Sequence record: OQ174503.1 | DNA from: Escherichia phage REP4 | Length of the DNA stretch: 64,000 nt | Direction: 5' to 3' (one strand) | Part shown: positions 1 to 64,000 of the stretch, piece by piece | Numbering within the stretch: position 1 is the stretch's first letter | Layout: each line of letters starts with the position of its first letter | The notes under the pieces: model-generated | What the model was told of the DNA's origin: nothing | The model's database searches: none | The model's input: the letters and a program-made list of their open reading frames with translations, nothing else | Translations under genes and position numbers: made by a program

Positions 1-99
1 ACTTGAAGACAGAACTTTGGTTGCATTATCAGCATCAGTACATCCTACTAAAGATACTGCTAATACTATTGCCGCGATAGAACGATTAACATATTTCAT
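1..99 (-). CDS. Lipoprotein-like protein, N-terminal fragment (gene continues left of window)
   Basis: Minus ATG at 99; translation MKYVNRSIAAIVLAVSLVGCTDADNATK has a signal peptide with LVGC lipobox; truncated by window edge. Confidence 0.4.
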   Translation of the reverse strand, partial: MKYVNRSIAAIVLAVSLVGCTDADNATKVLSSS

Positions 100-103
100 A
101 ATT

Positions 104-475
104 TCACTCAAATTTAATGGCTTGAAGAAGACTAATAATTCTCAAGCGACTTCTTTCATCTTTAACTGTAAAAGAAAGAGGGTCGCCAGATTTCATAGTG
201 ATAGTGCATTCAAAATCAAAATCTTCGGAAACTTCTTTGAAGAAGTCAAATTCTTCATCATAAATTAGAACACTACTCCGCAGACTATGAAGAACTTTTC
301 CATCATTTCCAGATGCTGTACTAATCATTGTAACATTATGACCTTTCATATCTTCAACGATAAATTCACTAGTCAATATTACAGCATTAATAGAACTATT
401 CCTATTACTAGCAGAAAGTAGATATTTCTGTTCTTCACCTTCACGAATGCGATATTTCTTACCAATTTTAAACAT
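104..475 (-). CDS. Hypothetical protein (123 aa)
   Basis: ORF track; ATG at 475 sits 2 nt after stop of upstream small ORF (operon arrangement). Confidence 0.55.
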   Translation of the reverse strand: MFKIGKKYRIREGEEQKYLLSASNRNSSINAVILTSEFIVEDMKGHNVTMISTASGNDGKVLHSLRSSVLIYDEEFDFFKEVSEDFDFECTITMKSGDPLSFTVKDERSRLRIISLLQAIKFE

Positions 476-477
476 AA

Positions 478-654
478 TTACCCTTTAAGTAAGTCGTAAA
501 AACCACCATTCACATGCTTAGGAGCAGAAGGCCGACGAGTAGACAAACGATGACATTTAGGGCAAACATCATTTTCTCGTTCAGAAATTTTTTTAATTTT
601 TTCATATTCATGCCCGCAATCTTCAGATTGGCATTTATAATCATACATTGGCAT
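478..654 (-). CDS. Small zinc-ribbon protein (58 aa)
   Basis: Hand-translated: MPMYDYKCQSEDCGHEYEKIKKISERENDVCPKCHRLSTRRPSAPKHVNGGFYDLLKG; two CxxC pairs; AAGGAA Shine-Dalgarno upstream; below 60-aa track cutoff. Confidence 0.6.
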   Translation of the reverse strand: MPMYDYKCQSEDCGHEYEKIKKISERENDVCPKCHRLSTRRPSAPKHVNGGFYDLLKG

Positions 655-656
655 AA

Positions 657-1076
657 TTATTCCTTAAAGTGTGCTTTCAACATCTGATACAAGGACCATG
701 CCTGCTCATTATTTTCAATAATAACTTTCATGACAGGAAATTCGGTGAAATCTTCTATTTGTTCTTGCTCTTCCTGCTCTTGCTCTTCAGCTGCCTGATA
801 TGGATTTTCCACTTCATCAAAGAACCCAGCTTCACTTTTTGAAAGCCAAATAAAGTCTTCATCCAAAACATCTTTGCCAGAAGATAGTACTAAATTTCCA
901 GTAGATGACAAAATTTTAATAGGACGCCCAAGAGCGTCCACATCTAAAATTTTAAAAGGATACATACCTAAACGTCGCGCATAAATTCCGTTATCAGTAT
1001 GGTCTTTAATAAAATTTTCTTGAGCTTGTTTATTTTTAAATTGATACCATTTATTAACTTCAAATTTAATAGCCAT
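657..1076 (-). CDS. Hypothetical protein with acidic [10 protein letters not shown] tract (139 aa)
   Basis: ORF track; low-complexity Glu/Gln tract. Confidence 0.55.
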
Positions 1077-1291
1077 TAATAAATTTCCTTCCAGTAAGTT
1101 GTGCCATCCTCAGTAATTTCACGAAATACACCGTAAATTGGTTGTTTATCACCAACCTTTTCATACACATAAACCGAAGTCAAGTGAGTAAACTTAACGG
1201 TATGTTCCTTTTGAACCACTACCAAATCTGGATCGAATAATACATCTTCAAATTCGTCATTAGTGCAGTTCTGAACAATTTTACGTTTCAT
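1076..1291 (-). CDS. Hypothetical protein (71 aa)
   Basis: ORF track; tightly packed with neighbours. Confidence 0.5.
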
Positions 1292-1304
1292 TACAATTTC
1301 CTCA

Positions 1305-1574
1305 TTAATTGAACAGTGGAGCGATGCGTTTCAGAAGAGTAGCAGCACCTTTGGCAAATTTTACATCATGAAAAACAGTTTCTTCTTCCGTTACAACACG
1401 AACTTTAATATTTTCACAATCCCAATTTTTACGAACAATCTTCAAAAGCTGCAGTAAATCTTTACATTCAGCAATATCGATAACACATCCACGAGAATCT
1501 TCCATTATCGCACGATAACCGTAAGCCAGACCATAATCGTTGAAAGATTGCTCGATGATAATTAAGTTTTCCAT
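1305..1574 (-). CDS. Hypothetical protein (89 aa from ATG at 1574)
   Basis: ORF track trimmed to second Met; start preceded by conserved cassette leader TTGGAGAATAAA-ATG. Confidence 0.55.
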   Translation of the reverse strand: MENLIIIEQSFNDYGLAYGYRAIMEDSRGCVIDIAECKDLLQLLKIVRKNWDCENIKVRVVTEEETVFHDVKFAKGAATLLKRIAPLFN

Positions 1575-1675
1575 TTTATTCTCCAAGTTGTTTTCTGTAT
1601 CAGTAGTTGATATTGATATAGTACCATAATCAACTACTGATGTATATAGTTTTATGAAAAAATTTTAAACTTTAT
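1575..1675 (-). repeat. Promoter-leader cassette copy (degenerate -35) with 11-bp inverted repeat CAGTAGTTGAT / ATCAACTACTG
   Basis: Shares tatcagtagttgata...tatagtacca...ttttatgaaaaaatttt with copies at 21050, 47550, 62373. Confidence 0.5.
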
Positions 1676-2169
1676 GCACAGCGAGCTTTGCTATAGTGTT
1701 TAATCCAACTTTCAGGAATGACTTTGTATGTTCCTAAAAATACCGCGTTGTACAACTTAACGCCATCTTCTACCCATTGATCGGTAATGTATGCACACAT
1801 AGCACGAGTACGATGTTTTTGAACAATCCCTTCCTCATCTTCGGTAAATTCGAATTCATAAGGAGCAACGAACTTAATAGCCTGACCGAGTTTCCACTTA
1901 AAGTCTACACCTACATGCGAAGTATCAATCGTTTCAATTCCTTTAGCAGGAACAGCTTTCAAAAACGCAGACTCAAGAAATTTCGCACGAACATAGCCAA
2001 ACTGAGGTTTAGACTTTCCATCTTTAGGAATGATACGCACTTTTACTTCAGAATCTTCATCTTTAACGCCATGTTTAAGCTGAATGCTTACAATTTCGAC
2101 CAATTTTCCTGCTGCTTTAGAACGGGATTTATCAGATACACGAGCTAATTCACCAATATTAATAATCAT
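1672..2169 (-). CDS. Early protein (165 aa), paralog of 2246..2788; sits where T4 has motB
   Basis: ORF track; C-terminal ITDQWVEDGVKLYNAV matches VTDQWIEDGVELLNVV in neighbour. Confidence 0.6.
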   Translation of the reverse strand: MIINIGELARVSDKSRSKAAGKLVEIVSIQLKHGVKDEDSEVKVRIIPKDGKSKPQFGYVRAKFLESAFLKAVPAKGIETIDTSHVGVDFKWKLGQAIKFVAPYEFEFTEDEEGIVQKHRTRAMCAYITDQWVEDGVKLYNAVFLGTYKVIPESWIKHYSKARCA

Positions 2170-2213
2170 AGTTATCTCTCACTTGTTAAAAAGATTTTAT
2201 ACTCCACAGGACC

Positions 2214-2243
2214 ATTATACTCTGGTCCCAAGAGTTTGTAAAC
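2214..2243 (-). promoter_or_regulatory. T4 early-type promoter (minus): GTTTAC -35, 18-nt spacer, TATAAT -10
   Basis: Plus strand shows attata (2214-2219) and gtaaac (2238-2243). Confidence 0.55.
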
Positions 2244-2245
2244 TA

Positions 2246-2788
2246 TTAATTTAAAATAGCTACCACCGCACTACGAGGTACTACACTAAAATCACCTGCA
2301 TGAACAACGTTCAGAAGTTCAACACCATCTTCAATCCACTGGTCTGTTACCCAACCACAGACCGAAATAAATGGAGTCTTGATAGCTACAGCACGAGTTA
2401 GAAGGTCTGTAGGGTCTTGTTCTTCAACTTCTTGGAACAGGATGAACTCTGCCTCATAAACCAGGATTTTCTCTATTTTGTTATTGTCTAAACGACGACC
2501 GTGGACAATATAAGATTTAGTAAACCATTTACTTTTTTCAAAGTCTTCAACAGTAAATTCGCCTTCACCAAAAACATCAGTCAGAGTTTTATGGCCGGAA
2601 ATCAAGGCATTAGTTTTAATTTCAGGTTCAACCAGTTTGTAGGTTTTGCCGATTTCAATAGCGGTAGTCATAGTAGGTTCCTTAATTTCCAATGGTTTAA
2701 CAGGGCATACATAAGTGCTTACAACATCAAAATCAATCAGTTTAGCTACTGGATTTGGTGTGTATTCAGGATTATAATTAAATTTCAT
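2246..2788 (-). CDS. Hypothetical protein (180 aa), paralog of 1672..2169
   Basis: ORF track; shared C-terminal motif. Confidence 0.6.
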   Translation of the reverse strand: MKFNYNPEYTPNPVAKLIDFDVVSTYVCPVKPLEIKEPTMTTAIEIGKTYKLVEPEIKTNALISGHKTLTDVFGEGEFTVEDFEKSKWFTKSYIVHGRRLDNNKIEKILVYEAEFILFQEVEEQDPTDLLTRAVAIKTPFISVCGWVTDQWIEDGVELLNVVHAGDFSVVPRSAVVAILN

Positions 2789-2790
2789 AA

Positions 2791-3291
2791 TTATCTCATT
2801 TCAATAAAATCTATGAGTTCAGCATGTGATTTGCGGAACATTACTTGGTGCACGCCAATGATAACTTCATCTTCAGGAACTTCGTATACAGCGAGATAAA
2901 ATCCTTTAGAAGATAATTCTTCCCGCTCTTCTCGTGTGAACCATCTCATCATATCATATTCACTAGCGAAAGCAAAATGATAAAGAGCTATAAACCATCC
3001 GGGAATATGATATTCTACTCCAACATAATCTTTCTTGAACTTAGTATTAATTACTATATTAGCGTTTTTAACTAATAGTTTATCTTCATGTGGTAAAGGA
3101 ATTCTTTTATTATTATCGCTATGATGCATAAAATTAGGTCTGTCATAACCTACGTGTAATAGCCACTCTTCGCTCCATGAATCGATTATACTCCTGTACG
3201 GCGTTATTTGAACACAAAGATTTCGACGTATTGTTATAGCATCTTCACAATCAAGAATACTAAACGATGATTCAACACGATAAATTTTCAT
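2791..3291 (-). CDS. Hypothetical protein (166 aa from ATG at 3291)
   Basis: ORF track trimmed to internal ATG with GAGGA Shine-Dalgarno; longer start would overlap promoter. Confidence 0.55.
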   Translation of the reverse strand: MKIYRVESSFSILDCEDAITIRRNLCVQITPYRSIIDSWSEEWLLHVGYDRPNFMHHSDNNKRIPLPHEDKLLVKNANIVINTKFKKDYVGVEYHIPGWFIALYHFAFASEYDMMRWFTREEREELSSKGFYLAVYEVPEDEVIIGVHQVMFRKSHAELIDFIEMR

Positions 3292-3318
3292 TTTATTATC
3301 CTCAGTAGCTATAGTGTT

Positions 3319-3348
3319 ATAATACCACAACTAACCGAGGAAGTAAAC
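3319..3348 (-). promoter_or_regulatory. T4 early-type promoter (minus)
   Basis: gtaaac at 3343-3348, -10-like ataata at 3319-3324, 18-nt spacer. Confidence 0.5.
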
Positions 3349-3354
3349 AACTTT

Positions 3355-4038
3355 TTATCGTTTTGTTGGAAGAGACAGAGGATCGCACTCTTCCTCTGAC
3401 GGAGCATCTTCAAGACCCATAGCATATCGCAAAGCATACTTCATCATCAGGATGTCTTTCGCACAGTCATGAATAGAATCATGTGCAACGAATCCATCTA
3501 AAGTTCCCTTTGGAAGAGGACACGTGGTCATATCACGAACAAGAAGAAGTGCTTCAATTCTGGTACGAATATCACGCTGATTCCAGAATTTACATGGTTC
3601 TAACTTAAATGTGTCAAGTTCATTCTCAGAAACGCCATTAAGACGTTGAATATCGCGAATGAGATCGACTAAAATTGGAAAATCAAACGACATTCCACGG
3701 CACCAGCCTTGAGATTTCCAAGGATCGATGTTATGTGCATTGATGTAATCATTAAATTTTGCAATACCATCGATAGTGCTCACATCTTCATCTGATGGTG
3801 CAATATTTTTTCGAGCTTCGGGAGACTGATTTTTCCACCATTCGATAGTGCTTTTAGTAAAAAGACGATGTCCTTTTTGGCTTTTTAAATCAAACTTGAT
3901 TTTAATGCCGCGTGAAACTAATTCATCAAATGTTTCAACTACTTCTGGATTAGGGTCAAAGGCAATAACAGCCAAATCAATAACAGCTGCCTTTTCACCG
4001 CTTCCCATTGTTTCAAAATCTATAATAAAATCAAACAT
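3355..4038 (-). CDS. dexA: Exonuclease A (DEDD-type 3'-5' exonuclease), 227 aa
   Basis: Length and N-terminal FDFIIDFETMG exonuclease motif; position next to dda as in T4. Confidence 0.8.
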   Translation of the reverse strand: MFDFIIDFETMGSGEKAAVIDLAVIAFDPNPEVVETFDELVSRGIKIKFDLKSQKGHRLFTKSTIEWWKNQSPEARKNIAPSDEDVSTIDGIAKFNDYINAHNIDPWKSQGWCRGMSFDFPILVDLIRDIQRLNGVSENELDTFKLEPCKFWNQRDIRTRIEALLLVRDMTTCPLPKGTLDGFVAHDSIHDCAKDILMMKYALRYAMGLEDAPSEEECDPLSLPTKR

Positions 4039-4313
4039 TAAATTTTCCTCGCTAAATCGCGAATTTGACCTACAGTATAATCTTGGATATAAACTTTATT
4101 AATGGGCTCATCAATAAATTTTGCCATAGATTCAATATCTTTTTGTATCTCTTCAAGACTGTATACTATCTTTAAAGCTTTTTCGCGAATAGTAACATTA
4201 TCAGGTCCTGGATTTTCTTGAATGACAGCTTTAACATTTGCCATAAGAGATTTAAACTGATGCAAACTTAATTCAATCATTAATAACCGCCTTATAAAGA
4301 TGGCTAATTTCAC
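4038..4313 (-). CDS. Hypothetical protein (91 aa)
   Basis: ORF track. Confidence 0.5.
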   Translation of the reverse strand: MKLAIFIRRLLMIELSLHQFKSLMANVKAVIQENPGPDNVTIREKALKIVYSLEEIQKDIESMAKFIDEPINKVYIQDYTVGQIRDLARKI

Positions 4314-4533
4314 CTAAAACATAATCACTGATTATAACAGTTTTCACTTCACCGCAAAAGAATTCTAATGCAATCAAATCTCGTTCAATTTCTTCCAATT
4401 GAAGCATTAACTTTCCCGATTCAATTTTCACGTTTTTGCGATTTTTACTATAAGCTATTTCATAAATTTCACTCACTTTATCTTGAAGCAGATAAAACTG
4501 GTCTTTAGTTATTTCCACAAATAGCTTCCTCAA
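4273..4533 (-). CDS. Hypothetical protein (86 aa)
   Basis: ORF track. Confidence 0.45.
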   Translation of the reverse strand: MRKLFVEITKDQFYLLQDKVSEIYEIAYSKNRKNVKIESGKLMLQLEEIERDLIALEFFCGEVKTVIISDYVLGEISHLYKAVIND

Positions 4534-4765
4534 ATTTAATCAGCAGCTTACAGACACTTTCATCTAGCGTAATTACCGTATCTGTATTACTGTGATATGA
4601 TTGTTTTTCAATTCGTTTAATTGCTAGTATAGTATCACTTATAAGATTAAGCTTATAAAGGAGCTCAGCTCCTGTTACCATAACACTGAGATTATCTTGC
4701 TTATCAGTATGCTTCTTTATACCATCTATTAGACGATTTAAATATTTTGAATTGATGTTAATCAT
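4505..4765 (-). CDS. Hypothetical protein (86 aa)
   Basis: ORF track. Confidence 0.45.
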   Translation of the reverse strand: MININSKYLNRLIDGIKKHTDKQDNLSVMVTGAELLYKLNLISDTILAIKRIEKQSYHSNTDTVITLDESVCKLLIKFEEAICGNN

Positions 4766-4771
4766 ATATCC

Positions 4772-6091
4772 TCACACATAAAACACATCATAACGACCAC
4801 GAGTGACACCAACATAAAGAAGCTGCTGAGCTAGTTCAGCATCTGCATAATGAATGCAAGGTGTATAGATAAAAGCACGGTCTACAGACATACCCTGAGC
4901 TTTATGGAATGTTGATGCGGGAAGTGCTTTCACTTTACTAAACTGTGATTTAGCATCCCAAAAATCGCTCCACGGAGCTTTTCCACCTTTATTCCAATTT
5001 TTATAAGTTTCTGCCGTTTTACCTAAAAATAAGTTAAACTTATACAGCTCTTCATCAGATGAAATTATTTTAATCTTTTCACGATAATATTCATCATCGC
5101 CGTAAGTTTCTACTGTTAAATCCCAATGACGAATTAGATATTCCCCAGAAACACCACGAGCTTTAACAAACGTCGATGTATATTCTGCTTCTATAATACG
5201 AACTAATTGTCCGTTATTAAAAATAATTTCTGACACAGGCTTTCCATCAATTTTATATGTTTTAATTAATGGTTCCTGCATTACAATAATTTCACCGACA
5301 ATAAAATCTTTATCAGTTTCAAAAATCTTTTTACGAATAATGCTATTTAACTTGTCAACAGATTTATTCGTAAATGCCATTACACGATTTTCAAACAAAT
5401 CATCTAGTGATTTGACGATTGAAAAATAATTTACCATAAAATCGCGTAAAGCGGTATCACCAGTAAATCCACGTACTCCATGTCCGTCAACAATTTTATC
5501 ATAAATCCACTTACCGTTACGAACATCAGTAGCTACATCAATAATAGGAGCATTACTGCGTTTAACTTCAGTGAGTTCACACTGATAAAAATCTTTATGT
5601 GTAAAGAATGGACTGATATAAGCAGTGTTTTCTCCTGGGTCAACGGGTCTAATTTGCTTATTATCGCCTATTCCAATTATAGTACACCACGGCGGGATAG
5701 TTGAAAGCAAAATTTTAAATAGCTTTCTATCATACATTGACACTTCGTCGCAGATTAATACCCTGCATTTAGCCAAATCTGGTACTTCTTTTTGTTCAAA
5801 AAGAACGTTTTCTTCGTATGTTACTGGGTTAATTTTAAGAATACTGTGAATAGTACTCGCTTCTTTCCCTGACAGTTTTGAAAGAATCTTTTTAGCTGCA
5901 TGAGTAGGAGCTGCTAAAATAATGCCAGTTTCGCCCGTAGATATTAAGGCTTCAATGATGAACTTAGTAAGAGTAGTCTTACCAGTACCAGCAGGTCCAT
6001 TAATAGTTACATGATGTTTCTTTTCTTTAATAGCCCTCATAACGATGTTAAAGGCATTTTTCTGGCCTTCGGTCAAATCATCAAATGTCAT
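4772..6091 (-). CDS. dda: Dda DNA helicase (SF1B), 439 aa
   Basis: Walker A GPAGTGKTT, Walker B LICDEVSM; 439 aa as in T4 Dda. Confidence 0.9.
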   Translation of the reverse strand: MTFDDLTEGQKNAFNIVMRAIKEKKHHVTINGPAGTGKTTLTKFIIEALISTGETGIILAAPTHAAKKILSKLSGKEASTIHSILKINPVTYEENVLFEQKEVPDLAKCRVLICDEVSMYDRKLFKILLSTIPPWCTIIGIGDNKQIRPVDPGENTAYISPFFTHKDFYQCELTEVKRSNAPIIDVATDVRNGKWIYDKIVDGHGVRGFTGDTALRDFMVNYFSIVKSLDDLFENRVMAFTNKSVDKLNSIIRKKIFETDKDFIVGEIIVMQEPLIKTYKIDGKPVSEIIFNNGQLVRIIEAEYTSTFVKARGVSGEYLIRHWDLTVETYGDDEYYREKIKIISSDEELYKFNLFLGKTAETYKNWNKGGKAPWSDFWDAKSQFSKVKALPASTFHKAQGMSVDRAFIYTPCIHYADAELAQQLLYVGVTRGRYDVFYV

Positions 6092-6399
6092 CGTAAATTC
6101 CCTGCAATTGGTATACTAACAATACGCCCAGTATCTAAAATTCGCCGATATAATCTTTGTGTGTCTACATCAGGCTTAACATGTTTAACTTCTATTTTAT
6201 TAAACCAAAACTTGCGTGGAGTCTCAACTAATCTCGGAATTCCCATACCTAAAGCTAGTCGATACTGCTCTTTAAGAGTTGTAAAAACTTTATCGGCAAT
6301 CTCCCTTTCAAAAAATACAGCAGGACGATGTTCATCAAGAGGAACAGGCACCGCAAATCCATCTTTATCTCTATACACTATCGCATATACATAAAACAT
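6088..6399 (-). CDS. Hypothetical protein (103 aa), dda.1 position
   Basis: ORF track; overlaps dda start by 4 nt. Confidence 0.55.
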   Translation of the reverse strand: MFYVYAIVYRDKDGFAVPVPLDEHRPAVFFEREIADKVFTTLKEQYRLALGMGIPRLVETPRKFWFNKIEVKHVKPDVDTQRLYRRILDTGRIVSIPIAGNLR

Positions 6400-6400
6400 A

Positions 6401-7147
6401 TTATCCTCGGATAAGTTTAAAAATTGAACAATTTAGCGGGTATCCTCTTTTCAGTTTAAGTTTATCAATAAAAGACAAGTTTTGATACCGCTCTACACCT
6501 TGAATAATTTTATCACACATATCATATTGCATTTCTGCTTCTGACAACTTTTTCACAGTTTTCCAATCCGAGCCTTTAAGAAGAACGTTCAATTTAACAA
6601 CTTCAGCGCCTTCTGCTATACGAGAACCATCAATACGAGCTTTGAGTGCTACAATCGTTAGCTTAATGTCAGAGGTTTGTTTTGATTTAGAAAGCTGAGA
6701 AATGTGTTCAATTCGGTTTTCACGTTTTTTCTGTATAGCTTTAATTTGATTATAAGTCTTTTTGATTTTAGCCCATTTCTTTTCATCTAAATTTAGTTTA
6801 TGAACTTTTTTCGCAGATGAACGACCAATTCGTAAAGCAAATAAATCACGCTTTTCAATCAACTCTTCTAAAGTATAATCAGAACGAAATGTATTATACT
6901 TTTTCTTTACTGCAATAACATTCCCTTTAATGTATCCAACGTTATTATCAAAACGTTCTAATGATAATTTCTCTCCTTCAATACGATTATCAAAAGGTTC
7001 TCCCGAGTAAGCGCAAACTTTCTGATCTAAAATGTTCTTAATGTAATTGAAGTCTAAGTTAAAATCTTTAGAACGTCTTTTAGCAGATGCCTGAGTATGC
7101 TCTAAACGACGTGTAATTTTACGAATTTGATTTTTAGACAGTTTCAT
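6401..7147 (-). CDS. srd: Basic lysine-rich protein (248 aa), Srd-like by position
   Basis: Position between dda.1 and modA and ~250-aa size as recalled for T4 srd; no direct motif evidence. Confidence 0.4.
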   Translation of the reverse strand: MKLSKNQIRKITRRLEHTQASAKRRSKDFNLDFNYIKNILDQKVCAYSGEPFDNRIEGEKLSLERFDNNVGYIKGNVIAVKKKYNTFRSDYTLEELIEKRDLFALRIGRSSAKKVHKLNLDEKKWAKIKKTYNQIKAIQKKRENRIEHISQLSKSKQTSDIKLTIVALKARIDGSRIAEGAEVVKLNVLLKGSDWKTVKKLSEAEMQYDMCDKIIQGVERYQNLSFIDKLKLKRGYPLNCSIFKLIRG

Positions 7148-7177
7148 ATTTTTCTCACGGACGGGTTAACTACTTAT

Positions 7178-7207
7178 ACTATAACATTTTTACTTCAGCT
7201 TGTAAAC
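7178..7207 (-). promoter_or_regulatory. T4 early-type promoter (minus)
   Basis: gtaaac at 7202-7207; -10-like actata at 7178-7183. Confidence 0.45.
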
Positions 7208-7263
7208 AACTTTATGAAAAATGCTTTAAAACTTTCATGGTATAATGAATCTAAGTCCTTCCA

Positions 7264-7866
7264 TTATAGATTAAATCCTTCAAAATCAAGAGTATAGATA
7301 GTGTATGTTGAATGCTTTTTATACTCATATCTATCTGCAATTCTAAATACACTTCCAGCTGGTATCATTACTTCCTGTTCATCTGAAACTAATTCCATAT
7401 TACGATAACGATGGCTATCCGGAAACTTAAAACTCGGACTATATTCTTTACAACGTAGAGCTTTTATAGCATACTCCTGAAAATTAAATACCATAGGAGC
7501 TTTGAATTCAAAAATAACTTGCGTGTTGTATTCTAATCCAGAAGCAAAATGCAGAGCTATATTTTTATCATATGAAGCTGATACTACTTTATCAAATGTA
7601 ATAATATCAATTCCTTGATTTAACACCTGCTTAGTTTCAACTGGAACACCTCTCCAAAGAGGTTTATCGTTTGGAACCAAACGAGATTTGATTATTTCAT
7701 TTAACCAAGAATGATCGTCTGGCTTATTAGTAATACAATGAATTAAAAGTTCAATTTCAGATAAATTAAATCCTTCGGAAAGTAATTCTTCACGAATAGA
7801 AGCACGCACCGATGCATCCATTGATTTGATTTTAAAATCTTTTAATTGCATTGCTGAATATTTCAT
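7264..7866 (-). CDS. modA: ADP-ribosyltransferase ModA (200 aa)
   Basis: 200 aa, tandem with a paralog; Arg and Ser-x-Ser features of R-S-E ADP-ribosyltransferases; T4 gene order. Confidence 0.7.
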   Translation of the reverse strand: MKYSAMQLKDFKIKSMDASVRASIREELLSEGFNLSEIELLIHCITNKPDDHSWLNEIIKSRLVPNDKPLWRGVPVETKQVLNQGIDIITFDKVVSASYDKNIALHFASGLEYNTQVIFEFKAPMVFNFQEYAIKALRCKEYSPSFKFPDSHRYRNMELVSDEQEVMIPAGSVFRIADRYEYKKHSTYTIYTLDFEGFNL

Positions 7867-8486
7867 TCAACTACCTCAATATCATACACTTTAAATGTTC
7901 CAAACGAATCGTGTAATTTTTCTTTTGAAATAGAAGTTATTTTATACTTTCCAATTGGAATCATCCATTCTTGTTCATGTACAATCATCATTAAGTTATC
8001 AGTACGTTCTGAATCTAATCCATCAGTATCTTCATATGTATACTTAAACTCAGTATTAGGAGAAGAAAGTATAATATCGCTGATATGGTCAGAGTAATTA
8101 AAAGCTTTATCAGTTTTTAAGCGAAGTACTATTTCAGTGAAATATTCAGCATAAGAAAAAGAACACGCTGTATGCAAACTAGTAGTAAATGAATCTACTC
8201 TGTTCGTTGAAAACACTTCTCCAACTTGTAAATCTTTAATGAGTTCTTTTGTCGATTTTGATATACCACGATATAACTGATAAGGTGATTCAGTTAAATG
8301 CTTTTTAACGATTTTATTCAACTGCCGATGAAGAGCTTCATTCTTTTTGGCTTCCATACATTGCCAAAGAACTGACTGTTCAAAGTCAGTAAATTTTTCA
8401 CAGACCTTTTTATACATATCATATTGAAAATCAACGCTTTCAGCTTTTATAGATAACTGTTCAACATCTGCGGGATTAATAATCAT
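7863..8486 (-). CDS. modB: ADP-ribosyltransferase ModB (207 aa from ATG at 8486)
   Basis: Paralog of ModA; trimmed start has GGAGG Shine-Dalgarno; 207 aa. Confidence 0.7.
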   Translation of the reverse strand: MIINPADVEQLSIKAESVDFQYDMYKKVCEKFTDFEQSVLWQCMEAKKNEALHRQLNKIVKKHLTESPYQLYRGISKSTKELIKDLQVGEVFSTNRVDSFTTSLHTACSFSYAEYFTEIVLRLKTDKAFNYSDHISDIILSSPNTEFKYTYEDTDGLDSERTDNLMMIVHEQEWMIPIGKYKITSISKEKLHDSFGTFKVYDIEVVE

Positions 8487-8511
8487 GATAGCCTCCATAT
8501 ACTTCAGAAGC

Positions 8512-8542
8512 TATCATATCATTGTTAGGAAGGAAAGTAAAC
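8512..8542 (-). promoter_or_regulatory. T4 early-type promoter (minus)
   Basis: gtaaac at 8537-8542 with TATGAT-like -10. Confidence 0.45.
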
Positions 8543-8553
8543 AACTTTTTGAA

Positions 8554-8736
8554 TTATTTTGCCCAGGGAGCCCAGGGCGGAGGGTCAAGATGGTATGAAG
8601 CTAGTTCTTCTAGAAGAGCATCTGGGGCTTCAATTCCATAATTCTGTAATACTATACGGTACTCTTTCTTATAATCATTAGAATCATTCTGGATATTCGT
8701 AGAATGATTATCTTCTAACATCTCAAATAAATCCAT
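8554..8736 (-). CDS. Hypothetical protein (60 aa)
   Basis: ORF track. Confidence 0.45.
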   Translation of the reverse strand: MDLFEMLEDNHSTNIQNDSNDYKKEYRIVLQNYGIEAPDALLEELASYHLDPPPWAPWAK

Positions 8737-8744
8737 ATTAATTC

Positions 8745-9215
8745 CTAGCGATAAAAACCAAAATAACGATTAGTTTCAATAATCTTTCTTTCTTCTTCGG
8801 ACATTCTCCAGCGTAGTCCAACATCAAAATGAGCCCAGACCATCTTAACGAATGCATTTATATCTTTAATATCTTCAATAATGAATGTTTTACTTTTAGA
8901 AGGTTGACTCGCTAATTTAACTTTATCGTCTTCAAACAGGTCAAAAAGACCATATTCATGAGCTCTTTTATAGCCTTTAATAGTTAAAGCTTCAGAAGAA
9001 GAAAATGGTGAATCAGTATTCTGCAAAATATCTTCAGTATGCTTTATAATTAGAATAACATTTTCTGGATATTTTCTTTCTTTTATATCTTTAATTAAAA
9101 TATCCGGATTTTCTGCTAAAGGAATAATTAATGAGCACTTTTTATCAAGTGTATTTACCGATTTACCTTCTTTAGACATAAATTCTATTGAATAATGTTT
9201 TGCTACTTCAATCAT
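8745..9215 (-). CDS. Hypothetical protein (156 aa)
   Basis: ORF track; GAGGAAA Shine-Dalgarno before ATG 9215. Confidence 0.6.
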
Positions 9216-9360
9216 GTGATTTCCTCTTGCCTACTAATGGGCCATCAGGAATTTTGTTTTCCTGAATGTATTTCTCATTTTCTTCCATCATTTTACTGCC
9301 AATTTTAAGAAGCAAATCCATTGCTTCATTTGCTTTAGCTTTAGCCTCTTCTAGCGTCAT
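9208..9360 (-). CDS. Small hypothetical protein (50 aa)
   Basis: Hand-translated [21 protein letters not shown]...; stop overlaps next start; below track cutoff. Confidence 0.35.
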
Positions 9361-9368
9361 ATCTCTGT

Positions 9369-9572
9369 TCACGATTTATCCCCATAGATGTCTCTCATCA
9401 ATTTAAGCGCTGAGCGTTCTAATTTCTTTTCTTTCTCAACGCTAATCATTGATTTCATCCATTCTTCTGATTCGTTCTGCATTTCTTTATTTGCTTGTTC
9501 AACCCAACCATCATCAATGTACATTGAGTTTGGTCTATTGAACCATTCAAACATTTTCTTCAGAACTTTCAT
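9369..9572 (-). CDS. Hypothetical protein (67 aa)
   Basis: ORF track. Confidence 0.5.
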
Positions 9573-10044
9573 TTATTTTACCTAAAACAACAGTAGGAGC
9601 ATCATCAAATTTATGAATTTTGAGTAAATTTGGATTTAAATTATTCCATAAAGAGGTAATAAAATATGATAGCGCATTTTCTTCTGTAATTATAAATTTA
9701 TTTCCCTTATCTATTTTCCAGTCATATATTGAATCATATGAATATAATGGCAGCGGTTTATTGTTATAATATGCTTCAGAAACATCAATATAGTTAGATT
9801 TAGTAAATGCTTGAATTGACATAAATGGAGAATTTCGTACAGTTTCAATAATTCCGATCTTTTTAAGTTTTATTTCAACATCTTCTGGAACTGGCATTGA
9901 AATAAAATCTTCTACTAGATACATGTTATTATCATATCTTTTATCAATCATTACTGCTACTGTAATTGGAACATCTTTAGCAAACGACATACTATTACTA
10001 CTAATATACATTTCAAACAAAATCGCTTCCATAATTTTCCTCAA
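9547..10044 (-). CDS. Hypothetical protein (165 aa)
   Basis: ORF track. Confidence 0.55.
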
Positions 10045-10382
10045 TCACAAGATGTAGATGAACAACTAGAATCACAAGAACTTCCACACGAATCGCCCGT
10101 CCATACATGAACAGGAACATTAGTGTCATATGAATTAGAACTAGACTGTGTATTCTGTGTATTAGATGATGTAGTAGGTGTTGACCAACGCCAAGGATTT
10201 TTATAATATTCTTGGGCTTCTTCATAAGTCATAGTAACTGCTTCTACTGTTCCATCTCCCATATAAACATATTCAACTACAGTTAAAGGAAGGTAGTCAT
10301 TTGAAATAGGAACTACGCCTTCTCCGGGAGTCGTAGAGAAAAAATCCGTAAAGAAGCTTTTAAACCAATTAAAGATAAACAT
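10041..10382 (-). CDS. Hypothetical protein with Cys/Ser-rich C-terminal tail (113 aa)
   Basis: ORF track; tail [15 protein letters not shown]. Confidence 0.55.
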
Positions 10383-10588
10383 TACAAAAAGCCTCTCTTG
10401 AATTCAACTTGCTTCTCGCCATAATCATATCGAATCTCTGCATTAAATTCGACAGAACCATCTGCATACATCATAAATGAATGCACAACAACTTCTGCAG
10501 ACCATGGCTGCAGTTCATATTTCTTCATTACATGCCGTGAAATGATAATATCTAAATCTTCATTTGGTTTAATCCAACGATTTAACAT
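10382..10588 (-). CDS. Hypothetical protein (68 aa)
   Basis: ORF track. Confidence 0.5.
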   Translation of the reverse strand: MLNRWIKPNEDLDIIISRHVMKKYELQPWSAEVVVHSFMMYADGSVEFNAEIRYDYGEKQVEFKRGFL

Positions 10589-10614
10589 AGTGCTCTCCTC
10601 TATAAGATAATTCT

Positions 10615-10644
10615 ATTATACCATTCTCATTTTGGAAAGTAAAC
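10615..10644 (-). promoter_or_regulatory. T4 early-type promoter with extended -10 (minus)
   Basis: attatacc at 10615-10622 (rc TGGTATAAT), gtaaac at 10639-10644, 18-nt spacer. Confidence 0.6.
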
Positions 10645-10651
10645 CAGTAAA

Positions 10652-10677
10652 ATGAAAAAGGACTCCCGGAGGAGTCC
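10652..10677 (-). terminator. Intrinsic terminator downstream of soc
   Basis: Minus-strand hairpin GGACUCC-UCCG-GGAGUCC followed by UUUUU. Confidence 0.7.
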
Positions 10678-10683
10678 TTGAAA

Positions 10684-10929
10684 TTATTCACCAGTTACTT
10701 TCCACAAATCTTCGTTTGCAGTAATCCATTTAGTACGTTGATTTTCTTCATATACTGTAGAATATGCTGCTTTTTCTGAAGGGAATGTCTGGTAATGAGC
10801 GCCAGAAATTTTGTGAACGTCAGAATAAAGAGGGAAAGCTACAGAAATTTCCTTTCCTTCAATTTTCTTATTTCCATCTAATTTCTGCTCAAACGTTTTG
10901 ATATTAACATAACCGCGAGTACTAGCCAT
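10684..10929 (-). CDS. soc: Small outer capsid protein Soc (81 aa)
   Basis: MASTRGYVNIKTFEQKLDG... matches T4 Soc as recalled. Confidence 0.85.
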   Translation of the reverse strand: MASTRGYVNIKTFEQKLDGNKKIEGKEISVAFPLYSDVHKISGAHYQTFPSEKAAYSTVYEENQRTKWITANEDLWKVTGE

Positions 10930-10959
10930 GTAATTCTCCTTTTATTTAAATTACATGAT

Positions 10960-10967
10960 TATTTATA
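10960..10967 (-). promoter_or_regulatory. T4 late promoter TATAAATA (minus), ~30 nt upstream of soc start
   Basis: Plus strand reads tatttata at 10960-10967. Confidence 0.5.
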
Positions 10968-11137
10968 TCAGTCTTCAACGAAAACTTGCGCCAGGAATTC
11001 ATGTTCATCTTGAATTTGTTTATATAAAGCCATTACAGCATTTATATTAGAGCTATCTACTTTAAGCTGATAAGCATACAACTCGTATAAATTAATTAAA
11101 GCTTTTTGACGTCTAATAAATTCTTCTTTGGATATTT

Positions 11138-11341
11138 TCATTTTGAATGTTCTATAATTAATTTTAAGGCTTCTTCGCTGACAAAAATTTCATCAGGACC
11201 TTCTTCTACAACCCAATCAACCACACGAAGCTGATTAGATAAGAGCTCACATACGAGCTCCTTGTCATAATTTTTAAATAGCTGGTCAATACGTTTCTTG
11301 CGGGCTTTCTTAAGCTGGCGTTTATTTAAACGAGCCATCAA
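11138..11341 (-). CDS. Hypothetical protein (67 aa)
   Basis: ORF track. Confidence 0.5.
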   Translation of the reverse strand: MMARLNKRQLKKARKKRIDQLFKNYDKELVCELLSNQLRVVDWVVEEGPDEIFVSEEALKLIIEHSK

Positions 11342-11856
11342 TAACCTCGGTCTTGACGAGCGAAGTTTTCAGCATTTTTCAGATAATAAAGTTTAAAGAT
11401 TTCTTCAGCCGTAAGACCGAGACCTTGGAACATGTTCAGAACGAAATGAAGAATATCAATCATTTCAAATTTAATTTCCAACTGGTCTTGCGGAGACAAA
11501 TCAGTAATTAGAGTTTCACGACGTTCACCATGCTGTGACTTCCAAGGTTTCCATACAGCAGATGCATCTTTTTCGCCATTGCTCATACCGCCAAGAGATG
11601 TCAGAAGTTCACGGAATTCATCGTCAATATAATCTTTCTGATTACGCAGCCAATCAACAACTTCACCAGCAGTAGCCAAATCATCAGGATGACGGTTATA
11701 TTCAGGTTTATCTTTAGCTAAACGAACCTGCAAAGATTTCTGCATATCAAGCATAACCTGCAGCGGGTCTTTTTCATCACCGAGAATATCCCAGTATTCG
11801 TTTTGAGCTTTATCAGCGCCTTCGATCAGTTGTGAACATTCATTAAAGTATGCCAT
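11338..11856 (-). CDS. 56: dCTP pyrophosphatase gp56 (MazG-like), 172 aa from ATG at 11856
   Basis: MAYFNECSQLIEGADKAQNEYWDILGDEKD... MazG-type fold; trimmed to ATG with AGGAAA Shine-Dalgarno; ~171 aa as in T4. Confidence 0.8.
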   Translation of the reverse strand: MAYFNECSQLIEGADKAQNEYWDILGDEKDPLQVMLDMQKSLQVRLAKDKPEYNRHPDDLATAGEVVDWLRNQKDYIDDEFRELLTSLGGMSNGEKDASAVWKPWKSQHGERRETLITDLSPQDQLEIKFEMIDILHFVLNMFQGLGLTAEEIFKLYYLKNAENFARQDRGY

Positions 11857-11927
11857 TATTTTTCCTTTCAATTCATGGATTAGTAGATTAATTATACAAT
11901 AAATATATAAAGCAATAAGGAGGACAT

Positions 11928-12128
11928 ATGGTACAAAAATTAATGGCACTTGTTAATGCCATAAAAGGTAATAAAAAACGTATAGCTTTTACTATTTCTG
12001 CTATGATAGGAATTTTACTTTGGAATTTTGTTTTATCGCCAGTAGCTATTGCTCATGGCGTTAGTATTCCAGTAATTACTCTTGATACATTCGTAGATTT
12101 AGCATTTGCTTTAGTTGGGTTAATTTAA
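11928..12128 (+). CDS. Small hydrophobic two-helix membrane protein (66 aa), opposite strand
   Basis: Intergenic plus-strand ORF with AAGGAGG 4 nt before ATG; stop overlaps primase stop convergently. Confidence 0.5.
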   Translation: MVQKLMALVNAIKGNKKRIAFTISAMIGILLWNFVLSPVAIAHGVSIPVITLDTFVDLAFALVGLI

Positions 12129-13153
12129 ATCTTAGCATATTTAGATAGCCGCATTTTAGCCATCAGCCCTTGAGCAATATTATTTTTCATATATTCCATA
12201 ATTTGTTCAGGGGTTGCACCTTCCTTTCTAATCATATCATTAACATCTTTTGATTTCCAGGGAGATTTATCCCAAAACATAACCCTTTCTCCTGCATCAA
12301 CCAATTTAGTCATTCGTTTAATAGTGTCAGGATGACGAGGTTCATTATCTAAAACCCATACACGTCTATCTTTAAATGGAACAATTTCTAGGTCTAATTG
12401 ACCACCTGTAATAGCTATACCATTTTCAATAAAAAGTGAATCTATAGGTCCTTCTAGAACATATACATCACCATCTTTAACCCGTTCAACACCATAGATT
12501 TTTGTTGCCTCAGGATAAGCTTTGATGGTGATATATTTTTGAGGAGCATCTTTCTTTAATGCGCGTCCTTGAAAAGACTCAGCTTTTCCATTAGCATTAT
12601 AAATTGGAATAACAAGACGAGGCTCAGATATTTCCTTTTTATATGTTCCTGGTGCTATACTATTAACTAATTTAGGCCATTCAGTTGTAAACCAAAGATA
12701 TTTCCATTTATCCTTTGGAATACAGCGAGCTTTTACGTATTTTATAATTGGATGGTCTTCCGCCAGTTTATCTAATCTAATGCATGACGGAAGAGATTTA
12801 ATTATTTTCTTCTCAGGTTGTTTAGGAAGTTCTTTAGGTTTTTCTACTGGACGACTTTTACCTTTTTCTTTTCTTATTTCAAAGATATACTCACGATATA
12901 AATCAGGTTCAAACTCCTTTAAATATATTCCGATTGGTGCATGATAGTTACAGTTATAGCAATGAATATTTCCTTCATTATTATCACCATAATACCATCC
13001 ACGGGCTTTATTTTGGTCGGTTTTTGAATCTCCACAAACAGGGCATCTAAACCGTAATTTAAAAGTTGAACTATTATTTACTTGTGTGAATTTAGGTAAA
13101 TGAGCTAATGCACGGTATGCAAACTCATTATCAATCCAAGGTATTGATGGCAT
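12125..13153 (-). CDS. 61: DNA primase gp61 (342 aa)
   Basis: N-terminal zinc ribbon CPVCGDSKTD...HCYNCNYH; 342 aa; adjacent to helicase 41 region. Confidence 0.9.
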   Translation of the reverse strand: MPSIPWIDNEFAYRALAHLPKFTQVNNSSTFKLRFRCPVCGDSKTDQNKARGWYYGDNNEGNIHCYNCNYHAPIGIYLKEFEPDLYREYIFEIRKEKGKSRPVEKPKELPKQPEKKIIKSLPSCIRLDKLAEDHPIIKYVKARCIPKDKWKYLWFTTEWPKLVNSIAPGTYKKEISEPRLVIPIYNANGKAESFQGRALKKDAPQKYITIKAYPEATKIYGVERVKDGDVYVLEGPIDSLFIENGIAITGGQLDLEIVPFKDRRVWVLDNEPRHPDTIKRMTKLVDAGERVMFWDKSPWKSKDVNDMIRKEGATPEQIMEYMKNNIAQGLMAKMRLSKYAKI

Positions 13154-13155
13154 TT

Positions 13156-13320
13156 TTACTCTTCTTTTTCTTTAGATTCCTCTTTTTTCTTTTTAGGAAT
13201 CTGTTCAGGACCTTTATTTACTACAGCGCCTGACGTTGTTCCAGTAGAGATATTTTCAGGATTACCACCTGAATCGCCAGCTACCATATCTTCTTTAATA
13301 AATTCTTTATATGTTTTCAT
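13156..13320 (-). CDS. Small protein (54 aa) with capsid-targeting-like N-terminus MKTYKEFIKE
   Basis: Hand-translated; AGAGG Shine-Dalgarno; stop 2 nt before primase ATG. Confidence 0.5.
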   Translation of the reverse strand: MKTYKEFIKEDMVAGDSGGNPENISTGTTSGAVVNKGPEQIPKKKKEESKEKEE

Positions 13321-13321
13321 A

Positions 13322-13948
13322 TTAACCTCTATTCATAAAAGCATTAAAAATTTGGTCATCAATAGAAACATTCACTTTAGACTGTTTTTCTGATGGTAAT
13401 TCATATCCACATATTACAATTTTATGATCAATATCAAAATACACAGAAGCAATATGATTAATGATGTTTTCAGTAAAGTCTAAATCAACATCAATATCTT
13501 TTTGACCACAGCCCAAAGGATAAATAATGCGAGTAATTCGATTATCTTTAACAAAGATTCCACCGATATACTCTGTGCTGCGTTCAAAGTCTACACGCCG
13601 ACGAAATGAAAAATATTCAGGCTCTTTATGAGCTCGGCTCATAGGACACAACGAGTAACTAGAATAAGAGATGTCAAATCCTACGCCTTCAATATGAGCC
13701 AAATTATCATGATTAAACCAATTATAATCGTACGCCAAGTCCATTAGATTATAATATGTGAAAGGCACCGGATTAACATCATTAGTCACAAGCATGTAAT
13801 TAGCAACTGCTATAATTTCATTATTTTTAACGAATACAAACCGTGATTGATGTGAATGACCTGGACCTGCGTTTTCACGATTAATGATATAACACTGGGC
13901 ACCTTTATATTTGTACGTGTCTTTGCACTTGTGCATTTGATAAAGCAT
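13322..13948 (-). CDS. Hypothetical protein (208 aa)
   Basis: ORF track. Confidence 0.6.
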   Translation of the reverse strand: MLYQMHKCKDTYKYKGAQCYIINRENAGPGHSHQSRFVFVKNNEIIAVANYMLVTNDVNPVPFTYYNLMDLAYDYNWFNHDNLAHIEGVGFDISYSSYSLCPMSRAHKEPEYFSFRRRVDFERSTEYIGGIFVKDNRITRIIYPLGCGQKDIDVDLDFTENIINHIASVYFDIDHKIVICGYELPSEKQSKVNVSIDDQIFNAFMNRG

Positions 13949-14241
13949 TATTCACCTACCACTTCAGCGATGATATTTTTATTATTGAAGTTTTTATCAC
14001 AATACAGAACGTAATTATACTGCATTACACCACCAGACTTAAGCTGTTTTTGTACTTCAGCTTTCATTTCAGGGCGATCACGCTCAACGATATTCATAAT
14101 ATCCGCTTCAATTTGAGTTTCAACTTCAGTCTGATCTGCAGTCATAGACCATTCACACAAATCTTTGTCATAACCCGCCATAGCAGGCTGAGCAGCGCAA
14201 GAAGATAAAGCAAAAATTGCAGCAAAGATAAATTTTTTCAT
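13948..14241 (-). CDS. Secreted periplasmic protein (97 aa), Spackle-like by position and size
   Basis: Signal peptide MKKFIFAAIFALSSCAAQPAMA; T4 sp lies between 61 and 41 (recalled). Confidence 0.5.
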   Translation of the reverse strand: MKKFIFAAIFALSSCAAQPAMAGYDKDLCEWSMTADQTEVETQIEADIMNIVERDRPEMKAEVQKQLKSGGVMQYNYVLYCDKNFNNKNIIAEVVGE

Positions 14242-14346
14242 GATAATCTCCTCAGTAGTTTATGTTTATATAGTATCTCAATTTTCAACAAAAGTAAACA
14301 CTAGTAGAAGCAAACAGACAAATTGCAATAATTGGTGATTTCAGTT

Positions 14347-14541
14347 TCATTCTTCTCCTCCTTCATGTTGATGAACATATTCTTTTTCAAGTCTAGAGCA
14401 CAAGTTTTCATATTCAACTAATAAAAGTGAATCAAGTGCGTTATTTCTATGCTGACACCGTTCTTGTAAAGAATCCATCTCTGAACGTTGTTCTTGTGTT
14501 AATAATTGATAACCTGATACTTTAGACATTTTGTTCTCCAT
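14347..14541 (-). CDS. Hypothetical protein (64 aa)
   Basis: ORF track. Confidence 0.45.
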   Translation of the reverse strand: MENKMSKVSGYQLLTQEQRSEMDSLQERCQHRNNALDSLLLVEYENLCSRLEKEYVHQHEGGEE

Positions 14542-14565
14542 TTACTCGTTTGTTTTGATAGGTCT

Positions 14566-14594
14566 ATAATAACATGTTTAAAACAAAAGTAAAC
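14566..14594 (-). promoter_or_regulatory. T4 early-type promoter (minus)
   Basis: gtaaac at 14589-14594; tataat/ataata at 14565-14571. Confidence 0.5.
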
Positions 14595-14848
14595 TATTTT
14601 ATTTCCTCAAGTTCGTTAATCAATAAAAGTTCTCTGACGCTAAAAACAAAGAAAAATGTGTTCCCATCAACCAGAGCATGACCGCTAATAGAACACCCTC
14701 TGCGGAATTTAGAAACTTCACAATCTAGAACTGTAAAAGGTTTTAATCCTATGACTTTAGCTGTGCGTCTATTCAGTTCACAACCACTCGCGAATTTTTC
14801 CAAATCTTCTTCTGATTTAAACTGATATTCTCTATTAACTAGCATCAT
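14594..14848 (-). CDS. Hypothetical protein (84 aa)
   Basis: ORF track. Confidence 0.5.
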   Translation of the reverse strand: MMLVNREYQFKSEEDLEKFASGCELNRRTAKVIGLKPFTVLDCEVSKFRRGCSISGHALVDGNTFFFVFSVRELLLINELEEIK

Positions 14849-14879
14849 TTTCTTTTCTCCGCGATTAGCTGATAGAATT

Positions 14880-14909
14880 ACTATAACACAACTCTATCAG
14901 CTTGTAAAC
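14880..14909 (-). promoter_or_regulatory. T4 early-type promoter (minus)
   Basis: gtaaac at 14904-14909; -10-like actata at 14880-14885. Confidence 0.45.
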
Positions 14910-14911
14910 TA

Positions 14912-15196
14912 CTATTTTACTAGCATCAATAGCTGTTTCTCTAACTTGACGATTTTACGAAAGTATCTTTTGCATTGGCGAATCTGTCGCTTCGTAGGGC
15001 GCACAGCAAACTTAATAAATTCCACTCGACCAAATGGAGGGCTTTCTTCTGCTGGAATATCTAACACCAATTCCCACGTATCTGCAACAAGTGCTTTGAA
15101 TTGAGTATTTTTCCTGACATTATATGGAGTAGGTTTAAATAAAACAATATGCATATTATCCTCGGCAATCCACTTCACATACTTTCTTGTCATCAA
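14912..15196 (-). CDS. Hypothetical protein (94 aa)
   Basis: ORF track. Confidence 0.5.
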   Translation of the reverse strand: MMTRKYVKWIAEDNMHIVLFKPTPYNVRKNTQFKALVADTWELVLDIPAEESPPFGRVEFIKFAVRPTKRQIRQCKRYFRKIVKLEKQLLMLVK

Positions 15197-15338
15197 TGAA
15201 AGCTTTAACTAATGCTTTATTAACTTCAGCATATTGAGTAGTAGCCCATTGAACGTCATCTTTCATCATTGTGATTTCTTTAGTAAACATGCTTTCATTC
15301 TTAAACCACCCCATAAAAACTACCTTTACCAATTCCAT
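15156..15338 (-). CDS. Hypothetical protein (60 aa)
   Basis: ORF track. Confidence 0.4.
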   Translation of the reverse strand: MELVKVVFMGWFKNESMFTKEITMMKDDVQWATTQYAEVNKALVKAFIDDKKVCEVDCRG

Positions 15339-15366
15339 AACAATCTCCTCATTTAACCAACAAGAC

Positions 15367-15396
15367 TACTATACCATAGTCTTGTCGGCTTGTAAA
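15367..15396 (-). promoter_or_regulatory. T4 early-type promoter (minus); -10 lies in the loop of a 7-bp palindrome
   Basis: gtaaac at 15391-15396; actatacca at 15367-15375 (rc TGGTATAGT). Confidence 0.5.
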
Positions 15397-16824
15397 CTAA
15401 AATTTTAATTCATTTGCCAAAGCATCTAACTGAGCTCGAGCGGATTCGTTTCTTTGATAGCGGTTCTGTTCAGCTTGTATCTGTTGTGAACCTGCTACTT
15501 CGTTCACTTCAGTTGGAGTAGAATCTTGTTCAATTTCTACCCATTTCTGATTTCCTTTTTGAACACCCATCAAAAACTTATTCCATTTATTCTTATCACC
15601 ATATCGTGATTTGATTTGCTTAATGAGTTGCTGTTCAGCCGCTGCTAACTCCTCGGTTTCAATGACCGCAAGCATAAAATCGGCTGTTGCTGGAAGACCG
15701 GCAGATTCTGCAATATCGCTCATGTTAACATCAGAAGAATCCCAAGCTTGCTTACCAACCTGTGCTGCAGTCCAAAGAACAGTTTCGGTTTCAACAGCCA
15801 GAGCACGCAATTCCTCTGCAATAGCTTTAACAGTTGTATAACTATTTTCTGAATAAACTCTGATGCGGCAAGATTTACAAATACCTAGATAGTCAACAAT
15901 AATGATTGTTGGAACAAAATTCTTCTTGAGCTTTAATTCGTTTAAAAGAGAACGAAATGTATTAGCGTCTGCTCCACCAGTAGGATACTGTTTAACGATT
16001 AAACGACCGAGAGTAGATTTCTCACGCCATTTTTCCATTTTTCCTTTATACTCAGCATAAGAAATATGCCCATCATCAATGTCATCAAGAGAAACATCGA
16101 GCATATTAGCGTCAATACGTTTAGCACAGACTTCTTCTGCCATTTCCATGGAAATGTAAAGAACATTATGACCGAGCTGTAAATAATCTGCTGCCAATGA
16201 ACATAGACCTAATGACTTACCAACGTTAACACCAGCCATTAAAACGTTCAGTGTTCCAGTCTCAGCTCCGCCTTTAGTAATTTTATTTAGAATTTTGAGT
16301 TTAAATGGAACCTTACGAGCTTTATTCATATAAGATAGCCAACGTGCTTCGTAGTCATCCATCCAATCATGGCCAACATAGCTATCAAATGAAATTGATA
16401 ATGCTTGACGCATGATGTCAGGAATAGCACCAACATCCGGCATTTTCTTATTTCGTTTTTCCGGAGGAAGTTCAGCATTAGTTTGAATTTCAATTATTTT
16501 AGACGTAGCATTAAACATCGCCCTTTGCTGAACATATTTTTCCGTTTCTTTTACTAACCAGCTGTGGTCTTCCGGAGAATCGGTTAGTTTTGAAATAAGT
16601 GTTTTTACACCAGAATATTCTGTTTCAGTAAATGAACTATTTTCTAATGCAACATTTAACGCATTAATAGATGGAACGCTATGGTACTCATTAACATGAG
16701 ATTTAATTAATTTGAATGTATTTTTAGCTGGACCACTTTCAAAATATTCTGAATCCATATATGGCCAAACTTTTGAAAAATAAGCTTGATCAAATATGAG
16801 ATGAGAAAGAATAATTTCTACCAC
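15397..16824 (-). CDS. 41: Replicative DNA helicase gp41 (DnaB-like), 475 aa
   Basis: Walker A GVNVGKS, RecA-like core; 475 aa; first codon is GTG directly after an in-frame stop. Confidence 0.9.
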   Translation of the reverse strand: MVEIILSHLIFDQAYFSKVWPYMDSEYFESGPAKNTFKLIKSHVNEYHSVPSINALNVALENSSFTETEYSGVKTLISKLTDSPEDHSWLVKETEKYVQQRAMFNATSKIIEIQTNAELPPEKRNKKMPDVGAIPDIMRQALSISFDSYVGHDWMDDYEARWLSYMNKARKVPFKLKILNKITKGGAETGTLNVLMAGVNVGKSLGLCSLAADYLQLGHNVLYISMEMAEEVCAKRIDANMLDVSLDDIDDGHISYAEYKGKMEKWREKSTLGRLIVKQYPTGGADANTFRSLLNELKLKKNFVPTIIIVDYLGICKSCRIRVYSENSYTTVKAIAEELRALAVETETVLWTAAQVGKQAWDSSDVNMSDIAESAGLPATADFMLAVIETEELAAAEQQLIKQIKSRYGDKNKWNKFLMGVQKGNQKWVEIEQDSTPTEVNEVAGSQQIQAEQNRYQRNESARAQLDALANELKF

Positions 16825-16833
16825 ACTTACTCC

Positions 16834-17178
16834 TTAAAAGAATTTAAATTTTTTCTTTGACCTTTTATTAAATGCATCTTGCAGTTGCATTGTAATACAT
16901 TTTTCTACATGAGGAGCTAACTCAGCTTTTCTTTCTTGGTCAAGAACAGCAAAGTCCATTACGACTTTTCCATCAACCCAATCTAATTTTGTCACATACA
17001 CAATGTGTGTAGAACCATCTTCTAGTTTAATGACAATCTCCTGGATAACATTTTCCATGGCAGATTTAATTATCTTAAGAGATTCATTAAAAAGACGTTC
17101 TTTTCTTTCTTCTTCCCCCTCCGAAGAGGGGGATTCGTCGATAATTTCTAGATCTAAATCTAAATCATCTTTATTCAT
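16834..17178 (-). CDS. 40: Gene 40-like protein (114 aa from ATG at 17178)
   Basis: Position between uvsX and 41 as in T4; track start is GTG, trimmed to ATG with GGAAG Shine-Dalgarno. Confidence 0.45.
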   Translation of the reverse strand: MNKDDLDLDLEIIDESPSSEGEEERKERLFNESLKIIKSAMENVIQEIVIKLEDGSTHIVYVTKLDWVDGKVVMDFAVLDQERKAELAPHVEKCITMQLQDAFNKRSKKKFKFF

Positions 17179-18352
17179 TAAATTCTTCCATATCACTTAA
17201 CTGATCTAGGTCAGTTTCTAAATCAGCTGCTGATTTGTTTTTACTTTCTGGAGATTTAAATTTTTCAACCTTTGAGTTAATCAATTCATCAACTTCAGCT
17301 TCAACAATTTCATTACTATCAATAGCACCTAACTGATAAGCACGTTTAATAGCATCTCGGAATGGCTGATGCTTAAATAAAGGACCCCAGAATGTAGTGC
17401 AATTGGTATCTTTTGCACGCCAAGATTTTTCTTCGCGAATCATCTCGCCGGTTTCTTCATCAAGAAATTCACGAGCATACCAACCATTTTTAGGTTTTAC
17501 CACAAATCCTAATTCAAGAGCCATATCTAACAATCCAGAATAAGGATCGATACCACCGTCAAATTTAACATCAATAAAAAATTTACTTTTTTCTTTAACG
17601 GTACGAGATTTTTCTACATTTAGAACAAATTGATACCCCTGAAGATCAGAACCATCTTTAATCTGGCGCTTACCGATAATGAATACAGTATCAGCCGAAT
17701 ACATTACGCCTGTACCACCTGTCATCACGGTTTTACTAAACATTTCAATTGTTTCAATTGTATGGTTAACCGCAACACATGGAATGTTTTTAATACTAAA
17801 ATAAGGAGTAACAATACGGAATAATGACTTCAGCGATTTAGCACGAGTCATATCTGCCACAGATTTTTCATTCAAGGCATCTTCCGTTTCTTTCTTAGAA
17901 GCCATATTACCGATTGAGTCGATAAATACAATAACTTTTTCACCGCGCTCAATAGCTTCAAGCTGATTCACCATATCAATTTTCAGCTGTTCAACTGACT
18001 GAATTGGCGTATGAATTACTCGTTCCGGGTCAACTCCCATGGATCGCAAATAAGCTGGAGTAATACCAAATTCGCTATCATAAAATAGACAAACCGCATC
18101 AGGATATTTGTTCAAATACGCCGCAACCATAGTCAAAGACATATTTGATTTAAAGTGTTTAGAAGGACCTGCAAAAATAGTTAAACCAGACTGCATACCA
18201 CCATCAATCGCGCCAGAAATAGCGATATTGAGCATTGGAATTTTTGTACGGATTACATCCTTTTCATTAAAGAATTTAGATGTAGTCAGTTCAGCAGTCA
18301 TTTTAGAAGTGGAAGCTTTAATCAAACGGGATTTTAAATCTGCAATAGACAT
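17171..18352 (-). CDS. uvsX: UvsX recombinase (RecA-like), 393 aa
   Basis: RecA fold, P-loop GPSKHFKS; size and position as T4 UvsX. Confidence 0.9.
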   Translation of the reverse strand: MSIADLKSRLIKASTSKMTAELTTSKFFNEKDVIRTKIPMLNIAISGAIDGGMQSGLTIFAGPSKHFKSNMSLTMVAAYLNKYPDAVCLFYDSEFGITPAYLRSMGVDPERVIHTPIQSVEQLKIDMVNQLEAIERGEKVIVFIDSIGNMASKKETEDALNEKSVADMTRAKSLKSLFRIVTPYFSIKNIPCVAVNHTIETIEMFSKTVMTGGTGVMYSADTVFIIGKRQIKDGSDLQGYQFVLNVEKSRTVKEKSKFFIDVKFDGGIDPYSGLLDMALELGFVVKPKNGWYAREFLDEETGEMIREEKSWRAKDTNCTTFWGPLFKHQPFRDAIKRAYQLGAIDSNEIVEAEVDELINSKVEKFKSPESKNKSAADLETDLDQLSDMEEFNE

Positions 18353-18429
18353 TCATTTTTTCCATAGGCATCATTATATTTTCCTCACTGGTTAAAGATA
18401 GAATAATTATAACACAATAAATTTAGGCA

Positions 18430-19272
18430 TTAATCGACTGCTATTGGATGAATAGCATTAAACTTATGAAACGCTTCTGATTTTTCTTTGCGCGAAACAC
18501 ACATGCGAAGAACCTTTAATGGCTCGTCTTCTTCACCTAATGATTTTCGTTTTTCAATATTAGAAGTTTTCCAACGAGCTTGCTCTGGAAACTCTTTATT
18601 GATTTGCTCAAGAGCTCTATTATGTTTTGAATTACTACGAATTGAACTACATCCGCCTGGAGCTTGTGCTTTTCCAGACACAACCAGATATTTGAACAAA
18701 GCCAAATGCGGATAACCCTGATTAATTAAATTGAGAAATGCATACATATCTTCGCATAAATCAATTTTTCCATACCCAATTTGTTCTGTAGTAAGTTTTC
18801 CGAGGTCATACCATGTATTCGTGAATCCATATGAATTTTCACGATAATTACCCCAAGATGAAGTAATTTTAAAAATAGGTAGACGAGCATGACCGTGATA
18901 ATACCCGCAATCCATGGCATCTTCAACGTATTGAATCAATTCATAGAACTGTTCACGAGTTAATTGATTAATTTTATCTACGCAGCGACGATCATCTTTC
19001 TTTCGCATTGAACTCATACGAATAGTAGTATCATCATCAATCATCCAAATTCGTTGACCTGCATACATATCAGTAATTGCTTTACGAGTTCCAGCAATTC
19101 CATTAACATCATCAGGAATAGTTATAATTTTAGCCCTAGACCCGTAAGCGTCATAATAAGCTTTTTCTTCATGTTCACGTACTACAATATGAGGTTCATA
19201 ATCAGTCGGAAACATATCAAGGGCAGAAACTGCCCCTACGCGTTGATAGCTTGGAATTACGAATTGAATCAT
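18430..19272 (-). CDS. GT-A-like glycosyltransferase (280 aa) in the beta-gt locus
   Basis: N-terminal FVIPSYQRVG resembles GT-A start; DDD (DxD) motif; unrelated to T4 beta-gt as recalled. Confidence 0.5.
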   Translation of the reverse strand: MIQFVIPSYQRVGAVSALDMFPTDYEPHIVVREHEEKAYYDAYGSRAKIITIPDDVNGIAGTRKAITDMYAGQRIWMIDDDTTIRMSSMRKKDDRRCVDKINQLTREQFYELIQYVEDAMDCGYYHGHARLPIFKITSSWGNYRENSYGFTNTWYDLGKLTTEQIGYGKIDLCEDMYAFLNLINQGYPHLALFKYLVVSGKAQAPGGCSSIRSNSKHNRALEQINKEFPEQARWKTSNIEKRKSLGEEDEPLKVLRMCVSRKEKSEAFHKFNAIHPIAVD

Positions 19273-20009
19273 TTCCACTCACCGTTATAATCTTTTTTCG
19301 CAATATGAGTTTCGCCAGTTTTCCACCAATGGTCAACCAAATAAAAATGACGGGAATACACATGAAGGCTACCGACATTCCATATAATGGAACCTGCTTT
19401 ATACTGACGAGTTGAATCACCTGCATTCAAATCAGATACTAATTTATCTAGTACATATTTTTGCCATGCATAATCATTACGGAATCCGAAGACCACGTCA
19501 TTTGAACGCATGTTAACCACTGCATTAATTTTCTTATCACGAATCAGGTACTGTACTGTATTAGTACACATGAAATCCGACATGCCATCTTTATTGTAGT
19601 CAAACTGCATGGATGGACGAGTATAAATCATGATACCGCGTCGAGAATCAGGATTTTGACCAAGTTCAGCTAAACACATATCATACTGGGCATAGTTATC
19701 TTCTGACCAGATGGCCCAACCATAATTCGAGTTAATTTCGCCTTTAGAAGATGCTACCTGCTGCCAAATCTTCGGCGTTTCACCTGGAATATCTTTAACA
19801 AACAAACTTTGAGACTTATACCATTCAAGTTCACGCTGAATGTATTCATCATTAAGAGCGCCAAAAATAAAAGGTTCATCTGCTACAAATGATGCACCAA
19901 TAATTTCAATAGTTTTAACACCGGTTTTATCAATTACGAAATCTTTTTCCTTTAATGCAAGACCCAAATCAAGACGGATTTCTTCAACTGTCATATAATC
20001 GTTAATCAT
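19269..20009 (-). CDS. 42: dCMP hydroxymethylase gp42 (246 aa)
   Basis: Thymidylate-synthase-like; 246 aa; position between the glycosyltransferase locus and imm. Confidence 0.85.
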   Translation of the reverse strand: MINDYMTVEEIRLDLGLALKEKDFVIDKTGVKTIEIIGASFVADEPFIFGALNDEYIQRELEWYKSQSLFVKDIPGETPKIWQQVASSKGEINSNYGWAIWSEDNYAQYDMCLAELGQNPDSRRGIMIYTRPSMQFDYNKDGMSDFMCTNTVQYLIRDKKINAVVNMRSNDVVFGFRNDYAWQKYVLDKLVSDLNAGDSTRQYKAGSIIWNVGSLHVYSRHFYLVDHWWKTGETHIAKKDYNGEWK

Positions 20010-20162
20010 TTAAACCTCAATTGATGCATTCATATTTAATTTGTAACAGTAATAAACTCCAACCTATAATAAGTGGCGGAATCATAAGAGGAACTGTTAC
20101 GCTATAGTATATACTTATTATAATCATCAAGATTAAAAGCAATACTGCTAAAATTTTGCTTT

Positions 20163-20414
20163 TCATTCCTTCTCTCTGATGATAATTACTTGATTTTGCT
20201 GTACAGATTTTTTAGTTTCACCCGCAATTGACCAAATAAATGTAATAAACCAACCAATGATTGACCAGTTAAACAGTAAAGATGTGAAAAAGATTCCTAC
20301 TGTCGATTTTGACCCACGCATCAAGGCGATGAACCATGGAAGCATGTATATAATAATAGCCAACACGCCTGAAACTAAAACCATAAAAATTGAACCTGCT
20401 ACTAAAGTTTCCAT
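20163..20414 (-). CDS. imm: Immunity (superinfection exclusion) membrane protein Imm, 83 aa
   Basis: Two transmembrane helices, 83 aa, between 42 and 43 as in T4. Confidence 0.6.
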   Translation of the reverse strand: METLVAGSIFMVLVSGVLAIIIYMLPWFIALMRGSKSTVGIFFTSLLFNWSIIGWFITFIWSIAGETKKSVQQNQVIIIREKE

Positions 20415-20421
20415 ATTTTCC

Positions 20422-20802
20422 TCACTTAGTCAAATTTTTTACGCATGAATTATAAGAATTCACTACATACTCCATCGGAGCATTTTTACCTGTACGCCAT
20501 TGGTAATTATTAGCCCAATTAGCCCAAAGCTCAGCGCAGTAGTTTTCAATTTTTTCTTCGCGTGTAATTACATCTGAATTACGATATGCTTGAGCAGATT
20601 CATCTGGGCGAATAGCTTCGTCAAAATTCGCCTGCATCTGTTCTACTGTCTGTTTTGGAGCTTCTTTATAACACTTGACGTTAGGATTATAAAATTTGCT
20701 TGAACAGTTTACAATTTTTCCTACATCAGACTGATTTACTACCGGTCCTTGAGCTACACATCCAGTAAGACCCAATACAATAACCAAAATAGCGATTTTC
20801 AT
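20422..20802 (-). CDS. Lipoprotein (126 aa)
   Basis: Signal peptide MKIAILVIVLGLTGC with lipobox. Confidence 0.6.
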   Translation of the reverse strand: MKIAILVIVLGLTGCVAQGPVVNQSDVGKIVNCSSKFYNPNVKCYKEAPKQTVEQMQANFDEAIRPDESAQAYRNSDVITREEKIENYCAELWANWANNYQWRTGKNAPMEYVVNSYNSCVKNLTK

Positions 20803-20812
20803 AATAATTTCC

Positions 20813-21049
20813 TCAAATACAAGTAGTAATTACTCCAGTAGTGCTTACACAGGTATTACCTAATTGAACACCCAACGTTCCATTAGTATTCATATGAAGA
20901 TTATCATCAATTTTTGTTGATACTTTACCATTCATGTGAATAATAGTATTAGATTCAATCACATTCTGAGTGTCATTTTCAATATCAATAAATGGAACAG
21001 TTGCTAATGCAACTAAACACGCTGCTAAACAACCATAAACAATTTTCAT
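20813..21049 (-). CDS. Small secreted protein (78 aa from ATG at 21049)
   Basis: MKIVYGCLAACLVALATVPF signal peptide; start preceded by cassette leader. Confidence 0.55.
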   Translation of the reverse strand: MKIVYGCLAACLVALATVPFIDIENDTQNVIESNTIIHMNGKVSTKIDDNLHMNTNGTLGVQLGNTCVSTTGVITTCI

Positions 21050-21140
21050 TTTATTCTCCAAATCCGTATCAGTTGATAGTTGTATAGTACCATGGAAGAA
21101 CGGGAATGTAAACAGTTTTGTGAAAAAAATTTTTAATGAA
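21050..21140 (-). repeat. Promoter-leader cassette copy with early promoter (GTTTAC at 21108-21113, TGGTACTAT -10)
   Basis: Near-identical to 47550..47650 and 62373..62470; ends at TTGGAGAATAAA-ATG. Confidence 0.6.
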
Positions 21141-21195
21141 TTTACAGGACCTAGAATCATCTATTTTTCCTAAGTATAGATTTATATTACTTGTA

Positions 21196-21218
21196 TGAAA
21201 AAGGGACCCGGAGGTCCC
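21196..21218 (-). terminator. Intrinsic terminator downstream of gene 43
   Basis: Minus hairpin GGGACC-UCCG-GGUCCC followed by UUUUU. Confidence 0.7.
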
Positions 21219-21231
21219 TAGATTTATTCTA

Positions 21232-23928
21232 TCAGCCAAACAGGAAGTCTAACGAAGCTTTTTCTTCATAGTCCATACCCGCCGATTCACACATACCCGC
21301 AAGCGGTTTAACAAACGATTTTTGGAACAAAGTTGAGTAGTCAATCCAAGATAGTACGTCAGAACGAATTTCTTTTGGAAGTTCCGTACCCGATGGCCAA
21401 GCAATGCACTTGTCACCAAATGGATTTCCTTCACGTAATGGAAGAACCATTACCTTATTTCCATCCAAAATTGGAGCTACACCTAAACCACTAACAGCTC
21501 GACGATAAGTTAACACACCACGAATATGGAACGGGCATTTAAATCCTGGCCAACCTTTATCGTCATATTTCGCTATATCGTTCGCGGTTTTTACTTCAGC
21601 AATAACTTTATAGTCAAGTTGACGATATTCTTTCTCAAAGTTCTTGTAGTATTCTTGGACAGACTCTTCGCCTTCCTGAAGAATACGACGAATACTTTCT
21701 TCGAGAGCTTCTTGTACTGCTTTTGGTGTTGAACTCTGCTGAGTTTCCATACCCATGATTTTTAGATGTGGTTCAGCAAATCGCTTATCTTCCATATCAT
21801 AAACGTTCAGAGCATAACGTTTTTTCGCTTTCCAAAATCCACCAACACCCTTTGAACCAAGTGGAGGGCAAGAAATAGCTTCACGGTCCATATGCATCAG
21901 ATGCTCGCGATTATTCATATAATCACATAACTCACGATATGCAACATCAATCATAGGTTCCATCTTTTTCTTACCAAACTGATTCATGAATTCAACTAAA
22001 TCATTTTGTTCTTTAAAGCGGTCAAGACCTACTTTTTCAATTACTTTATCTACACAAACATATACCGAATCAGTATCACCTGCTGCGATGAAATCTTCAC
22101 CATTAGTTCCACACACTTTATTTAGATACTCATTAATTTTACGAGCAATCCACTGAATACCAACTTGACCGAAAATTGTGATAGCAGTAGCATTTCGCAA
22201 ATCATAGTAACGGAAATGAATATTACCAAGAGCACCATAAAGACTGTTAATAAGAATTTTACGGTTCAGCTGATTTGTGTTAGCAAGTGTAGCTGCTTTT
22301 TCACATTCTTCGATCAGACTATTGAGAACAGATTCGGTGTAATTTGATAGTTCATTTAAGAAATCATCACTGAACTTAACATATCGTTCAACTTCTGGTT
22401 TAGTTGAGCAAGACCCTGCACCTTTCATAATAATCTTTTTAATAGCTTCGGCATTCATTTCTTCAGCGAACATTTTCTTTTTCCAATCTTTACGCTGGAA
22501 AAATACTTTAGCGATTTCCTTTGGAATGATACCTTCTTGGTGCTTATCATACATCCATCCATTCGGAGAGCAAGAATATTCATCACTTGGCTTAGGAGCT
22601 GTTCCTGCGATATATTCATGAATTGGATGAACTTTAAACTGCCCACGAATAGTCTCAGGACTAATGTTAACCTGACGAATAATGCTAGGATACAGAGACG
22701 TCAAGTCAAAACTCATAATGTATCGACGAGCAATCGGTTTAGGTTCAAACACAAATGCACCTGGAAAACTCTGTTTAACGTGCGAACCTTGTTGAGGAAT
22801 AACCTTATGTTCACCTTTCAGTGAGTTAAAAATAATAGCATCCCAAGTTTTAATAGGACTCATTACACCAGAAAAAGGCATTTTAGCATAATAAGACATA
22901 CTTAAAACTAGATCGATAAACCCACGAATTTTATCAATTGCTTGAACTGATTCTACGTCAATGATGTTATAACTAATGTATCGTTGATGATTAGTCTCAC
23001 GAAGTTTATTAATAGGACCATCGTACGGCAATTTACCTTTTTTGGTTTCGTGCTGAGCAACTGATTCCAAAGAGAATGATGGCAAATTAGTAAATGCGAA
23101 TTTTTTGTACAAATCTAAATAATCAAGAATAGATACGCCATCAATCGAATAAATTTCTTTGCTACCGTACATATTTTGAATTAGTTTAGATTTTACTCGA
23201 CCGATTGGAGAGAAGCGTTTCATACTACGTTCACCGAGAACCATTTTAACACGGTTCATGATATACGGAACGTCAAATCCCTCAATATTCCAACCGGTAA
23301 AAATAGCAGGTCGTTTCTGTTCCCAGAGATTAATATATTCCATGAGCATATCACGCTCATTATCAAATGGCATATAAATTACTCGGTCAAGAATTTCTTG
23401 AGGAACTTCATCACCACCTTCACAGTCAAGTTTAGCAGCTAACTTTGCATCCCATTTTGATACTGAACCGTACATTGAATTCAACAAATCAAAGACGTAA
23501 AAACGGTCGTCAATTGAATCATAATGAGTGATAGCATCAATTTCATATTCTGCTTTCATTGGGTCAGGAAATTTATCACCAGTAACCTCAATGTCACAGT
23601 TAGCTACACGAACAAATTTTCGGTCATAAACAATTTCTGAACCATATGTATCACTGATATAAGCGAGTTTAAAATCGTTCATACCGAGAGCTTCGAGACC
23701 GATGTCTTCCATTCGTTTCATCCAATCTCGTGCATCTTTCATTGATGGAAATTTTTGAGGAGCACAGTTTTTACCATAAATGTCTTTGTATTTTGACTCT
23801 TCCTTACAGTGCCTAAACATAGTCGGAAGATATTCTACTTCACGGGTACGTTCCTTTCCGTTTTCATCAATGTAACGCTCAACAATGTTATTTCCGACTG
23901 TTTCGATAGAGATATAAAATTCTTTCAT
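21232..23928 (-). CDS. 43: DNA polymerase gp43 (family B), 898 aa
   Basis: 898 aa; exonuclease and polymerase motifs including YGDTDS; T4-like. Confidence 0.95.
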   Translation of the reverse strand: MKEFYISIETVGNNIVERYIDENGKERTREVEYLPTMFRHCKEESKYKDIYGKNCAPQKFPSMKDARDWMKRMEDIGLEALGMNDFKLAYISDTYGSEIVYDRKFVRVANCDIEVTGDKFPDPMKAEYEIDAITHYDSIDDRFYVFDLLNSMYGSVSKWDAKLAAKLDCEGGDEVPQEILDRVIYMPFDNERDMLMEYINLWEQKRPAIFTGWNIEGFDVPYIMNRVKMVLGERSMKRFSPIGRVKSKLIQNMYGSKEIYSIDGVSILDYLDLYKKFAFTNLPSFSLESVAQHETKKGKLPYDGPINKLRETNHQRYISYNIIDVESVQAIDKIRGFIDLVLSMSYYAKMPFSGVMSPIKTWDAIIFNSLKGEHKVIPQQGSHVKQSFPGAFVFEPKPIARRYIMSFDLTSLYPSIIRQVNISPETIRGQFKVHPIHEYIAGTAPKPSDEYSCSPNGWMYDKHQEGIIPKEIAKVFFQRKDWKKKMFAEEMNAEAIKKIIMKGAGSCSTKPEVERYVKFSDDFLNELSNYTESVLNSLIEECEKAATLANTNQLNRKILINSLYGALGNIHFRYYDLRNATAITIFGQVGIQWIARKINEYLNKVCGTNGEDFIAAGDTDSVYVCVDKVIEKVGLDRFKEQNDLVEFMNQFGKKKMEPMIDVAYRELCDYMNNREHLMHMDREAISCPPLGSKGVGGFWKAKKRYALNVYDMEDKRFAEPHLKIMGMETQQSSTPKAVQEALEESIRRILQEGEESVQEYYKNFEKEYRQLDYKVIAEVKTANDIAKYDDKGWPGFKCPFHIRGVLTYRRAVSGLGVAPILDGNKVMVLPLREGNPFGDKCIAWPSGTELPKEIRSDVLSWIDYSTLFQKSFVKPLAGMCESAGMDYEEKASLDFLFG

Positions 23929-23966
23929 AGATATTCCTTAGTTTATAGCCCGAGTTATTAGGCTCT
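23929..23966 (-). promoter_or_regulatory. Gene 43 5' leader with putative translational operator hairpin
   Basis: Minus RNA GAGCCUAAUAACUCGGGCU directly upstream of the AGGAA Shine-Dalgarno; resembles recalled gp43 autoregulatory operator. Confidence 0.4.
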
Positions 23967-23986
23967 TGATATATTATACTCCAAAT

Positions 23987-24004
23987 AAGGGGCCGAAGCC
24001 CCTT
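23987..24004 (-). terminator. UUCG-tetraloop hairpin upstream of gene 43 (weak U-tract)
   Basis: Minus AAGGGGC-UUCG-GCCCCUU. Confidence 0.4.
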
Positions 24005-24008
24005 TGCT

Positions 24009-24266
24009 TTAAATTTCTATTGTACGACGCGATATAACGGACTTGCCATCTTTATTTGTGGTTTTGATAATCGCATGAAATGCGAGCTGGTGCGGGTAAA
24101 CTAATCGTTGGAATTCTTTTTGGAATTCTATTTGTTTATCTTCCGGGAGGTCAAAAACCAGTTGGGTAGAAGACAGACCATATGTATGTTTTAGATTTTC
24201 GAATATTAGAAAAGCTTCGGTAAACTGAATCTCTGATTGCGTCATATAATTTGCCTTAATTACCAA
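24009..24266 (-). CDS. Hypothetical protein (85 aa; may start at internal Met)
   Basis: ORF track. Confidence 0.5.
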   Translation of the reverse strand: MVIKANYMTQSEIQFTEAFLIFENLKHTYGLSSTQLVFDLPEDKQIEFQKEFQRLVYPHQLAFHAIIKTTNKDGKSVISRRTIEI

Positions 24267-24624
24267 TCGTATATTTAGGAACGAGTTTCCATTCGTGTTT
24301 TTGTTTAAAAGAAATAACTCGGAAGTTATTGGTTAAATCTTTCATAAAAGTTCTTTGACCAGGAACGATTTCAATCAGCCCCCAATCTTCTAACAGCCAC
24401 GCAATCGAATCACGACGAACTTCATCTTCTTCTGTCATTTCAACCTGACGGCCATCCATACGAAGCATTTCTTTAAAATGAACGATATAGTATAGTCCTT
24501 TTTTCTGGAGAATGTGGCAGGACTGATACAGAACTTTATCTTTATTATTAGCAATTCCCATACGAGTCAAAGTTTCTTTTACTTTCAGAAAATCTTCAGG
24601 TTTTTTAAGAGTAATTTCAATCAT
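24256..24624 (-). CDS. regA: Translational repressor RegA (122 aa)
   Basis: 122 aa, upstream of 43 and downstream of 62 as in T4. Confidence 0.85.
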   Translation of the reverse strand: MIEITLKKPEDFLKVKETLTRMGIANNKDKVLYQSCHILQKKGLYYIVHFKEMLRMDGRQVEMTEEDEVRRDSIAWLLEDWGLIEIVPGQRTFMKDLTNNFRVISFKQKHEWKLVPKYTIGN

Positions 24625-24625
24625 T

Positions 24626-25189
24626 TTACCATTCCAATGCTAGTTTTTTGAGTTGTTTCTGTTCTTTTACATTCTTAGTCACTTCTTTTAAAAAATCATC
24701 CGTGACTAAACCTTTTAGTTCTTTTAATACTAAAGGAAGTTTTCCATTTTTAGTAAGAATTGATTTATAGTTAATTGCATCATTTGTATTAACTTGATAC
24801 CGCTTAGCAAGTAACTTAATAATCAATACTTCAGTAGAATCTTCGACCAGTTTTGCCCATTTACCATATCTTTTACCCCGAGGAACAGCAGCCATCAGGT
24901 AATTAAAATGGGCTTCATCGCTTAAACCTGATCCAATTAAATTCATAGCATATACAGCTGGCATGCATTCAGGAAATTGTGATAATGCATTCTCAACCAT
25001 GTATTTTGAATAATCTTTTTGAGCAATAGAACATTTAGTTTTATTATTAATAGCTCCAATTATTTCAAAAAACTCATTTTCAGCTTTTTCTTTAAAAGAA
25101 TCAGCAGCAGATTGGACAGCTGTCCAATCTTTTGAATACCAAGCAACTTGATGCTCGTTTAATTGAATATCATCTTCAAATAAGCTCAT
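24626..25189 (-). CDS. 62: Clamp loader small subunit gp62 (187 aa from ATG at 25189)
   Basis: Track start is GTG; ATG at 25189 gives 187 aa; overlaps gp44 stop. Confidence 0.85.
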
Positions 25190-25190
25190 A

Positions 25191-26150
25191 TCACTTCCAC
25201 TGCATTTCACATGCCAATTGAATGAAAAGATATGCTAAATGTAATTCAGTATTAGCCGCAATTCCATGATACTGGTTATTTTCACCAACAATTTCATACA
25301 TACGAATAATACTTTGCGGAGTTACGCGTGTATAGATTTCTTCAGCAAGTTTACCAACGAACCACGAATAATCAGCCGCATATTTTGGTGCTAAAGCTCT
25401 GAGTTGTTTAACATCTTTATTTTTGAGAGACTCAAGAACATCATCAATAGCACCACGATCGTTAGTAACCAGTGATAAAATACCAGCATCCAAAACACCT
25501 TTAGATGAATAACTATCGAGCTCACCAATAGTTTTACGAAAATCAGGAAAATTCTTTTTAACCAAAGCTGCTACAACTTTCATATCAGCTATAGCAATTC
25601 CTTCATGCTTACAGATTTCAGTCAATCGACGAATCATCTGCTTCATCATTTCAATTTTATCTTCATCGGTCGGTTGACCGAACGTAATAACTCGACAGCG
25701 TGACTGAAGTGGTTTAATAATACCATCAATATTGTTAGCAGTAATAATAATACTACAGTTTGAACTATAAGCTTCCATAAAGGAACGAAGATGTCGCTGA
25801 GACTCTGCTAATCCTGAACGGTCAAATTCATCAATAACGATTACTTTTTGACGACCATCAAATGAAGCTGCACTGGCAAAATTAGTCAAAGGACCACGAA
25901 CGAAATCAATTTTACAATCTGATCCATTCACAAACATCATATCAGCATTTACATCATGACACAATGCTTTTGCTACAGTTGTTTTACCTGTTCCTGGAGA
26001 AGGAGAATGAAGAATAATATGTGGAATCTTACCTTTACTTGTAATAGATTTAAAGGTTTCTTTATCAAAGGCGGGAAGAATACATTCATCGATAGTAGAT
26101 GGACGATATTTCTGTTCAAGAATGTGTTCTTTTTCATTTACAGTAATCAT
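25191..26150 (-). CDS. 44: Clamp loader ATPase gp44 (AAA+), 319 aa from ATG at 26150
   Basis: Walker [15 protein letters not shown] Walker B, SRC motif; GAGGAAA Shine-Dalgarno. Confidence 0.9.
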
Positions 26151-26184
26151 AATTTCCTCATTCAAGTTTTAGTGTAAATTATAA

Positions 26185-26198
26185 AGGGCCGAAGCCCT
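26185..26198 (-). terminator. Intercistronic UUCG hairpin between genes 45 and 44
   Basis: Minus GGGC-UUCG-GCCC followed by U-rich run. Confidence 0.5.
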
Positions 26199-26201
26199 CT
26201 A

Positions 26202-26888
26202 TTAAAAGTCGTGGGTAGAATCAGCTTCAAGAGCTACTACATAATTCGCGTGTTCACCTTCAAATTTAGCAGCGCCTTGTTTACCTTTTGCCCAGAGCAG
26301 AAGTTTATAATTTCCTGGTTGCATTTTCATATTTGCCATATTGATAATGAAATTAAATGTATTTTCACCATCATAATCACCAAGAGTCAAAGAATATTTA
26401 ACACGAGTCAAAGCAGAATCTTCTACTTTATTAAAACCGTTAATTACGATTTTACCTTCTTTTACTGTGATAGCAATTGTATCAATCTGCAGACCGCGAG
26501 ATACACGCAACAGCTGTTGAAGGTCTTCAGCTTTAATTTCGGTAACAACAGATGCTACCGGGAATGGAATTGGTTTATTAGGAGCAACTACTGTACTCGG
26601 ATCGGCTGCTGGCCAAAAAATTGTTGAACGAGCATCAGCAATTTTAATATTTCCATCTTCTGACTGGGAAATTTCTGCATCGTCATTAACTAGGGACAGA
26701 ATACCGAGAAAACCGTTCAAATCGTAAATTGCTACATCAAAATCAATAGTGTCAGAAATATTTGCTTCCGCATAAGTTGTACCATTAACTGCGCGAGTCA
26801 TAATAAATTGACCGGATTTAAGCATAATACCAGAGTTAATAGTAGCGAAATTTTTAAGCAGAGCAGTAGTATCTTTAGACAGTTTCAT
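26202..26888 (-). CDS. 45: Sliding clamp gp45 (228 aa)
   Basis: 228 aa; position in the 45-44-62 cluster. Confidence 0.9.
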   Translation of the reverse strand: MKLSKDTTALLKNFATINSGIMLKSGQFIMTRAVNGTTYAEANISDTIDFDVAIYDLNGFLGILSLVNDDAEISQSEDGNIKIADARSTIFWPAADPSTVVAPNKPIPFPVASVVTEIKAEDLQQLLRVSRGLQIDTIAITVKEGKIVINGFNKVEDSALTRVKYSLTLGDYDGENTFNFIINMANMKMQPGNYKLLLWAKGKQGAAKFEGEHANYVVALEADSTHDF

Positions 26889-26917
26889 GTAATTTCCTTC
26901 AATTCAAATGAGATTTA

Positions 26918-26943
26918 ATTTTATAACTAATTTAATAAAGCAA
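26918..26943 (-). promoter_or_regulatory. T4 middle promoter: MotA box TTGCTTTA plus -10 TAAAAT (minus)
   Basis: Plus taaagcaa at 26936-26943; ~12-nt gap to -10; just upstream of gene 45. Confidence 0.45.
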
Positions 26944-27333
26944 TTAACGATTAAAATCAGCAGCAATTGTTTCCGCAACAATTTGAGCAGCAACAATTAG
27001 ACGTTCATCTGCATTACCGCAATAACCATCTTCAAGGCGTTCACCACATGAAGTCATAATAAATTTAGCGCCAGCATTTAGAGATTCTGCCGTATGTTTG
27101 CGCATCAGTTCAATCCATTTATCACTCACTTCACGATCGATAGCTTCATAATACGCATGACGAGCAGGTGCAGATTTAATTTTGTTCTGAATAACTTCCA
27201 TTGCGTTATCAGAAAGAGACAAAACCCATGCTCGACGAATTTTATTTTGGTTTTGCGGATTTGATTCAGAACGCACGTGTTTTGGCTGAATATCTTTTAC
27301 ATCAACAGTATAATTCACAGTAATTTTAGTCAT
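26944..27333 (-). CDS. rpbA: RNA polymerase-binding protein RpbA (129 aa)
   Basis: Size and position between 45 and 46 as in T4. Confidence 0.7.
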
Positions 27334-27342
27334 AATACACCT

Positions 27343-27531
27343 TTAGTCATAATAATCAGTAACAGTCCAAGCTTCATTTCTGTTGGACATTATTTTCGTA
27401 TATTCTGATTTAAATGCATTCTTAAGCATAGATTCAGTAACTATATGCTCTTCATTAGAAAAATTATTTCTCAGAATATATCGTTTTATTTCAGGAATAG
27501 TTAATAGATGCTGTCCAGTTGAATATTCCAT
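27343..27531 (-). CDS. Hypothetical protein (62 aa)
   Basis: ORF track. Confidence 0.5.
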   Translation of the reverse strand: MEYSTGQHLLTIPEIKRYILRNNFSNEEHIVTESMLKNAFKSEYTKIMSNRNEAWTVTDYYD

Positions 27532-27586
27532 GTTTTTCCTCCATAGAGATTATACTCTAATAAATTAAAGCATAATCTCTTATAAA

Positions 27587-29269
27587 TTAAACCATTACAG
27601 TAAATCGACCAACTTTCTTCATTTGAAGATGCTGACCATATGCTTGTGGGTCATGGTCTCTATGTGAAATAACAAAAACATTAGTATTTTTTAAACTATC
27701 TAAAATAGTTGAAATAGCTTTTACACCTTCAACATCGGTTGCTGAATCAAAAACTTCATCAAGAATTAGTGTGTTTATTTTAACACCTGAAACTTTTTCA
27801 GCAATATCACGCCAAGTAAATAAAAGAGCAATATCAATTCGTGCTTTTTCACCTTGACTAAATGAAGCATAACTAAAATCTTCACGACCACGGGATTTAA
27901 TTGTCTCATTAAATTCTTCATCTAATGTAAACACATAATCCGCTTCCATTATTTTAAGATAATGGTTAATCTGCTTATTAAATAATGGAATGTACTTTTT
28001 AATAATAGCACCTTTAATACCAGAATCTTTGAGCATATCAGTCAAAATTCCTCTATGGTATTTTTCCATTACTAAATTAGTTTTTGTCTTAACAATTTTA
28101 TCAAGTTCTTCTTGAAGCAGTGCTATTTCATCAGCATGGTCAATAAACTCGGATGATGCTTTTTCTATAGCTGCTTTAACTTTTTTAGCTTTATCTACCG
28201 TCGTGATTAGAGATTGCTTTTTATTGCGAATATCATTTGCCAACGTCTGCTGGGTTTTAATATTATCTCGGTATTCATCAACAAGAACTTTTAAATTATC
28301 ACGATGTGTTGAAAGCTGTTCAAATGAATGCGTGCATTCAGAAACTTTATCTTTAATTTTAGAAACAACTTTATCACCGGAACTTAATTGTGACAAACAG
28401 GTTGGACATAATCCACCTTCGTGATACATATTAATAACTTTATTATACGAGTCAATTTTTGATTTAATTAAAAATGCTTCTTGACCGATTTTATTAAATG
28501 CATCAGTCGGGTCTTCATCCAAAACAATATTAACTAATCTTTCATTAGCTTCTTCTATTTCCGATTTTAGCGTTCTAGCTTCTTTTGCTAAATCATCATA
28601 CATATTCTGTAGACGAGTAAGGTTATCACCAGTTAATTTTTTCTGGCGTTCAACGTTATCATTATATATTTTAATTTGCTGGATAATACTATCTTTTTTA
28701 ACATCAAGCACTTGGTTTTGTGAATTTAATTCACGTATTAGTGCTTTATTAAGCTTATCCATTTCAGCTAATGTTCCTACCTCAAGCAGGTCTTCCACAA
28801 GCTTTCTTCGCGCAGGGGTCGACAAACCCATGAAAGGGGTATACCCTGCTGTACCAAGGACAACAATCTGCTTGAAACTGGCATATGACATTCCGATAAG
28901 CTGTTCAAATTCTGCTTGGAAATCTTTACTGCTGGCAGATTCATTAAGACGTGTACCGTTAACGGTGATTTCAAAAACATTCGGTTTTTGTCCTCTTTTG
29001 ATATAGTACTTTTTCTCGTCATATTCCATCCACAGTTCAACTAAAAGTTCTTTCTTATTTGTACTGTTTATTAATTGGCCTTTCTTTACATCACGGAATG
29101 GCTTGCCAAAAAGCCCAAATGTGATGGCTTCTAACATAGTAGACTTACCACCACCATTTCGTCCAGTAATAAGAGTTTTTTGAACCTTATCTAATTGAAT
29201 GTCAATAGGATTTCCACCTACTGACATTATATTTTGATACCTAACTCGGTTTAGTTTAAAATTCTTCAC
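27587..29269 (-). CDS. 46: Recombination nuclease subunit gp46 (Rad50/SbcC-like ATPase), 560 aa
   Basis: Walker A GRNGGGKST, coiled-coil middle with CPTC zinc hook, C-terminal LILDEVF. Confidence 0.9.
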   Translation of the reverse strand: MKNFKLNRVRYQNIMSVGGNPIDIQLDKVQKTLITGRNGGGKSTMLEAITFGLFGKPFRDVKKGQLINSTNKKELLVELWMEYDEKKYYIKRGQKPNVFEITVNGTRLNESASSKDFQAEFEQLIGMSYASFKQIVVLGTAGYTPFMGLSTPARRKLVEDLLEVGTLAEMDKLNKALIRELNSQNQVLDVKKDSIIQQIKIYNDNVERQKKLTGDNLTRLQNMYDDLAKEARTLKSEIEEANERLVNIVLDEDPTDAFNKIGQEAFLIKSKIDSYNKVINMYHEGGLCPTCLSQLSSGDKVVSKIKDKVSECTHSFEQLSTHRDNLKVLVDEYRDNIKTQQTLANDIRNKKQSLITTVDKAKKVKAAIEKASSEFIDHADEIALLQEELDKIVKTKTNLVMEKYHRGILTDMLKDSGIKGAIIKKYIPLFNKQINHYLKIMEADYVFTLDEEFNETIKSRGREDFSYASFSQGEKARIDIALLFTWRDIAEKVSGVKINTLILDEVFDSATDVEGVKAISTILDSLKNTNVFVISHRDHDPQAYGQHLQMKKVGRFTVMV

Positions 29270-29529
29270 AAAAGATTCCTTTTAATGTATCTTTTAGACC
29301 ATTCTATCATATCATCATAATCTAAAAAGTATTCATCAAATTCAGCCATGCAAACAACACCTTGTGCTGCTTTTGATGTGATATAAATTATTCCAACATA
29401 TCTAGAATCTTCTTCGGTGTAATCAATATTTGCTATGAATTCATCGTTAATGTCAAATGTCGAAAACTTCACAGTATGCATCCTTAATACAAGATACAGC
29501 CATATCTTGTAATGATTTAGGTGTGTCAT
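29266..29529 (-). CDS. Hypothetical protein (87 aa)
   Basis: ORF track; overlaps next ORF in another frame. Confidence 0.4.
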   Translation of the reverse strand: MTHLNHYKIWLYLVLRMHTVKFSTFDINDEFIANIDYTEEDSRYVGIIYITSKAAQGVVCMAEFDEYFLDYDDMIEWSKRYIKRNLL

Positions 29530-29716
29530 TATCTAAAATGTTGAAGTTAAAAGATACAGCCCAGTCAGTGCAGACCGTAACCTTTTTAATACAATTATCT
29601 TCAACCTCTAGCGGTTCAAACCAATATTCAATAATTTCTTTATGCCCAATATCATCTTTTACTTCGCATTCAAAATGCTGACTCATCATAACATTTTTAA
29701 ATTCATCAAAAGTCAT
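29453..29716 (-). CDS. Hypothetical protein (87 aa)
   Basis: ORF track. Confidence 0.45.
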   Translation of the reverse strand: MTFDEFKNVMMSQHFECEVKDDIGHKEIIEYWFEPLEVEDNCIKKVTVCTDWAVSFNFNILDNDTPKSLQDMAVSCIKDAYCEVFDI

Positions 29717-30732
29717 TGTGTTGCCTCTACATATAACTGATTTGCATATTGAATAAGTGCTTCGCGGTCAGAATCAGTGATGTCTGGAATTGCATTAATA
29801 TATTCTTCCATCAACGTTTGAAGAGATTGAACTTCAACTTCTTCACTATCATCTGACTCGACAGAGTTATCAATCTTTGACACAACTCGTAATGAATGCA
29901 CAACTTTTTCTAGTTCAGATTCGAACTTCGTTAGATTTTTGTCTACTTCAGTTACTATAACACGCACTGATAGATTTGTAAAATCTTTATAGTCAATTTT
30001 TCCCTTAAATGGATATTGAATTCGACGATGCCAGGTGGTGTTGTTTGGAATAAATTCCATTCGTTCTGTTTCTGTATCAAACATCCAGAACCCGCGAGGG
30101 TCATTCTCGTCACCTGCAGTTAGTGTCCATGGTGTCCCAATATATCTGACGTTAGCAGCCTCAGAGATAGTATGGAAGTGACCAGACCACACCTCTTTAT
30201 AAGTCTTAAGGAAATCAGGTTCAAGACCGTGAGATTTCATTCCTTTATAAAAATAAAATCCATTCAGTTCCCAGTGACCAACACAAAAAGAAGCAGATGA
30301 AGTTTTGATGTGTTCAAGAATTTCACCAGTATTTTCTTCGCACATCCAAGGAATTAAATCAATCAAACATCCGTCAAAATCTACTGTAGTAGGCTTATCA
30401 TATACTTTAACATTAGGATATTTAGCCAAAAGCTCAGTAGAAGCATTTGGAGTTAAAGTATTTTTAAAGTGCATATCATGGTTTCCTACAACAGTATGTA
30501 GGGTAATACCAGCATCATCAAGCATTTGAACTATTTCACGTGCGAACTCCATAGTTTTATGCGTGATTGCTTTTCGCACATCAAAAATATCACCGTATTG
30601 AATCCATGTAGTAATTCCATTTTTCTTAGAATATTCTATCGCCTGCTTAATTCCATCCAACTGGATTGATTGAACCCACTCATCATCGGCTTTAACACCT
30701 AAATGCCAATCACCTAAATTTAAAATTTTCAT
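29713..30732 (-). CDS. 47: Recombination nuclease subunit gp47 (Mre11/SbcD-like), 339 aa
   Basis: Phosphoesterase motifs GDWHLG, GDIFD, GNHD, GHWE. Confidence 0.9.
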   Translation of the reverse strand: MKILNLGDWHLGVKADDEWVQSIQLDGIKQAIEYSKKNGITTWIQYGDIFDVRKAITHKTMEFAREIVQMLDDAGITLHTVVGNHDMHFKNTLTPNASTELLAKYPNVKVYDKPTTVDFDGCLIDLIPWMCEENTGEILEHIKTSSASFCVGHWELNGFYFYKGMKSHGLEPDFLKTYKEVWSGHFHTISEAANVRYIGTPWTLTAGDENDPRGFWMFDTETERMEFIPNNTTWHRRIQYPFKGKIDYKDFTNLSVRVIVTEVDKNLTKFESELEKVVHSLRVVSKIDNSVESDDSEEVEVQSLQTLMEEYINAIPDITDSDREALIQYANQLYVEATQ

Positions 30733-30892
30733 ATATCAAGAACCGTCATTGAAATGCAAAATAAAATTATTGAAATAAATCCATCTGGAGTGCTAAAGAA
30801 CCCAATCCAACATGCTCTAGTGAATAGATAAAACGCCAGAAAAAGTATCACATATCCAAGAAATATCATTATATCAAACTCCGTATAAAGCT

Positions 30893-30910
30893 AAAGGGCC
30901 GAAGCCCTTT
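30893..30910 (-). terminator. UUCG hairpin terminator just after alpha-gt stop
   Basis: Minus AAAGGGC-UUCG-GCCCUUU then U-rich. Confidence 0.55.
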
Positions 30911-32111
30911 ATTTTGTAATAATGTCAAACTGTTCTTTAAAGCAGAAGCTTGAATCTTGATGCTGATACAAAAATTCATAAGCTTTTTCGCGTTCACGGT
31001 CATAAAGAGCTCGGTCAGATGACAGTTCTTTAATACGCTCAAATGTTGATTCCATGTCATTTTCATCAAACCAAACGATACCGCTATCATGAGAAATTAA
31101 CGGAGTATTATCAACACGGAATTTTAAATTTTCGCCAGTAGATTTCCAAAATACTGGAATTGTTCCACATGCACCAAGCTCGAGATGAGTATATTCTAAA
31201 GAACGTTGTAGATATTTTTTATCCAACTTACTCAACTGATAACCAAATCCGGATTTACTCATGCGTTCAAGCATTTCGCTATTTACATAACGGTCAAGAA
31301 TTTGCGTTGGCAAATTAGGAGCAATTTTAATTTGGTCTACTTGATGAAGACGATAATACTCGTATGGAATTCCTTTTTCTTTAATAGGAATGAACGCTGG
31401 AGAACGTTCCAGACCTTCCATAATAGTGCTTAGTCCTGCAGGTTTAAGATGTTTTTCATGAAAATCAAACATCTGATAAAAGCCTTTCCATGTAGTAGTA
31501 CGACCAATCCAACGGTTGATATTCATGTTAATTTCAGAAACATCTTTCCAGTAGGTTGATCGAACTTTCGCAATATCCATAGGAGGCTGAAAGTTATATA
31601 CGGTCGGTGCTTCTTCAATATCATCAAACAGAGAAACAGTTTCCGGATACCATTCTTTCATCAAAACTTTATTAAAATCACCATTATCAGAATGGCTAAA
31701 AATAACATCAGCTCGACGAACAGTTTCTTCTAATCCCAAATTTCGGCGCAAAGAAAGAGAAGAATGGTCATGTTGATAAACTACAACACGAACCGAAGGT
31801 TTAATGTTATCAATAATTTTTTTATAGTTATTAATCGTGTCTTCTTCAACTGAAGTAGCAGGAACTGAATTGATAATTAGAATATCACAATCATTTACCA
31901 ACTTAAGTGTTTTATCGTATTCTTTTGCCAATAAAACCGGAATTGAAAATGACTTATAATCATGTGCGCAATTACGAGTAAATGATTTATCTTTAGCATA
32001 AACCAAAGTTACTTCATGACCATTTTTAATAAACCAATCACGTTGCTCAAGAGAAAATTTAGTTACACCACAACCTTCAAGACCTCGAGCCATAAAAATG
32101 CATACTTTCAT
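30909..32111 (-). CDS. agt: DNA alpha-glucosyltransferase (400 aa)
   Basis: 400 aa; N-terminus CIFMARGLEGCGVTKFSLEQRDWFIKNGHEV as recalled for T4 alpha-gt. Confidence 0.8.
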   Translation of the reverse strand: MKVCIFMARGLEGCGVTKFSLEQRDWFIKNGHEVTLVYAKDKSFTRNCAHDYKSFSIPVLLAKEYDKTLKLVNDCDILIINSVPATSVEEDTINNYKKIIDNIKPSVRVVVYQHDHSSLSLRRNLGLEETVRRADVIFSHSDNGDFNKVLMKEWYPETVSLFDDIEEAPTVYNFQPPMDIAKVRSTYWKDVSEINMNINRWIGRTTTWKGFYQMFDFHEKHLKPAGLSTIMEGLERSPAFIPIKEKGIPYEYYRLHQVDQIKIAPNLPTQILDRYVNSEMLERMSKSGFGYQLSKLDKKYLQRSLEYTHLELGACGTIPVFWKSTGENLKFRVDNTPLISHDSGIVWFDENDMESTFERIKELSSDRALYDREREKAYEFLYQHQDSSFCFKEQFDIITK

Positions 32112-32161
32112 TTAATATCCTCATTGTTTTGGTTTATTTTACCAAAAATTTATAAAGCAAT

Positions 32162-32181
32162 ATAGGAGCCGAAGCTCCTAT
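32162..32181 (-). terminator. UUCG hairpin terminator
   Basis: Minus UAGGAGC-UUCG-GCUCCUA followed by U-rich tract. Confidence 0.55.
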
Positions 32182-32351
32182 CCACATAATACACCATACA
32201 GAGGCTCATTAGAGCTTCTAAATTTTATGCGCTTATATGTTATAGTTCCTTCTGCTTTAGCTTTATCGTGAGCCTCTTTAAAGCGTCTCATCATTTCTAC
32301 TTTAGAGGAACGAATTTTATTATAATCTATTTCAGAAGTCTGGGTGTTCAT
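32178..32351 (-). CDS. Small hypothetical protein (57 aa)
   Basis: Hand-translated MNTQTSEIDYNKIRSSKVEMMRRFKEAHDKAKAEG...; below track cutoff. Confidence 0.4.
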   Translation of the reverse strand: MNTQTSEIDYNKIRSSKVEMMRRFKEAHDKAKAEGTITYKRIKFRSSNEPLYGVLCG

Positions 32352-32354
32352 CTT

Positions 32355-32561
32355 TCACAATTGCCACCATTTTTTGACTTGATAAGAATCAACCCACACT
32401 TTCATATTAGGGTCTGCTCTTACAATAGGAGGATTAACTTCTTTGATTGAACTATCATGGTATTCTTTTTCAGAAATTTTCACGCAAAGATGACCGTTCA
32501 AAGATTCAGTAAATCCTGCATTAATTTTAAGACGCTTGAATTTTACGTGTGTAAGCATCAA
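32355..32561 (-). CDS. Hypothetical protein (68 aa)
   Basis: ORF track. Confidence 0.45.
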   Translation of the reverse strand: MMLTHVKFKRLKINAGFTESLNGHLCVKISEKEYHDSSIKEVNPPIVRADPNMKVWVDSYQVKKWWQL

Positions 32562-32844
32562 TCATATCCTCAATCTGCGATCTAGTAGTCTTCCAAAGAA
32601 TACTAATGAGTTCATCGTTATATGGCTGTTTTAGAATATCCCGACTTTTCTTGATAGCATATTCGTATTGAGCAAAATTATTGTTTTCAGCTGCAATCTG
32701 AGCGTGCTTATAAAGACGGTTCAGTTCGCGTTTATTTTTAGACAATAACTTATTTGCTTTTCTTTCTGCTTCAAGACGGTTCTTTTCTTCAATAGAAGAA
32801 ATAAGCTTTTCCACTTCATCATTAATTTCGGGTTTATCAGTCAT
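32527..32844 (-). CDS. Hypothetical protein (105 aa)
   Basis: ORF track. Confidence 0.5.
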   Translation of the reverse strand: MTDKPEINDEVEKLISSIEEKNRLEAERKANKLLSKNKRELNRLYKHAQIAAENNNFAQYEYAIKKSRDILKQPYNDELISILWKTTRSQIEDMIDAYTRKIQAS

Positions 32845-32845
32845 A

Positions 32846-33064
32846 TTATTTCTCTAATATAAAATAAAAATCATCATCTGTTAAATGATACCGATAGTTT
32901 AATTCTACACCATTAGATTTAAAAGCGGTATCATACGGATTTTCTGGATCAATATCAATGTCAAGAGCTAAAACTTCCCTGAGATACATTTTAAGTAAAT
33001 AGGGAATAGCTTCAACTTCAGGTATTTCTTCCAAGAATCCGGAGAGGTTAATCGTTAGCCTCAT
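32846..33064 (-). CDS. Hypothetical protein (72 aa)
   Basis: ORF track. Confidence 0.5.
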
Positions 33065-33605
33065 ATAAAAAATCCAAACTAGGAGAATCGTCTACAACAC
33101 TTTTCTTTTCAGCCCCTAGTGTTCTATAGGTTGATTCTTCGTAATGCGTCATTTTATCATAGATGTCTTGAATAAAAGTTTCATCTACTAACGCAACCAT
33201 ATCGTCGTCACGACTGTCATAGACATTGTGAACGAAGTAACTATATTTCTTTGCAACTTCCTTACGTTCTTTTTTAATACGTTGGACGAATGCATTAAAA
33301 CAAGCTTGAGTTATATATGCATGTGGGTTTTTATATTTCGTTTCATCAAAATTATGAAGCCCCTTAATAGAAGCTTCTATACCATCTGCAATCATTTCTT
33401 GTTTCCAGGATTGGGTGTATCCTGAAAAGTTGAAACGTTTAGATAAGCCTTCTGCAATAAGCATAATGGCTAATCCGATAGTATCATTCTGACGAACTAC
33501 TTTATTTGGGTCTTTATTATTTGCTAATTCTGTTTTCCAATCAATAATAGCTTGTAAAAGCTCTTTATTGTTTACGTAATTATATTTAGGCTTAGTTTCT
33601 GACAT
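33048..33605 (-). CDS. 55: Late-transcription sigma factor gp55 (185 aa from ATG at 33605)
   Basis: [30 protein letters not shown]... as recalled for T4 gp55; track start is GTG. Confidence 0.9.
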
Positions 33606-33683
33606 TTTCACCTCTTAGCTCAATTCATAGATCTATTATATCATAATATTTGAAGATCTATCTTAAAGCATAGAGGATATCAG

Positions 33684-33953
33684 TTATCTAAGTAAACAGT
33701 ATGCTTGGAACACTTTCTCCATCATCTTTTTAAATTCATGAATATCTATGTAATGACTAGTTAAATCAGCATGATATAAAAAGTCTAAAAACTTTTCATG
33801 TGTGCTAACATATTCACTTTCATTTAATTCAGAAACATGGCTTTCCCAATATCCAACACCAGTCTTATTTGGGAAAAATGAAATTTTCATATATTGGTCA
33901 ACATAGAAAATTCCATAATTTTCAATAGTAATAGAAATATTAATAAATTTCAT
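33684..33953 (-). CDS. Hypothetical protein (89 aa)
   Basis: ORF track. Confidence 0.5.
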   Translation of the reverse strand: MKFINISITIENYGIFYVDQYMKISFFPNKTGVGYWESHVSELNESEYVSTHEKFLDFLYHADLTSHYIDIHEFKKMMEKVFQAYCLLR

Positions 33954-34165
33954 GCATTCATCAACTTAGCCGCTTCAAGAGCTGCATCTAGTGAATCAAA
34001 TTGGTCAACATATTCAATCAGTTTACCGTAATTGGCATATAACCACCATTGACTAAATTCATACTCAAGGATGAATCCGTTTCCTTCAATTTGAGTTAAA
34101 CCAATGCCGTTTGTATTTACTTCATATCCGGCAAGACGTAAATCGTTAATAAGAGCTTCGTTCAT
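33950..34165 (-). CDS. Hypothetical protein (71 aa)
   Basis: ORF track. Confidence 0.5.
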   Translation of the reverse strand: MNEALINDLRLAGYEVNTNGIGLTQIEGNGFILEYEFSQWWLYANYGKLIEYVDQFDSLDAALEAAKLMNA

Positions 34166-34167
34166 AA

Positions 34168-34494
34168 TTATGCCTTAGTAATTTTCAGGTCAGCAAATTT
34201 TTTCTTGCGTTGATTTTTCATACGACGAATAGTTTTATCAGAAATTTCATGCTTTTGATAAGCTTTAGATTCTACACCAAAAGCTTTAACATCAAATTCT
34301 GACAGGATATATTGAACCAACAATTCACGTATAGTATTGCGTCCAATTTTCTGATCATTCTTTTTCATCGTCTGATGAAGCTCTTTTTCCCATTTATCCA
34401 AAATTTGAGGAGTTACAATATCGCCTTTTTCTAGCAAAGAAACTACTTTATCATATGCATAAGAATTGATGGCGTTTTTAATTTGAATAGTCAT
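34168..34494 (-). CDS. Hypothetical protein (108 aa)
   Basis: ORF track. Confidence 0.55.
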   Translation of the reverse strand: MTIQIKNAINSYAYDKVVSLLEKGDIVTPQILDKWEKELHQTMKKNDQKIGRNTIRELLVQYILSEFDVKAFGVESKAYQKHEISDKTIRRMKNQRKKKFADLKITKA

Positions 34495-34532
34495 ACATTA
34501 TCCTCAATTGCGTTAAAATTTTATTATCCAAA

Positions 34533-34548
34533 AAGGGCCGAAGCCCTT
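34533..34548 (-). terminator. UUCG hairpin terminator
   Basis: Minus AAGGGC-UUCG-GCCCUU followed by UUUUUGG. Confidence 0.65.
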
Positions 34549-34747
34549 AGCTAAACTTTTTGGCACCCTTCCAGCCTTCGTACATCATTGCGGCTGATAT
34601 TAATATTGCTCCTGCGCATTTTGAATATTTGTGATTCCAAAACCAGTTCAGAAAAACTTCGTCATCAATACCTTGGGCTATCATATTTTCAAAGAACTGA
34701 CGACGAGCTTCGGCAATTCGTTGTGATAATTTAGATTCAGGATTCAT
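34547..34747 (-). CDS. Hypothetical protein (66 aa)
   Basis: ORF track. Confidence 0.5.
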   Translation of the reverse strand: MNPESKLSQRIAEARRQFFENMIAQGIDDEVFLNWFWNHKYSKCAGAILISAAMMYEGWKGAKKFS

Positions 34748-34963
34748 TTAAATTTTCCAGTTACCGTTTTCATCAATGAATTTAATCCAGTCATTTACTG
34801 ACCACTTGGTCGTATCACCTTTTGGAGTAACATTTAAAGTGTATAATCCTTGTTTAAAAAGCATACGTTTGATATTCATATTTTCCTCAGCTGTAACGAT
34901 AACACTCGTTTGATTTGCGCTTAGCAACTCGTTGAGAAGTATTGTAATCAAAATCATCGTCAA
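34748..34963 (-). CDS. Hypothetical protein (71 aa)
   Basis: ORF track. Confidence 0.45.
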   Translation of the reverse strand: MTMILITILLNELLSANQTSVIVTAEENMNIKRMLFKQGLYTLNVTPKGDTTKWSVNDWIKFIDENGNWKI

Positions 34964-35180
34964 TGTAAACTGATTTTTTCAACTTTCTTACTTCACTACG
35001 TAATTGACGATTTAGCTCATCTTTAACTTCTGAATCAATGCCTTTCATTCTACGCCATTTATCTGAGCGAAAAATGTTTTCAACCATATCTTTATGACTT
35101 ACACCATCAGGAGCTTTACGCTTTCCGAAATAGTCATAATCACGTACTTTTAAATCTTTACGACGATACGTTTTACCCAT
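34887..35180 (-). CDS. Hypothetical basic protein (97 aa from ATG at 35180)
   Basis: ORF track trimmed; start overlaps stop of upstream small ORF. Confidence 0.5.
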   Translation of the reverse strand: MGKTYRRKDLKVRDYDYFGKRKAPDGVSHKDMVENIFRSDKWRRMKGIDSEVKDELNRQLRSEVRKLKKSVYIDDDFDYNTSQRVAKRKSNECYRYS

Positions 35181-35349
35181 GGAGTTTAATTTCCTTAGCA
35201 ACTGAACTAAATACAGCACGATCACAAATCATGTGTTTGTTCCATTTAAGTACAGTATAATGAACATCTAGATCATCTACTGCTGTAACAATAACAATAT
35301 GTCCGTTAACACGATAATACTGATCCCTTTTAATCTCTTTATCAACCAT
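35173..35349 (-). CDS. Small hypothetical protein (58 aa)
   Basis: Hand-translated MVDKEIKRDQYYRVNGHIVIVTAVDD...; GAGGAA Shine-Dalgarno. Confidence 0.45.
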   Translation of the reverse strand: MVDKEIKRDQYYRVNGHIVIVTAVDDLDVHYTVLKWNKHMICDRAVFSSVAKEIKLHG

Positions 35350-35379
35350 ATCAATTCCTCAAAGGCAATTCATATGTTA

Positions 35380-35409
35380 ATAATACCACAGTTTGAACTT
35401 GTTGTAAAC
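35380..35409 (-). promoter_or_regulatory. T4 early-type promoter (minus)
   Basis: gtaaac at 35404-35409; ataatacca at 35380-35388 (rc TGGTATTAT). Confidence 0.5.
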
Positions 35410-35489
35410 AACTTTGTGAAAATTATTTTAGGGAATGATAAGAAGTGAATGATAGTTAGAATGGTAATATACAGAATGTGAGAAAGAAA

Positions 35490-35503
35490 GGCCCAGAGGG
35501 CCC
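35490..35503 (-). terminator. GC hairpin terminator
   Basis: Minus GGCCC-UCU-GGGCC followed by UUUCUUUCU. Confidence 0.55.
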
Positions 35504-35506
35504 GTC

Positions 35507-35830
35507 TTAGTCTTCTATGATATCTCTATCATATCCAAGTGAAATGAGAGTTTCTTTGAAGTGTTTAATGTTCTTTTGTCTAGAATCATTAATGAAAATG
35601 ACTGGATAACGAATGTTAAGAGATGTGAATCCAGCGCGTTTAGCAAGAGATACAATCAGTGGACGATCATACTCAATCTTACCATTATTTGTAAGAACTT
35701 TATAGAAAGTAAAAGGAGCATTGAGCTCCTTTAGAAGTTTTGTAACTGATTGACATCCAGGACAACGACCTACTTCATCTGGAATTCCATAGACTTCAAT
35801 CTTATTCTTTAAGTTCGAGTTTTGTTCCAC
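35507..35830 (-). CDS. Glutaredoxin-like protein (CPGC active site), NrdH-like; start uncertain
   Basis: KIEVYGIPDEVGRCPGCQSV redox motif; no in-frame ATG near N-terminus, GTG at 35830 proposed. Confidence 0.5.
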   Translation of the reverse strand: MEQNSNLKNKIEVYGIPDEVGRCPGCQSVTKLLKELNAPFTFYKVLTNNGKIEYDRPLIVSLAKRAGFTSLNIRYPVIFINDSRQKNIKHFKETLISLGYDRDIIED

Positions 35831-36113
35831 GAGAAATAATTCCTTGATAAGCCCAGTATGGCGGGTTAACAGAATCATCGCCAGAATTTTCTTCAGGAAA
35901 ATAAACCTGGATAACAAATCCAGATGCGTCAAAGGTAAAATACACCGTAGGTAATTCACCTAACAATTCAGCACGGTTATTAATTTCTTCGAGTTCTCGT
36001 TCTCGTCCAGCCCAAAAACTAGGATTTAGACTACATTCATAGAAATAATAGTCATTACCGAACATATCAAAACCCTTCCAACTCTCTACCACATACCGCT
36101 CAAAACTAATCAT
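35802..36113 (-). CDS. Hypothetical protein (103 aa)
   Basis: ORF track. Confidence 0.5.
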   Translation of the reverse strand: MISFERYVVESWKGFDMFGNDYYFYECSLNPSFWAGRERELEEINNRAELLGELPTVYFTFDASGFVIQVYFPEENSGDDSVNPPYWAYQGIISRGTKLELKE

Positions 36114-36115
36114 AA

Positions 36116-36355
36116 TTAAGCCTTTTTATCAAGAACAGCATTCAGCTTGTTAGTAATTTTATCCAGACGCTCATTGAACTCACTAGAAGATAAGCCTTTT
36201 TCTGGAGAAATTAAGCTAATCACGAAAAATATAGCAATAAAAGGAATAAGAAAAATAGCACCAACTGCCATAAACAAAAAGAACGTTACAGTTGTAAGAA
36301 AATCAGCTAAACCTTTACGAAATTTATACATATTTACCCTTAATTGATTAACCAA
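36116..36355 (-). CDS. Small membrane protein (79 aa)
   Basis: ORF track; one hydrophobic helix. Confidence 0.5.
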   Translation of the reverse strand: MVNQLRVNMYKFRKGLADFLTTVTFFLFMAVGAIFLIPFIAIFFVISLISPEKGLSSSEFNERLDKITNKLNAVLDKKA

Positions 36356-36445
36356 GCATTGATAAGTACTAAACTATACTGCGAATAAAATTCTGGACCA
36401 AAATGAAAAATCATATCATTTATAGTATCAATAATATAATTCAGT

Positions 36446-36916
36446 TTAATCATGTTTCCACACCCCATCGGTATTTGACCAAAGTCGCTGATTATCTGAA
36501 CCTCGCCACAGCTTTTTGGTCGGAAGATTTTTCTCATACTTCCCATCAATAATAACATCAACATATTTAAGCATTTCTAGTTGTTTAATATCTTCAAACT
36601 TATATCCTGTCCACAACCAAATGCTTTTATTTGGATAAAGATTTTTTACCGTTTGAACAATGCAATGAACATCATCTCGGTTATCAGGATAAAGAGGGTC
36701 TCCTCCAGTTATAGTTAATCCTTCTATATAATCATTATTCAAACATTCAATTAATTGTTCAAGTGTTTCACCAGTGAATGGAACGCCATTTCTAGCATTC
36801 CATGTTGATTTATTATAACACCCTTCACATTTATGCAAACACCCCGTAACGAAAAGAACGACCCTGCATCCAGGGCCATTCACAAAATCGCAGGGATAAA
36901 ATCTATCGTAATTCAT
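36446..36916 (-). CDS. nrdG: Anaerobic ribonucleotide reductase activase NrdG (radical SAM), 156 aa
   Basis: CxxxCxxC cluster GCLHKCEGCYN; 4-nt overlap with nrdD. Confidence 0.9.
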   Translation of the reverse strand: MNYDRFYPCDFVNGPGCRVVLFVTGCLHKCEGCYNKSTWNARNGVPFTGETLEQLIECLNNDYIEGLTITGGDPLYPDNRDDVHCIVQTVKNLYPNKSIWLWTGYKFEDIKQLEMLKYVDVIIDGKYEKNLPTKKLWRGSDNQRLWSNTDGVWKHD

Positions 36917-38730
36917 TGGTGTTTAACCCTATGCATGATTTCTTTATTTTTGCCAAGATTAAATCCGCGTTCGTTCGGATTTCCCAAATAACCACAAGTT
37001 CTTCTTATTGTGTTCATCTTTTTAGGATCAGTTTCTCCACAAATAGAACAAACAAATCCGTTTTCAGTAGGAGTCATTTCATGGGTACTTCCACACGTAA
37101 AACATTTATCTACTGGCATGTTAACACCAAAATAATCTAAATGTTGTGCAGCATAATCCCATACAGCCTCAAGACCTTTTAGGTTATTTTTCATATCAGG
37201 AAGTTCAACATAAGAAATGTGACCGCCTGTCGCAATGAAATGATATGGGGCTTCGCGAGAAATCTTTTCAAACGGAGTAATATTTTCTTCTACTGAAACG
37301 TGGAAACTGTTGGTGTACCAGCCTTTATCAGTAACATCCTTTACACTTCCATATTTTTCGGTATCAAGTTTACAGAAGCGATAGCACAGGTTTTCAGCAG
37401 GAGTAGAATACAAACTAAAAGCAAAACCAGTTCTTTCAGTCCACTGCTTAAGACGAGCATTCATTTTAGTTAAAATTTCTTGTCCAATATCACGACCGAC
37501 AAGAATATTCAATTCGTGAATACCAATGTATCCTAGGGACACTGAACTTCTACCGTTTTTAAATAACTCAATTATGTCGTCGTCAGGTTTAAGACGAACC
37601 CCGAATGCACCTTCTTGGTAAAGAATAGGAGCAACAGTCGCTTTAACTCCTTTTAAGGAACTAATTCTACACATCAAAGCTTCAAAACATAAATCCATTC
37701 GTTCATTGAACAATTCGGCAAATTTCTGTTCATTGAACTGTGTTCCAGTATAAGAATCTAACGCAATACGAGGAAGATTCAGTGTTACAACACCAAGATT
37801 ATTACGTCCATCAAGAATTTCATTACCAGTCGAATCTTTCCATACACTCAAGAAACTACGACAACCCATTGGAGAAACAGGAATAGATGAACCGGTGATA
37901 GCTTTATTGTTCTTAGCCGAAATGATGTCAGGATACATTCTTTTGCTTGCACACTCTAAAGCAAGCTGCTTAATATCATAGTTCGGATCGTCTTTATAAA
38001 GATTAACACCCTCTTCAACGAACATAACAAGCTTAGGGAAAATAGGAGTTATCCCATCACGACCAAGGCCTTTAATACGATTTTTCAGAATTGCTTTCTG
38101 AATCATTCGTTCAGTCCAGTCAGTTCCCGTACCAAATGTAATTGTTACAAAAGGCGTTTGTCCGTTTGAACTAAAGAGAGTATTTACTTCATATTCATAA
38201 GCTTGGAACGCATCGTATACGTCTTTTTCTGTTTTAGACTGGGCGTAATTCAACGCATCAGCGATTTGCCATTTTTCTGCATCCTCAATATGTTTTGCGT
38301 AGGTGCGTTTAACATAAGGAGAAAGGACTTTATCTACATTCGCAAAAGTCGTTCCGCCATATTGATGGGAAGCAACCTGCGCAGTAATTTGTGCCATAAT
38401 TGCAGTAGCAACGCCAATTGATTTAGGAGTTTCAATCTGTGCATTACCGAGCTTAAATCCGTTCTCAAGCATTCCTTTTAAATCTACTAAACAACAATTA
38501 GTAAATGGAAGAGCAGGAGAATAATCAATATCATGGAAATGGATAATTCCGCTTTCATGCGCTTTCATAATAAAAGACGGGACCATATTTTTGGCAATGT
38601 GTTTAGACACAATACCAGCCATAAGGTCCCGTTGAGTTGGAAAAACACGAGAATCTTTATTAGCATTCTCGTTTAAAAGGTCTTTATTAGTTTTATGAAT
38701 TAATCCTTCAATTTCTTTTTCAATTGTCAT
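36913..38730 (-). CDS. nrdD: Anaerobic ribonucleotide reductase NrdD (glycyl radical), 605 aa, uninterrupted
   Basis: C-terminal glycyl radical motif RRTCGYLG and zinc ribbon CFTCG...CSICG; continuous ORF. Confidence 0.95.
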   Translation of the reverse strand: MTIEKEIEGLIHKTNKDLLNENANKDSRVFPTQRDLMAGIVSKHIAKNMVPSFIMKAHESGIIHFHDIDYSPALPFTNCCLVDLKGMLENGFKLGNAQIETPKSIGVATAIMAQITAQVASHQYGGTTFANVDKVLSPYVKRTYAKHIEDAEKWQIADALNYAQSKTEKDVYDAFQAYEYEVNTLFSSNGQTPFVTITFGTGTDWTERMIQKAILKNRIKGLGRDGITPIFPKLVMFVEEGVNLYKDDPNYDIKQLALECASKRMYPDIISAKNNKAITGSSIPVSPMGCRSFLSVWKDSTGNEILDGRNNLGVVTLNLPRIALDSYTGTQFNEQKFAELFNERMDLCFEALMCRISSLKGVKATVAPILYQEGAFGVRLKPDDDIIELFKNGRSSVSLGYIGIHELNILVGRDIGQEILTKMNARLKQWTERTGFAFSLYSTPAENLCYRFCKLDTEKYGSVKDVTDKGWYTNSFHVSVEENITPFEKISREAPYHFIATGGHISYVELPDMKNNLKGLEAVWDYAAQHLDYFGVNMPVDKCFTCGSTHEMTPTENGFVCSICGETDPKKMNTIRRTCGYLGNPNERGFNLGKNKEIMHRVKHQ

Positions 38731-39200
38731 TTTAAACTCTTTCTAAGCTGCTTCTTAAATGAAGCTATTAATTGTGTTTTAGTGTCAGATTCATTATATT
38801 CAAATCCTCTTTGAAGCATCTCAGCCATCATTTCCTCTTTTCCTAAACGAGAAAATTCCTTTGATTTATCTCCAACAAAGTTAGGGTGAATATTATTTTG
38901 GGTGTAATCGGATTTTAAATAAGTAAGTAAATTTTCTAACCATTCAAGATAATCAACACCTTGTCCCTTTAAGCCAGAACGATTAAATTTATGCTTCATT
39001 TGACCTTCCGCAGCATTGCAAAGATTACAGAGCAATCCACGCACCTTTCCAGCTTTCGGTCCATTTAATTCATGGTCATGGTCAAGGTGATTAGCTTGAA
39101 CATCAGGATTTAGTTCTCGTTGGCAAATTAAGCATTTACCGTTTTGTGCATCATAAAATTTTTGTTTTTCTTCTTTGTACAATTTGCCAGTCAATAACAT
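38727..39200 (-). CDS. 49: Endonuclease VII gp49 (Holliday junction resolvase), 157 aa
   Basis: Zinc motif CLICQ...HLDHDHE...CNLCN; 157 aa as in T4. Confidence 0.85.
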   Translation of the reverse strand: MLLTGKLYKEEKQKFYDAQNGKCLICQRELNPDVQANHLDHDHELNGPKAGKVRGLLCNLCNAAEGQMKHKFNRSGLKGQGVDYLEWLENLLTYLKSDYTQNNIHPNFVGDKSKEFSRLGKEEMMAEMLQRGFEYNESDTKTQLIASFKKQLRKSLK

Positions 39201-39249
39201 AATAAAACCCTTACCTTGAATAGATAAGGGTATTTATTATTTTCAAGTA

Positions 39250-39714
39250 TTAAAACGCTCGGTCAGAAAAAGAAATTTGAGTTTCAAGCCATTCAATATA
39301 TTCTGCCGCAGCTTGCATCAAATTTCCTTCATAACCATCGTTATTTTCTTGTGCAGCTAATTTAGCTAATGCATATGAAATACGTTCACCTTGAAAAGCG
39401 GCTTTAGGTTTATGAATAGTTTGATCAACTCGTTCTACAACTTCTTCAATTTCGCCATTTTCTACTGATTCAGTATTCCACAAGCACCAATACGTAATTG
39501 GCTTATCGTAGATGTTAATAATCTTTCCATCAGAAAGTTCAATTTCAATAATTCCAGTATCAGGTTCTATATCATCTTCACATTCTTTTGCAAGTTCACG
39601 AACTTTAAAGACAGTACCTGCACTAAGTTCAGGCCAGTAATTACACAGCCCTGTATCAGCACGATTAATTCTAAACCACTTATCTACTGTAATCATGTCC
39701 CATCTCCATATCAA
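39250..39714 (-). CDS. Hypothetical acidic protein (154 aa), T4 pin position
   Basis: ORF track; positional only. Confidence 0.45.
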   Translation of the reverse strand: MIWRWDMITVDKWFRINRADTGLCNYWPELSAGTVFKVRELAKECEDDIEPDTGIIEIELSDGKIINIYDKPITYWCLWNTESVENGEIEEVVERVDQTIHKPKAAFQGERISYALAKLAAQENNDGYEGNLMQAAAEYIEWLETQISFSDRAF

Positions 39715-39819
39715 TTAAGTCATTTATTGTTGGTTCATTATATACTGTTTCTTCATCAGTGTAAACCGGTTCTTCCGGCTCTGGCTCTACTGTTTCCCAT
39801 CTAGCCGCCCACCAGGGTT

Positions 39820-40128
39820 TTATAGCGTAATCCATTCTCGTACTGTCTGAGTTACTACACGTTCTCGAGGTTCGACTAGTTCAACAGTCGGAACTGCATA
39901 ATACCAGTCAGAATGGTAAGAACCTGAGCGAGATTCATTTACAGCCACATGAACATTGTGTTTTGGACTAAAATAAACACATTGCCGATATTGGCATTTG
40001 CCATCTTGTACCCAGTCTTCTATTTCGATAGGTTTAAGATAATCCGAAAAATCGAAATCATAGTTTTCTGAAAATGCATCATGGTCTTCGATTATTTCGC
40101 TCAGAACTGCATCAACATCGTAAATCAT
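39820..40128 (-). CDS. Hypothetical protein (102 aa)
   Basis: ORF track. Confidence 0.5.
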   Translation of the reverse strand: MIYDVDAVLSEIIEDHDAFSENYDFDFSDYLKPIEIEDWVQDGKCQYRQCVYFSPKHNVHVAVNESRSGSYHSDWYYAVPTVELVEPRERVVTQTVREWITL

Positions 40129-40130
40129 AT

Positions 40131-40346
40131 TTACCCCAGTTTAACCATGCAATCGCCATATTTCCATTTAGAAATAGACTTTTCACCATTAGAATAATAA
40201 ACTTCGAGTTTAGCGCGGCCATTTTTAATTTGAATAACTTTTGCTGTCATCAAAGTTCCATACCCATAATAAACTGCAACCTCATCACCCACATATACCG
40301 CGCTTCCACGGTAGTCATGGATATAATCAGTTCCTTCAAGCATCAT
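40131..40346 (-). CDS. Hypothetical protein (71 aa)
   Basis: ORF track. Confidence 0.5.
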   Translation of the reverse strand: MMLEGTDYIHDYRGSAVYVGDEVAVYYGYGTLMTAKVIQIKNGRAKLEVYYSNGEKSISKWKYGDCMVKLG

Positions 40347-40606
40347 TTAAAGTATTCACGCAATTGGTCAAATCCACCAATATGACTTCCGTCAGGAGCA
40401 AATACCTGAGGCATCGTCAATCCGATTTGAGTATCACGACCCAGTTTAGTCAGAAGCTCAGCGATTTTCTCATCATCAAAAACACCTTTTTCCGGCATAA
40501 TGTTGATAAATTCAAACGGCTGTTTCTTCACAGTCAAGAGACGTTTTGCATTATCGCAATACACACATTTGTGGATGTTGCTATCATAACCATATACTTT
40601 AAACAT
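40343..40606 (-). CDS. nrdC: Thioredoxin/glutaredoxin NrdC (87 aa)
   Basis: CVYC active site; 87 aa as T4 thioredoxin. Confidence 0.85.
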   Translation of the reverse strand: MFKVYGYDSNIHKCVYCDNAKRLLTVKKQPFEFINIMPEKGVFDDEKIAELLTKLGRDTQIGLTMPQVFAPDGSHIGGFDQLREYFK

Positions 40607-40607
40607 A

Positions 40608-40865
40608 TTATTCCTTAATTCCTAGTACTTGTTTAAAAGTCTCGTCATAATCAAGACTTTGGCCCGTTTGTTCTTTATGTTTGTATATAATATCACTTAC
40701 TTCTGATAGCATATTTTTATATGAACGAGTTAAAGCAGATTTAAGCACGCTGTATCTATCAGGAAATTTACCATGTTCATTATAATAAGCTATTGCTAAT
40801 TCACGGACTGCTTTTTCAGCAATCTCCATATATTCTTTACGCTTTTTCATTTTCTTCTCGGTCAA
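40608..40865 (-). CDS. Hypothetical protein (85 aa)
   Basis: ORF track. Confidence 0.5.
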
Positions 40866-41154
40866 ATCGATGTTTACAATGACGACATTTATAACGAAGA
40901 TTACTAGTCTGCCAATGAACTAATTGTACCTGTTCAGTACCACATTTTGGGCAGTTCGGAACATTCTTAGAAGCCCTTTCGCGGCGTTCAACCATAGCCA
41001 TAATAGCATCCCAGGCTGGAGGTTTAAAATCTAAATCGTCACAACCATGAATCTTTCCACGCATTTCTAAATCGTCTTCTTCACCATCCATAATAATTTT
41101 AATTAGACTGGAATTACTTGAAGCTGCAATATCTTCTAATAAGCGCTTTTTCAT
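40837..41154 (-). CDS. Zinc-ribbon protein (105 aa)
   Basis: CPKCG...CRHCKH. Confidence 0.5.
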
Positions 41155-42083
41155 TTCAATACCTCAATAGCATTTCGTAAACCGTCAGCTTTTGCATTCA
41201 GAGCTTTTAATGATTTAGTTTGTTCTGCAATCCGGGCTTCGACTTCTTTCAGACGAGATTTGAGATATTCGCGTTCTTCTCTTAAGTTATCAACTTTTTC
41301 TGCTTTAGGCTCTTTAATAGGCTTAGGCTTATACTCATTAGGGTTCTTCAACTTAATTTGAATGTGAGAACTGTATAACATTGAACCATTATCTTCGGTT
41401 TCATCATACGTTTCTACTACGTCCATGATTCTTAACATCATGCGAAGTTTATAAGACAGCGAACGAATGGTTTTGTTGCGCTTATTAATTTCTTCGGCTT
41501 TCATGGTACCGAGATTACGTGAGTAGTAATAAGGAACCTGGATATCAATTGATAATGATGCGTTACCATTACCGGTTGGTTTGAATACTGCAGTAACCCA
41601 ATCTTTAACATGAACTTTATTTGTACGATCATCGCCGCCTGTGAATAATTTACGTGAATGTTTAAAAAGCATATTCACTTGGTTATTGAATTCACAAGCA
41701 AATTTATCAGCAAATTTAGTTTCAGGAATGGTAGATAACCAATCAGCTAAATGGGTCTTTTTAACATCGTTAACAATAGTAAATTCAACCAAATCAGTTA
41801 TAGATGTCGCAGATTTAATGAAGCTTGGCTTCATAAAGTTTTTAATGTTATCGCGAGCTACAGTAGAAGATAACATACGAGAACGTTTAAACCATTCAAG
41901 CAAATTGCCTAACGAATGAGAATAAGCGTTTTGAGTATCTTTACAGATATGATTTTCCTGGCCAACATATTGAAGGAAATCACGAAGAATATTATTGATT
42001 ACTGCTCTGTGCCCGATTTGATAATTACGGTGTTTAGTAATAAGACTGTCAAAATAATCAATATAATGTTTACGAGTTTTCAT
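41151..42083 (-). CDS. Coiled-coil-tailed protein, paralog family member 1 (310 aa)
   Basis: C-terminal heptad-rich segment [45 protein letters not shown]. Confidence 0.6.
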   Translation of the reverse strand: MKTRKHYIDYFDSLITKHRNYQIGHRAVINNILRDFLQYVGQENHICKDTQNAYSHSLGNLLEWFKRSRMLSSTVARDNIKNFMKPSFIKSATSITDLVEFTIVNDVKKTHLADWLSTIPETKFADKFACEFNNQVNMLFKHSRKLFTGGDDRTNKVHVKDWVTAVFKPTGNGNASLSIDIQVPYYYSRNLGTMKAEEINKRNKTIRSLSYKLRMMLRIMDVVETYDETEDNGSMLYSSHIQIKLKNPNEYKPKPIKEPKAEKVDNLREEREYLKSRLKEVEARIAEQTKSLKALNAKADGLRNAIEVLK

Positions 42084-42135
42084 GTTCTTCTCACTTGGTT
42101 AATGATTTATACTCCGAGCCATCCTTGGCTTTAAA

Positions 42136-43137
42136 TTACTTAATTAACTGTAAAGCTTGTTCAAGACGATCCAAGCGATTAACAGATTCTTCCCAAATCC
42201 TTTTAGCCTTCTCATATTCTTTCTGTGCTTTATTAGAAATTTCTAGAACTTCCTTATAAGCTTTTTCTAATGCAATAACTTCTGGACGAATTTCTACCGG
42301 TTTAGGCGAATCATCAAGATTATCCATTAGTTCCTCAAGGGTAGTTTCTTCTTTAGGAGTATTCACAATTTCATCACATTTTTGTTGGTAAATTTCTTTA
42401 TCAGTCGGTGAGTACGTACGTTTCACTTCACGAAGGCTAATTATAATTTTATATCCTTCCCAACCACACATATTTTTGAAAGGATATGTATGAATACTTT
42501 TTACGGTTTCCATACAGCCCAAAGCCGCCTCTAATTGATAAGTTATAGTGCTAGCAATTGAGAAAAATTTATTAATATTCTTTTGGTTAGCGTTTGGTGT
42601 AAAAAATCCATAATTCACAAAAATAGCTACTTTATTTTTATCAAGCTCATATTCTTTTACGATAACCATATCAGAAGCCAAAGGATGAATTTGACGATAA
42701 TCGCCATAACATAATTTAGAAGCTGATTTTAGAATCTGTCCTTTGAAAAGCCTGAAATTACTAATCCAACGACGAGTAAAAATATTCTCAGGGTCTTCTT
42801 TATTATTAAGATGATAAGAATTAACATCACCGAACCAATTATATCCTACTACATCTTTAGTTCGTTTAATTTCTTTCCCAAATTTACCAAGAATATCTCT
42901 GTTGACTAAGTATGAAAGAAGACGAGACCCTTTAAAGGTTTTCTTAATGTCATCTTTATCTGTACGACTAGAAATTTCACGAACTTCGTGAATAAATCTG
43001 CTGGAAGAAACAATGCTTACATCAATATTATTGAGCCATTGATTGATAATAGAAAGAACACTATTCTGACTAGACTTAGGTTTAACTTTATCATCAATAA
43101 CGCTATTGAATGATTTGATATATTCGTTACGAGTCAT
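42136..43137 (-). CDS. Coiled-coil-tailed protein, member 2 (333 aa from ATG at 43137)
   Basis: C-terminal EKAYKEVLEISNKAQKEYEKAKRIWEESVNRLDRLEQALQLIK; GAGGAG Shine-Dalgarno. Confidence 0.6.
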   Translation of the reverse strand: MTRNEYIKSFNSVIDDKVKPKSSQNSVLSIINQWLNNIDVSIVSSSRFIHEVREISSRTDKDDIKKTFKGSRLLSYLVNRDILGKFGKEIKRTKDVVGYNWFGDVNSYHLNNKEDPENIFTRRWISNFRLFKGQILKSASKLCYGDYRQIHPLASDMVIVKEYELDKNKVAIFVNYGFFTPNANQKNINKFFSIASTITYQLEAALGCMETVKSIHTYPFKNMCGWEGYKIIISLREVKRTYSPTDKEIYQQKCDEIVNTPKEETTLEELMDNLDDSPKPVEIRPEVIALEKAYKEVLEISNKAQKEYEKAKRIWEESVNRLDRLEQALQLIK

Positions 43138-43165
43138 ATTAATCTCCTCAGTAGAAAGTAAGAAC

Positions 43166-43195
43166 ATTATACCACATCCTTGTGGCAAAGTAAAC
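43166..43195 (-). promoter_or_regulatory. T4 early-type promoter with extended -10; spacer holds palindrome CCACA-TCCT-TGTGG
   Basis: attatacc at 43166-43173, gtaaac at 43190-43195, 18-nt spacer. Confidence 0.55.
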
Positions 43196-44217
43196 TAGTT
43201 CAGTGCATTTAGTGCATTGTTCAGTTTAGAACGTTGCTTCGTGAGATTTTTGACTTTTTCTTGAGCTTTTTCTAGCATCTTTTCAGCTTCTAACACTTCA
43301 TTAGTTGCTTTAACGAGTTCATCATCTACTGCCTTGATAGACTTCTCAATCGCATCCGCGTGCCATTTTTCAACAGGTTTAAGACTCGGATTTTCAACAG
43401 GAAGAAAATTCGCTTTATTGAATTTCCATGCATCCTTATTACCTGAACTATACATCCAAAATTTAGGATCGTTTGATGAGTAATTGGATAAATTTAAGAT
43501 ATCTTGCACTTCTTGCTTTTTCTCTTGCGTGACTTCGTCCTTTCTCAAAAAATCGTATTTAAATGAAACGATCATATCAAGTTCATACGTTGTTGTGTCT
43601 AATTTAAATCGTTCAAAACGAGGTAAAATCTTAGACTGAACAGCGGCAACAACATCCATATACTTAAATGCTTCTGTCAACTGCGATTTAAGGCATTCGC
43701 AAATTGAAAGAGAATTTTTTGTATTAGGTTTAAAGCTAATTCGTGCAGTTCTATTATTTTCTTTTAATGGTCTTACTTCCATCTGAAGAGTATAACCATC
43801 AAATTTCAGATTCTTTAAGTTAATATCAGAACCTTTTAATCGACTCGCAGTTGATAAAATTTGCTTTAATTGTCTACGGAACAGAGCAATAAATCTCCAT
43901 TCAATACGATAATGATTTGGATTGAAAAATCCAGATGATAAATCGACCTTACTTTGACCAACGCCTTGAACAAATAGAGGATTTTTATAATCAATAGTTT
44001 TACAGAAATCGGTGAGCTGCTCACGGGCCGTCATTTGTGTAATATACCCTGCTTTACTAAAATTACGCACCCATTCACTGCTATTCGTATACTTAAAGTG
44101 ATGAATAACACGATTAACTTTATCAGGGTCTAAATTATTTTCACACAAAAATGTCATAACATCACGAGTATAGCTGGCATTACGAACCATATCTTCAATT
44201 TGAGAACGAGTTTTCAT
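43195..44217 (-). CDS. Coiled-coil-tailed protein, member 3 (340 aa)
   Basis: N-terminus MKTR as member 1; C-terminal VDDELVKATNEVLEAEKMLEKAQEKVKNLTKQRSKLNNALNALN. Confidence 0.6.
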   Translation of the reverse strand: MKTRSQIEDMVRNASYTRDVMTFLCENNLDPDKVNRVIHHFKYTNSSEWVRNFSKAGYITQMTAREQLTDFCKTIDYKNPLFVQGVGQSKVDLSSGFFNPNHYRIEWRFIALFRRQLKQILSTASRLKGSDINLKNLKFDGYTLQMEVRPLKENNRTARISFKPNTKNSLSICECLKSQLTEAFKYMDVVAAVQSKILPRFERFKLDTTTYELDMIVSFKYDFLRKDEVTQEKKQEVQDILNLSNYSSNDPKFWMYSSGNKDAWKFNKANFLPVENPSLKPVEKWHADAIEKSIKAVDDELVKATNEVLEAEKMLEKAQEKVKNLTKQRSKLNNALNALN

Positions 44218-44225
44218 GGTATTCC

Positions 44226-45152
44226 TTAAGATTTAAGTAAATCAACGATTTTAATTAACTTTTCACGCTCAGATTTAGCTTTACTACTCAATCCAGATAG
44301 TCTGAAAATTTCATCGTCATATTGTTGAATAGAAATATTCAGCTCTTCAATTTGCTTATTAAAATAATCAATTTGTTCAGAATGTTTTTCGTTACTACGA
44401 ACTGGTACAGGTTTTGTAGGCAATTTAGTTGAACTGGATTCATCCGGGCGATAAATTAAAATACAACTTGAACCAATAGGGCATTTTGCACCAGATGAAT
44501 ATTCTAATGTTCCAGCTTCTTTTAAAACTTCAAAAGCCAAACAGAGATGATGCCCCATATTAACATAATCTGTAGAGTGAGCTCTGATGTAATAATCATC
44601 TCCGCGAATACTGAATTTAAAGCATTTAAGGTCTTCTGTATTATTGGTCTTAAAAATCATTTGTTTATCTAGACCTTTAGCTAATCGAGCGCCTAATGCT
44701 AATAATCGTCGTTGATTTTCCCACAAATCCGTTATCATTTGATCGAATGATAATTTTGGCATTAGTCGACCATAAAGGTCATATCCTTTATTATAATTAC
44801 GAAGGATTTCGCTCGCATTAATACGAGACAACGCTCCAATTTTATTAAGGGCTTTCATAATGCGATTAGATAAACTCATTCCAGACCCGGTTGTTCGCTG
44901 CAAATGTTTTTCTAATCCAAATCCAATATCAACTTTAAACTTATCTAAAATTTCTGCATGAACATCTTTGTCGATAACATTCAAATCCAAAGTTGGGTTA
45001 AATCTATGAAAAAATTTATCTGGCTCTCCACGGCGAAGTACAGTCCATTCATTCATCGTTTTTTTATTAACTAATGATTTAATTACTGCATTGACATTAT
45101 TAATTACTACTGACATATTTTCCTCACTCAATTTCAATTTTACTAAATACAC
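44226..45152 (-). CDS. Coiled-coil-tailed protein, member 4 (308 aa)
   Basis: C-terminal QIDYFNKQIEELNISIQQYDDEIFRLSGLSSKAKSEREKLIKIVDLLKS. Confidence 0.6.
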   Translation of the reverse strand: MYLVKLKLSEENMSVVINNVNAVIKSLVNKKTMNEWTVLRRGEPDKFFHRFNPTLDLNVIDKDVHAEILDKFKVDIGFGLEKHLQRTTGSGMSLSNRIMKALNKIGALSRINASEILRNYNKGYDLYGRLMPKLSFDQMITDLWENQRRLLALGARLAKGLDKQMIFKTNNTEDLKCFKFSIRGDDYYIRAHSTDYVNMGHHLCLAFEVLKEAGTLEYSSGAKCPIGSSCILIYRPDESSSTKLPTKPVPVRSNEKHSEQIDYFNKQIEELNISIQQYDDEIFRLSGLSSKAKSEREKLIKIVDLLKS

Positions 45153-45531
45153 AGAATATGATTGAACAGACTACATAAGCGCCACACACGGATTGAACTA
45201 ATACCATCCCAAAGAACCAAACAATATTATCAAACAGTGTCTGTTTTACGTCGAAAGGACGTAAACTTACAGTAATATTATCACCCTTTTCTATTGAAGA
45301 ATACATCTCTGGGGAAATATATTCACTAAATCTATAACCGTCTTTAAGTTCATATACGGCAATAAACGATAAACTAGACCCTTTTCCTTGTGTTCCTGTA
45401 ATGGTATTAACTACAGTAACATCATAATCTTTATAATGCATATAATCATTAATTGCGTAATAACCGTATGCAACTACTACACATAAACAACATATCAATA
45501 AATTCAATCTTTTAATTATCAACTGTTTCAT
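45124..45531 (-). CDS. Membrane protein (135 aa)
   Basis: N- and C-terminal hydrophobic helices. Confidence 0.55.
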   Translation of the reverse strand: MKQLIIKRLNLLICCLCVVVAYGYYAINDYMHYKDYDVTVVNTITGTQGKGSSLSFIAVYELKDGYRFSEYISPEMYSSIEKGDNITVSLRPFDVKQTLFDNIVWFFGMVLVQSVCGAYVVCSIIFCVFSKIEIE

Positions 45532-45589
45532 AATAATAATCTCAATTAAAAGGGCTTAGAACCATTATACCATCCTTGGTATAAAGCGG

Positions 45590-46117
45590 TTATGCGAGTA
45601 CCGTCTTTAACCGTTCTTCAAACTTCCGAAGAGTATTTTGGCGTTCAGCTCTTTGCTTTTTGTAAGTTTCAATACGCTCTGAAATGAGAGAGTATCGTTC
45701 ATTTACTGATTCTTTCATAAAATCAGGAATTTCACGAGAAGCTTTAATCTCATCAAATTTATCAATAACAGCTTGCTCTTCAGCAATTAAGTTATCATAC
45801 ATTAAAATATCTTTCTTGATGAACTCAATATCTTCTTGAGTTACACGAGATAATTTAGATGCTTTATCCTTTTTGTACTGTTCGTTAGTATCACGAGACC
45901 AGTGTAATGTACGATTTTTATTCGTATTTTTGTAAATTTCGACAATACCAATCTCATCAATAATAACGATCCAATTCCAACGGGATTTGTAAATTTGTCC
46001 TCCATCAACAGTGATTTCACCTCCGATTGAGATGTCGTTAAAGAACTTACTCTGTGCTTCAGATTTAAATTTACCATCGTTGTAATTTACCAGGTTGAAA
46101 ATATCTTTAGCGTTCAT
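45590..46117 (-). CDS. Hypothetical protein (175 aa from ATG at 46117)
   Basis: ORF track trimmed; GGAGG Shine-Dalgarno. Confidence 0.55.
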   Translation of the reverse strand: MNAKDIFNLVNYNDGKFKSEAQSKFFNDISIGGEITVDGGQIYKSRWNWIVIIDEIGIVEIYKNTNKNRTLHWSRDTNEQYKKDKASKLSRVTQEDIEFIKKDILMYDNLIAEEQAVIDKFDEIKASREIPDFMKESVNERYSLISERIETYKKQRAERQNTLRKFEERLKTVLA

Positions 46118-46174
46118 TTTTGTTCCTCCGTAGTTGATAGTTGTATAGTACCACAGAGGAACAGTCTTGTAAAC
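46118..46174 (-). repeat. Partial promoter cassette copy (GTTTAC at 46169-46174, TGGTACTAT -10)
   Basis: Shares gttgatagttgtatagtacca core with full copies. Confidence 0.5.
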
Positions 46175-46176
46175 CA

Positions 46177-46491
46177 CTAAAAGAAACTTCTTTCACAATT
46201 TTTTCCACTGAACCATGCGCTCACTGCTTTCTTAGTCTCAGGAGCAGTGTTATCCATAAACCATTCAAAGGCAGCCTTTTTATGATTCTGGAGGGCTTCT
46301 CGGGCTTTAATCTGCTCACGGTCTATTAACACTAACATATGAGCCTTTCTTGTCACCATGGGCTTCTTATGATTTTTTGAATACTCCCAATCATTTGTCC
46401 ATCGCATCGTTGTTGCGAACTGAAATACTGCTTCTTTAATTTTAGTTTCGTAAATTTCACGAGCCTTTGAGTATAACATCACTACCTCCAT
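46177..46491 (-). CDS. Hypothetical protein (104 aa)
   Basis: ORF track. Confidence 0.5.
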   Translation of the reverse strand: MEVVMLYSKAREIYETKIKEAVFQFATTMRWTNDWEYSKNHKKPMVTRKAHMLVLIDREQIKAREALQNHKKAAFEWFMDNTAPETKKAVSAWFSGKNCERSFF

Positions 46492-46580
46492 TCACCAGTT
46501 TAATTCTAGTCATCTTTTTAATGGCAGTCCATATAATCTATTTCTGAACTGCCTTTTTGTCATAGAAGTCCTCTTATGAA

Positions 46581-47549
46581 TTATTTCAGAAGAGTAACCT
46601 CAGCAATTTCTTCCCAACCGTTTTTGTCGGTCATAATAAAGTCAGCAAGATAAAGAGCAGTACGCAGTGAAACATTGCGTAAACGGTTAACATTAACTTT
46701 CATCCATGATAATGCTTTATAAGTTTCTTCATCAGAAAGACCACGCTTTTGCATCATGTCAGTTGAAAGAATAACATCTTCAACCCTGACCATAATTTCT
46801 TCATTAGTGTGAACACCCAAATCCAAATAAACCGAGCGGGACACTAATGCTTGTAAATGTGGAGCAAGTTTAGTACCACGGTCTAATTCGCGGTCAATGT
46901 CAACGTTTGTGATAAAAACAATCGTTCCTTTAAATTCAAACTCACGCTCAATGCCTTTTTCTTCTAAGTAAGAAGACGCAGTGCTCCAGCAGACTTTACG
47001 GATCTCTCCAGTGTCCAGAGCAGCTTTTAGAAGATTAAGAATGTCCATATCAGAGAAAACATCCACATCATCAATCAAAAGGACAGAATTCTCTTCACGA
47101 TTATTCCAAAGCTGCTCATAAAGACCAATACCAGAGATTTTACCATTAATGCTTTTATATTCAATGTATCCATTATCATTTGCTTTATTTAAAGCTTTAT
47201 CTAAAGAATACGTTTTACCAATACCTGCTGCGCCAGAGATAATTAATGAACGAATATTTCCATTAATAATACCATTCGTCATCATTCCCATAACATTAAA
47301 TCTTTTATTAATGCGGGTTTTCATATCTTCATACGATTCTTTAACTTCTTCAACTTTTACACCATCATATGAAATATCTGATTTGTAAACCCAAACACCG
47401 CGACGTTTACCGTCAATTTCAACAAAAACTTTACCATCTCCTTGTGCATCTACCGGAGCATTATCTGGGAACCATTCGCCTAAGAGCTCAAAAGTTCCAG
47501 AGATTTCTTTACCGAAGTAGATACCCTTATTGATAGTTACAGTTTTCAT
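46581..47549 (-). CDS. AAA+ ATPase with N-terminal domain (322 aa from ATG at 47549)
   Basis: Walker A GAAGIGKT, Walker B VLLIDDVD, sensor FITN; start preceded by cassette leader. Confidence 0.7.
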   Translation of the reverse strand: MKTVTINKGIYFGKEISGTFELLGEWFPDNAPVDAQGDGKVFVEIDGKRRGVWVYKSDISYDGVKVEEVKESYEDMKTRINKRFNVMGMMTNGIINGNIRSLIISGAAGIGKTYSLDKALNKANDNGYIEYKSINGKISGIGLYEQLWNNREENSVLLIDDVDVFSDMDILNLLKAALDTGEIRKVCWSTASSYLEEKGIEREFEFKGTIVFITNVDIDRELDRGTKLAPHLQALVSRSVYLDLGVHTNEEIMVRVEDVILSTDMMQKRGLSDEETYKALSWMKVNVNRLRNVSLRTALYLADFIMTDKNGWEEIAEVTLLK

Positions 47550-47650
47550 TTTATTCTCCAAATCCGTATCAGTTGATAGTTGTATAGTACCATAAAGCTT
47601 TATGCCTGTAAACCGTTTTGTGAAAAAAAAAAAAATTTGAAATAAAAAAA
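47550..47650 (-). repeat. Promoter-leader cassette copy (GTTTAC at 47608-47613, TGGTACTAT -10) plus A13 tract
   Basis: ~90% identical to 21050..21140 and 62373..62470. Confidence 0.6.
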
Positions 47651-47652
47651 AG

Positions 47653-47670
47653 GGAGCCCGAAGGCTCCCT
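47653..47670 (-). terminator. UUCG hairpin terminator after nucleotidyltransferase gene
   Basis: Minus GGGAGCC-UUCG-GGCUCCC followed by U8. Confidence 0.75.
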
Positions 47671-47671
47671 A

Positions 47672-48685
47672 TCATTTATAATAACTTCGGTGGTTTTCAA
47701 GATAAACCCTCTCAAGGAAGTCATCCCAGAAACCCATGTCTACTTTTTGCTGCATACCGTTCTTAGAAGCTTCAATGGATGCTGCTTCTACTTGATCGAC
47801 CACATCTTCCAAAAACTCTTGAACAGTTTTAAATGGATGTTTACCCAGCTTCACGTCGAGAATAAATGGAGCGTCTTGAAGTGGATAAACTAAGTCACCA
47901 GTTTTGTAAATTTCCAATAGTTGGAGTCCACCACGGCAAGCATGACTAAGAGCTTTCCAGTCAATGCCCTCATTCGCTTCAGCCTTACGAGCACGTTCGC
48001 CGTATTCAGCATCTAATTTGTTCAGTGACTGCTTAAGCTCAATAAGAGAAAGTGTTGTCTGATATTTACGACCCAACACAGTGTAAAACGTTTGTGGACC
48101 TGTTTTCTCATGATTATGGAATACCCATTCGCAGAACTCGTTCTCTGGAAGACGATGCTTAATATCTTCAACTTTAGTTCGACGTTGCTTAATAGAACCA
48201 TCTTCTTGGTAATCAACCCATTGCTCAGGGATTTGATTAACTACTTTCAATACATCACGTAATGCGGCCAAACGAGAACCCTTAACACCATATTTAGAAG
48301 CTTGCTTGCGAACATATCCTAAATAGGATTTCATGTTAGTTGTATAAAACCGTGAACGATTGTCTTGAATAAACTTCCATACATCAGGCAAATCAGATTT
48401 AACTACCAGTTCAGGTGGAGTGTGGAGCATATCCAATGCTACAGTTTCACCATCTGCTGCTAATTTAAAGAAATATTTAAGACTGTATAGTTCATGGTCA
48501 ATATCATCTTTGGTGTTTTTAGATGATGTGTTGTTAGTGTTTTTACTCATATGCTCTTTAACATTTCCGATAAGAATATCACGAGCAGGAGGAACAAAGA
48601 TTTCTTTAAAATCTACATCAGATTCTGGAGTAGAAGTTCCATAAAGATGACTACCGAAATAGCTTTTCATTACTGTTTTCATCAT
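47672..48685 (-). CDS. Pol-beta superfamily nucleotidyltransferase (337 aa)
   Basis: N-terminal GSHLYGTSTPESDVDF (GS...[DE]hD) with downstream acidic residue; C-terminal helical region. Confidence 0.6.
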   Translation of the reverse strand: MMKTVMKSYFGSHLYGTSTPESDVDFKEIFVPPARDILIGNVKEHMSKNTNNTSSKNTKDDIDHELYSLKYFFKLAADGETVALDMLHTPPELVVKSDLPDVWKFIQDNRSRFYTTNMKSYLGYVRKQASKYGVKGSRLAALRDVLKVVNQIPEQWVDYQEDGSIKQRRTKVEDIKHRLPENEFCEWVFHNHEKTGPQTFYTVLGRKYQTTLSLIELKQSLNKLDAEYGERARKAEANEGIDWKALSHACRGGLQLLEIYKTGDLVYPLQDAPFILDVKLGKHPFKTVQEFLEDVVDQVEAASIEASKNGMQQKVDMGFWDDFLERVYLENHRSYYK

Positions 48686-49143
48686 TCAGCCTTATATTCA
48701 ATAACAGGACATACTTTAGCTTTACGCGCTTTTAAAAATTCGACGATAATAGATTTCTTGGGTTGAATAGGAGGTAAACCTTTATATGCCCTATCAATAT
48801 TTTCTACATGTAAAGCATAATCCTTTTTCCATTTATAATCTTTATATTTTTCATGCAGTTGTGCAGGAATAACAAATGAACCGATAATAAGTAAAACAAG
48901 CAAAATAGCAAGTATAAATGCTGATGGAATAAGAGTCCATAAACTACCAAAAATAAGCCATTTCTGCATGATTTCTGCGCAGATGATAGTTAGACCTGCG
49001 AGTATAGTACATCCGAAAAAAGAAACGAAAAATGTAGGAATAACAATAGACCAAAAATACGCGCACAGTGTCTTAGGTCGTTTCCATTCATCATTAAACA
49101 TTTTGAATAATTTATAGTGCCAAGAGCTTTCATTAATAATCAT
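48682..49143 (-). CDS. Membrane protein (153 aa), coupled to nucleotidyltransferase
   Basis: Three hydrophobic helices; stop overlaps downstream start. Confidence 0.55.
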   Translation of the reverse strand: MIINESSWHYKLFKMFNDEWKRPKTLCAYFWSIVIPTFFVSFFGCTILAGLTIICAEIMQKWLIFGSLWTLIPSAFILAILLVLLIIGSFVIPAQLHEKYKDYKWKKDYALHVENIDRAYKGLPPIQPKKSIIVEFLKARKAKVCPVIEYKAE

Positions 49144-49145
49144 AA

Positions 49146-49667
49146 CTATCCTTTCATTGAAGGTGTAACAGTTGTTAAATACTTAATCATAGCTTCAGCT
49201 TCTGATTTTGATAATGAAATTTCTCCATTGTTTTGACGAATAGAAATAAAATCCGGATGACGATCACCACCAGCCTTTAAAACACACATATAAGTATCAG
49301 TTTCATCTTCAATATTTGAAATGATTGAAGCAGTTCCACATGAATGTGGTTTTTGATAAATCAATGCAGCTTTTCTTCCACCGTTTGACTGTTCATAAAC
49401 TTTTAACACATCAAACAAATCACTTCTTTTATCAATAGCTAAGATGTTGTTTTCATCTTCAATGTTAAATCCTTCGGATACTTCATAAAGTGTCACCCAT
49501 AAATCACCTATATCGATAGTAGCATTTCCTTTTCCACGACTTTCAAGAATATGACAAATTTTCTTGATTTCGTCATAACTCATTTTAATAATATCATCTC
49601 CTTGAATAAGGAAGATGTCATTTTTAAATTCAACACGAATTAAACCGCTTTCACTTGAAATAAACAT
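49146..49667 (-). CDS. Hypothetical protein (173 aa), paralog of 49674..50207
   Basis: C-terminal SKSEAEAMIKYLTTVTPSM matches TKDEAIALKTYLDSVIPTM. Confidence 0.55.
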   Translation of the reverse strand: MFISSESGLIRVEFKNDIFLIQGDDIIKMSYDEIKKICHILESRGKGNATIDIGDLWVTLYEVSEGFNIEDENNILAIDKRSDLFDVLKVYEQSNGGRKAALIYQKPHSCGTASIISNIEDETDTYMCVLKAGGDRHPDFISIRQNNGEISLSKSEAEAMIKYLTTVTPSMKG

Positions 49668-49673
49668 ATTTCC

Positions 49674-50207
49674 TCACTTTGAAATCATAGTTGGAATGAC
49701 AGAATCAAGATAAGTCTTTAGCGCAATAGCTTCGTCTTTGGTAAATGTGACAATATGTGATCGAAAATCATCAATTTGACGAATAGTTAAGACATCTCCC
49801 TCTTCATAACATTTTGATACATTTAAAAGAGTTTCATCATTCTGATTGCAATCGTTAGTAATAATAGCATTGCAATTTTTGAGCCATTTTAAACTATGTT
49901 TTCTTTCATTAGAATAATAAAAATATTTAATCTTAGCTATAAAACTATCCCAATGAATAACTGATAAACACATTGACTCACTTTTAATATTAAATCCTGG
50001 GCATGAAGAATAAAAATGAATTTTGTGCTCATCATTGATGCTTACTATTTTATCAGTATAAGGATATTCAATTTGGGTTAAATGAATGATTTCACTAGGC
50101 GTAAAATACAGCATATCGTCTTCTTGCGTCAAACGATACATGTTATTTACTTTTTCTATAGCCAATTCACCAAAAAGCGGACTAACTTCTAATACTAATC
50201 GTTTCAT
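49674..50207 (-). CDS. Hypothetical protein (177 aa from ATG at 50207), paralog of 49146..49667
   Basis: Track start is GTG; trimmed to ATG. Confidence 0.55.
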   Translation of the reverse strand: MKRLVLEVSPLFGELAIEKVNNMYRLTQEDDMLYFTPSEIIHLTQIEYPYTDKIVSINDEHKIHFYSSCPGFNIKSESMCLSVIHWDSFIAKIKYFYYSNERKHSLKWLKNCNAIITNDCNQNDETLLNVSKCYEEGDVLTIRQIDDFRSHIVTFTKDEAIALKTYLDSVIPTMISK

Positions 50208-50233
50208 ATTGATTCTCTTCGACTCACTCACAA

Positions 50234-50338
50234 TTACATACTCCTTTGAATAATATCAATAATGTTGTTCACCAGATTATAAGTAAACATTGGGTAATTA
50301 TATTGAATCATCACATACACAACAAACAAAATTTTCAT
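50234..50338 (-). CDS. Small hydrophobic peptide (34 aa)
   Basis: Hand-translated MKILFVVYVMIQYNYPMF...; AAGGAG Shine-Dalgarno. Confidence 0.3.
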   Translation of the reverse strand: MKILFVVYVMIQYNYPMFTYNLVNNIIDIIQRSM

Positions 50339-50366
50339 TCTCTTCTCCTTGGCAGTTGACAAGATT

Positions 50367-50396
50367 ACTATACCATAACCTTGCCAACTTGTAAAC
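50367..50396 (-). promoter_or_regulatory. T4 early-type promoter (minus)
   Basis: gtaaac at 50391-50396; actatacca at 50367-50375. Confidence 0.5.
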
Positions 50397-50398
50397 CA

Positions 50399-50572
50399 TT
50401 AAATGACGTTTTCAATAAAATTCTGGAGTTTTGTGTGAGCATCAACCATAATTTTCATTTCTTCCTTTGCGAAAGCTGTACCTCTTTCACGAGAAGAATA
50501 CTCATAGTCAGAAACTGCATTAGCATATTCTTCAATTAGCTTCATTAAAAACATCTGCTTTTCAGTTTTCAT
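50399..50572 (-). CDS. Small hypothetical protein (57 aa)
   Basis: Hand-translated MKTEKQMFLMKLIEEYANAVSDYEY... Confidence 0.35.
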   Translation of the reverse strand: MKTEKQMFLMKLIEEYANAVSDYEYSSRERGTAFAKEEMKIMVDAHTKLQNFIENVI

Positions 50573-50756
50573 TATTCCACCTAATCATTTCAAGATATTG
50601 AACTAACTTAGCTTTGGATTTATCCAAATCCTTTTTAGCTGCTTCTATACCATCGTACGAATATCCTTCACAATGCTCAACTGCCAATTGGTATGAATCT
50701 ATTTCAATATCACGTGCTAATTTAATGATTTTTTCAAACTGTTCACGTGTTAGCAT
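50562..50756 (-). CDS. Hypothetical protein (64 aa)
   Basis: ORF track. Confidence 0.5.
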   Translation of the reverse strand: MLTREQFEKIIKLARDIEIDSYQLAVEHCEGYSYDGIEAAKKDLDKSKAKLVQYLEMIRWNNEN

Positions 50757-50758
50757 AC

Positions 50759-50962
50759 TTAAACTCTCGTATTATGATCGATAATTTCATCAAGAAACAT
50801 ATCTAAAGCTTCTACAGCATTATCAACTTTAGCTTCAAGTTCTTCAGCGCCTTTATTTGCAATGCCTGCCGAAAACCAAGCAAAGTCACTAAGTTCCTCG
50901 TCTGCTTTGCGAATTAAAGCTACCAATTCTTTAATTTTATCTGCTTGTTCGATACTAATCAT
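50759..50962 (-). CDS. Hypothetical acidic protein (67 aa from internal ATG)
   Basis: ORF track trimmed. Confidence 0.45.
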   Translation of the reverse strand: MISIEQADKIKELVALIRKADEELSDFAWFSAGIANKGAEELEAKVDNAVEALDMFLDEIIDHNTRV

Positions 50963-51150
50963 TATTCCACCACATATGAAAGAGAGAATATTGCACACGC
51001 CATATGAGTTGCAGCTTCATCACACATATCATAACGTTTCTTAAGAAGTTTTTCAAGTTCTTCACTAGTAACTTCATCCATGTCGACGAAAAAATCACCA
51101 TTAATGATGACGTAGATATTTCCTTCTTGATTAAGTGCTTCAATTTTCAT
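50962..51150 (-). CDS. Hypothetical protein (62 aa from ATG at 51150)
   Basis: GAGGAG Shine-Dalgarno. Confidence 0.5.
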
Positions 51151-51215
51151 GATGTTCTCCTCTTTATCTGATGGTTGTATAGTATCACAGCTCAAATGGA
51201 AAGTAAACCGGTAAA
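51151..51215 (-). repeat. Partial promoter cassette copy (GTTTAC at 51203-51208, -10 TACTAT)
   Basis: Shares gttgtatagta core; sits right after a terminator. Confidence 0.5.
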
Positions 51216-51223
51216 ATGAAAAA

Positions 51224-51241
51224 AGTCTCCCGAAGGAGACT
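51224..51241 (-). terminator. UUCG hairpin terminator
   Basis: Minus AGUCUCC-UUCG-GGAGACU followed by UUUUUU. Confidence 0.7.
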
Positions 51242-51245
51242 AATG

Positions 51246-51632
51246 TTATTCGAGGGAAAGAAGATATTTACTCTGGTAAAACATTCCAGTAATATCATCT
51301 ATCGTGCTTTGAATGGCTGGAGGCATTTCTTTGTAAATGCTATTAGATTGGTCTAGTATGCGATCAATCATTTTAATTGTGTCGGTAGGAAGTTTACTAG
51401 CATCTGGAATTGAAGGTGTGTATTTTCTACCAGAATACCCCAAATACTGCTCACCAAATTTATCAATCAAATCTGGCAACTCAGAGAAAATAAAATCGTA
51501 TGCCTTGTGTCTAGCATAACTTTTAGTTTCAAAATGCGCAGAATGAAAATAAGCTTGCGCAGCCATTAATAAACCTAAGTATTCATCTGCCTTTGAAGGT
51601 TTTCCACTTTGTGAAAAGTCGCTGAATTTCAT
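51246..51632 (-). CDS. Hypothetical protein (128 aa), rI.-1 position
   Basis: ORF track; ATG overlaps end of rI reading frame. Confidence 0.55.
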
Positions 51633-51923
51633 TCAGTCTCCAATTTAATGTTCATAATTCTAGCGTATGATTGTGCCATCTCCGCGCCTCGTTCTATACA
51701 TTCAAAATCAGAAGAACACGGGTCATTTTTTATAAGTCGTTCGCATAAAACTATAGAACTGTTCAGATGATTCTACGCTTTTATTTTCAAAAAGCATATA
51801 AACGTGTCTAATACCAGATTCCATAAATTTATCAAAATGAGGATCGACATTCGCTTCAATTGGCGGAGATAAAGCAAACGCTAATCCTAGCATGGCAAAT
51901 AGTGCCGTTGCTTTTAAGGCCAT
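51629..51923 (-). pseudogene. rI: rI (lysis-inhibition antiholin) disrupted by +1 frameshift in an A6 run
   Basis: N-terminal 66 aa match RI signal-anchor, then stop after TATAAAAAATGA; next frame continues [32 protein letters not shown] to a stop at 51629. Confidence 0.6.
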
Positions 51924-51935
51924 AAAGGCCTCCTA

Positions 51936-52148
51936 TCATTTTTGTCCTGTATTTACTTTATGCCGATGCACGGCCTTAACTTTATCAAGGTATTTTTCAA
52001 AATTTCGCAATCTAGTATAGTCTGCCGGAGATTGGTTAAGTGATACTTCTCGACGCAAAGCTGAAATGATATTTCCAACTTCCCTACGAATTTCATCTAA
52101 TTGAAGAACAGTAAGATTGCGAAGTTGCTTTTCAGTTAATTGTAGCAT
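51936..52148 (-). CDS. Hypothetical protein (70 aa), rI.1 position
   Basis: ORF track. Confidence 0.5.
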
Positions 52149-52190
52149 ATATACCCCTTTAGTTAGATAAACCTATTTATAACTTTTGCA

Positions 52191-52772
52191 CTAACCGAGC
52201 TTTTTAGTTAATTCATTCCAATGTTTTCTACACAAAGAAACATAAATTTCATCACCAATACAGATTTGATTACCTTCTTTAACTGGTGTTCCATCTTCCA
52301 TTAATCGAGCTGTCATAATCGCTTTTTTACCGCAATGACAAACTGCCTTTAGTTCAATAAGTTTATCTGCAATCGCCAAAAGTTCTTTAGAACCTTCAAA
52401 TAATTTTCCAGCGAAATCAGTCCTTAGACCATAAGCCATAACAGGAACATTATATGTATCGACAATTCGGCTTAATTGATGTACCTGTTCAGTTTTTAAA
52501 AACTGAGCTTCATCTACAAATACACAATGAATATCTTTTTGTGCTTCAGCCCATTTATAGAACTCAAAAATATCCATATCATCCGTAATAATATTCGCTT
52601 CCTGCTTAATTCCAATGCGAGAAACGACTTCACAGACAGAATCACGAGTATCAATAGCAGGCTTAAGAACTAATACACCCATTCCGCGTTCTTTATAATT
52701 ATGCGCAGCAGTCAAAAGAGAAGCAGATTTTCCAGCATTCATTGCTGCATAAGTAAAAATTAAACTCGCCAT
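52191..52772 (-). CDS. tk: Thymidine kinase (193 aa)
   Basis: P-loop AAMNAGKS, VDEAQF Walker B, C-terminal zinc cysteines. Confidence 0.9.
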   Translation of the reverse strand: MASLIFTYAAMNAGKSASLLTAAHNYKERGMGVLVLKPAIDTRDSVCEVVSRIGIKQEANIITDDMDIFEFYKWAEAQKDIHCVFVDEAQFLKTEQVHQLSRIVDTYNVPVMAYGLRTDFAGKLFEGSKELLAIADKLIELKAVCHCGKKAIMTARLMEDGTPVKEGNQICIGDEIYVSLCRKHWNELTKKLG

Positions 52773-52781
52773 ATCACCTTC

Positions 52782-52967
52782 TTAAAGCGTATTCACATAA
52801 GCTATTAATTCGTTTTCTTTCTTATCAAACCGGTCAGCAAATTCTTCCTGTTGTTCGGGAGATAGCGGGCCGTATTCATCATAAAAGGTGTTTGCTTCTA
52901 TATGCTCATCTAGAAGTTCATGGATAAGCTCAAACAATTTATCTTTTTGTTCTTTACTCAGACTCAT
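52782..52967 (-). CDS. Hypothetical acidic protein (61 aa)
   Basis: ORF track. Confidence 0.5.
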   Translation of the reverse strand: MSLSKEQKDKLFELIHELLDEHIEANTFYDEYGPLSPEQQEEFADRFDKKENELIAYVNTL

Positions 52968-53133
52968 ATATTAATTTCCAGAAGTTTTAAAATAATTCGC
53001 TTTTGCTTAAATATTTCCATAGTTAAATGATCAGTATCTTTTTGACCAATTCCGATGGCAAAACCTTTATTAACAGCGAGTTCAATTAAATTATCAAGCT
53101 CACGTAACACTTCATATTGTAACTCAGAACTAT

Positions 53134-53340
53134 TCATTTTGGTTTACCTTCTTTAACAAAATCGGGATAAGGATAAAATCCTGAATAAAATCCTTCACCT
53201 TTATGATTAATGCATCCTTTATTAGAGCAATAGCACCAATAATCGAAATCACAAGCCATTTCATCATTGCATAAAGCAAAAACAACTGGCCATTTACACT
53301 TTTCACAATGTGCATTTTTAAGAATGCTAGTTTGGCTCAT
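53134..53340 (-). CDS. Cys-rich small protein (68 aa from ATG at 53340)
   Basis: CEKCKW...CNDEMACDFDYWCYCSNKGC; chosen over overlapping hydrophobic frame. Confidence 0.45.
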   Translation of the reverse strand: MSQTSILKNAHCEKCKWPVVFALCNDEMACDFDYWCYCSNKGCINHKGEGFYSGFYPYPDFVKEGKPK

Positions 53341-53549
53341 AACCGTGTAACCTTTAAGCAATATTCTTCTACATGCTGTTTACGACCTTTCTTATCAATA
53401 AAGGTATATTCAACGAATGTTCCAATATAGTCTTTATCTACATCATGTGGACTATTAATTGGGCATTTAGTACGGCAAATGCGTTCCCATTGACGAATAA
53501 TTTCCACTTTGTTTTTAGGATCAAACGGATGCGGGTAATGTGCTTTCAT
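53337..53549 (-). CDS. Hypothetical protein (70 aa)
   Basis: ORF track. Confidence 0.5.
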   Translation of the reverse strand: MKAHYPHPFDPKNKVEIIRQWERICRTKCPINSPHDVDKDYIGTFVEYTFIDKKGRKQHVEEYCLKVTRL

Positions 53550-54000
53550 AATCCACCACTATTAAATCAATATCAGGAGTAAACATGTCGATTAATTTAG
53601 AAACCTTATCCCAATCGCCGCCAGCAATACCGCAACCTATGCGTGGAATATAAATTACTGGTTTAAACAAAAGGGTCTCTGCCTGTAGATTTAATTCTAT
53701 CATGCAGTTTACTAAAGCACCATAATCAAGATTAGGACCCGGTTCGTATTGCGTATAAAGGTTATAGCATATACCAAATCCTGTAGGACTGTGTTTAAAA
53801 ACAATAGACATATCGCCTAATTTATCACGAGAACCGTACTCGGTAGTGGTTTTATCTATTTCTAAAATTTTGGGATAGGCTTTTGCTAATTGACCTGCTA
53901 CGCCAGAGCCCATTGTGTGGAAGCAATTGCACCCGTGCGCAATAATATTACCTTGAAGAAATAGGGCGACAATATCGCCCTTGATATATTTTACAATCAT
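53521..54000 (-). CDS. Macro-domain protein (159 aa)
   Basis: GNIIAHGCNCFHTMGSGVAGQL and IPRIGCGIAGGDW resemble macro-domain ADP-ribose-binding motifs. Confidence 0.55.
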   Translation of the reverse strand: MIVKYIKGDIVALFLQGNIIAHGCNCFHTMGSGVAGQLAKAYPKILEIDKTTTEYGSRDKLGDMSIVFKHSPTGFGICYNLYTQYEPGPNLDYGALVNCMIELNLQAETLLFKPVIYIPRIGCGIAGGDWDKVSKLIDMFTPDIDLIVVDYESTLPASV

Positions 54001-54338
54001 CTAGTACTCAATCCTCGATTATAAGAATCTACCAAACGGTCAACCATTGAATGACAAGCGGCTTTATCTTTCTCCTCCGCAACTGAACATTCTAAGGTAT
54101 TCCACTTTTTAGCATATCGTTTTAATAAAGTATCATTTTTGTATCTGCTTGATTTATCTCTTTCTCCGTCTTTATATGCATATATTAATTTCTGCGCAAA
54201 TTCAGCTTGGCATGCTTTATTTTTCCCGCAATAATCCGCGGCAGTACGGTTTACATACTCTCTAATTTCAGTATATGATGTATTTGCTAACGCAGAAAAT
54301 GAAATTAATCCTATACATAAAACCAAAATTTTAGTCAT
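53997..54338 (-). CDS. Secreted Cys-containing protein (113 aa)
   Basis: Signal peptide MTKILVLCIGLISFSALA. Confidence 0.5.
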   Translation of the reverse strand: MTKILVLCIGLISFSALANTSYTEIREYVNRTAADYCGKNKACQAEFAQKLIYAYKDGERDKSSRYKNDTLLKRYAKKWNTLECSVAEEKDKAACHSMVDRLVDSYNRGLSTR

Positions 54339-54876
54339 TTACTATTTCCAAAAGTTTATTATTTTTAAGGTAGTTAGCCTTTTCTAGGACTTCAGAAGCA
54401 TATTTAGAACCTGCTTTAACATTCCATCCCGAATTATAAGAGGATATTGCCTTTCTTATATCACCCTTATGTATATTTAACCAATAAGAAAGTTCAATGT
54501 ACGCCCAGGAAGCTGAATTGGACCGTTTATTCAACATTCTTTTTATTTCGGCATCGGTCATATTATAACCAAGTTCCTTAATTCTTGCTCGCATGGTCGG
54601 CAAATAATTTTGGAACATTCCGTAGGCATGATGCTTTGGTTTAGATTTTAAATTAACTCCGGCAGAGCTTTCTTGCCATAAAATAGCAGCCATTATATGA
54701 CCTAATCCACTCTTGTGGATATTTTTGTGTGTTTTATATTTTCCATCCTTAGAAAATTGTTCCCCGAATTGATACGCGTAACGCATGTTATCGAGTTGGA
54801 CATTACTGAAAGTATGCTCGGAGCTATGTGCCATCATAGAAATGGCCAATAGACCAGCGAGTAGTGCTTTTCTCAT
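54331..54876 (-). CDS. Secreted lytic-transglycosylase-like protein (181 aa)
   Basis: Signal peptide; motifs WQESS, YGMFQ, SYNSGW resemble SLT domain. Confidence 0.55.
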   Translation of the reverse strand: MRKALLAGLLAISMMAHSSEHTFSNVQLDNMRYAYQFGEQFSKDGKYKTHKNIHKSGLGHIMAAILWQESSAGVNLKSKPKHHAYGMFQNYLPTMRARIKELGYNMTDAEIKRMLNKRSNSASWAYIELSYWLNIHKGDIRKAISSYNSGWNVKAGSKYASEVLEKANYLKNNKLLEIVND

Positions 54877-54883
54877 GCTTACC

Positions 54884-55345
54884 TCATTGAGTTTTAATTA
54901 CTGCTTTAGAAGCCTTTCCTGGTAAACGACGACTGTTGATAATTGCCATCCTGCATTGAAGCGACGGGTCTTTGAACTTCGCATTAGGTTTACAAACTGT
55001 AAATCCAAGCCAAAGATTTCCATCGGTGATTTCTAAACGCCCAGGACGATATTCAACCCCATCAATAAAATCCTCGTCAATGTCAGGACGCGGAGGCATA
55101 CTTAGGAATTCATTAACTTCTAAAACATGGTCTTTTATTTTATGGAATAATTCAAAAACATATGTCTCATCAATCTCCCGTTGAATTGCGCGATCAAGAA
55201 GATGCTGAGAATATTTTAGATGAAACGATGAGACCCCTGCTGCTTTTGATGCCTCACGAATCTCATTGTTAATTTGACGAAACTCCGACTCAAAGTGACG
55301 ACGGAGCTTATTTCGACGGATAAAAACTTCTGTGTTGATAGTCAT
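54884..55345 (-). CDS. regB: Endoribonuclease RegB (153 aa)
   Basis: MTINTEVFIRRNKLRRHFESEFRQINNEIREASKAAG... as recalled for T4 RegB. Confidence 0.8.
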   Translation of the reverse strand: MTINTEVFIRRNKLRRHFESEFRQINNEIREASKAAGVSSFHLKYSQHLLDRAIQREIDETYVFELFHKIKDHVLEVNEFLSMPPRPDIDEDFIDGVEYRPGRLEITDGNLWLGFTVCKPNAKFKDPSLQCRMAIINSRRLPGKASKAVIKTQ

Positions 55346-55404
55346 GTTATTCTCCTCTTAACTGATAGAAAAATTATACCACAGTCAAGAGGAAAAGTAA
55401 ACAG

Positions 55405-55683
55405 TTATTCTTTAAATCTAATCAATTTATTCATAGACTTTGAAACTTCTGCACGAACCTCATGTAGGTTTTTAAGCTGTTCAAGACGCTGCTCATAGTA
55501 AGCAATTTCATCTTCTTCGAGACAGTCCTGTGAATCTTCTTTAAGATAACGTGCATAGTCCTGGAAAGCTTTACGGACTACTTCCTGGAAGTCATCAAGA
55601 CTTTGAATTTTCTTAGGAGCAACAGATACACGACGAGGGGCAGTATAATACTCATAACCAAACCCTGCGCTTAATTGAGCCAT
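55405..55683 (-). CDS. Hypothetical protein (92 aa from ATG at 55683)
   Basis: ORF track trimmed; GAGGAAA Shine-Dalgarno. Confidence 0.5.
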
Positions 55684-55949
55684 TAATATTTTTCCTCTGG
55701 TTGAAACACAGCACGACAAGCCCACATACTAGCTTCTTTGAGTTTCGTTTTAGCAATAGTTAACTGATCGATGCTTTCAGCATAATTCTTCGCGAATTCA
55801 TAGTCTTCACAATTATTTAGCACTTCCCAGAATTCGTCGTATAAAGCATCAAAGATAAGTCCTAAACGAACTTCAGCGTCTTTGATTGCATTCACTTTAC
55901 CGATTTTCTCTTCAGTATGGGGCTTATAACCTTTAATGTCTTCAATCAT
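55683..55949 (-). CDS. Hypothetical protein (88 aa from ATG at 55949); a vs.4/Acb2-like slot by position only
   Basis: ORF track trimmed; GAGGAAG Shine-Dalgarno; positional inference, not sequence-based. Confidence 0.45.
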
Positions 55950-56163
55950 ATTTGACTTCCTCACCAGTACATAAATCATATTCAACTAAACGAATAGGTT
56001 CATGAATGCCATATCCCTGAACGGAAATTTCTGTCGTAGGATAAATTCCACTAATATCACCCATGTTCCATGCTTCATTAAATTGCTGTTCGCCTGAATT
56101 ACTAAACCATTCGGCGAAAGCATTTAGCACATCTTCAGAACCTTCAATAATTATCTTTGCCAT
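55942..56163 (-). CDS. Hypothetical acidic protein (73 aa)
   Basis: ORF track. Confidence 0.5.
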   Translation of the reverse strand: MAKIIIEGSEDVLNAFAEWFSNSGEQQFNEAWNMGDISGIYPTTEISVQGYGIHEPIRLVEYDLCTGEEVKYD

Positions 56164-56525
56164 TACAGGCTCTCAGTAAAGGTACGAGCGATAACGTCGC
56201 GCTGCTGTTCCGGAGTCAGAGAGTTAAAGCGAACTGCATAACCGGATACACGGATGGTCAGCTGCGGATATTTTTCCGGATGCTTAACTGCATCTTCCAG
56301 AGTTTCACGACGCAGAACGTTAACGTTCAGGTGTTGACCACCCTCGATTTTAACTGTAGGTTGTGTTTCAATTTCAATTTCACGGGCATGCAAACCATAG
56401 AAAATTTCTGGGTCTACAAAAGAGTCCTCTTTAAAAGTTTTAGAGACAATAATTCGTGCTTGAATACCATCTTCAAAATAAATAGTACCTTTATGCGTGC
56501 CTTCAAGAATTTGATATGCTTTCAT
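56163..56525 (-). CDS. Autonomous glycyl-radical cofactor (GrcA/YfiD-like), 120 aa
   Basis: C-terminal glycyl radical motif [26 protein letters not shown]. Confidence 0.65.
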
Positions 56526-56532
56526 ATAAACC

Positions 56533-56862
56533 TCAATTAGAAAATAAATTTATCCAAGATTGTTCTTTAATTAAAAATGGCTCAGAATCATATGCCATTA
56601 AACTCTGTGTGATTAGTCCTTTAAAAGGCCCATCAATAAATTCCATAGTAAAATATGGAATTTTATTCATTAGCCGTGCATTAGGAGCCGTGCACAAAAC
56701 TCTGCATCCTTTGAATACGCCTTTTTGTAATTTGTATTGCTTAGGATAAAATTCGCTCAAAATGTTATTTTTTGCTAAAATTTCAAAATGATTCACCAAT
56801 TTATTTTTAATAGTTTTTGGCGAAAAATAGAGATATTCGAAAAGCTGAGTGTCTGTCATCAT
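56533..56862 (-). CDS. Hypothetical protein (109 aa from ATG at 56862)
   Basis: Start overlaps stop of upstream P-loop gene. Confidence 0.45.
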
Positions 56863-57398
56863 TGCATTCCGATTACGAAAAACTGTGGACGAGTAATACC
56901 ACCAATGCAACATTTAATATTACAGCAGCAGTGTACAGTGTCAATATGGACACTATAAATCTTATCCATATCAGGAGATTTGACAGGCTCATCAATTATA
57001 TATAAAATTCGCGAAAGCTTTAAACCTCTGAACTTGCTTCCTTTATTACCGATAAAACTGCGCACAGAATCAGTAAATAAACGAAAACGTATATCATCAT
57101 TAGAATAACGCGAAAATTCCTTTTTAATGTTATTTGCAGAAATTTTAGCGTAAGCTGAAGTATTAGAAAGAACAATAACTGTTCCGCCATCATACAACCA
57201 ATTAGCAGCAAAGTTAGTCACAGCAATTGATTTACCGGATTGACGTCCACCGTCTAGTCGAAGTGTGCAATACTGTTTAAGTAATTCTTCAAATGGCGGG
57301 ATATATTCGTTTTTACAAATTTCTTCTACTCTAGCATCAGAATGGTGTGTAAAAGCATTCATCAGGGATAGATAAGGACCAGTTAAAAATGTTCTCAT
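56859..57398 (-). CDS. Small P-loop NTPase (179 aa) with Cys-rich C-terminus
   Basis: Walker A DGGRQSGKS, Walker B ILYIIDEP, tail HCCCNIKCCIGG. Confidence 0.5.
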   Translation of the reverse strand: MRTFLTGPYLSLMNAFTHHSDARVEEICKNEYIPPFEELLKQYCTLRLDGGRQSGKSIAVTNFAANWLYDGGTVIVLSNTSAYAKISANNIKKEFSRYSNDDIRFRLFTDSVRSFIGNKGSKFRGLKLSRILYIIDEPVKSPDMDKIYSVHIDTVHCCCNIKCCIGGITRPQFFVIGMQ

Positions 57399-57538
57399 TT
57401 CTTCTCTCTAAATTTGGGCCATTCCGTGGCGCATGAATTGTCCATTTCTGTATTTACCCATTACCGCACTTGGGCTCGACCTTATTACAGGTTGGCGGGA
57501 ATCCCTCACAGAATCATGAGGTCCAGGTTGTTCCCATA

Positions 57539-58012
57539 TTATTTGAACGATTTAACGTACTGAATAGAACCTTTACTATTCACGAAAGCGATTTTACCAT
57601 TTTTATTATACATGGTAGCAGTACGCTGATAGCCATAAGTTTGCTTACCAGATTGATAACCAACTAATGCAAAATTATCTTCACCCATTTTATTCTGTTT
57701 AGCGCGAATGCGTTCATGACCATGTGCCATAAGAACCTTAGCATCACCAGTTGCAATGGATCGACGAGTTTTTTCATCTTCAACTGTATTAACAAAGTCG
57801 TCAAATGAATCAAATTTAGCATGAGATTTATTATACAGTTTTCCATCTACTGCATAATTATATCCCTGTACATCCATCTCAACTTCTGTACCATCATCCA
57901 ATACAGCAGTGATTTTCTGTCCTTTTTTAAATTTCAAAAGATCAGTAAAAGATTCAGCAATAATTTGAGAATTAATAGTTGCTTCAGTAATAAATTCTTG
58001 ATATGTTTTCAT
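57539..58012 (-). CDS. Internal-protein-like head protein with capsid-targeting N-terminus (157 aa)
   Basis: N-terminal MKTYQEFITE with I-x-E protease-site pattern; ipII/ipIII locus next to e. Confidence 0.65.
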   Translation of the reverse strand: MKTYQEFITEATINSQIIAESFTDLLKFKKGQKITAVLDDGTEVEMDVQGYNYAVDGKLYNKSHAKFDSFDDFVNTVEDEKTRRSIATGDAKVLMAHGHERIRAKQNKMGEDNFALVGYQSGKQTYGYQRTATMYNKNGKIAFVNSKGSIQYVKSFK

Positions 58013-58028
58013 GTGTATCCTTTAATTT

Positions 58029-58346
58029 TTATTCTTTAGGGAAGTTTTTAGAATATGCATCATAAAGCTTATTTCCAATACGGCGGAAAACTCTAGCCGC
58101 AAAACGATTTTCTGGGTTTTTAATCATGATTTGCATCATATAAGTACCCGCGTCAGAAAGAGCTTCTTCATAGTACCCGTTAATTTCTTTAAGAGTCCTA
58201 CGTTTACCACCAGGACCATCAACAGTGATTTTCCATTTACCTGTAGAAGTGCGACTTGGCGGCTCAACTTGTTCAATCCAGATATAACCGCCTTCTACAC
58301 GTTGTCCTTGGGCAGATTCTGCAATAAATTCTTTAAACGTTTTCAT
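58029..58346 (-). CDS. Internal-protein-like head protein with capsid-targeting N-terminus (105 aa)
   Basis: N-terminal MKTFKEFIAE; adjacent to lysozyme gene. Confidence 0.65.
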   Translation of the reverse strand: MKTFKEFIAESAQGQRVEGGYIWIEQVEPPSRTSTGKWKITVDGPGGKRRTLKEINGYYEEALSDAGTYMMQIMIKNPENRFAARVFRRIGNKLYDAYSKNFPKE

Positions 58347-58417
58347 ATGGTTCCTTTAAATATTTTAATTAGTAACTATGAATATACTATCACAGTTCTA
58401 GGAGAAAGTAAACAACT

Positions 58418-59386
<969 letters not shown>

Positions 59387-59405
<19 letters not shown>

Positions 59406-59875
59406 TCAGTGATAAAATTATTTAAATTTTGAGTATATTTCTTTTCATCAAAAATCTTTTGCTGCCTACGTAACCGCCATGGCATTTCAATGAACACGCA
59501 CCATATTCCTGATAGTACTGCTGCTGTAAAAATATTAACAAGTATAATTAAAAGAATCCAATCTTCCGTTCTGCCTACTGGACTTTCTCCAAAGAAGCAA
59601 AATACAAATGATGTCACAGGAAAACTAATAATATACCACAGAATCATAATCTTATCTGTGAACCAATCAGCGTTCGTTAATTTAGCGCGACCATTATGAA
59701 TACACACGAATTTATCATCTGTTGCAGTAGATGGCTTAACTGGTTGATATCCCATTCTAAACTCCCTAATCAGCAAATTTTTCATATCTTCGGAACAGCC
59801 ATTCCAGTCAACTCTATCAACTGAAATGCCATCATCCCCGTCATCTAAATCATACCAGCGAGTTTTTAAAATCAT
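59387..59875 (-). CDS. Membrane protein, tail-motif paralog family (162 aa from ATG at 59875)
   Basis: Transmembrane helices; C-terminal FITECRKLK. Confidence 0.55.
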
Positions 59876-60234
59876 TTGATTTTCCTGCAATCACTCACAA
59901 ACTCTTTCATTGATTCATTTTCAATATAAGACATGTAGCTATTATATTCTTTTAATTGTATTTTGTAATCCTTTTTTCTTTGCCAATTTATTTTAAAATT
60001 ATCATAATGAAAATATAGCATGGTACCAAAGAATGAAAATAATGAAATAATTTTAGTATAGCGAAGTTCACTCCAAACTTCTATTATATTTACTGTGCCG
60101 TCGATGTTTAAAATAAGACAGTCAATTAATAATCCAAAAAGACTACCCGCAAGAGCTGCAGCCAACGCCACAGCAAAAATTAAAAATGACTCAGGAAGCG
60201 AATATTTGACTTTATTTAGTTTTGGCTTTTGCAT
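59872..60234 (-). CDS. Membrane protein, tail-motif paralog family (120 aa)
   Basis: C-terminal FVSDCRKIK; AAGGAA Shine-Dalgarno. Confidence 0.55.
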   Translation of the reverse strand: MQKPKLNKVKYSLPESFLIFAVALAAALAGSLFGLLIDCLILNIDGTVNIIEVWSELRYTKIISLFSFFGTMLYFHYDNFKINWQRKKDYKIQLKEYNSYMSYIENESMKEFVSDCRKIK

Positions 60235-60608
60235 CGTGATTCCTTAACAAATTTCATAATTTCATCAAATTCATACGCAGCAAGTTTAAGCTGATGTTCC
60301 TTTTTAATCTTTTTACACTGTGCTTTCCAATCACGTACGCGTTTACGATAATGCCTTCCTTGATACCAGTATCCTACCCAATTTACAGGTACTAATAAAA
60401 GTGGAACTATTAATGGAAGAATTAGCATTAACACAAGTATTTCGCCAGAATCAATATCAGTCATAACATCTAAAACACCTCCAATAATCAATAGAATTAC
60501 AAATGATATGAGTATAACAGGACCTATTAATACATCAGTAGGAATTAGCTGGCGCTTTAATTCATACTTCAAAGGTTTACTTGGAAGGTATAGTGATGGC
60601 TTTGACAT
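60216..60608 (-). CDS. Membrane protein, tail-motif paralog family (130 aa from ATG at 60608)
   Basis: C-terminal FVKESRCKSQN; track start is TTG. Confidence 0.5.
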   Translation of the reverse strand: MSKPSLYLPSKPLKYELKRQLIPTDVLIGPVILISFVILLIIGGVLDVMTDIDSGEILVLMLILPLIVPLLLVPVNWVGYWYQGRHYRKRVRDWKAQCKKIKKEHQLKLAAYEFDEIMKFVKESRCKSQN

Positions 60609-61185
60609 ATTCTCTACATTCCTTAACAAATTTTTCTAGTAATAAATCACTTTCAAAATTAGGATTTTCCACTAATTTATCAAAAAGATCATCAACAATA
60701 TTCAAGATATTTCTTTTACTAAGAATACGTTTATTTTCATGCTTCGTTTCAGAATCAACTATAAGAGTAAAGAAATATTTCTTTCCCTGAAATTTTACTG
60801 TAGTATCAATATAGAATAAATTTGACTTTTGTAAGTTACGTTTAAACCATGCGTCACTTAAACTATAAACACCGAGATAATCAAAATCGTCGTTTAAATA
60901 ACAAACTGTCCATTCAGGAGAAATGAAATCAGTAAATTCAACATCAAAATCACATGTCAATAAATGAATTGATTCAATATTGTTAATAAGTATTCCAGGA
61001 CGTATTAAAGACTTTTTACCTCTGGAAAATCTTCCAGAAAGACTTTCATCAGTTTCATATGAAGAACCCCAATAATAATTACGTCCTTCTGCCATACGTT
61101 TAAGAGCATTTAGTAATTGATCTGGAACATCAACCTGTCTTTGGAACTCTTCAAACATTGAATTGAAATCACTTTGCATTTTCAT
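60577..61185 (-). CDS. Hypothetical protein (202 aa)
   Basis: ORF track. Confidence 0.55.
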   Translation of the reverse strand: MKMQSDFNSMFEEFQRQVDVPDQLLNALKRMAEGRNYYWGSSYETDESLSGRFSRGKKSLIRPGILINNIESIHLLTCDFDVEFTDFISPEWTVCYLNDDFDYLGVYSLSDAWFKRNLQKSNLFYIDTTVKFQGKKYFFTLIVDSETKHENKRILSKRNILNIVDDLFDKLVENPNFESDLLLEKFVKECREYVKAITIPSK

Positions 61186-61205
61186 TCCTATTTACTCCAA
61201 GTAAT

Positions 61206-61221
61206 AGGGGCCGAAGCCCCT
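61206..61221 (-). terminator. Intercistronic UUCG hairpin (no clear U-tract)
   Basis: Minus AGGGGC-UUCG-GCCCCU. Confidence 0.4.
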
Positions 61222-61226
61222 TATCA

Positions 61227-61820
61227 TTATTTCAGAGAATTAATGTATTCCTGAACATCGGCAGAAGTAGTTTCAACCCCAGAAATATTACCGTTAAAGG
61301 TTTCAACTCGAGCAAGGGTATCTTCAATATCAACCTTAGTCAGTGCTGCAATTTCAACTACATCATCAGCAGTACTAATTCCAAGGGCATTTGCCGCACG
61401 AGTTTCACGGATATATTCCAATTTAACTGCAAGTTCTTGGCGAGCATCATCTAACTCAACTACTTTCTTAGCGATTTCAATTCGCATTTCGGCATAACCG
61501 TCAGCCTTAGTAGTCAACTGCTCAGCTGTTCGACGATATAGTAAACCAAGTTTAGCATGCATTGTTACATCTTGACCTTCGGAAAGAAGCTTGCGAATTT
61601 CACGCTCTTTTGATTCGGCCTGTCGATTCTTTTCGATAACAAGTTCACGAATACGTTTTTCTTCATTAATAGATTTAACGGAAGCAGTTTTTAGATCTTT
61701 AATTTTATCAAGTAGTTTTGCTGCTGCAGCAGTATACTGTTCTTCAACAGATAGATTTTTAGCCATAGCAGAACCAAGTTTAGTGCGAATAAAATCAACA
61801 ATTTTCTTCAGTGTGTTCAT
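61227..61820 (-). CDS. Coiled-coil protein (197 aa)
   Basis: Long heptad-rich helices; no catalytic motif seen. Confidence 0.55.
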
Positions 61821-62108
61821 AGTATTTCCTTAGGTTAATTAAGATTTAAAATCCATGAGAGTATTATACTCCGGATAGTTTGTAAACTATTTCAACATCG
61901 CCTTTTGCTGCTTTATAACCTTCAGCCCAAGATACAACCGAGTTTTTATCTGAAGATTCAAATTCTGGCATTGGACTTTCATCAATGTTCACACAGTATG
62001 TTTCTTCATTTTCGTCAAACCAAATAGTTAAAGTAGTCATTTATTTCTCCGCTTCTGTGATTGTTTTGATAAGTCTATAATAACACCGTCCTTGGTGTTT
62101 GTACACAC

Positions 62109-62372
62109 TTATTTCATATTATTGAAATATTCTTCTGCGATTTCATCGTTATCGTGGTAAACTTTAGAAGACAGTTTAACATAACCTTCAGCAGTGAACA
62201 TATTAATCACAACTTTTACAGTATACCACTGACCGTCTTCATTACCCATTACTGCGTAAGTTTCAAACATCGGATGGTCAGGACCGATGACTTTAATATC
62301 ATTCACTGTACGACCGAAATCTTCTGAAACGCATTTCATAAAGAAGTTGAACAGTTCGCCGTAATTATCCAT
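62109..62372 (-). CDS. Hypothetical protein (87 aa from ATG at 62372)
   Basis: Start preceded by cassette leader TTGGAGAATGAA-ATG. Confidence 0.55.
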   Translation of the reverse strand: MDNYGELFNFFMKCVSEDFGRTVNDIKVIGPDHPMFETYAVMGNEDGQWYTVKVVINMFTAEGYVKLSSKVYHDNDEIAEEYFNNMK

Positions 62373-62470
62373 TTCATTCTCCAAGTTGTTTTTCTGTATC
62401 AGTAGTTGATAGTTGTATAGTACCACGGAAGAACAGGGATGTAAACAATTTTGTGAAAAAATTTTTAAAA
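62373..62470 (-). repeat. Promoter-leader cassette copy (GTTTAC at 62441-62446, TGGTACTAT -10)
   Basis: Near-identical to copies at 21050 and 47550. Confidence 0.6.
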
Positions 62471-62579
62471 AGTTTTAGGGAATTCTAGGGAAGGGAGGGG
62501 CAATTAAAGGATAGGATAATATATTATAAAGGGTAGAAACTAAATGATGCCTAGAGAGGTCCAGAAAGGCCTAGATATC

Positions 62580-62604
62580 AAAAAGCCCTATCATTTAGAT
62601 AGGG
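62580..62604 (-). terminator. Intrinsic terminator downstream of 62613..63176
   Basis: Minus CCCUAUC-UAAAU-GAUAGGG then C + UUUUU. Confidence 0.6.
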
Positions 62605-62612
62605 ATTTAAAA

Positions 62613-63176
62613 TTATTTACCTAGTTTAGTTATTATAGCTTCTGCGGCAGCTTTTAGTTTAGATGCGGTGTTAATACGATTTTTAATTTCAGTATACGCA
62701 TCGCCAAGAACGTCAAGGCTATCAGAATAAACGCTTACACTATTGCGTTCGCTATTTGAAATAGAACCTTTAGTTTTACGATCAAAATCAATGTACACGT
62801 CTTGAAGATCATGGGCTGCCTTCTTTGCATCATCCAATGCATCAAGAGCTTTATTCAAAGCATTAACGTATTTTTTAGTGTCGAACATATTCTTAGAAAT
62901 TTTAACAGGCGCACGTTCAGGAGTAGCTAAGGCAGATTTAGGAACCTGAGCGCCAGATGCCAGTTTCTTAGAAATTTTGAAAAATGCTTTATTGAATTTA
63001 TTTTCTTGACTCATCGTAAAAGAACTATTATCGATGTTATACATTTCAATAGCTTTAGCTTTCCACTTAAGAAAATCGCCACGGTCTTTTGGGTCCAATT
63101 GGAAGAATACTTTAGTAAGTTCTGCTTCAGATGGTAATTTTGCTGCTTCGGTTAAAAATTCGGCATAAGTTTTCAT
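62613..63176 (-). CDS. Internal-protein-like protein with capsid-targeting N-terminus (187 aa)
   Basis: N-terminal MKTYAEFLTEA. Confidence 0.55.
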   Translation of the reverse strand: MKTYAEFLTEAAKLPSEAELTKVFFQLDPKDRGDFLKWKAKAIEMYNIDNSSFTMSQENKFNKAFFKISKKLASGAQVPKSALATPERAPVKISKNMFDTKKYVNALNKALDALDDAKKAAHDLQDVYIDFDRKTKGSISNSERNSVSVYSDSLDVLGDAYTEIKNRINTASKLKAAAEAIITKLGK

Positions 63177-63266
63177 TTAAAATCCTTGAAATAATCTATC
63201 GGTTGGTTATTAATTATTTATTACTTTGTTATTATCCGTAACAGCGTTATCCGAGTGATTCAAACT

Positions 63267-63293
63267 AAAAAGCCCCAACCTTTCGGTCGGGGC
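63267..63293 (-). terminator. GAAA-tetraloop terminator; 33-nt exact duplicate of 63826..63852
   Basis: Minus GCCCCGACC-GAAA-GGUUGGGGC followed by UUUUU. Confidence 0.7.
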
Positions 63294-63301
63294 TAAGAAT
63301 G

Positions 63302-63775
63302 TTATTTGATTTGTTTAGCAGACCAAATGCGGTCTTTGATGATTTTTTGGAGATCTTCAACATACTCTAGGTCATGAGCATGTGGATTATCTTTGAAACT
63401 ATAGGCACGGGCTAATTTTTGGCCTTCGGTTTTAATTACTAAAAGCTCTTTAAGGATAGCTTCATATTTAGCGATAATTCCTTTAACAATATTTTTTTCT
63501 TGTGCAGCTTTAGGATCTGCTTTAGGAGCAGGTTTACCCGAAGCCTTTGCAAAAGCAGCACCAGTAGCAACTAAACTTTTCCAGGCCATACTAACCGCAT
63601 TTCCTGTAAATCCTTCTGCTTTCATGTCGCGAGCAAACTGGAATCGTGATTCGTCAGAAGCATCTTTATAGGAATATTTACCCGCTGCAATGGCTGCTTT
63701 TGCGACAGCTTGAATTTCGGTGCTAGATGCTTCATTTAACACCGCTTCATTTAAAAATTGAGCATATGATTTCAT
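63302..63775 (-). CDS. Internal-protein-like protein with capsid-targeting N-terminus (157 aa)
   Basis: N-terminal MKSYAQFLNEA; Ala/Lys-rich. Confidence 0.55.
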   Translation of the reverse strand: MKSYAQFLNEAVLNEASSTEIQAVAKAAIAAGKYSYKDASDESRFQFARDMKAEGFTGNAVSMAWKSLVATGAAFAKASGKPAPKADPKAAQEKNIVKGIIAKYEAILKELLVIKTEGQKLARAYSFKDNPHAHDLEYVEDLQKIIKDRIWSAKQIK

Positions 63776-63815
63776 CTTATTTCCTGTTTTAATTCGTGGA
63801 TTTAATATACTACTA

Positions 63816-63823
63816 TATTTATA
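63816..63823 (-). promoter_or_regulatory. T4 late promoter TATAAATA (minus)
   Basis: Plus tatttata at 63816-63823, ~40 nt upstream of ATG 63775. Confidence 0.5.
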
Positions 63824-63825
63824 CT

Positions 63826-63852
63826 AAAAAGCCCCAACCTTTCGGTCGGGGC
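63826..63852 (-). terminator. GAAA-tetraloop terminator (duplicate of 63267..63293)
   Basis: Identical 33-nt sequence ctaaaaagccccaacctttcggtcggggctaag. Confidence 0.7.
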
Positions 63853-63904
63853 TAAGCCTTGCGGCAACCTTGTCGGGGTTCCACCTGCTAAGGCAAGTGT
63901 TTGT

Positions 63905-63996
63905 ACGAAACGCCGGGATTCGAACCCGGTTATTAAGCAGTTGACGCTACTTAATATTTTTAAAAGGCCATATCTCGACCATATCCGAACGTTCCG
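63905..63996 (-). ncRNA. tRNA-like structured RNA (T-arm plus 7-bp acceptor-like stem); possibly a stable small RNA of the tRNA cluster
   Basis: Minus GGUUCGAAUCC T-loop in a 5-bp stem; CGGAACG pairs with CGUUUCG; no canonical D-arm found by hand. Confidence 0.35.
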
Positions 63997-64000
63997 TCAA

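Follow-up and report, generated by a model that had tools for sequence, protein, structure and literature searches.

In phage T4, dam (16846..17625 in NC_000866) lies between gene 56 and gene 61, which is where the original prediction on this DNA had placed it. The corresponding interval of Escherichia phage REP4 carries a small ORF on the plus strand, and this ORF had been proposed to stand there in place of dam. The locus raises the question of whether the small ORF replaced dam, and of what kind of gene, if any, it represents. We analyzed a stretch of 64,000 nucleotides of REP4 DNA (sequence record OQ174503.1; this whole stretch is called the window), which is Tequatrovirus DNA with ~96 to 98% identity to phages such as sutha, ime09, HY01, Shfl2, and vB_SsoM_113.

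In the ORF listing of the window, gene 56, for a dCTPase/NTP pyrophosphohydrolase (11338..11856, minus strand; PHROG 173, E = 1.5e-46), which is named dCTPase in the annotation of relatives, and gene 61, for the DNA primase (12125..13153, minus strand; PHROG 47, E = 1.3e-106), flank a 268-bp spacer (11857..12124). The only sizeable ORF of this spacer begins with ATG, runs from 11928 to 12128 on the plus strand, and encodes 66 amino acids; it is divergent from gene 56 and convergent with gene 61. A Shine-Dalgarno site, AAGGAGG, can be read 4 nt before its ATG (11917-11923, plus strand), and its TAA stop codon overlaps the TAA of gene 61 by 4 nt in the palindrome TTAA (12125-12128). The original prediction had described a spacer of ~270 bp, a plus-strand 66-amino-acid ORF with AAGGAGG, and a 4-nt convergent overlap with the primase stop codon, all of which we recovered. 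It had also counted the ORF among very few plus-strand genes, and this agrees with the annotation of relatives: the same ORF in Shfl2, Shfl2p035, is the sole annotated plus-strand gene in the first ~73 kb of that genome, and T4 has no annotated plus-strand genes between 13.5 and 68 kb. The small ORF is the only plus-strand gene in the early half (~70 kb) of T-even genomes.

dam as an optional module

The T4 locus decides the question of replacement. In NC_000866, gene 56 occupies 16270..16785 and gene 61 occupies 17935..18963, and the 310-bp gap between dam and gene 61 is unannotated. This gap contains the small ORF (17738..17938, plus strand), again encoding 66 amino acids, with AAGGAGG and the TTAA stop overlap as in the window. 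The T4 protein differs from that of the window by 5 conservative substitutions, and 9 more codons differ synonymously. The dam-bearing phage vB_EcoM_FN likewise carries both the small ORF and dam. As T4 has both, the claim that the ORF is present "instead" of dam does not hold. A replacement, that is, a lineage-specific novelty tied to the loss of GATC methylation, would fit the presence of the small ORF and the absence of dam between genes 56 and 61 of the window, but besides being adjacent to dam in T4, the ORF is also found in RB69 and five other genera, and the indel spans only dam and its promoter. We give this explanation next to no credence, since the T4 locus already refutes it. The earlier interpretation was half right: dam is absent, but the small ORF is no replacement for it.

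The original prediction had named two findings that would speak against it. One, the same arrangement in T4, was observed for the small ORF only, as T4 also carries dam. The other, a dam gene elsewhere, did not materialize, as no Dam-like sequence turned up in the window or in the complete Shfl2 genome. A tblastn search of the 64-kb window with T4 Dam gave no real match (best E = 0.58), and the spacer between genes 56 and 61 has no dam-sized ORF, that is, none of ~260 amino acids with similarity to T4 Dam and a DPPY motif, so that the claimed absence of dam from this interval was borne out. In the complete genome of the dam-less Shfl2 (165,919 bp), the best E obtained with the same query was 0.92, the annotation names no methyltransferase, and no plausible methyltransferase ORF has a DPPY-type motif, as the few strings of the form [DNS]PP[YFW] all fall in unrelated frames. 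Judged by these searches, this is very probably a lineage without a phage Dam.

Local alignments between the window and T4 place the difference precisely. The left arm of the alignment ends at 11916 and corresponds to T4 DNA from upstream of gene 56, with the dam stop codon as its exact limit, while the right arm starts at 11899 and corresponds to the T4 sequence immediately upstream of the small ORF. The junction of a T4-type dam cassette of ~863 bp accordingly lies at 11899..11916 (unstranded), where megablast matches to dam-bearing records split at 11916/11917. The ~863 bp of extra T4 DNA consist of dam and an 84-bp segment that carries both the dam ribosome-binding site and the P(E)17.40 early promoter (the positions of this promoter and of P(M)16.53 were taken from the annotation of T4 record X01416). 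The T4 order is thus 56, oriA/P(M)16.53, dam, P(E)17.40, the unannotated ORF, and 61. The flanking genes, the gene 56 middle promoter, and the small ORF are homologous to those of the window; in contrast, the window lacks the dam-plus-promoter module.

To put the junction in context, we took a census of GenBank phage records (a locus scan of IMG/VR gave 7 loci). With a 301-bp junction-spanning probe and megablast, the junction was uninterrupted in 314 of 503 matching Tequatrovirus records (62%), and in the remaining records the match to the probe split at 11916/11917. A Dam at least 90% identical to T4 Dam is encoded by 182 records, which agrees with the share of interrupted junctions; both counts include duplicate records, and the proportions are rough. 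From these alignments, dam reads as an optional module of ~863 bp between the gene 56 middle promoter and the small gene. T4 and roughly one in three of its close relatives have the module, most lack it as REP4 does here, and the dam-less junction is the commoner of two ordinary Tequatrovirus arrangements. The missing dam is therefore a false lead that can be set aside, and there is nothing special about REP4 in this respect.

GATC is the most depleted 4-nt palindrome under a second-order Markov model, the ratio of observed to expected counts being 0.31 for the window, 0.33 for T4 (with dam), and 0.36 for Shfl2 (without it). We considered dam loss as the origin of this scarcity and rejected it, since T4 is equally depleted.

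The slot that holds dam in T4 has other contents elsewhere. In WL-3, it is occupied by a homing endonuclease (1054-1704 of the extracted locus), and in ZX14 (1137-1421 of the extracted locus) and R3_1 it is occupied by a MazG-like ORF of 94 amino acids, which in R3_1 is accompanied by a 250-amino-acid protein with an N-terminal signal peptide (slot at 876-1972 of the extracted locus). The slot is empty in RB69 and the Gapriverviruses. Because its contents vary among phages, we regard it as a variable cargo site, of which the small ORF is the fixed right-hand neighbor. A further cassette difference lies next to this one. Where T4 has segF, a homing endonuclease gene, the interval from soc to gene 56 in the window (10968-11341, minus strand) contains two small ORFs, of 57 and 67 amino acids, and the second of them is the counterpart of soc.2 in relatives.

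The small ORF as a conserved gene

The product of the small ORF matched the entire PHROG 2024 profile (E = 1.9e-30; residues 2 to 66 against positions 1 to 65 of 65), and it is identical (100%) to annotated proteins of WL-3 and other Tequatroviruses. With the window protein (type A) as a query, tblastn found 695 phage records, with identities to the window protein of 85 to 100% in Tequatrovirus, ~52% in Mosigvirus (RB69ORF029w), 46 to 49% in Gaprivervirus, and 40% in Kanagawavirus. A divergent query of the ZX14 type (type B) found 918 records, including Klebsiella phages of Jiaodavirus and Marfavirus, and the two types of protein are homologous by hhalign (probability of 96.9%, E = 1.5e-10). 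The family is narrow all the same: an exhaustive HMM search of 1.84 billion cluster representatives gave 6 matches, and a word-indexed search of 5.8 billion proteins returned close relatives only. The gene order, with gene 56 followed by variable cargo, the small ORF, and the convergent gene 61, is shared by Tequatrovirus, Mosigvirus, Gaprivervirus, Kanagawavirus, Jiaodavirus, and Marfavirus, and every locus inspected shows the ORF in plus orientation, flanked by the gene 56 side and by the primase gene, with which it converges. In all, this convergent position is kept in seven genera of T4-like phages. RB32ORF030w, RB69ORF029w, and vBEcoMWL3_gp030, all of PHROG 2024, belong to the same family as the window's ORF and have the same position and orientation, with no difference of substance save that the T4 copy is missing from the reference annotation.

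Substitution patterns support a coding frame. For within-genus pairs, dN/dS is 0.10 to 0.16 (Nei-Gojobori), indicating purifying selection. Between genera, synonymous sites are saturated and 46 to 54% of residues are kept, and the frame, the length (63 to 69 amino acids), the start, the Shine-Dalgarno site, and the motifs persist. The conserved motifs are AIKGNKK, WNF, P38, A40, G44, P48, and the acidic region around D/E53, and a GGAGG or GGAG core precedes the start in all homologous loci.

An incidental reading frame in a spacer kept for its divergent promoters, a gene 61 terminator, oriA, or a late antisense RNA was weighed against these data. In favor of such a spacer are its middle promoter and a minus-strand hairpin that resembles a terminator. 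The T4 annotation places oriA within ~70 bp of the gene 56 start, with the transcript of the gene 56 middle promoter as its primer, and any late transcript from the plus strand would of necessity be antisense to gene 61. The hairpin (11943..11962, minus strand) lies downstream of gene 61, inside codons 6 to 12 of the small ORF, and consists of an 8-bp stem and a 4-nt loop followed by TAATTTTTGT, with a z-score of just -1.5. Its sequence is identical in T4, but the palindrome is not kept in RB69, which makes its function doubtful. No Rfam match was found in 11500-12600. Moreover, the changes are mainly synonymous (the 9 synonymous against 5 conservative differences from T4 and the low dN/dS), and the DNA is saturated across genera, yet WNF, P38, G44, [DE]53, the frame, and the length persist. 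We therefore consider a purely noncoding spacer very unlikely; an antisense role could exist alongside the coding one. As a separate observation, transcription of gene 61 might stop at the hairpin and its T run, short of the gene 56 promoter.

We think it likely that the ORF is a genuine small gene, conserved in enterobacterial T4-like phages (Tevenvirinae and the related Marfavirus), with a late inner-membrane product, and not a dam replacement. The claim of a credible membrane-protein gene on the rarely used strand has stood up, with a conserved family, purifying selection, and a clear transmembrane helix behind it. Counting against the gene is that the expert curators of the T4 reference never annotated it: NC_000866 has no feature for it, and neither do X01416 and K03113. 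Raw-read assemblies were the only source of a protein identical to that of T4, which neither NCBI nor UniProt lists. The gene is already known as a hypothetical gene annotated in relatives since RB69 and RB32 were sequenced. What the comparisons reported here add is the omission of the T4 copy from the reference, purifying selection, a conserved, nested, late-type promoter, and the standing of the gene as the sole one on the plus strand in the early half of these genomes. In our literature searches, no paper named RB69ORF029w or RB32ORF030w in its main text, and nothing relevant came up on T4 ribosome profiling, transcription start mapping, or new ORFs. Because the annotation of NC_000866 omits 17738-17938, T4 transcriptomic, proteomic, and knockdown studies built on that record never looked at this gene.

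A predicted late-type promoter nested in the gene 56 middle promoter

All early and middle transcripts of T4 run counterclockwise, and only late ones use either strand (PMC2988020), so a gene on the plus strand has to be late. At 11898-11905 on the plus strand, 22 nt before the ATG, the window has the late-promoter-like sequence AATAAATA, followed by TATAAA; it equals the T4 consensus TATAAATA (-13 to -6) with A at -13 and predicts a start near 11911. A at -13 is the commonest natural variant of the T4 late element, present at 9 of 50 T4 sites (PMC2988020), and A/T variation at this position is usual in T4 relatives (PMC1524935). An ATAAATA core occurs 14 to 22 nt before the ATG in all seven genera, though the flanking sequence is unalignable. 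The motif reads GATAAATA in T4, AATAAATA in RB69, and CATAAATA in VR20, TH15, and Merci, and it is a perfect TATAAATA in ZX14 and R3_1. The rarer bases at -13 (G in T4 and C in the Gaprivervirus and Jiaodavirus loci) count against a late promoter, and the hidden Markov model of Nolan 2006 listed none before RB69ORF029w (PMC1524935).

Elsewhere in the window the motif is strongly avoided. WATAAATA occurs 9 times, against an expectation of 25.9 ± 5.1 from shuffled sequences, with 2 of these sites on the plus strand, and the known late promoter of soc (10967->10960, minus strand) is among the sites that survive. Upstream of the small ORF, a consensus scan of the plus strand detected no promoter of the sigma70 type. 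From the conserved ATAAATA, its avoidance elsewhere, and the lack of a sigma70 site, we infer that a late promoter dependent on gp55 would start transcription near 11911 (about 17722 in T4) and give a leader of 17 nt. Late in infection, gp55-RNA polymerase would start at the AATAAATA motif (11898-11905), at about position 11911, and produce a short leader with a strong Shine-Dalgarno site, from which the putative 66-amino-acid protein under purifying selection would be made. No terminator-like site was seen after the small ORF on the plus strand, so the late transcript would run on antisense into gene 61.

A parallel is offered by soc, likewise a small late gene with its own TATAAATA promoter (10967->10960, 31 nt before soc) amid early and middle genes. 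However, soc is on the same strand as its early neighbors and encodes a capsid decoration protein, whereas the small ORF runs the other way, toward gene 61, and its predicted product is a membrane protein. The second plus-strand AATAAATA, at 56477-56484, has no credible ORF or Shine-Dalgarno site after it, and we regard it as probably a chance occurrence. It sits within a minus-strand vs.6/GrcA-like gene; a 77-amino-acid plus-strand ORF that follows it lacks a ribosome-binding site and overlaps minus-strand genes.

The promoter of gene 56 occupies the same DNA. On the minus strand at 11891..11914, we read tatTGCTTTA (MotA box TGCTTTA, 11914->11908), an 11-nt spacer, and the -10 element TATAAT (11896->11891), which fits the consensus for middle promoters, (a/t)(a/t)(a/t)TGCTTtA at 12 ± 1 bp from TAtaaT (PMC2988021). 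This MotA-type promoter aligns with its T4 homologue, P(M)16.53, the transcript of which is given in the T4 annotation as the primer for oriA, and the equivalent promoter of RB69, Pm:16038, was predicted by Nolan 2006 (PMC1524935). The late element lies within the spacer of the middle promoter, so that the two share ~25 bp, back to back on opposite strands. In T4, by contrast, it overlaps the -35 region of the early promoter of dam; its position inside the gene 56 middle promoter in the window follows from the absence of the dam module. Transcription from these ~25 bp would thus go leftwards during the middle period and rightwards during the late one. Should the reading as a late promoter be correct, two promoters active at mutually exclusive times would be packed into ~25 bp, one on each strand, and the best-studied phage would have a small late membrane protein still in need of a phenotype.

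Predicted topology and possible function of the product

The original prediction had called the product a two-helix protein, which stands in part. Residues ~19 to 42 form one clear transmembrane segment (Kyte-Doolittle 2.0), but an AlphaFold2 model built on the family alignment (mean pLDDT of 75) has three helices (2-13, 16-42, and 52-63), and the C-terminal segment is hydrophobic. The first 20 residues include 5 K/R and no acidic residue, and tryptic sites are confined to the first 18. The last 24 are hydrophobic, with two conserved acidic residues (two Asp in the window protein) and no K/R, and end in ALVGLI. For RB69ORF029w, Nolan 2006 gave one transmembrane segment (21-41) and no signal peptide (PMC1524935 supplement).

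By the positive-inside rule, the basic N terminus should be cytoplasmic. The protein would then insert in the inner membrane, with its basic N-terminal helix staying in the cytoplasm, residues ~19 to 42 spanning the membrane, and the conserved tail G-x3-P-x-V-x-L-D-T-x-V-D...AL-x-GL either on the periplasmic side (or at the interface) or folded back as a half-hairpin. In the second case, the C-terminal segment could be a second transmembrane helix instead of a periplasmic tail.

A cleavable signal peptide would give a different topology: the first 42 residues would be removed by a cut ahead of H43, leaving the other 24, acidic and hydrophobic (HGVSIPVITLDTFVDLAFALVGLI), as a free periplasmic peptide. 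The basic n-region, the hydrophobic core, the Pro at -5, and the mostly conserved A-x-A before [HN]-G (AIA, ALA, and AVA; LVA in RB69) are as expected for this, and FVLSPxxxA bears a weak local likeness to the signal-anchor-release segment of T4 RI. However, the hydrophobic core of 19 to 24 residues has the length of a transmembrane helix, compared with 10 to 15 residues for the h-region of Sec signal peptides, and type B members carry AATQG or ASTHG. The N-terminal AIKGNKK does not vary, although nothing in an n-region alone would call for such constancy. Nolan 2006 reported a negative SignalP result for RB69ORF029w (PMC1524935), and the likeness to RI is not significant. Cleavage is thus unlikely, and we retain the membrane-anchored topology. 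The RI segment in question pairs residues 28 to 42 of the small-ORF protein with residues 10 to 24 of T4 RI (GILLWNFVLSPVAIA versus AMLGLSFVLSPSIEA; hhalign probability of 2.5%).

Searches for a function gave no lead. Sequence searches of Pfam, NCBIfam, PADLOC, and PDB produced no functional match for the small-ORF protein; a PDB hit to the transmembrane region of NqrE (E = 0.02) was rejected as a match of hydrophobic composition. Foldseek of the AlphaFold2 model against BFVD returned family members and noise only, and profile comparison with T4 Imm, RI, and gp55.8 found no significant relation. Database names of members are "hypothetical" or "uncharacterized" save three: one "putative membrane protein," one "putative head morphogenesis protein," and one automatic "Holin."

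The last of these names belongs to the member from phage OE5505 in UniRef/BFVD and would agree with a holin or pinholin-like hole former, the protein being small, hydrophobic, probably late, and of one to two helices. Class II holins and pinholins, such as S21 of phage 21, and the T4 RI antiholin are likewise small, membrane-inserted, late proteins with one or two helices, and the short FVLSP...A resemblance to the signal-anchor segment of RI could be read functionally, as speculation only. The name, however, is an automatic one on a single member, the others being hypothetical or nameless, and neither Pfam nor PHROGs gave a holin family match; similarity to these lysis proteins is not significant. 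The window protein lacks the charged, hydrophilic C terminus of holins, ending in ALVGLI with no K/R in its last 24 residues. Its gene lies outside a lysis cassette, with genes 56 and 61 as neighbors in place of endolysin or spanin genes, and T holin (Shfl2p254), RI, and RIII are encoded elsewhere in these phages. It is because of the C-terminal tail and the gene context that the holin reading fails, and we rate it as quite improbable.

Our own reading, from the sequence features above, is that of a putative accessory protein of the inner membrane, transcribed late through gp55 and active at the envelope. It might serve there, speculatively, as a small accessory modulator during the late phase. 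Among more specific roles, lysis timing or lysis inhibition is our leading guess, offered as tentative speculation; exclusion, defense, or counterdefense comes second and is a doubtful one, and membrane-bound assembly comes third and is more doubtful still. A bolder composite reading, which we would hold with little confidence, is that of an overlooked functional late T4 gene, with a gp55 promoter nested in an early or middle promoter, a product that tunes a late envelope event (lysis timing, lysis inhibition, or late exclusion), and a transcript that doubles as an antisense RNA against the primase gene.

The Gapriverviruses TH15 and VR20 have a second paralogue, of the ZX14 type, which follows the first small ORF in tandem and precedes the primase gene. 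It lies at ~1700-1895 of the extracted loci and has its own AGGTGG ribosome-binding site; in VR20, its codon 2 is TGA, which leaves either a pseudogene or a gene read from an internal start. The tandem paralogue and its TGA codon in VR20 suggest a family that duplicates and decays, a pattern usual for accessory envelope or exclusion functions.

Follow-up and report, generated by a model that had tools for sequence, protein, structure and literature searches.

A predicted T2/T6-type beta-glucosyl-HMC-alpha-glucosyl-transferase at the beta-glucosyltransferase locus of Escherichia phage REP4

The gene located between uvsX and gene 42 in the DNA of Escherichia phage REP4 almost certainly encodes, to judge by its sequence relationships, a T2/T6-type beta-glucosyl-HMC-alpha-glucosyl-transferase (ba-gt) taking part in a three-step pathway that leads to gentiobiosyl-hmC. 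The gene is already known: it represents the T2/T6 enzyme at its usual position, in an arrangement that is ordinary in T4-like coliphages. A preliminary description of the 64,000-nucleotide stretch analysed here (the window; record OQ174503.1) had pointed out a 280-aa protein carrying FVIPSYQRVG and DDD at this site. Both motifs are present in the open reading frame, FVIPSYQRVG—located close to the N-terminus of a protein that starts MIQFVIPSYQRVG—at residues 4–13 and DDD at residues 79–81. What had been missed is that the enzyme is long known from T2 and T6, and that the co-occurrence of an alpha-glucosyltransferase (alpha-GT) with a TET-associated glycosyltransferase (TAGT) is a common pairing.

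The homology comparison with T2 and T6 that had been proposed as a check places the protein firmly among these enzymes. It is 100% identical in amino acid sequence to the beta-glucosyl-HMC-alpha-glucosyl-transferase of PP01 (annotated as b-gt) and 98.2% identical to T2 ggt, with five substitutions relative to T2 and about six relative to T6, not counting a stop that is present in a single T6 record. The residues setting it apart from the T2 enzyme are R11 (H in T2), K92, I101, K226, and P251. Length, genomic slot, and the partner genes alpha-gt and gp42 are shared with T2, T6, and PP01, and no difference of substance exists between the enzyme of the window and theirs. At the DNA level, a 1.1-kb region containing the gene shares 99.8% identity with PP01; about 490 phage records match it at 90% or more, and in most of them the gene is named "beta-glucosyl-HMC-alpha-glucosyl-transferase". 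Relatives with 64–66% identity are found in T4-like phages of Klebsiella, Enterobacter, and Citrobacter, and one with 48% identity in Serratia phages. The protein matches PF20691 (TAGT) with 38.8 bits over residues 3–207, covering the whole profile at a gathering cut-off of 27.5 bits, and PHROG 842 with an E-value of 3.6e-89. A word-seeded search of a large protein database returned 11 homologue clusters including one distant member at 29% identity; as seen with this type of search, the homologue family is narrow. A weak Pfam match to PF01877 (RNA_binding; E = 0.15) lies below threshold and was dismissed as chance.

Table. Features of the ba-gt locus and of the modification genes in the window
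Feature	Position	Strand	Role or remark	Evidence
ba-gt / ggt / TAGT CDS	18430..19272	minus	280 aa	ORF list, PP01/T2 identity, PF20691, PHROG 842
ba-gt stop codon	18430..18432	minus		
uvsX	17171..18352	minus	flanking landmark, outside the modification pathway	PF21134 and PF00154; synteny with PP01, T2, T6, T4
gene 42	19269..20009	minus	dCMP hydroxymethylase, source of hmC for later glucosylation	PF00303; 96% identity to T4 gp42
a-gt	30909..32111	minus	would make alpha-glucosyl-hmC, the ba-gt acceptor	PF11440 (AGT), 2.4e-236, full profile
ATGA overlap	19269..19272	minus	gene 42 stop / ba-gt start	...TGG AAA TGA / ATG ATT CAA
FVIPSYQR motif	19240..19263	minus	residues 4–11, predicted to open the GT-A nucleotide-binding domain as its first beta-strand	alignment and model
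DDD motif	19030..19038	minus	residues 79–81, predicted DxD motif for metal/nucleotide-sugar binding, as typically found in GT-A enzymes	sequence, alignment, model

The coordinates of the locus are compiled in the Table. On the minus strand, ba-gt is followed downstream by uvsX and preceded upstream by gene 42; the ORF list also allows a 282-aa product if a GTG two codons upstream of the ATG is used. The order 42 / ba-gt / uvsX is common to the annotated records of PP01, T2, and T6, and the ATGA overlap with gene 42 is likewise annotated in PP01 and T2. Such an overlap of stop and start codons implies that gene 42 and ba-gt would be co-transcribed, and their translation is probably coupled. In T4 (NC_000866) the order reads uvsX, segA, b-gt, 42, the GIY-YIG homing endonuclease gene segA being inserted between uvsX and b-gt (T4 locus 3571..4236). 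This gene is absent from the window, where uvsX and ba-gt are separated by a 77-bp spacer (18353..18429), as is also the case in PP01, T2, and T6. Farther along, the interval from imm/imm.1 to gene 43 contains small ORFs (20017..20166 and 20813..21160, minus strand), among them a hydrophobic ORF of 49 aa and one of 115 aa, the latter corresponding to a shorter hypothetical protein in the PP01 annotation. Over positions 1..25000 of the window, the best matches are other Tequatrovirus phages (ESh26, KIT06, and Shfl2), which align piecewise, in several segments, at approximately 96% identity. Despite the 99.8% identity in the ba-gt region, the phage studied is thus not PP01 but a mosaic relative of it.

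In T4, the same genomic slot is occupied by beta-glucosyltransferase (PF09198, GT-B, PDB 1JG7). Enzymes of both types act on hmC-containing phage DNA, use UDP-glucose, and form a beta-glycosidic bond by an inverting mechanism. They differ in length (280 aa for ba-gt and 351 aa for T4 beta-gt) and in acceptor, which would be the glucose of alpha-glucosyl-hmC for ba-gt and is the hydroxymethyl group of hmC for T4 beta-gt. The position between gene 42 and uvsX, together with the label "b-gt" or "beta-glucosyltransferase" in some database records, might suggest a strongly diverged T4-type orthologue (GT-B, GT63) that places a single beta-glucose on hmC. However, the best BLASTP match to T4 beta-gt (NP_049658) spans 8 residues with an E-value of 3.3, a tblastn search of the complete window (64 kb) with T4 beta-gt as query yields no match at E <= 10, and Pfam assigns the protein to TAGT, with no match to PF09198 at E <= 1. 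A fold search retrieves GT-A enzymes and not the two-domain GT-B fold, in agreement with published work in which beta-GT and TAGT lack appreciable similarity and differ in fold (PMC13216743). A diverged T4 b-gt orthologue is ruled out by BLASTP, by tblastn on the whole window, and by the fold search, and its probability can be taken as practically nil. The two proteins are not homologous, and ba-gt therefore constitutes a non-orthologous replacement at this locus. The lack of resemblance to T4 beta-gt noted in the preliminary description is thus borne out, and the BLASTP comparison gave no alignment of the kind that would have overturned it, one revealing an ordinary if diverged orthologue.

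The assignment as a GT-A-like enzyme, made earlier from the motifs, agrees with both the fold matches and the Pfam family. In an alignment of nine full-length homologues with identities down to 32%, I6, P7, S8, Y9, and R11 as well as all three aspartates of the DDD motif (D79, D80, and D81; minus-strand DNA GATGATGAT) are unchanged throughout. An AlphaFold2 model built from this nine-member alignment (mean pLDDT 72.5, pTM 0.74; weak at residues 129–151 and 195–211) places a strand at residues 3–7 and the DDD motif after strand E74–77. The protein thus combines a GT-A fold, as judged by the fold search, with a DxD motif conserved in the alignment. A sequence search of the PDB returned chance matches only (E >= 0.9) and hence found no solved TAGT structure. 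Cellular GT-A enzymes of the GT2 family (e.g., TarP 6H1J, TarS 5TZE, BcsA 4P00, and RmlT 8BZ4) share 7–18% identity with ba-gt, which differs from them in having no membrane or polymerase modules and in its expected acceptor, a sugar on double-stranded DNA. Formation of a beta linkage from UDP-alpha-glucose amounts to inversion and is consistent with an inverting GT-A enzyme of the GT2-like kind. An AF3 model of the T6 TAGT has likewise been classified as GT-A, sister to GT2 (PMC13216743).

Whether the enzyme might transfer another sugar or use another acceptor, e.g., as an arabinosyltransferase of the RB69/Mosigvirus type, giving a hypermodification unlike that of T2 and T6, has also to be considered. 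TAGT-family proteins do occur in many phages devoid of alpha- or beta-GT, and several specificities are probable within the family (PMC13216743). Yet with 98–100% identity to the enzymes of T2 and PP01, an altered specificity is hardly to be expected. Moreover, the substrate of the arabinosyl pathway is 5-hydroxy-dC, the product of a separate synthase, and the pathway depends on a cluster of sugar-precursor genes (PMC13390438). Judged from gene 42 and alpha-gt, the window does not present the Mosigvirus context of 5-hydroxy-dCMP synthase and arabinose-precursor cluster: gene 42 encodes a T4-type dCMP hydroxymethylase and alpha-gt is present. The suggestion of another sugar, also put forward in the preliminary description, and with it an RB69-like arabinosyl type are accordingly given up as highly improbable, whereas the alternative made there of a gentiobiosyl-type transferase for a second sugar agrees with the near identity to the annotated T2 and PP01 enzymes.

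A T2/T6-type enzyme requires an acceptor, and the genome encodes the acceptor-making enzymes gp42 and alpha-gt alongside ba-gt; the alpha-gt had been located correctly from the outset. In the proposed pathway, gp42 would first produce hm-dCMP, which is incorporated at replication. In a second step, following replication, alpha-gt would transfer glucose from UDP-glucose onto hmC in the DNA in alpha linkage. Finally, ba-gt, as a GT-A-fold enzyme of the DxD type, would extend alpha-glucosyl-hmC by a further glucose, attached through a beta-1,6 linkage, to yield gentiobiosyl-hmC. The UDP-glucose dependence and the beta-1,6 specificity ascribed to ba-gt in this scheme follow the chemistry given in the literature and are carried over by analogy. 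For T6, it has been shown genetically that ba-gt makes gentiobiosyl-hmC: when the gene is deleted, alpha-glucosyl-hmC alone remains and the phage becomes more sensitive to Brig1, a glycosylase (PMC11078745, Nature 2024). From the near identity of the copies, we infer that the enzyme would be active in the phage studied here as well. Environmental Tequatrovirus phages carrying alpha-GT and a TAGT syntenic with T4 beta-GT contain hmC, alpha-glucosyl-hmC, and gentiobiosyl-hmC but no beta-glucosyl-hmC by LC-MS, either in a ratio of about 1:2:2 or as approximately one-third hmC and two-thirds gentiobiosyl-hmC (PMC13390438, AEM 2026). Since ba-gt and alpha-gt are present in the window and a T4-type beta-gt is not, the DNA of this phage most likely contains alpha-glucosyl-hmC and gentiobiosyl-hmC, in addition to hmC, but not beta-glucosyl-hmC; this prediction from sequence concerns the kinds of modified base, not the ratio of mono- to di-glucosylated ones. 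The expectation that the modification pattern departs from that of T4 is therefore supported, in the form of a T2/T6-type ba-gt that would act together with alpha-gt in place of T4 beta-gt. Such a constitution is by no means unusual. The three types of glucosyltransferase—alpha-GT and beta-GT as well as TAGT—share no sequence similarity with one another, and almost all phages harboring them pair either alpha-GT or beta-GT with TAGT, while alpha-GT and beta-GT occur together in only 6 of 753 genomes, T4 included (PMC13216743, NAR 2026). Alpha-GT with TAGT is thus the common pairing and T4 the exception (PMC13216743, PMC13390438).

How extensively the second glucose is added may depend on residue 11. 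Codon 11 (19240..19242) is CGC (Arg) in the window and CAT (His) in T2. The nine aligned homologues all have Arg11, as do T6, RB33, teqskov, and the window, and among the sequences checked H11 is limited to T2; outside seven T2 records, the exact T2 81-mer is found in SV76 alone. According to an observation made 60 years ago, gentiobiosyl-hmC accounts for approximately 5% in T2 and 72% in T6. It is conceivable, albeit doubtful, that R11H is hypomorphic and accounts for this difference, in which case the phage of the window, bearing Arg11, would be heavily gentiobiosylated like T6. If true, this would be a modest mechanistic refinement and not a new system. Conversely, the low level in T2, reached in spite of a 98% identical gene (PMC11078745, PMC13390438), could be taken to mean that ba-gt is weakly active here too and contributes little, leaving the DNA essentially alpha-monoglucosylated. 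This seems unlikely: the ORF in the window is intact and retains all invariant residues of the family, including R11, which is changed to H in T2 alone, and environmental Tequatrovirus phages with alpha-GT and TAGT contain 40–67% gentiobiosyl-hmC by LC-MS (PMC13390438).

One T6 record, MH550421, deviates at the neighboring codon: codon 10 of ba-gt (4951..4953 in that record, corresponding to approximately 19243..19245 in the window) reads TAG instead of CAA/CAG, and a shortened product of 261 aa starting from Met20 is annotated. The TAG is unique to MH550421, T6 record AP018814/NC_054907 having CAG (Gln), and probably arose by mutation in the particular stock or by an error in sequencing.

For the biology of DNA hypermodification, the identification of ba-gt in this phage adds nothing new; its value is practical only. 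The probable occurrence of alpha-glucosyl-hmC and gentiobiosyl-hmC, rather than the alpha/beta mixture of T4, predicts the fate of the phage when confronted with host defences. Alpha-glucosyl-hmC is the target of the Brig1 glycosylase, which gentiobiosyl-hmC blocks in vitro, and enzymes of the GmrSD/BrxU type target both alpha-glucosyl-hmC and gentiobiosyl-hmC. The modification pattern also predicts how the DNA would behave with restriction enzymes and sequencing chemistries. Both predictions are relevant where a T4-like phage close to PP01, a phage of O157:H7, is to serve in therapy or diagnosis.

Follow-up and report, generated by a model that had tools for sequence, protein, structure and literature searches.

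The window, a 64-kb stretch (34.5% G+C) of Escherichia phage REP4 (OQ174503.1), is a segment of a Tequatrovirus (T4-like) genome. It shares 97-98% identity with Shigella phage SH-1, Escherichia phage SA21RB and Shfl2 and is colinear with ~5.5-71 kb of the T4 map, from goF/cef through gene 43 and the nrdC cluster to e.8. A sequence-only reading of this DNA had pointed to six sites at which a promoter and leader of about 90 bp seemed to recur in front of unrelated genes. All six exist at the coordinates it gave, with their features reading 5' to 3' on the minus strand, which carries all the cassettes and nearly all genes of the window (Table 1).

Table 1. Cassettes, downstream genes and associated structures in the 64-kb window
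Feature	Position	Strand	Details
Cassette c1600	1572..1672	-	-35 ATATAC 1642-1647; core with 3 mismatches 1605-1626; GGAGAATAAAA 1574-1584
c1600 inverted repeat around the -10		-	13 nt, perfect; ATCAGTAGTTGAT 1629-1641 and ATCAACTACTGAT 1599-1611
89-aa ORF behind c1600	1305..1574	-	phrog_3720
Cassette c21050	21047..21140	-	A/T tract 21114-21140; -35 GTTTAC 21108-21113; TGG+TACTAT 21084-21092; core 21071-21092; predicted +1 ~21077; GGAGAATAAAA 21049-21059; ATG 21047-21049
78-aa ORF behind c21050	20813..21049	-	phrog_4189; predicted membrane/secreted N-terminus
Intrinsic terminator after gene 43	21194..21219	-	AGGGACC-TCCG-GGTCCCT + T run; ~88 nt upstream of c21050 -35
Early promoter of gene 55.6 homologue (c35367)	35347..35434	-	repeat-tool match 61%; not counted in the family
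Cassette c46118	46115..46199	-	-35 46169-46174; exact core 46132-46153; own leader ACGGAGGAACAAAAATG; no upstream terminator
c46118 hairpin		-	spacer arm 46150-46163 paired with SD arm 46121-46134; dG -22 kcal/mol, z -5.6
nrdC.8 homologue behind c46118	45590..46117	-	175 aa; phrog_2274
Cassette c47550	47547..47645	-	-35 47608-47613; spacer palindrome ATAAAGCTTTAT; core 47571-47592; GGAGAATAAAA 47549-47559; ATG 47547-47549
nrdC.11 terminator	47643..47670	-	AGGGAGCC-TTCG-GGCTCCCT + T8; 37 nt upstream of c47550 -35; PeSL-type stem-loop
nrdC.10 homologue behind c47550	46581..47549	-	322 aa; phrog_1250
Partial cassette c51151	51148..51241	-	terminator 51224-51241; -35 51203-51208; TGATACTATACAACCATCAGAT 51166-51187; SD GAGGAG; ATG 51148-51150
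mobD.5 homologue behind c51151	50962..51150	-	62 aa; phrog_3024
Cassette c62373	62370..62475	-	-35 62441-62446; core 62404-62425; leader TATCA-ACTAC-TGATA; GGAGAATGAAA 62372-62382 (1 mismatch to RegB consensus); ATG 62370-62372; no upstream terminator
e.8 homologue behind c62373	62109..62372	-	87 aa; phrog_2678

Anatomy and extent of the cassette family

A typical copy consists of an A/T-rich tract, GTTTAC, 18 nt and TACTAT with a TG at -15/-14, which in sigma-70 notation is a TTTACA-17-TACTAT promoter with a TGn-extended -10. The -35, spacer and extended -10 are there as had been described, except that the -35 of c1600 is ATATAC and that c51151 has TGATACTAT. The predicted +1 lies ~7 nt after the -10, giving leaders of 13-38 nt, and in every copy a Shine-Dalgarno sequence (SD; GGAG, GGAGG or GAGGAG) stands 6-8 nt ahead of the ATG. 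Both the leader end TTGGAGAAT(A/G)AAATG and the palindrome TATCA(AC or ACTAC)TGATA are confined to four copies, c1600, c21050, c47550 and c62373. As a candidate for a conserved RNA hairpin the palindrome was rejected: in c1600 and c62373 it amounts to only 4-5 pairs rich in A/U, it lies outside the minimum-energy fold of c21050 and c47550, it is broken in L005 and L014 (TAATA), and c46118 and c51151 do not have it at all.

The repetition itself is real. A 22-nt core, TGGTACTATACAACTATCAACT, is present exactly in four copies and with 3 mismatches in a fifth, and a 40-mer running from the -10 to the SD is identical at 21053-21092 and 47553-47592, none being expected from 100 shuffles. Upon gapped global alignment from -60 to the ATG, identity was 0.80 for c21050/c47550, 0.79 for c21050/c62373, 0.81 for c1600/c62373 and 0.69 for c47550/c62373 (without gaps c1600 is shifted by 2 nt against the other copies, which makes its gapless values meaningless). 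Hence, on proper alignment the four best copies, at 69-81% over ~95 nt, do not fall to chance similarity, shuffled pairs having a mean of 0.52 and a maximum of 0.61. In the stretch between -10 and +16, identity is 81% among the four core copies, versus 41% for the window's unrelated early promoters. Some 15 of the 22 positions of the core agree with the consensus that early promoters of the window have in general, so that part of the identity reflects functional constraint and not shared descent. The copy c51151 is a borderline member (gapped identity 0.54-0.65), and the early promoter at 35347-35434, proposed as a seventh member by the repeat tool, was rejected, being at background level and no closer than unrelated early promoters. 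The family takes in only ~5-6 of the ~23 early promoters in the window, the rest sharing just the consensus.

The genes behind the cassettes are indeed unrelated, as had been claimed: the seven downstream ORFs represent seven PHROG families, no two of them being similar to each other, and only nrdC.10 has Pfam hints, in the form of weak AAA/STAND NTPase hits. Rfam covariance models gave no match at gathering score anywhere in the window, and a full-text literature search with the sequences of the core and leader returned nothing relevant.

Outside REP4, a 95-nt cassette query matched 543 phage records, essentially all of them Tequatrovirus, at 6-9 places each. T4 has orthologous cassettes ahead of imm.1, nrdC.8, nrdC.10, mobD.5, e.8 and an 11-codon remnant in the motB-cef interval, together with three copies beyond the range of the window: at 163652 (motA, exact core), at 166786 (ndd.4) and at 167065, where an intact cassette with an 8-codon remnant lies upstream of ndd.6. 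The latter two adjoin ndd.4-ndd.6, the locus at which PeSL exchange (ndd.4/.5) was illustrated by Comeau et al. 2014 (PMC4122927, Fig. 6A). In nine genomes and contigs taken together, at least 12 different ORF starts have this core fused to them.

RegB-type leaders and resemblance to known early promoters

Three of the copies share a leader, GGAGAATAAAA-TG, that agrees in every base with the cleavage site published as optimal for T4 RegB/S1, GGAGAAUAAAA, for which the consensus is GGAGRAYARAA (Durand 2006, PMC1702504). Where 0.46 exact matches to this consensus would be expected in the window, there are four, each on the minus strand and directly at an ATG, and three of the four are the leaders of c1600, c21050 and c47550, at the SD; the leader of c62373 and the SD of regB itself are one base off. 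The RegB target is a single-stranded 11-mer in a translation initiation region; the leaders of these cassettes are predicted to be unstructured and may be cleaved. In place of the RegB optimum, c46118 and c51151 carry GGAGG and GAGGAG, respectively, and nrdC.8 of T4, the orthologue of the gene at c46118, was reported to be moderately cleaved by RegB (Durand 2006, PMC1702504). MotA, too, is an early product whose mRNA is cut by RegB at the SD, and the T4 motA early promoter, which carries the exact core, provides an experimental anchor for the family.

Combining the sequence match with published T4 work, we infer that the REP4 copies are active promoters with the +1 at the predicted position, that they are cleaved by RegB and that recombination gave rise to their variants. 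The A/T-rich, UP-like tract, the TTTACA -35 and the TGn-TACTAT would recruit host sigma-70 RNA polymerase directly after infection, and the four leaders ending in GGAGAAU(A/G)AAAUG would supply an SD that doubles as an optimal RegB/S1 endoribonuclease site. A gene placed downstream would then be expressed in a burst and shut off via cleavage. In T4-like phages, cassettes of this kind may provide small genes of recent acquisition with early expression that is immediate and limits itself.

In outline such elements are already known: the cassettes are ordinary T4 early promoters with a published RegB site. They share with T4 early promoters the UP element, -35, TGn, -10 and 'additional regions of consensus' (Hinton 2010, PMC2988021), but only the ~5-6 members noted above belong to the cassette family. 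They also work like the promoter-early-stem-loop elements (PeSLs) of T4-type phages, described for RB49/phi1 (Arbiol 2010, PMC2839356) and for PST/T4 and nt-1/KVP40 (Comeau 2014, PMC4122927), and are largely the same thing. As in PeSLs, the cassettes are dispersed and intergenic, join an early promoter of the sigma-70 type to an AT-rich tract and to the SD and ATG of a gene, and are concentrated in hyperplastic regions, where they adjoin indels between close relatives; variant ORFs or insertions occur in relatives at c1600, c21050 and c47550, at a rate not statistically above that of other gene starts. Six copies conform at the sequence level to the PST/T4 PeSL promoter consensus, TTTACW-N17-TAYWAT (Comeau 2014, PMC4122927), the -35 of c1600 being degenerate.

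In the stem-loop the match varies from copy to copy. In PeSLs this element is a terminator that precedes the promoter (Arbiol 2010, PMC2839356; Comeau 2014, PMC4122927), and the palindrome in the leader, which the sequence-only reading listed as part of the cassette, is a different element. Inspecting the upstream regions of seven copies, we found an intrinsic terminator close to the -35 at only two, c47550 and c51151 (the latter at 15 nt), a distant one at c21050 and c35367 (79 nt for the latter), and none at c1600, c46118 and c62373. In the strict sense, which calls for an adjacent terminator stem-loop, only some of the copies are PeSLs, and the proposed match to PeSL cassettes stands for the early promoter and leader and for the ndd.4/.5 locus, but for the terminator at two copies only. 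The REP4 family is, moreover, a sequence-homologous subset, whose 22-nt core and shared leaders go beyond the motif-level definition of PeSLs. The present analysis adds that this subset is truly homologous, with block-wise mosaicism, and that its shared leader equals the RegB optimum.

A related arrangement is the internal-protein locus of T-even phages, in which, as cited from Repoila et al. 1994 by Comeau 2014 (PMC4122927), conserved promoter, leader and N-terminal segments surround variable ORFs. That locus differs, as far as this citation describes it, in its repeat family and in that the conserved part reaches into the coding sequence. The internal-protein region of the REP4 window shows the same pattern, with a repeat family designated D4 and breakpoints at 58025-58429.

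Mosaicism, insertions and breakpoints

The copies had been called near-identical, which holds block by block (some blocks are 98-100% identical) but not overall, the copies being mosaics. Thus, c21050 equals c47550 over its 3' 55 nt (98%) and resembles c62373 over its 5' 66 nt (91%), with 16 of 18 spacer positions matching between the two, while the 3' leader of c62373 matches that of c1600. The leader segments GATACGGATTT and ACTGATACAGAAAACAACTT are common to different pairs of copies, and the 17 other early promoters of the window lack those spacer and leader segments. Since the sharing of spacer and leader segments extends beyond the consensus, the copies are taken to be homologous, and there are signs in the sequences that halves of cassettes may have been exchanged between loci. 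We regard it as very unlikely that selection for a strong early promoter and a RegB-sensitive leader produced the likeness by convergence, with no common descent or exchange. Such selection would fit a core that is largely the general early-promoter consensus and a leader, GGAGAAUAAAA, that is a functional optimum, but the identity runs through positions of no known constraint (the spacer, GATACGGATTT and ACTGATACAGAAAACAACTT) that the other 17 early promoters do not share, and its block-wise mosaic pattern is typical of recombination.

Comparison of relatives revealed cassettes that differ at one and the same locus. At the 43/imm.1 locus, the spacer of LF73P3, ATCCCTGTTCTTCCA, is that of e.8, the spacer of ESh34, AAGACTGTTCCTCTG, is that of nrdC.8, and the spacer of T4 is a hybrid. 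A module of the nrdC.8 type, from the -35 to the SD (54 nt, 1 mismatch), is also found ahead of ndd.4 in phage G8, and in L037 a different -10/+1 block sits amid unchanged nrdC.8 flanks.

The nrdC.11/nrdC.10 junction, at which c47550 lies, measures ~195 nt in the window, T4, KNP1, ES21 and ESh34, and is enlarged by 275 nt (one ORF) in SA21RB, by 722 nt in L017 and by ~1100 nt in LF73P3, the last insertion holding three ORFs, each with its own early promoter. The homology breaks off at ...CTATCAA of the c47550 cassette core in SA21RB and L017; in LF73P3 a shared upstream A/T tract is followed by a different early promoter. The nrdC.10 gene retains GGAGAATAAAATG in every case, three different promoters being joined to it at the same SD, and one of the promoters within the LF73P3 insert is a ~75-nt copy of the motA promoter. 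Separately, the window holds at 14300-14933 two promoter-plus-ORF modules without counterpart in six comparators, with promoters that are not of the family and a right junction exactly at GTTTAC.

Small genes behind the cassettes vary between phages as well. Roughly half of the Tequatrovirus records sampled contain the 78-aa ORF that follows c21050, and where it is missing, as in T4, the cassette is fused directly to imm.1; the indel comprises 246 nt and is bounded by an 8-nt repeat, ATGAAAAT. The 89-aa ORF behind c1600 is cut to an 11-codon remnant in T4, ES21, ESh34 and LF73P3, and T4, ES21 and ESh34 share a 200-nt internal deletion in it that starts from just after ATGGAAAA and runs between AAAA repeats just past the start codon.

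Taken with the mosaicism, we consider it likely that the copies are immediate-early expression modules complete in themselves, each homologous to the others and occasionally exchanged with them. The copies lie in direct orientation and share blocks of 22-63 nt of identity or near-identity, which should be enough for occasional exchange by the T4 recombination system; the outcome would be mosaic cassettes by gene conversion, swaps of the promoter at a fixed gene, and gain or loss of small promoter-plus-ORF modules. As homology patches for the exchange of accessory genes and promoters, the cassettes may bear on the understanding and engineering of the hyperplastic regions that adapt phages to hosts and defences.

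The sequence-only reading had gone further and regarded the cassettes as likely recombination sites that shuffle accessory genes, with breakpoints expected at the cassette ends. We examined 68 distinct breakpoints in six relatives, using SD-aware gene starts with the ATG at 21049 added manually. Four breakpoints fell in family cassettes compared to 0.84 expected under a uniform null, but when gene starts were compared with each other, breakpoints hit 3/7 of those with a cassette and ~25-31/111 of the others, a difference that was not significant in Fisher's test with these six relatives. Following this control for gene boundaries, the case for preferred breakpoints is weaker than usually implied. 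Furthermore, two of the three cassette-associated indels, those at c1600 and c21050, are events at 4-8 nt repeats by the start codon and not cassette-to-cassette events, and the deletion junction predicted for recombination between c47550 and c46118 (1439 bp) was found in none of 734 matching records. Many indels of the window are homing-endonuclease genes or lie at cassette-free sites. The earlier interpretation was thus partly supported: it was right in kind, given the mosaics and the three insertions at c47550, wrong on the stem-loop and too strong on recombination sites.

These results leave some room, though in our judgement not much, for a more passive role, in which the cassettes are homologous promoters homogenised by occasional gene conversion that merely happen to stand at gene starts, and are not preferred sites of gain and loss, the indels arising at any gene boundary by microhomology or illegitimate recombination and by homing endonucleases. 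The lack of breakpoint enrichment relative to other gene starts and the missing c47550 x c46118 deletion speak for such a role, as do the c1600 and c21050 indels on AAAA and ATGAAAAT repeats, the T4 copy at 167065, intact yet followed by an 8-codon remnant, and the fact that several T4-specific insertions are seg/mob genes. It is harder to reconcile with at least two independent insertions (SA21RB and L017) that end within the same few nucleotides of one core, with a third (LF73P3) at the same junction that contains the motA promoter copy, or with the three promoters joined to nrdC.10 at one SD. In addition, mini-circles formed by the PeSLs of RB49/phi1, with crossovers between the -10 and the ATG, have been demonstrated (Arbiol 2010, PMC2839356).

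At the other extreme, the cassettes could be parts of a dedicated mobile element, i.e., its ends or attachment sites, with the core or the palindrome as the recognition sequence of a specific recombinase or nuclease that moves it. Paralogs and hundreds of genomes have the 22-nt core in invariant form, and a helper protein has been raised as a possibility for PeSLs (Arbiol 2010, PMC2839356), but the copies are not accompanied by any recombinase or transposase gene, the junctions lie at differing points (core, SD, ATG and -35), the palindrome is broken or absent in several copies and there are no target-site duplications, making this extremely improbable.

Hairpins around early promoters

Folding of the early promoters with their full leaders yielded z < -2.5 for 9 of the 23 foldable regions, and the strong hairpins seen in these folds hold the -10 and +1 in their loop. 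The count was again 9/23 with fixed 73-nt segments, compared to 5% of 112 control gene starts (Mann-Whitney p = 0.008). The 3' arm of the hairpin is the SD itself in c46118, regB and motB.2. In diverged clades the regB hairpin is kept with different arms, CTTGACTG/CAGTTAAG, CTAGTTG/CAACTAG and TGTAAG/CTTACA (pairings taken from per-sequence folds, as the MAFFT alignment mis-registers the 3' arm), and hairpins with differing arm sequences are kept for nrdC.8 and motB.2 as well; the relatives of dmd in IMG/VR were all near-identical. In c1600, ATCAACTACTGAT is the 3' arm of the perfect 13-bp inverted repeat whose 5' arm, ATCAGTAGTTGAT, is the promoter spacer. As the spacer is replaced in other copies, the palindrome of their leaders looks like an orphaned arm.

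We tentatively suggest, while holding it to be rather doubtful, that a sizeable class of T4-type early promoters, including c46118, c1600, regB and motB.2, lies in a conserved hairpin that acts as a translational insulator, and that the leader palindrome is the 3' arm orphaned after recombination had swapped the spacer. In such a promoter the spacer between -35 and -10 would pair with the initial transcribed region, often with the SD itself. RNA reading through from upstream genes would have its ribosome binding site and RegB site hidden, and RNA from the gene's own promoter, starting inside the loop, would be open with a free SD.

Hairpins that sequester a ribosome binding site and contain an internal promoter are known in T4 for e, soc, 49, I-TevI/II/III, segB and mobE (PMC3014915, PMC2988022); in the parts of the literature drawn on here, the published cases for e, soc, 49 and the homing-endonuclease genes involve late promoters, and reviews list the design for genes 39, 25 and 26 as well. 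Like these, the hairpins of c46118, regB and motB.2 place the -10 and +1 in the loop and use the SD as 3' arm. They differ from the e/soc/49/I-TevI hairpins, as these are described there, in that the internal promoter is early and not late, and the three cassette copies most alike are without such a hairpin. If the suggestion is true, it would extend the late-promoter principle of e, soc, 49 and I-TevI to early genes, and the insulator would replace the upstream terminator of classical PeSLs. An upstream terminator was found at 0/9 of the hairpin promoters versus 5/14 of the others (p = 0.12).

Early promoters enclosed in hairpins

Strong inverted repeats (folding score z < -2.5) enclose 9 of the 23 early promoters in the window, as against 5% of the control gene starts at the same threshold. 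In all nine, the loop of the repeat holds the -10 element and the +1, and none of the nine is preceded by an upstream terminator. At regB, motB.2 and nrdC.8 the 3' arm of the hairpin is the Shine-Dalgarno sequence itself, and compensatory changes preserve the pairing across diverged T4-like clades. The nrdC.8 promoter of IMG/VR contig 2974787500 (L037, ~3440-3503) carries a divergent -10/+1 block, TGGTATTATTACCCTATCAACT, flanked by spacer and leader arms identical to those of the window; this arrangement suggests fine-scale conversion within the hairpin loop.

Coordinates of the hairpin promoters, the ORF after gene 43 and the T4 remnant cassettes
Feature	Window span	Window -35	Strand	Compared record
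Hairpin early promoter	55340-55402		minus	
Hairpin early promoter	3291-3348		minus	
Hairpin early promoter	46115-46174		minus	
Hairpin early promoter	1599-1641		minus	
Hairpin early promoter		2243	minus	
Hairpin early promoter		14909	minus	
Hairpin early promoter		15397	minus	
Hairpin early promoter		50396	minus	
Hairpin early promoter		8542	minus	
ORF after gene 43	20813-21160			L001, 20835-21182
T4 remnant cassettes				L002, about 6557-6609; L052 record, 167065

Junctions at promoters and start codons

Two modules, each an early promoter with a small ORF (60-64 aa and 84 aa), occupy 14300-14933 and are missing in all six compared relatives. The left junction of this segment lies where the 61.4 ORF ends and the right one precisely at the GTTTAC of the following promoter; one of the modules has an exact RegB-consensus Shine-Dalgarno, GGAGAACAAAA (14529-14539). 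In T4, whole family cassettes precede ORF remnants of 11 and 8 codons, the counterparts of which are full length in other phages (89 and 87 aa), and the deletions begin directly 3' of the start codon (ATGGAAAA, ATGAAA).

In relatives (SA21RB_049), annotation gives the ORF that follows gene 43 a length of 115 aa, with a start upstream of the promoter. A start at 21049, behind a GGAG Shine-Dalgarno and yielding 78 aa, is far more plausible; the publicly annotated version is therefore probably incorrect.

Other variable segments and shared repeats

An insertion of ~245 nt with a small ORF, between regA and gene 43 (24009-24266), is missing in T4, SA21RB, LF73P3, KNP1 and ESh34; no breakpoint was found there between ES21 and the window. 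T4 also lacks a 1.2-kb segment 5' of the e.8 cassette (62604-63821), bounded by a terminator repeat of 40 nt, the copies of which (63258-63297 and 63817-63856) are 95% identical.

A distinct repeat family (…ATGAAAACGTTTAAAGAATTTATT…) lies at the starts of internal-protein-like genes (57983-58030, 58317-58364 and 13291-13338). The internal-protein-like region is swapped out in several relatives, with breakpoints at 58025-58429, and this variation is the classical IP-locus polymorphism. A terminator-plus-(-35) segment at the promoter 3' of soc (10633-10674) shares 90% identity with 51197-51238 at the mobD.5 promoter, a further promoter half in common. Finally, the spacer of c47550, the cassette of the nrdC.10 homologue, contains a perfect 12-nt palindrome, ATAAAGCTTTAT (47594-47605), which has no evident function and is kept in T4 and other relatives.

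What the first reader, a model, noticed from the sequence alone, without database searches (positions are those of the whole stretch)
41151..45152. Four tandem paralogs with variable N-domains and a conserved C-terminal coiled coil
Four consecutive 308-340-aa genes each end in a ~40-residue heptad-rich helix preceded by a Pro/Lys linker, while their ~250-aa N-terminal domains differ. Two begin with MKTR. This is the layout of diversified receptor, effector or decoy families, and occupies about 4 kb of the most variable part of the window.
Basis: seen in the sequence. Interest (0 to 1): 0.55.

Follow-up and report, generated by a model that had tools for sequence, protein, structure and literature searches.

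The report
T4 nrdC.3–nrdC.6 counter-defence paralog array
Four neighbouring early genes of a T4-like phage (nrdC.3, .4, .5, .6) are diverged copies of one gene (globular head, floppy linker, ~50-residue coiled-coil tail); because nrdC.5 is already known to disarm the bacterial Dsr1 immune protein, the other three are candidates for further anti-immunity genes.

Summary
Window 41151-45116 (minus strand) holds the T4 genes nrdC.3, nrdC.4, nrdC.5 and nrdC.6 (310, 333, 340 and 296 aa). Each has a ~225-250-aa alpha+beta N-domain, a Pro/Lys/Glu-rich linker and a 48-59-residue C-terminal amphipathic helix. All four helices keep the same heptad register counted from the C-terminus. They end in a shared motif, L-x-x-A-[LIV]-x-x-L-[KN], which is significant against heptad-preserving shuffles (z=6.75).

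The N-domains are not unrelated; they are very diverged homologues:
- nrdC.3 and nrdC.4 align at hhalign E=4e-11.
- nrdC.4 and nrdC.5 align at E=3e-5.
- nrdC.6 joins through bridging proteins and the same predicted secondary-structure order.

Distant T4-like genera carry one copy at the same spot next to nrdC.2, others carry three, and Tequatrovirus carries four. Copies are lost by unequal crossover between paralogs.

No solved structure or known fold matches. The family is tiny: 22 clusters among 1.84 billion representatives.

Published work (Srikant et al. 2022) shows that T4 nrdC.5 overcomes the Dsr1 sirtuin defence. The best reading is therefore a tandemly expanded early counter-defence family with diversified heads on a common oligomerising tail. 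This role is shown for nrdC.5 and inferred for the other three. Interest is moderate: these are known ORFs, but the unification appears new and is testable.

The parts
41151..42083 (-). nrdC.3 orthologue, 310 aa (MKTRKHY...AIEVLK). This is the most divergent member: 62% aa identity to T4 nrdC.3 but 87% to the Mosigvirus allele.
   Evidence: (phrog_1435, E=7.7e-110)
41154..41300 (-). C-terminal 49-residue heptad helix of nrdC.3 (aa 262-310), ending LRNAIEVLK
42084..42135 (-). 52-nt spacer upstream of nrdC.3. It holds a hairpin (GCCAAGGATGGC) followed by TATAAA, resembling the hairpin and -10 element upstream of nrdC.4.
   Evidence: sequence read directly; not tested for function
42136..43137 (-). 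nrdC.4 orthologue, 333 aa (MTRNEY...ALQLIK). It is the closest paralog of nrdC.3.
   Evidence: phrog_1435, E=1.3e-164; hhalign with nrdC.3: 97% probability, E=3.7e-11; PF26897
42139..42285 (-). C-terminal 49-residue heptad helix of nrdC.4 (aa 285-333), ending LEQALQLIK
43166..43194 (-). Sigma-70 / T4-early-type promoter-like site (TTTACT, 17 nt, TG-TATAAT) upstream of nrdC.4
   Evidence: This is a consensus match only, and the total number of such sites in the region is not above chance.
43195..44217 (-). nrdC.5 orthologue, 340 aa (DUF7235), 96.5% identical to T4 NrdC.5, the published anti-Dsr1 factor
   Evidence: (PF23882, 426.8 bits)
43198..43374 (-). C-terminal helix of nrdC.5 (aa 282-340; AF2 helix 282-339), starting KPVEKWH and ending LNNALNALN
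44226..45116 (-). nrdC.6 orthologue, 296 aa from the ATG at 45116. It is the most distant paralog, with the same secondary-structure order and the same C-terminal module.
   Evidence: phrog_2257; PF26899
44229..44390 (-). C-terminal helix of nrdC.6 (aa 243-296; AF2 helices 243-272 and 278-295, kinked at SGLSS), ending LIKIVDLLKS

Best explanation
The four genes are T4 nrdC.3, nrdC.4, nrdC.5 and nrdC.6. They form one small superfamily confined to T4-like phages.

Origin. The family arose by tandem duplication, with some lateral allele exchange, from a single ancestral gene that sits just upstream of nrdC.2.

Architecture. Every member has three parts:
- a ~225-250-aa alpha+beta N-domain with no known structural relative;
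- a flexible Pro/Lys/Glu-rich linker;
- a ~50-residue C-terminal amphipathic helix with a conserved start (P-[VI]-E-x-[HY]-[HFY]) and a conserved end (L-x-x-A-[LIV]-x-x-L-[KN]-COOH).

Proposed function. The genes are early, non-essential host-range genes, and I propose they act as counter-defence proteins. In this model each diverged N-domain binds and neutralises a different host immune protein. The common C-terminal helix makes the protein an oligomer (homo- or hetero-), giving avidity against oligomeric immune sensors.

What is shown and what is inferred:
- Shown by others: nrdC.5 restores T4 growth on cells carrying the Dsr1 SIR2/NADase defence.
- Shown here: paralogy, architecture, the conserved tail motif, copy-number dynamics, and the absence of known relatives.
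- Inferred: nrdC.5 acts by direct binding of Dsr1, for example by blocking its capsid-protein sensor by analogy with DSAD1 and DSR2.
- Inferred: the helix oligomerises.
- Inferred: nrdC.3, nrdC.4 and nrdC.6 are also anti-defence factors with other targets.
For: Identity of the genes: T4 annotation and PHROG/Pfam matches.

Paralogy:
- nrdC.3 and nrdC.4 align by BLASTP at E=4.5e-5 over 227 aa and by hhalign at 97% probability, E=3.7e-11.
- nrdC.4 and nrdC.5 align by hhalign at 73% probability, E=3.2e-5, colinear over 232 columns.
- Motifs are shared along the whole length.
- nrdC.6 is linked through P0255. That protein is hit by the nrdC.3/4/5 HMM at E=1.3e-4 against 1.84 billion proteins and by the nrdC.6 profile at 94% probability, E=1.3e-7.
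- nrdC.6 is also linked through the Enterobacter phage IME523 335-aa protein. That protein scores with both HMMs (35 and 23 bits), is BFVD structural hit 5 of the nrdC.6 model (E=7e-7), and matches both P0255 and P0250 by tblastn.
- The AF2 models of nrdC.5 and nrdC.6 have the same element order.

Tail module: same register, with a significant terminal motif. In cross-genus orthologues the tail is more conserved than the head in three of the four families.

Expansion and contraction:
- One copy at the syntenic site in Kanagawavirus and Marfavirus.
- Three copies in Dhakavirus, Gaprivervirus and Mosigvirus.
- Four copies in Tequatrovirus.
- In LYE-01, nrdC.4 was deleted by a crossover inside the ACTCGTAA shared by the paralog starts.
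- A larger deletion is present in ACG-C40.

Function:
- nrdC.5 overcomes Dsr1 (PMC9391042).
- The Dsr1 sensor recognises phage major capsid protein (bioRxiv 10.64898/2026.01.04.697583).
- nrdC.3 is locally hypervariable, and its allele is shared across genera.
Against: - Only nrdC.5 has any experimental phenotype, and even there the mechanism is unknown; direct binding has not been shown.
- Conserved N-domain motifs across the paralogs ([ST]R-x-LS...A...L..FG and FR....IL..AS[KR]L..GD) could mean a shared biochemical activity or a conserved target rather than diversified binding surfaces. So could the near-invariant blocks in nrdC.6 orthologues (YNKGYDLYGR and NQRRLLALGARLAKG-DKQM-FKTN).
- nrdC.5 and nrdC.6 are not hypervariable within Tequatrovirus.
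- Oligomerisation of the helix was not testable here. The e/g charge patterns do not discriminate homo- from hetero-pairing.
Confidence: 0.6

Rival explanations
1. The family acts on a conserved host or phage process early in infection, such as the nucleoid, transcription, replication or nucleotide-metabolism organisation. Suppression of Dsr1 by nrdC.5 would then be an indirect consequence, for example changed timing or exposure of the capsid-protein trigger, or NAD+ economy. The paralogs would be sub-functionalised regulators rather than immune antagonists.
For: - N-domain motifs are conserved across all paralogs, and nrdC.6 orthologues carry near-invariant blocks.
- The members sit at a conserved syntenic position among nucleotide-metabolism and early genes.
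- There is a weak, sub-threshold resemblance of nrdC.3 residues 30-86 to the N-terminal SAM-like DNA-binding domain of tyrosine recombinases (Pfam E=0.15; NCBIfam E=0.003-0.04).
Against: - The genes are dispensable in the laboratory and are lost in natural isolates.
- The nrdC.5 phenotype depends on the host defence system.
- The recombinase and RNAP-alpha similarities are below all curated thresholds and cover only generic sub-folds.
- Copy number and allele turnover are typical of accessory arms-race genes.
Confidence: 0.22
2. The proteins are decoys: mimics of virion components made early to occupy immune sensors that recognise structural proteins. They would not be enzymes or inhibitors of the effector domain. 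This is a special case of the main explanation.
For: - The Dsr1 sensor recognises a phage structural protein, the major capsid protein.
- DSAD1 blocks the structural-protein sensor of DSR2 (abstracts listed).
Against: - There is no match to the HK97 capsid fold, which is what Dsr1 is reported to sense.
Confidence: 0.1
3. The four are unrelated genes that each happen to carry a generic coiled-coil tail, with similarity due to composition only.
For: - BLASTP finds no significant similarity between the C-terminal segments, nor between nrdC.6 and the others.
- The direct profile comparison of nrdC.3/4/5 against nrdC.6 is weak (16% probability, E=0.0015).
Against: - Profile and transitive links are significant.
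- The AF2 models have identical secondary-structure order.
- The tails share the same register, and the terminal motif beats heptad-preserving shuffles.
- The start motif M(K)TR is shared down to the DNA level and is used for crossover.
- A single ancestral copy sits at the same locus in distant genera.
Confidence: 0.03
4. They are thioredoxin or ribonucleotide-reductase accessory proteins, as many GenBank records label them.
For: Many phage records name these ORFs 'thioredoxin', and the locus name is nrdC.x.
Against: - No thioredoxin or glutaredoxin Pfam or NCBIfam match appears even at E<=1.
- The predicted fold is not a thioredoxin fold.
- The label appears to have spread from the neighbouring nrdC gene.
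Confidence: 0.01

Closest known systems
T4 NrdC.5 (Pfam DUF7235 / PF23882), the anti-Dsr1 factor of Srikant et al. 2022 (eLife 11:e79549)
   Same: The window gene 43195-44217 is its orthologue: 96.5% identity and a full-length DUF7235 match. The other three window genes are its paralogs with the same architecture.
   Different: The paper treats nrdC.5 as a single uncharacterised early gene. Pfam and PHROGs keep the family split: PF26897 (nrdC.4 family), PF23882 (nrdC.5) and PF26899 (nrdC.6), and phrog_1435, phrog_2351 and phrog_2257. No mechanism, structure or paralog relationship is described in the papers I could search.
DSAD1 (phage SPbeta anti-DSR2 protein)
   Same: It is a phage protein that neutralises a SIR2-domain NADase defence protein whose C-terminal sensor recognises a virion protein. 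It is the closest mechanistic analogue for nrdC.5 acting against Dsr1.
T4 accessory counter-defence genes and islands (dmd, tifA and adfA anti-TA island; internal proteins IPI-IPIII)
   Same: These are non-essential genes that decide host range by defeating specific host defences, are variable between T4-like phages, and are readily lost by deletion.
   Different: Those genes are unrelated in sequence and are small. Here a single fold has been multiplied in tandem and carries a common coiled-coil tail.
Tandem paralog arrays of viral immune antagonists ('gene accordions', e.g. poxvirus K3L amplification; conceptual analogue, from my own knowledge)
   Same: Copy-number gain and loss happens by unequal recombination between tandem homologues under host immune pressure. 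The LYE-01 junction shows such a crossover.
   Different: Here the copies are ancient and diverged to 15-25% identity, so they are not recent identical repeats.

Membership tests
T4 NrdC.5 / DUF7235 (PF23882) | Full-length match to the Pfam model above the gathering score | tested here: met
   Window 43195-44217 scores 426.8 bits against a cut-off of 30, covering residues 1-340. It is 96.5% identical to T4 NrdC.5.
T4 NrdC.5 / DUF7235 (PF23882) | Ability to restore phage growth on Dsr1-carrying E. coli | not testable with these tools
   This was shown for the T4 protein only (PMC9391042). The window copy differs at 12 of 340 residues.
NrdC.3/NrdC.4 family (phrog_1435; PF26897 for the nrdC.4 branch) | Full-length match to the family profile | tested here: met
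   nrdC.3 scores E=7.7e-110 and nrdC.4 scores E=1.3e-164 against phrog_1435. Homologues of nrdC.4 carry PF26897.
NrdC.6 family (phrog_2257; PF26899) | Full-length match to the family profile | tested here: met
   E=5.6e-152 against phrog_2257. All 105 homologues carry PF26899.
Proposed NrdC.3-6 superfamily | Homologous N-domain (sequence profiles and fold) | tested here: met
   - hhalign links nrdC.3 to nrdC.4 and nrdC.4 to nrdC.5.
- nrdC.6 is joined through the bridges P0255 and IME523_335.
- The AF2 element order is identical.
- The direct nrdC.3/4/5 against nrdC.6 profile comparison alone is weak (E=0.0015).
Proposed NrdC.3-6 superfamily | C-terminal ~50-residue heptad helix in fixed register, ending L-x-x-A-[LIV]-x-x-L-[KN] | tested here: met
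   (z=6.75).
Coiled-coil oligomerisation domain | Heptad a/d hydrophobic periodicity over at least 4 heptads | tested here: met
   Seven heptads are present, with a and d positions mostly L, I, V or A.
Coiled-coil oligomerisation domain | Actual self- or hetero-association | not testable with these tools
   Only single-chain prediction was available. The e/g charge analysis was uninformative.
DSAD1-like anti-DSR inhibitors | Sequence or structural homology to DSAD1 | tested here: not met
Thioredoxin/glutaredoxin (the GenBank label on many orthologues) | Thioredoxin-fold domain match | tested here: not met
   No such Pfam or NCBIfam hit at E<=1 or E<=0.1. The AF2 folds are different.
Tyrosine recombinase N-terminal SAM-like domain | Pfam PF02899 or NCBIfam XerC/D match above cut-off | tested here: not met
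   Only nrdC.3 residues 30-86 match, at 12.8 bits against a cut-off of 22.3, and 13-17 bits against cut-offs of 279-335.
Known anti-phage defence proteins (PADLOC) | Match to a PADLOC model | tested here: not met
   Only coiled-coil-level hits at E>0.003.

The most novel reading that the evidence does not exclude
The conserved C-terminal helix, with its fixed register and conserved start and end motifs in all paralogs, may be a specific assembly module rather than a generic dimeriser. Through it, the three or four paralogs made together early in infection would co-assemble into a hetero-oligomeric, multi-headed complex, or would dock on one common host hub. A single particle would then present several different anti-immune 'warheads'. 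Gain, loss or swapping of one gene unit by unequal crossover would re-arm the complex.
Probability: 0.12. Interest if true: 0.75.

Novelty: new member of a known kind. Interest (0 to 1): 0.45.

Why it matters
T4 is the reference lytic phage, yet most of its ~130 non-essential early genes have no function. nrdC.5 is one of the few with a phenotype (anti-Dsr1), and it has been treated as an orphan. If it is one of four tandem paralogs sharing a fold and a conserved coiled-coil tail, three things follow:
- There are three concrete new candidates for counter-defence genes: nrdC.3, nrdC.4 and nrdC.6. nrdC.3 is especially attractive because it is hypervariable and exchanged between genera.
- There is a domain map for mechanistic work on Dsr1 inhibition (head against tail).
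- There is a natural example of expansion and contraction of an immune-antagonist family by unequal crossover in a phage.

It also corrects a widespread 'thioredoxin' mis-annotation and suggests merging three Pfam families into one clan.

Tried and rejected
- Pfam, NCBIfam and PADLOC scans gave only DUF7235 for nrdC.5 plus sub-threshold coiled-coil or recombinase-N hits. These gave no functional lead.
- The afdb50 library was unavailable.
- PDB sequence-profile searches found nothing.
- nrdC.8 (45590-46117) also ends in an amphipathic helix, but it shows no profile similarity and has a different register and ending. I rejected it as a member.
- P0252 (173 aa) has a foreign N-terminus on an exact nrdC.5 tail and looked like domain swapping. 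Its N-part has no counterpart in phage genomes, and the partial matches turned out to be ordinary or frameshifted nrdC.5 genes. It is probably a frameshift or assembly artefact and was not used as evidence.
- The 256/257-aa and 140/144-aa neighbours in IME523 and Marfa are not family members.
- The e/g charge complementarity test for homo- against hetero-pairing of the helices was inconclusive.
- The promoter and terminator consensus scan found numbers not above chance for promoters. Only the site upstream of nrdC.4 is noted.
- Literature searches for follow-up on nrdC.3-6 or Dsr1 inhibitors found nothing beyond Srikant et al. 2022. The T4 genome review (PMC150520) is not held.

Full report
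**What is there.** The window is a T4-like (Tequatrovirus) genome. The 4-kb query matches 656 phage records, the best at 95.7% nucleotide identity. The finding sits in a run of minus-strand genes, listed here in the order they are transcribed:
- nrdC.11, nrdC.10, nrdC.9, nrdC.8, nrdC.7;
- four ORFs of ~300-340 aa (the finding);
- nrdC.2, nrdC.1, nrdC;
- gene 49;
- nrdD.

This is the ORF list, matched to the T4 annotation. The four ORFs are the orthologues of these T4 genes:

| Gene | Window coordinates | Length |
|---|---|---|
| nrdC.3 | 41151-42083 | 310 aa |
| nrdC.4 | 42136-43137 | 333 aa |
| nrdC.5 | 43195-44217 | 340 aa |
| nrdC.6 | 44226-45116 | 296 aa |

The ATG at 45116 has a GAGGA Shine-Dalgarno 6 nt upstream, does not overlap nrdC.7, and is the start of T4 nrdC.6 and of all orthologues. 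Protein identities to T4 are 62, 88, 96.5 and 97%.

Family assignments in existing libraries are split:
- PHROGs puts nrdC.3 and nrdC.4 together in phrog_1435, nrdC.5 in phrog_2351 and nrdC.6 in phrog_2257.
- Pfam has DUF7235 (PF23882) for nrdC.5.
- In the large protein database the homologues carry three separate Pfam families: PF26897 (nrdC.4 family), PF23882 (nrdC.5) and PF26899 (nrdC.6).

**Check of the observation: the tails.** A simple a/d periodicity scan places the strongest heptad signal at the C-terminus of each protein. AlphaFold2 predicts:
- nrdC.5: a globular part (residues 1-227), a low-confidence linker (228-280) and one long helix (282-339).
- nrdC.6: a linker (228-242) and helices 243-272 and 278-295.

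When written in blocks of seven counted back from the C-terminus, all four tails have their hydrophobic residues in the same two positions for seven heptads. nrdC.6 needs one extra terminal residue removed.

The last 14 residues were aligned end to end without gaps. They are more alike between families than shuffles that keep each residue in its heptad position:
- The summed score is 104 against 23 +/- 12 (z=6.75); none of 1000 shuffles reached it.
- Each of the six family pairs has p<=0.042.
- The alignment also scores above alignments shifted by whole heptads.

The shared ending is [KR]-x-x-L-x-x-A-[LIV]-x-x-L-[KN]. Most members also share P-[VI]-E-x-[HY]-[HFY] at the start of the helix. No other ORF tail in the 64-kb window resembles this ending. 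So the 'conserved C-terminal coiled coil' is real. The conservation lies in register and in the two ends, not along the whole helix, which is why BLAST sees nothing.

**Check of the observation: the heads.** The N-domains are not different domains.
- nrdC.3 and nrdC.4 align over 227 residues by BLASTP (E=4.5e-5) and by profiles (hhalign 97% probability, E=3.7e-11, 228 columns).
- nrdC.4 and nrdC.5 profiles align colinearly over 232 columns (73% probability, E=3.2e-5).
- A joint alignment shows common landmarks along the whole length: M(K)TRxEY at the start, [ST]R-x-LS...A...L..FGK, FR....IL..AS[KR]L..GD, F-x-P, V-E, and the tail motif.

nrdC.6 is too far for direct comparison to be convincing. 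The profile-profile result is E=0.0015 at 16% probability, although it is colinear and pairs exactly those landmarks. Three independent links join it to the others:
1. An exhaustive HMM search of 1.84 billion representatives with the nrdC.3/4/5 profile found only 22 clusters. One of them, P0255 (E=1.3e-4), matches the nrdC.6 profile at 94% probability, E=1.3e-7.
2. The 335-aa protein of Enterobacter phage IME523 scores with both HMMs (35 and 23 bits). It matches both P0255 and the nrdC.3/4/5-type protein P0250 by tblastn. It is also a structural hit of the nrdC.6 model in BFVD (E=7e-7).
3. The two AF2 models have the same order of elements: five helices, a small hairpin, two helices, beta-beta-alpha-beta-beta, a linker and a long helix.

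I conclude that all four are paralogs of one superfamily.

**Distribution and dynamics.** The superfamily is tiny and confined to T4-like phages. Copy number by genus:

| Group | Copies | Detail |
|---|---|---|
| Kanagawavirus (IME523), Marfavirus (Marfa) | 1 | Lies directly upstream of the nrdC.2 homologue |
| Dhakavirus, Gaprivervirus | 3 | nrdC.6-, nrdC.5- and nrdC.4-like |
| Mosigvirus | 3 | nrdC.6-, nrdC.5- and nrdC.3-like |
| Tequatrovirus | 4 | All four |

In the phage collection the four window proteins find 653, 553, 587 and 741 records respectively, so presence varies between genomes.

Within Tequatrovirus:
- LYE-01 lacks exactly nrdC.4. The junction joins the nrdC.4 promoter, Shine-Dalgarno and ATG to the body of nrdC.3, with the crossover inside the ACTCGTAA (Thr-Arg-Lys/Asn codons) that both genes share. 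This is an unequal crossover between paralogs.
- ACG-C40 keeps only nrdC.6 plus remnants.
- Ec_YwIITB1 has a broken nrdC.5.

The window's nrdC.3 is 62% identical to T4's but 87% identical to that of a Mosigvirus. Locally it is the least conserved stretch: 70-74% nt identity to T4, against ~95% for the flanks, ~91% for nrdC.4 and ~97% for nrdC.5 and nrdC.6.

Between genera the tail is better conserved than the head in three families, and the two are equal in nrdC.3:
- nrdC.4: 63-65% against 38-49%.
- nrdC.6: 61% against 40%.
- nrdC.5: 27-36% against 19-21%.
- nrdC.3: 65% against 63%.

**What it does.** There is no informative family or fold match:
- Pfam, NCBIfam and PADLOC give nothing above threshold.
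- PDB sequence profiles give nothing.

The one functional datum is published. In Srikant et al. 2022, an evolved T4 clone with deletions could no longer plate on E. coli ECOR17. Deleting dsr1 in the host restored plating, cloned dsr1 protected MG1655 against that clone, and expression of T4 nrdC.5 restored infection (PMC9391042). A 2026 preprint reports that the Dsr1 sensor domain, shared with Avs7, recognises phage major capsid proteins. I found no later work on nrdC.5 or on the other three genes.

**Most likely mechanism.**
- Shown: an early, dispensable, tandemly expanded family with a diverged globular head, a flexible linker and a conserved amphipathic tail. One member defeats a SIR2 NADase immune protein.
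- Inferred: the head binds the immune protein. For Dsr1 this would most simply work by occupying or locking its sensor before capsid protein accumulates, as DSAD1 does for DSR2.
- Inferred: the tail makes the inhibitor an oligomer, matching oligomeric targets. Its conserved ends could alternatively reflect hetero-assembly of the paralogs or a common docking partner.
- Inferred: the other paralogs aim at other defences. This would explain why nrdC.3 and nrdC.4 turn over fastest and why natural isolates carry different subsets.

Confidence is high for the paralogy and architecture (~0.9). It is moderate for the family-wide counter-defence role (~0.5) and low for any specific binding mode.

The main rival is that the family has a conserved housekeeping-like early role and that the Dsr1 effect is indirect. 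Strongly conserved N-domain motifs, especially in nrdC.6, favour this. Dispensability, host-specific phenotype and copy-number turnover argue against it.

**Comparison with what is known, and novelty.** The genes themselves are known T4 ORFs, and nrdC.5 has a known phenotype. In the literature and libraries I could search, three things appear not to be recorded:
- the four genes are one superfamily (Pfam and PHROGs split them into three);
- they share a specific C-terminal module;
- the array grew from one ancestral gene and changes by unequal crossover.

That makes nrdC.3, nrdC.4 and nrdC.6 new candidate members of a known kind, phage counter-defence proteins, rather than a new kind of system. 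Interest is moderate. A T4 or phage-defence specialist would find it useful and directly testable, but not startling.

Noticed in passing
L001 (T4 NC_000866) 12067-12894, compared with window 44226-44340: The reference T4 sequence has a 1-nt deletion in nrdC.6 (GAGCTG-ATATT against GAGCTGAATATT). It frameshifts away the last ~37 residues of the coiled coil, giving 275 aa instead of 296. The intact tail is still readable in another frame, so this is either a laboratory-strain mutation or a sequencing error.
   Followed up: yes
L006 (Escherichia phage LYE-01) 4930-5035, compared with window 42046-43200: A natural deletion of exactly one gene unit (nrdC.4). The junction lies in the 8-nt ACTCGTAA shared by the 5' ends of nrdC.4 and nrdC.3, so nrdC.3 is now driven by the nrdC.4 promoter and RBS and starts MTR instead of MKTR.
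   Followed up: yes
window 41151-42083: The window's nrdC.3 allele is 62% identical to T4's but 87% identical to the nrdC.3 of a Mosigvirus (NRG-P0074). There are two allele classes in the phage collection (80-90% and 60-63% identity), which suggests allele exchange between genera.
   Followed up: partly
many GenBank records under hits H1-H165: nrdC.3-nrdC.6 orthologues are widely annotated as 'thioredoxin', or occasionally 'Mur ligase domain-containing protein', 'endonuclease II' or 'coil protein'. No thioredoxin-family match exists. The label seems to have spread from the neighbouring nrdC gene.
   Followed up: yes
window 43166-43194 (-) and 42084-42135 (-): There is a strong T4-early-type promoter-like site (GTTTACT, 17 nt, TG-TATAAT) with an embedded hairpin (CCACAAGGATGTGG) upstream of nrdC.4. 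A similar hairpin (GCCAAGGATGGC) followed by TATAAA lies upstream of nrdC.3. The duplication unit may therefore have included the promoter. nrdC.5 and nrdC.6 have only 7-8-nt gaps to the preceding genes.
   Followed up: partly
window 45590-46117 (-), nrdC.8: This 175-aa protein also ends in an amphipathic helix (…RQNTLRKFEERLKTVLA). It has a different register and ending and no profile similarity to the four paralogs. It is well conserved: 98% identity to T4 and ~70% to Dhakavirus.
   Followed up: partly
window 47651-47670: A perfect GC-rich hairpin (AGGGAGCC-CGAA-GGCTCCCT) is followed by a T-run on the minus strand, between nrdC.11 and nrdC.10. This is a likely intrinsic terminator, and a promoter-like site lies just downstream at 47612-47584.
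   Followed up: no
window 36913-38730 (-), nrdD: nrdD is one uninterrupted 605-aa ORF here, whereas T4 nrdD is split by the I-TevII intron. No mobC-type homing endonuclease ORF was noticed among the ORFs listed near nrdD (the list began at 38000). The 40001-40500 stretch (the gene 49.x region) is only about half alignable to T4.
   Followed up: no
P0252 (173 aa, from the representative search): This database protein has an unrelated 120-aa N-terminus joined to an exact copy of the nrdC.5 tail. The N-part has no counterpart in the phage collection, so it is probably a frameshift or assembly artefact rather than true domain swapping.
   Followed up: partly
L002 (phage vB_EcoM_ACG-C40) 6730-7141: This Tequatrovirus has lost nrdC.3-nrdC.5 except for a 72-aa nrdC.5 N-terminal ORF and the last 47 codons of nrdC.3. 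Only nrdC.6 remains intact.
   Followed up: partly
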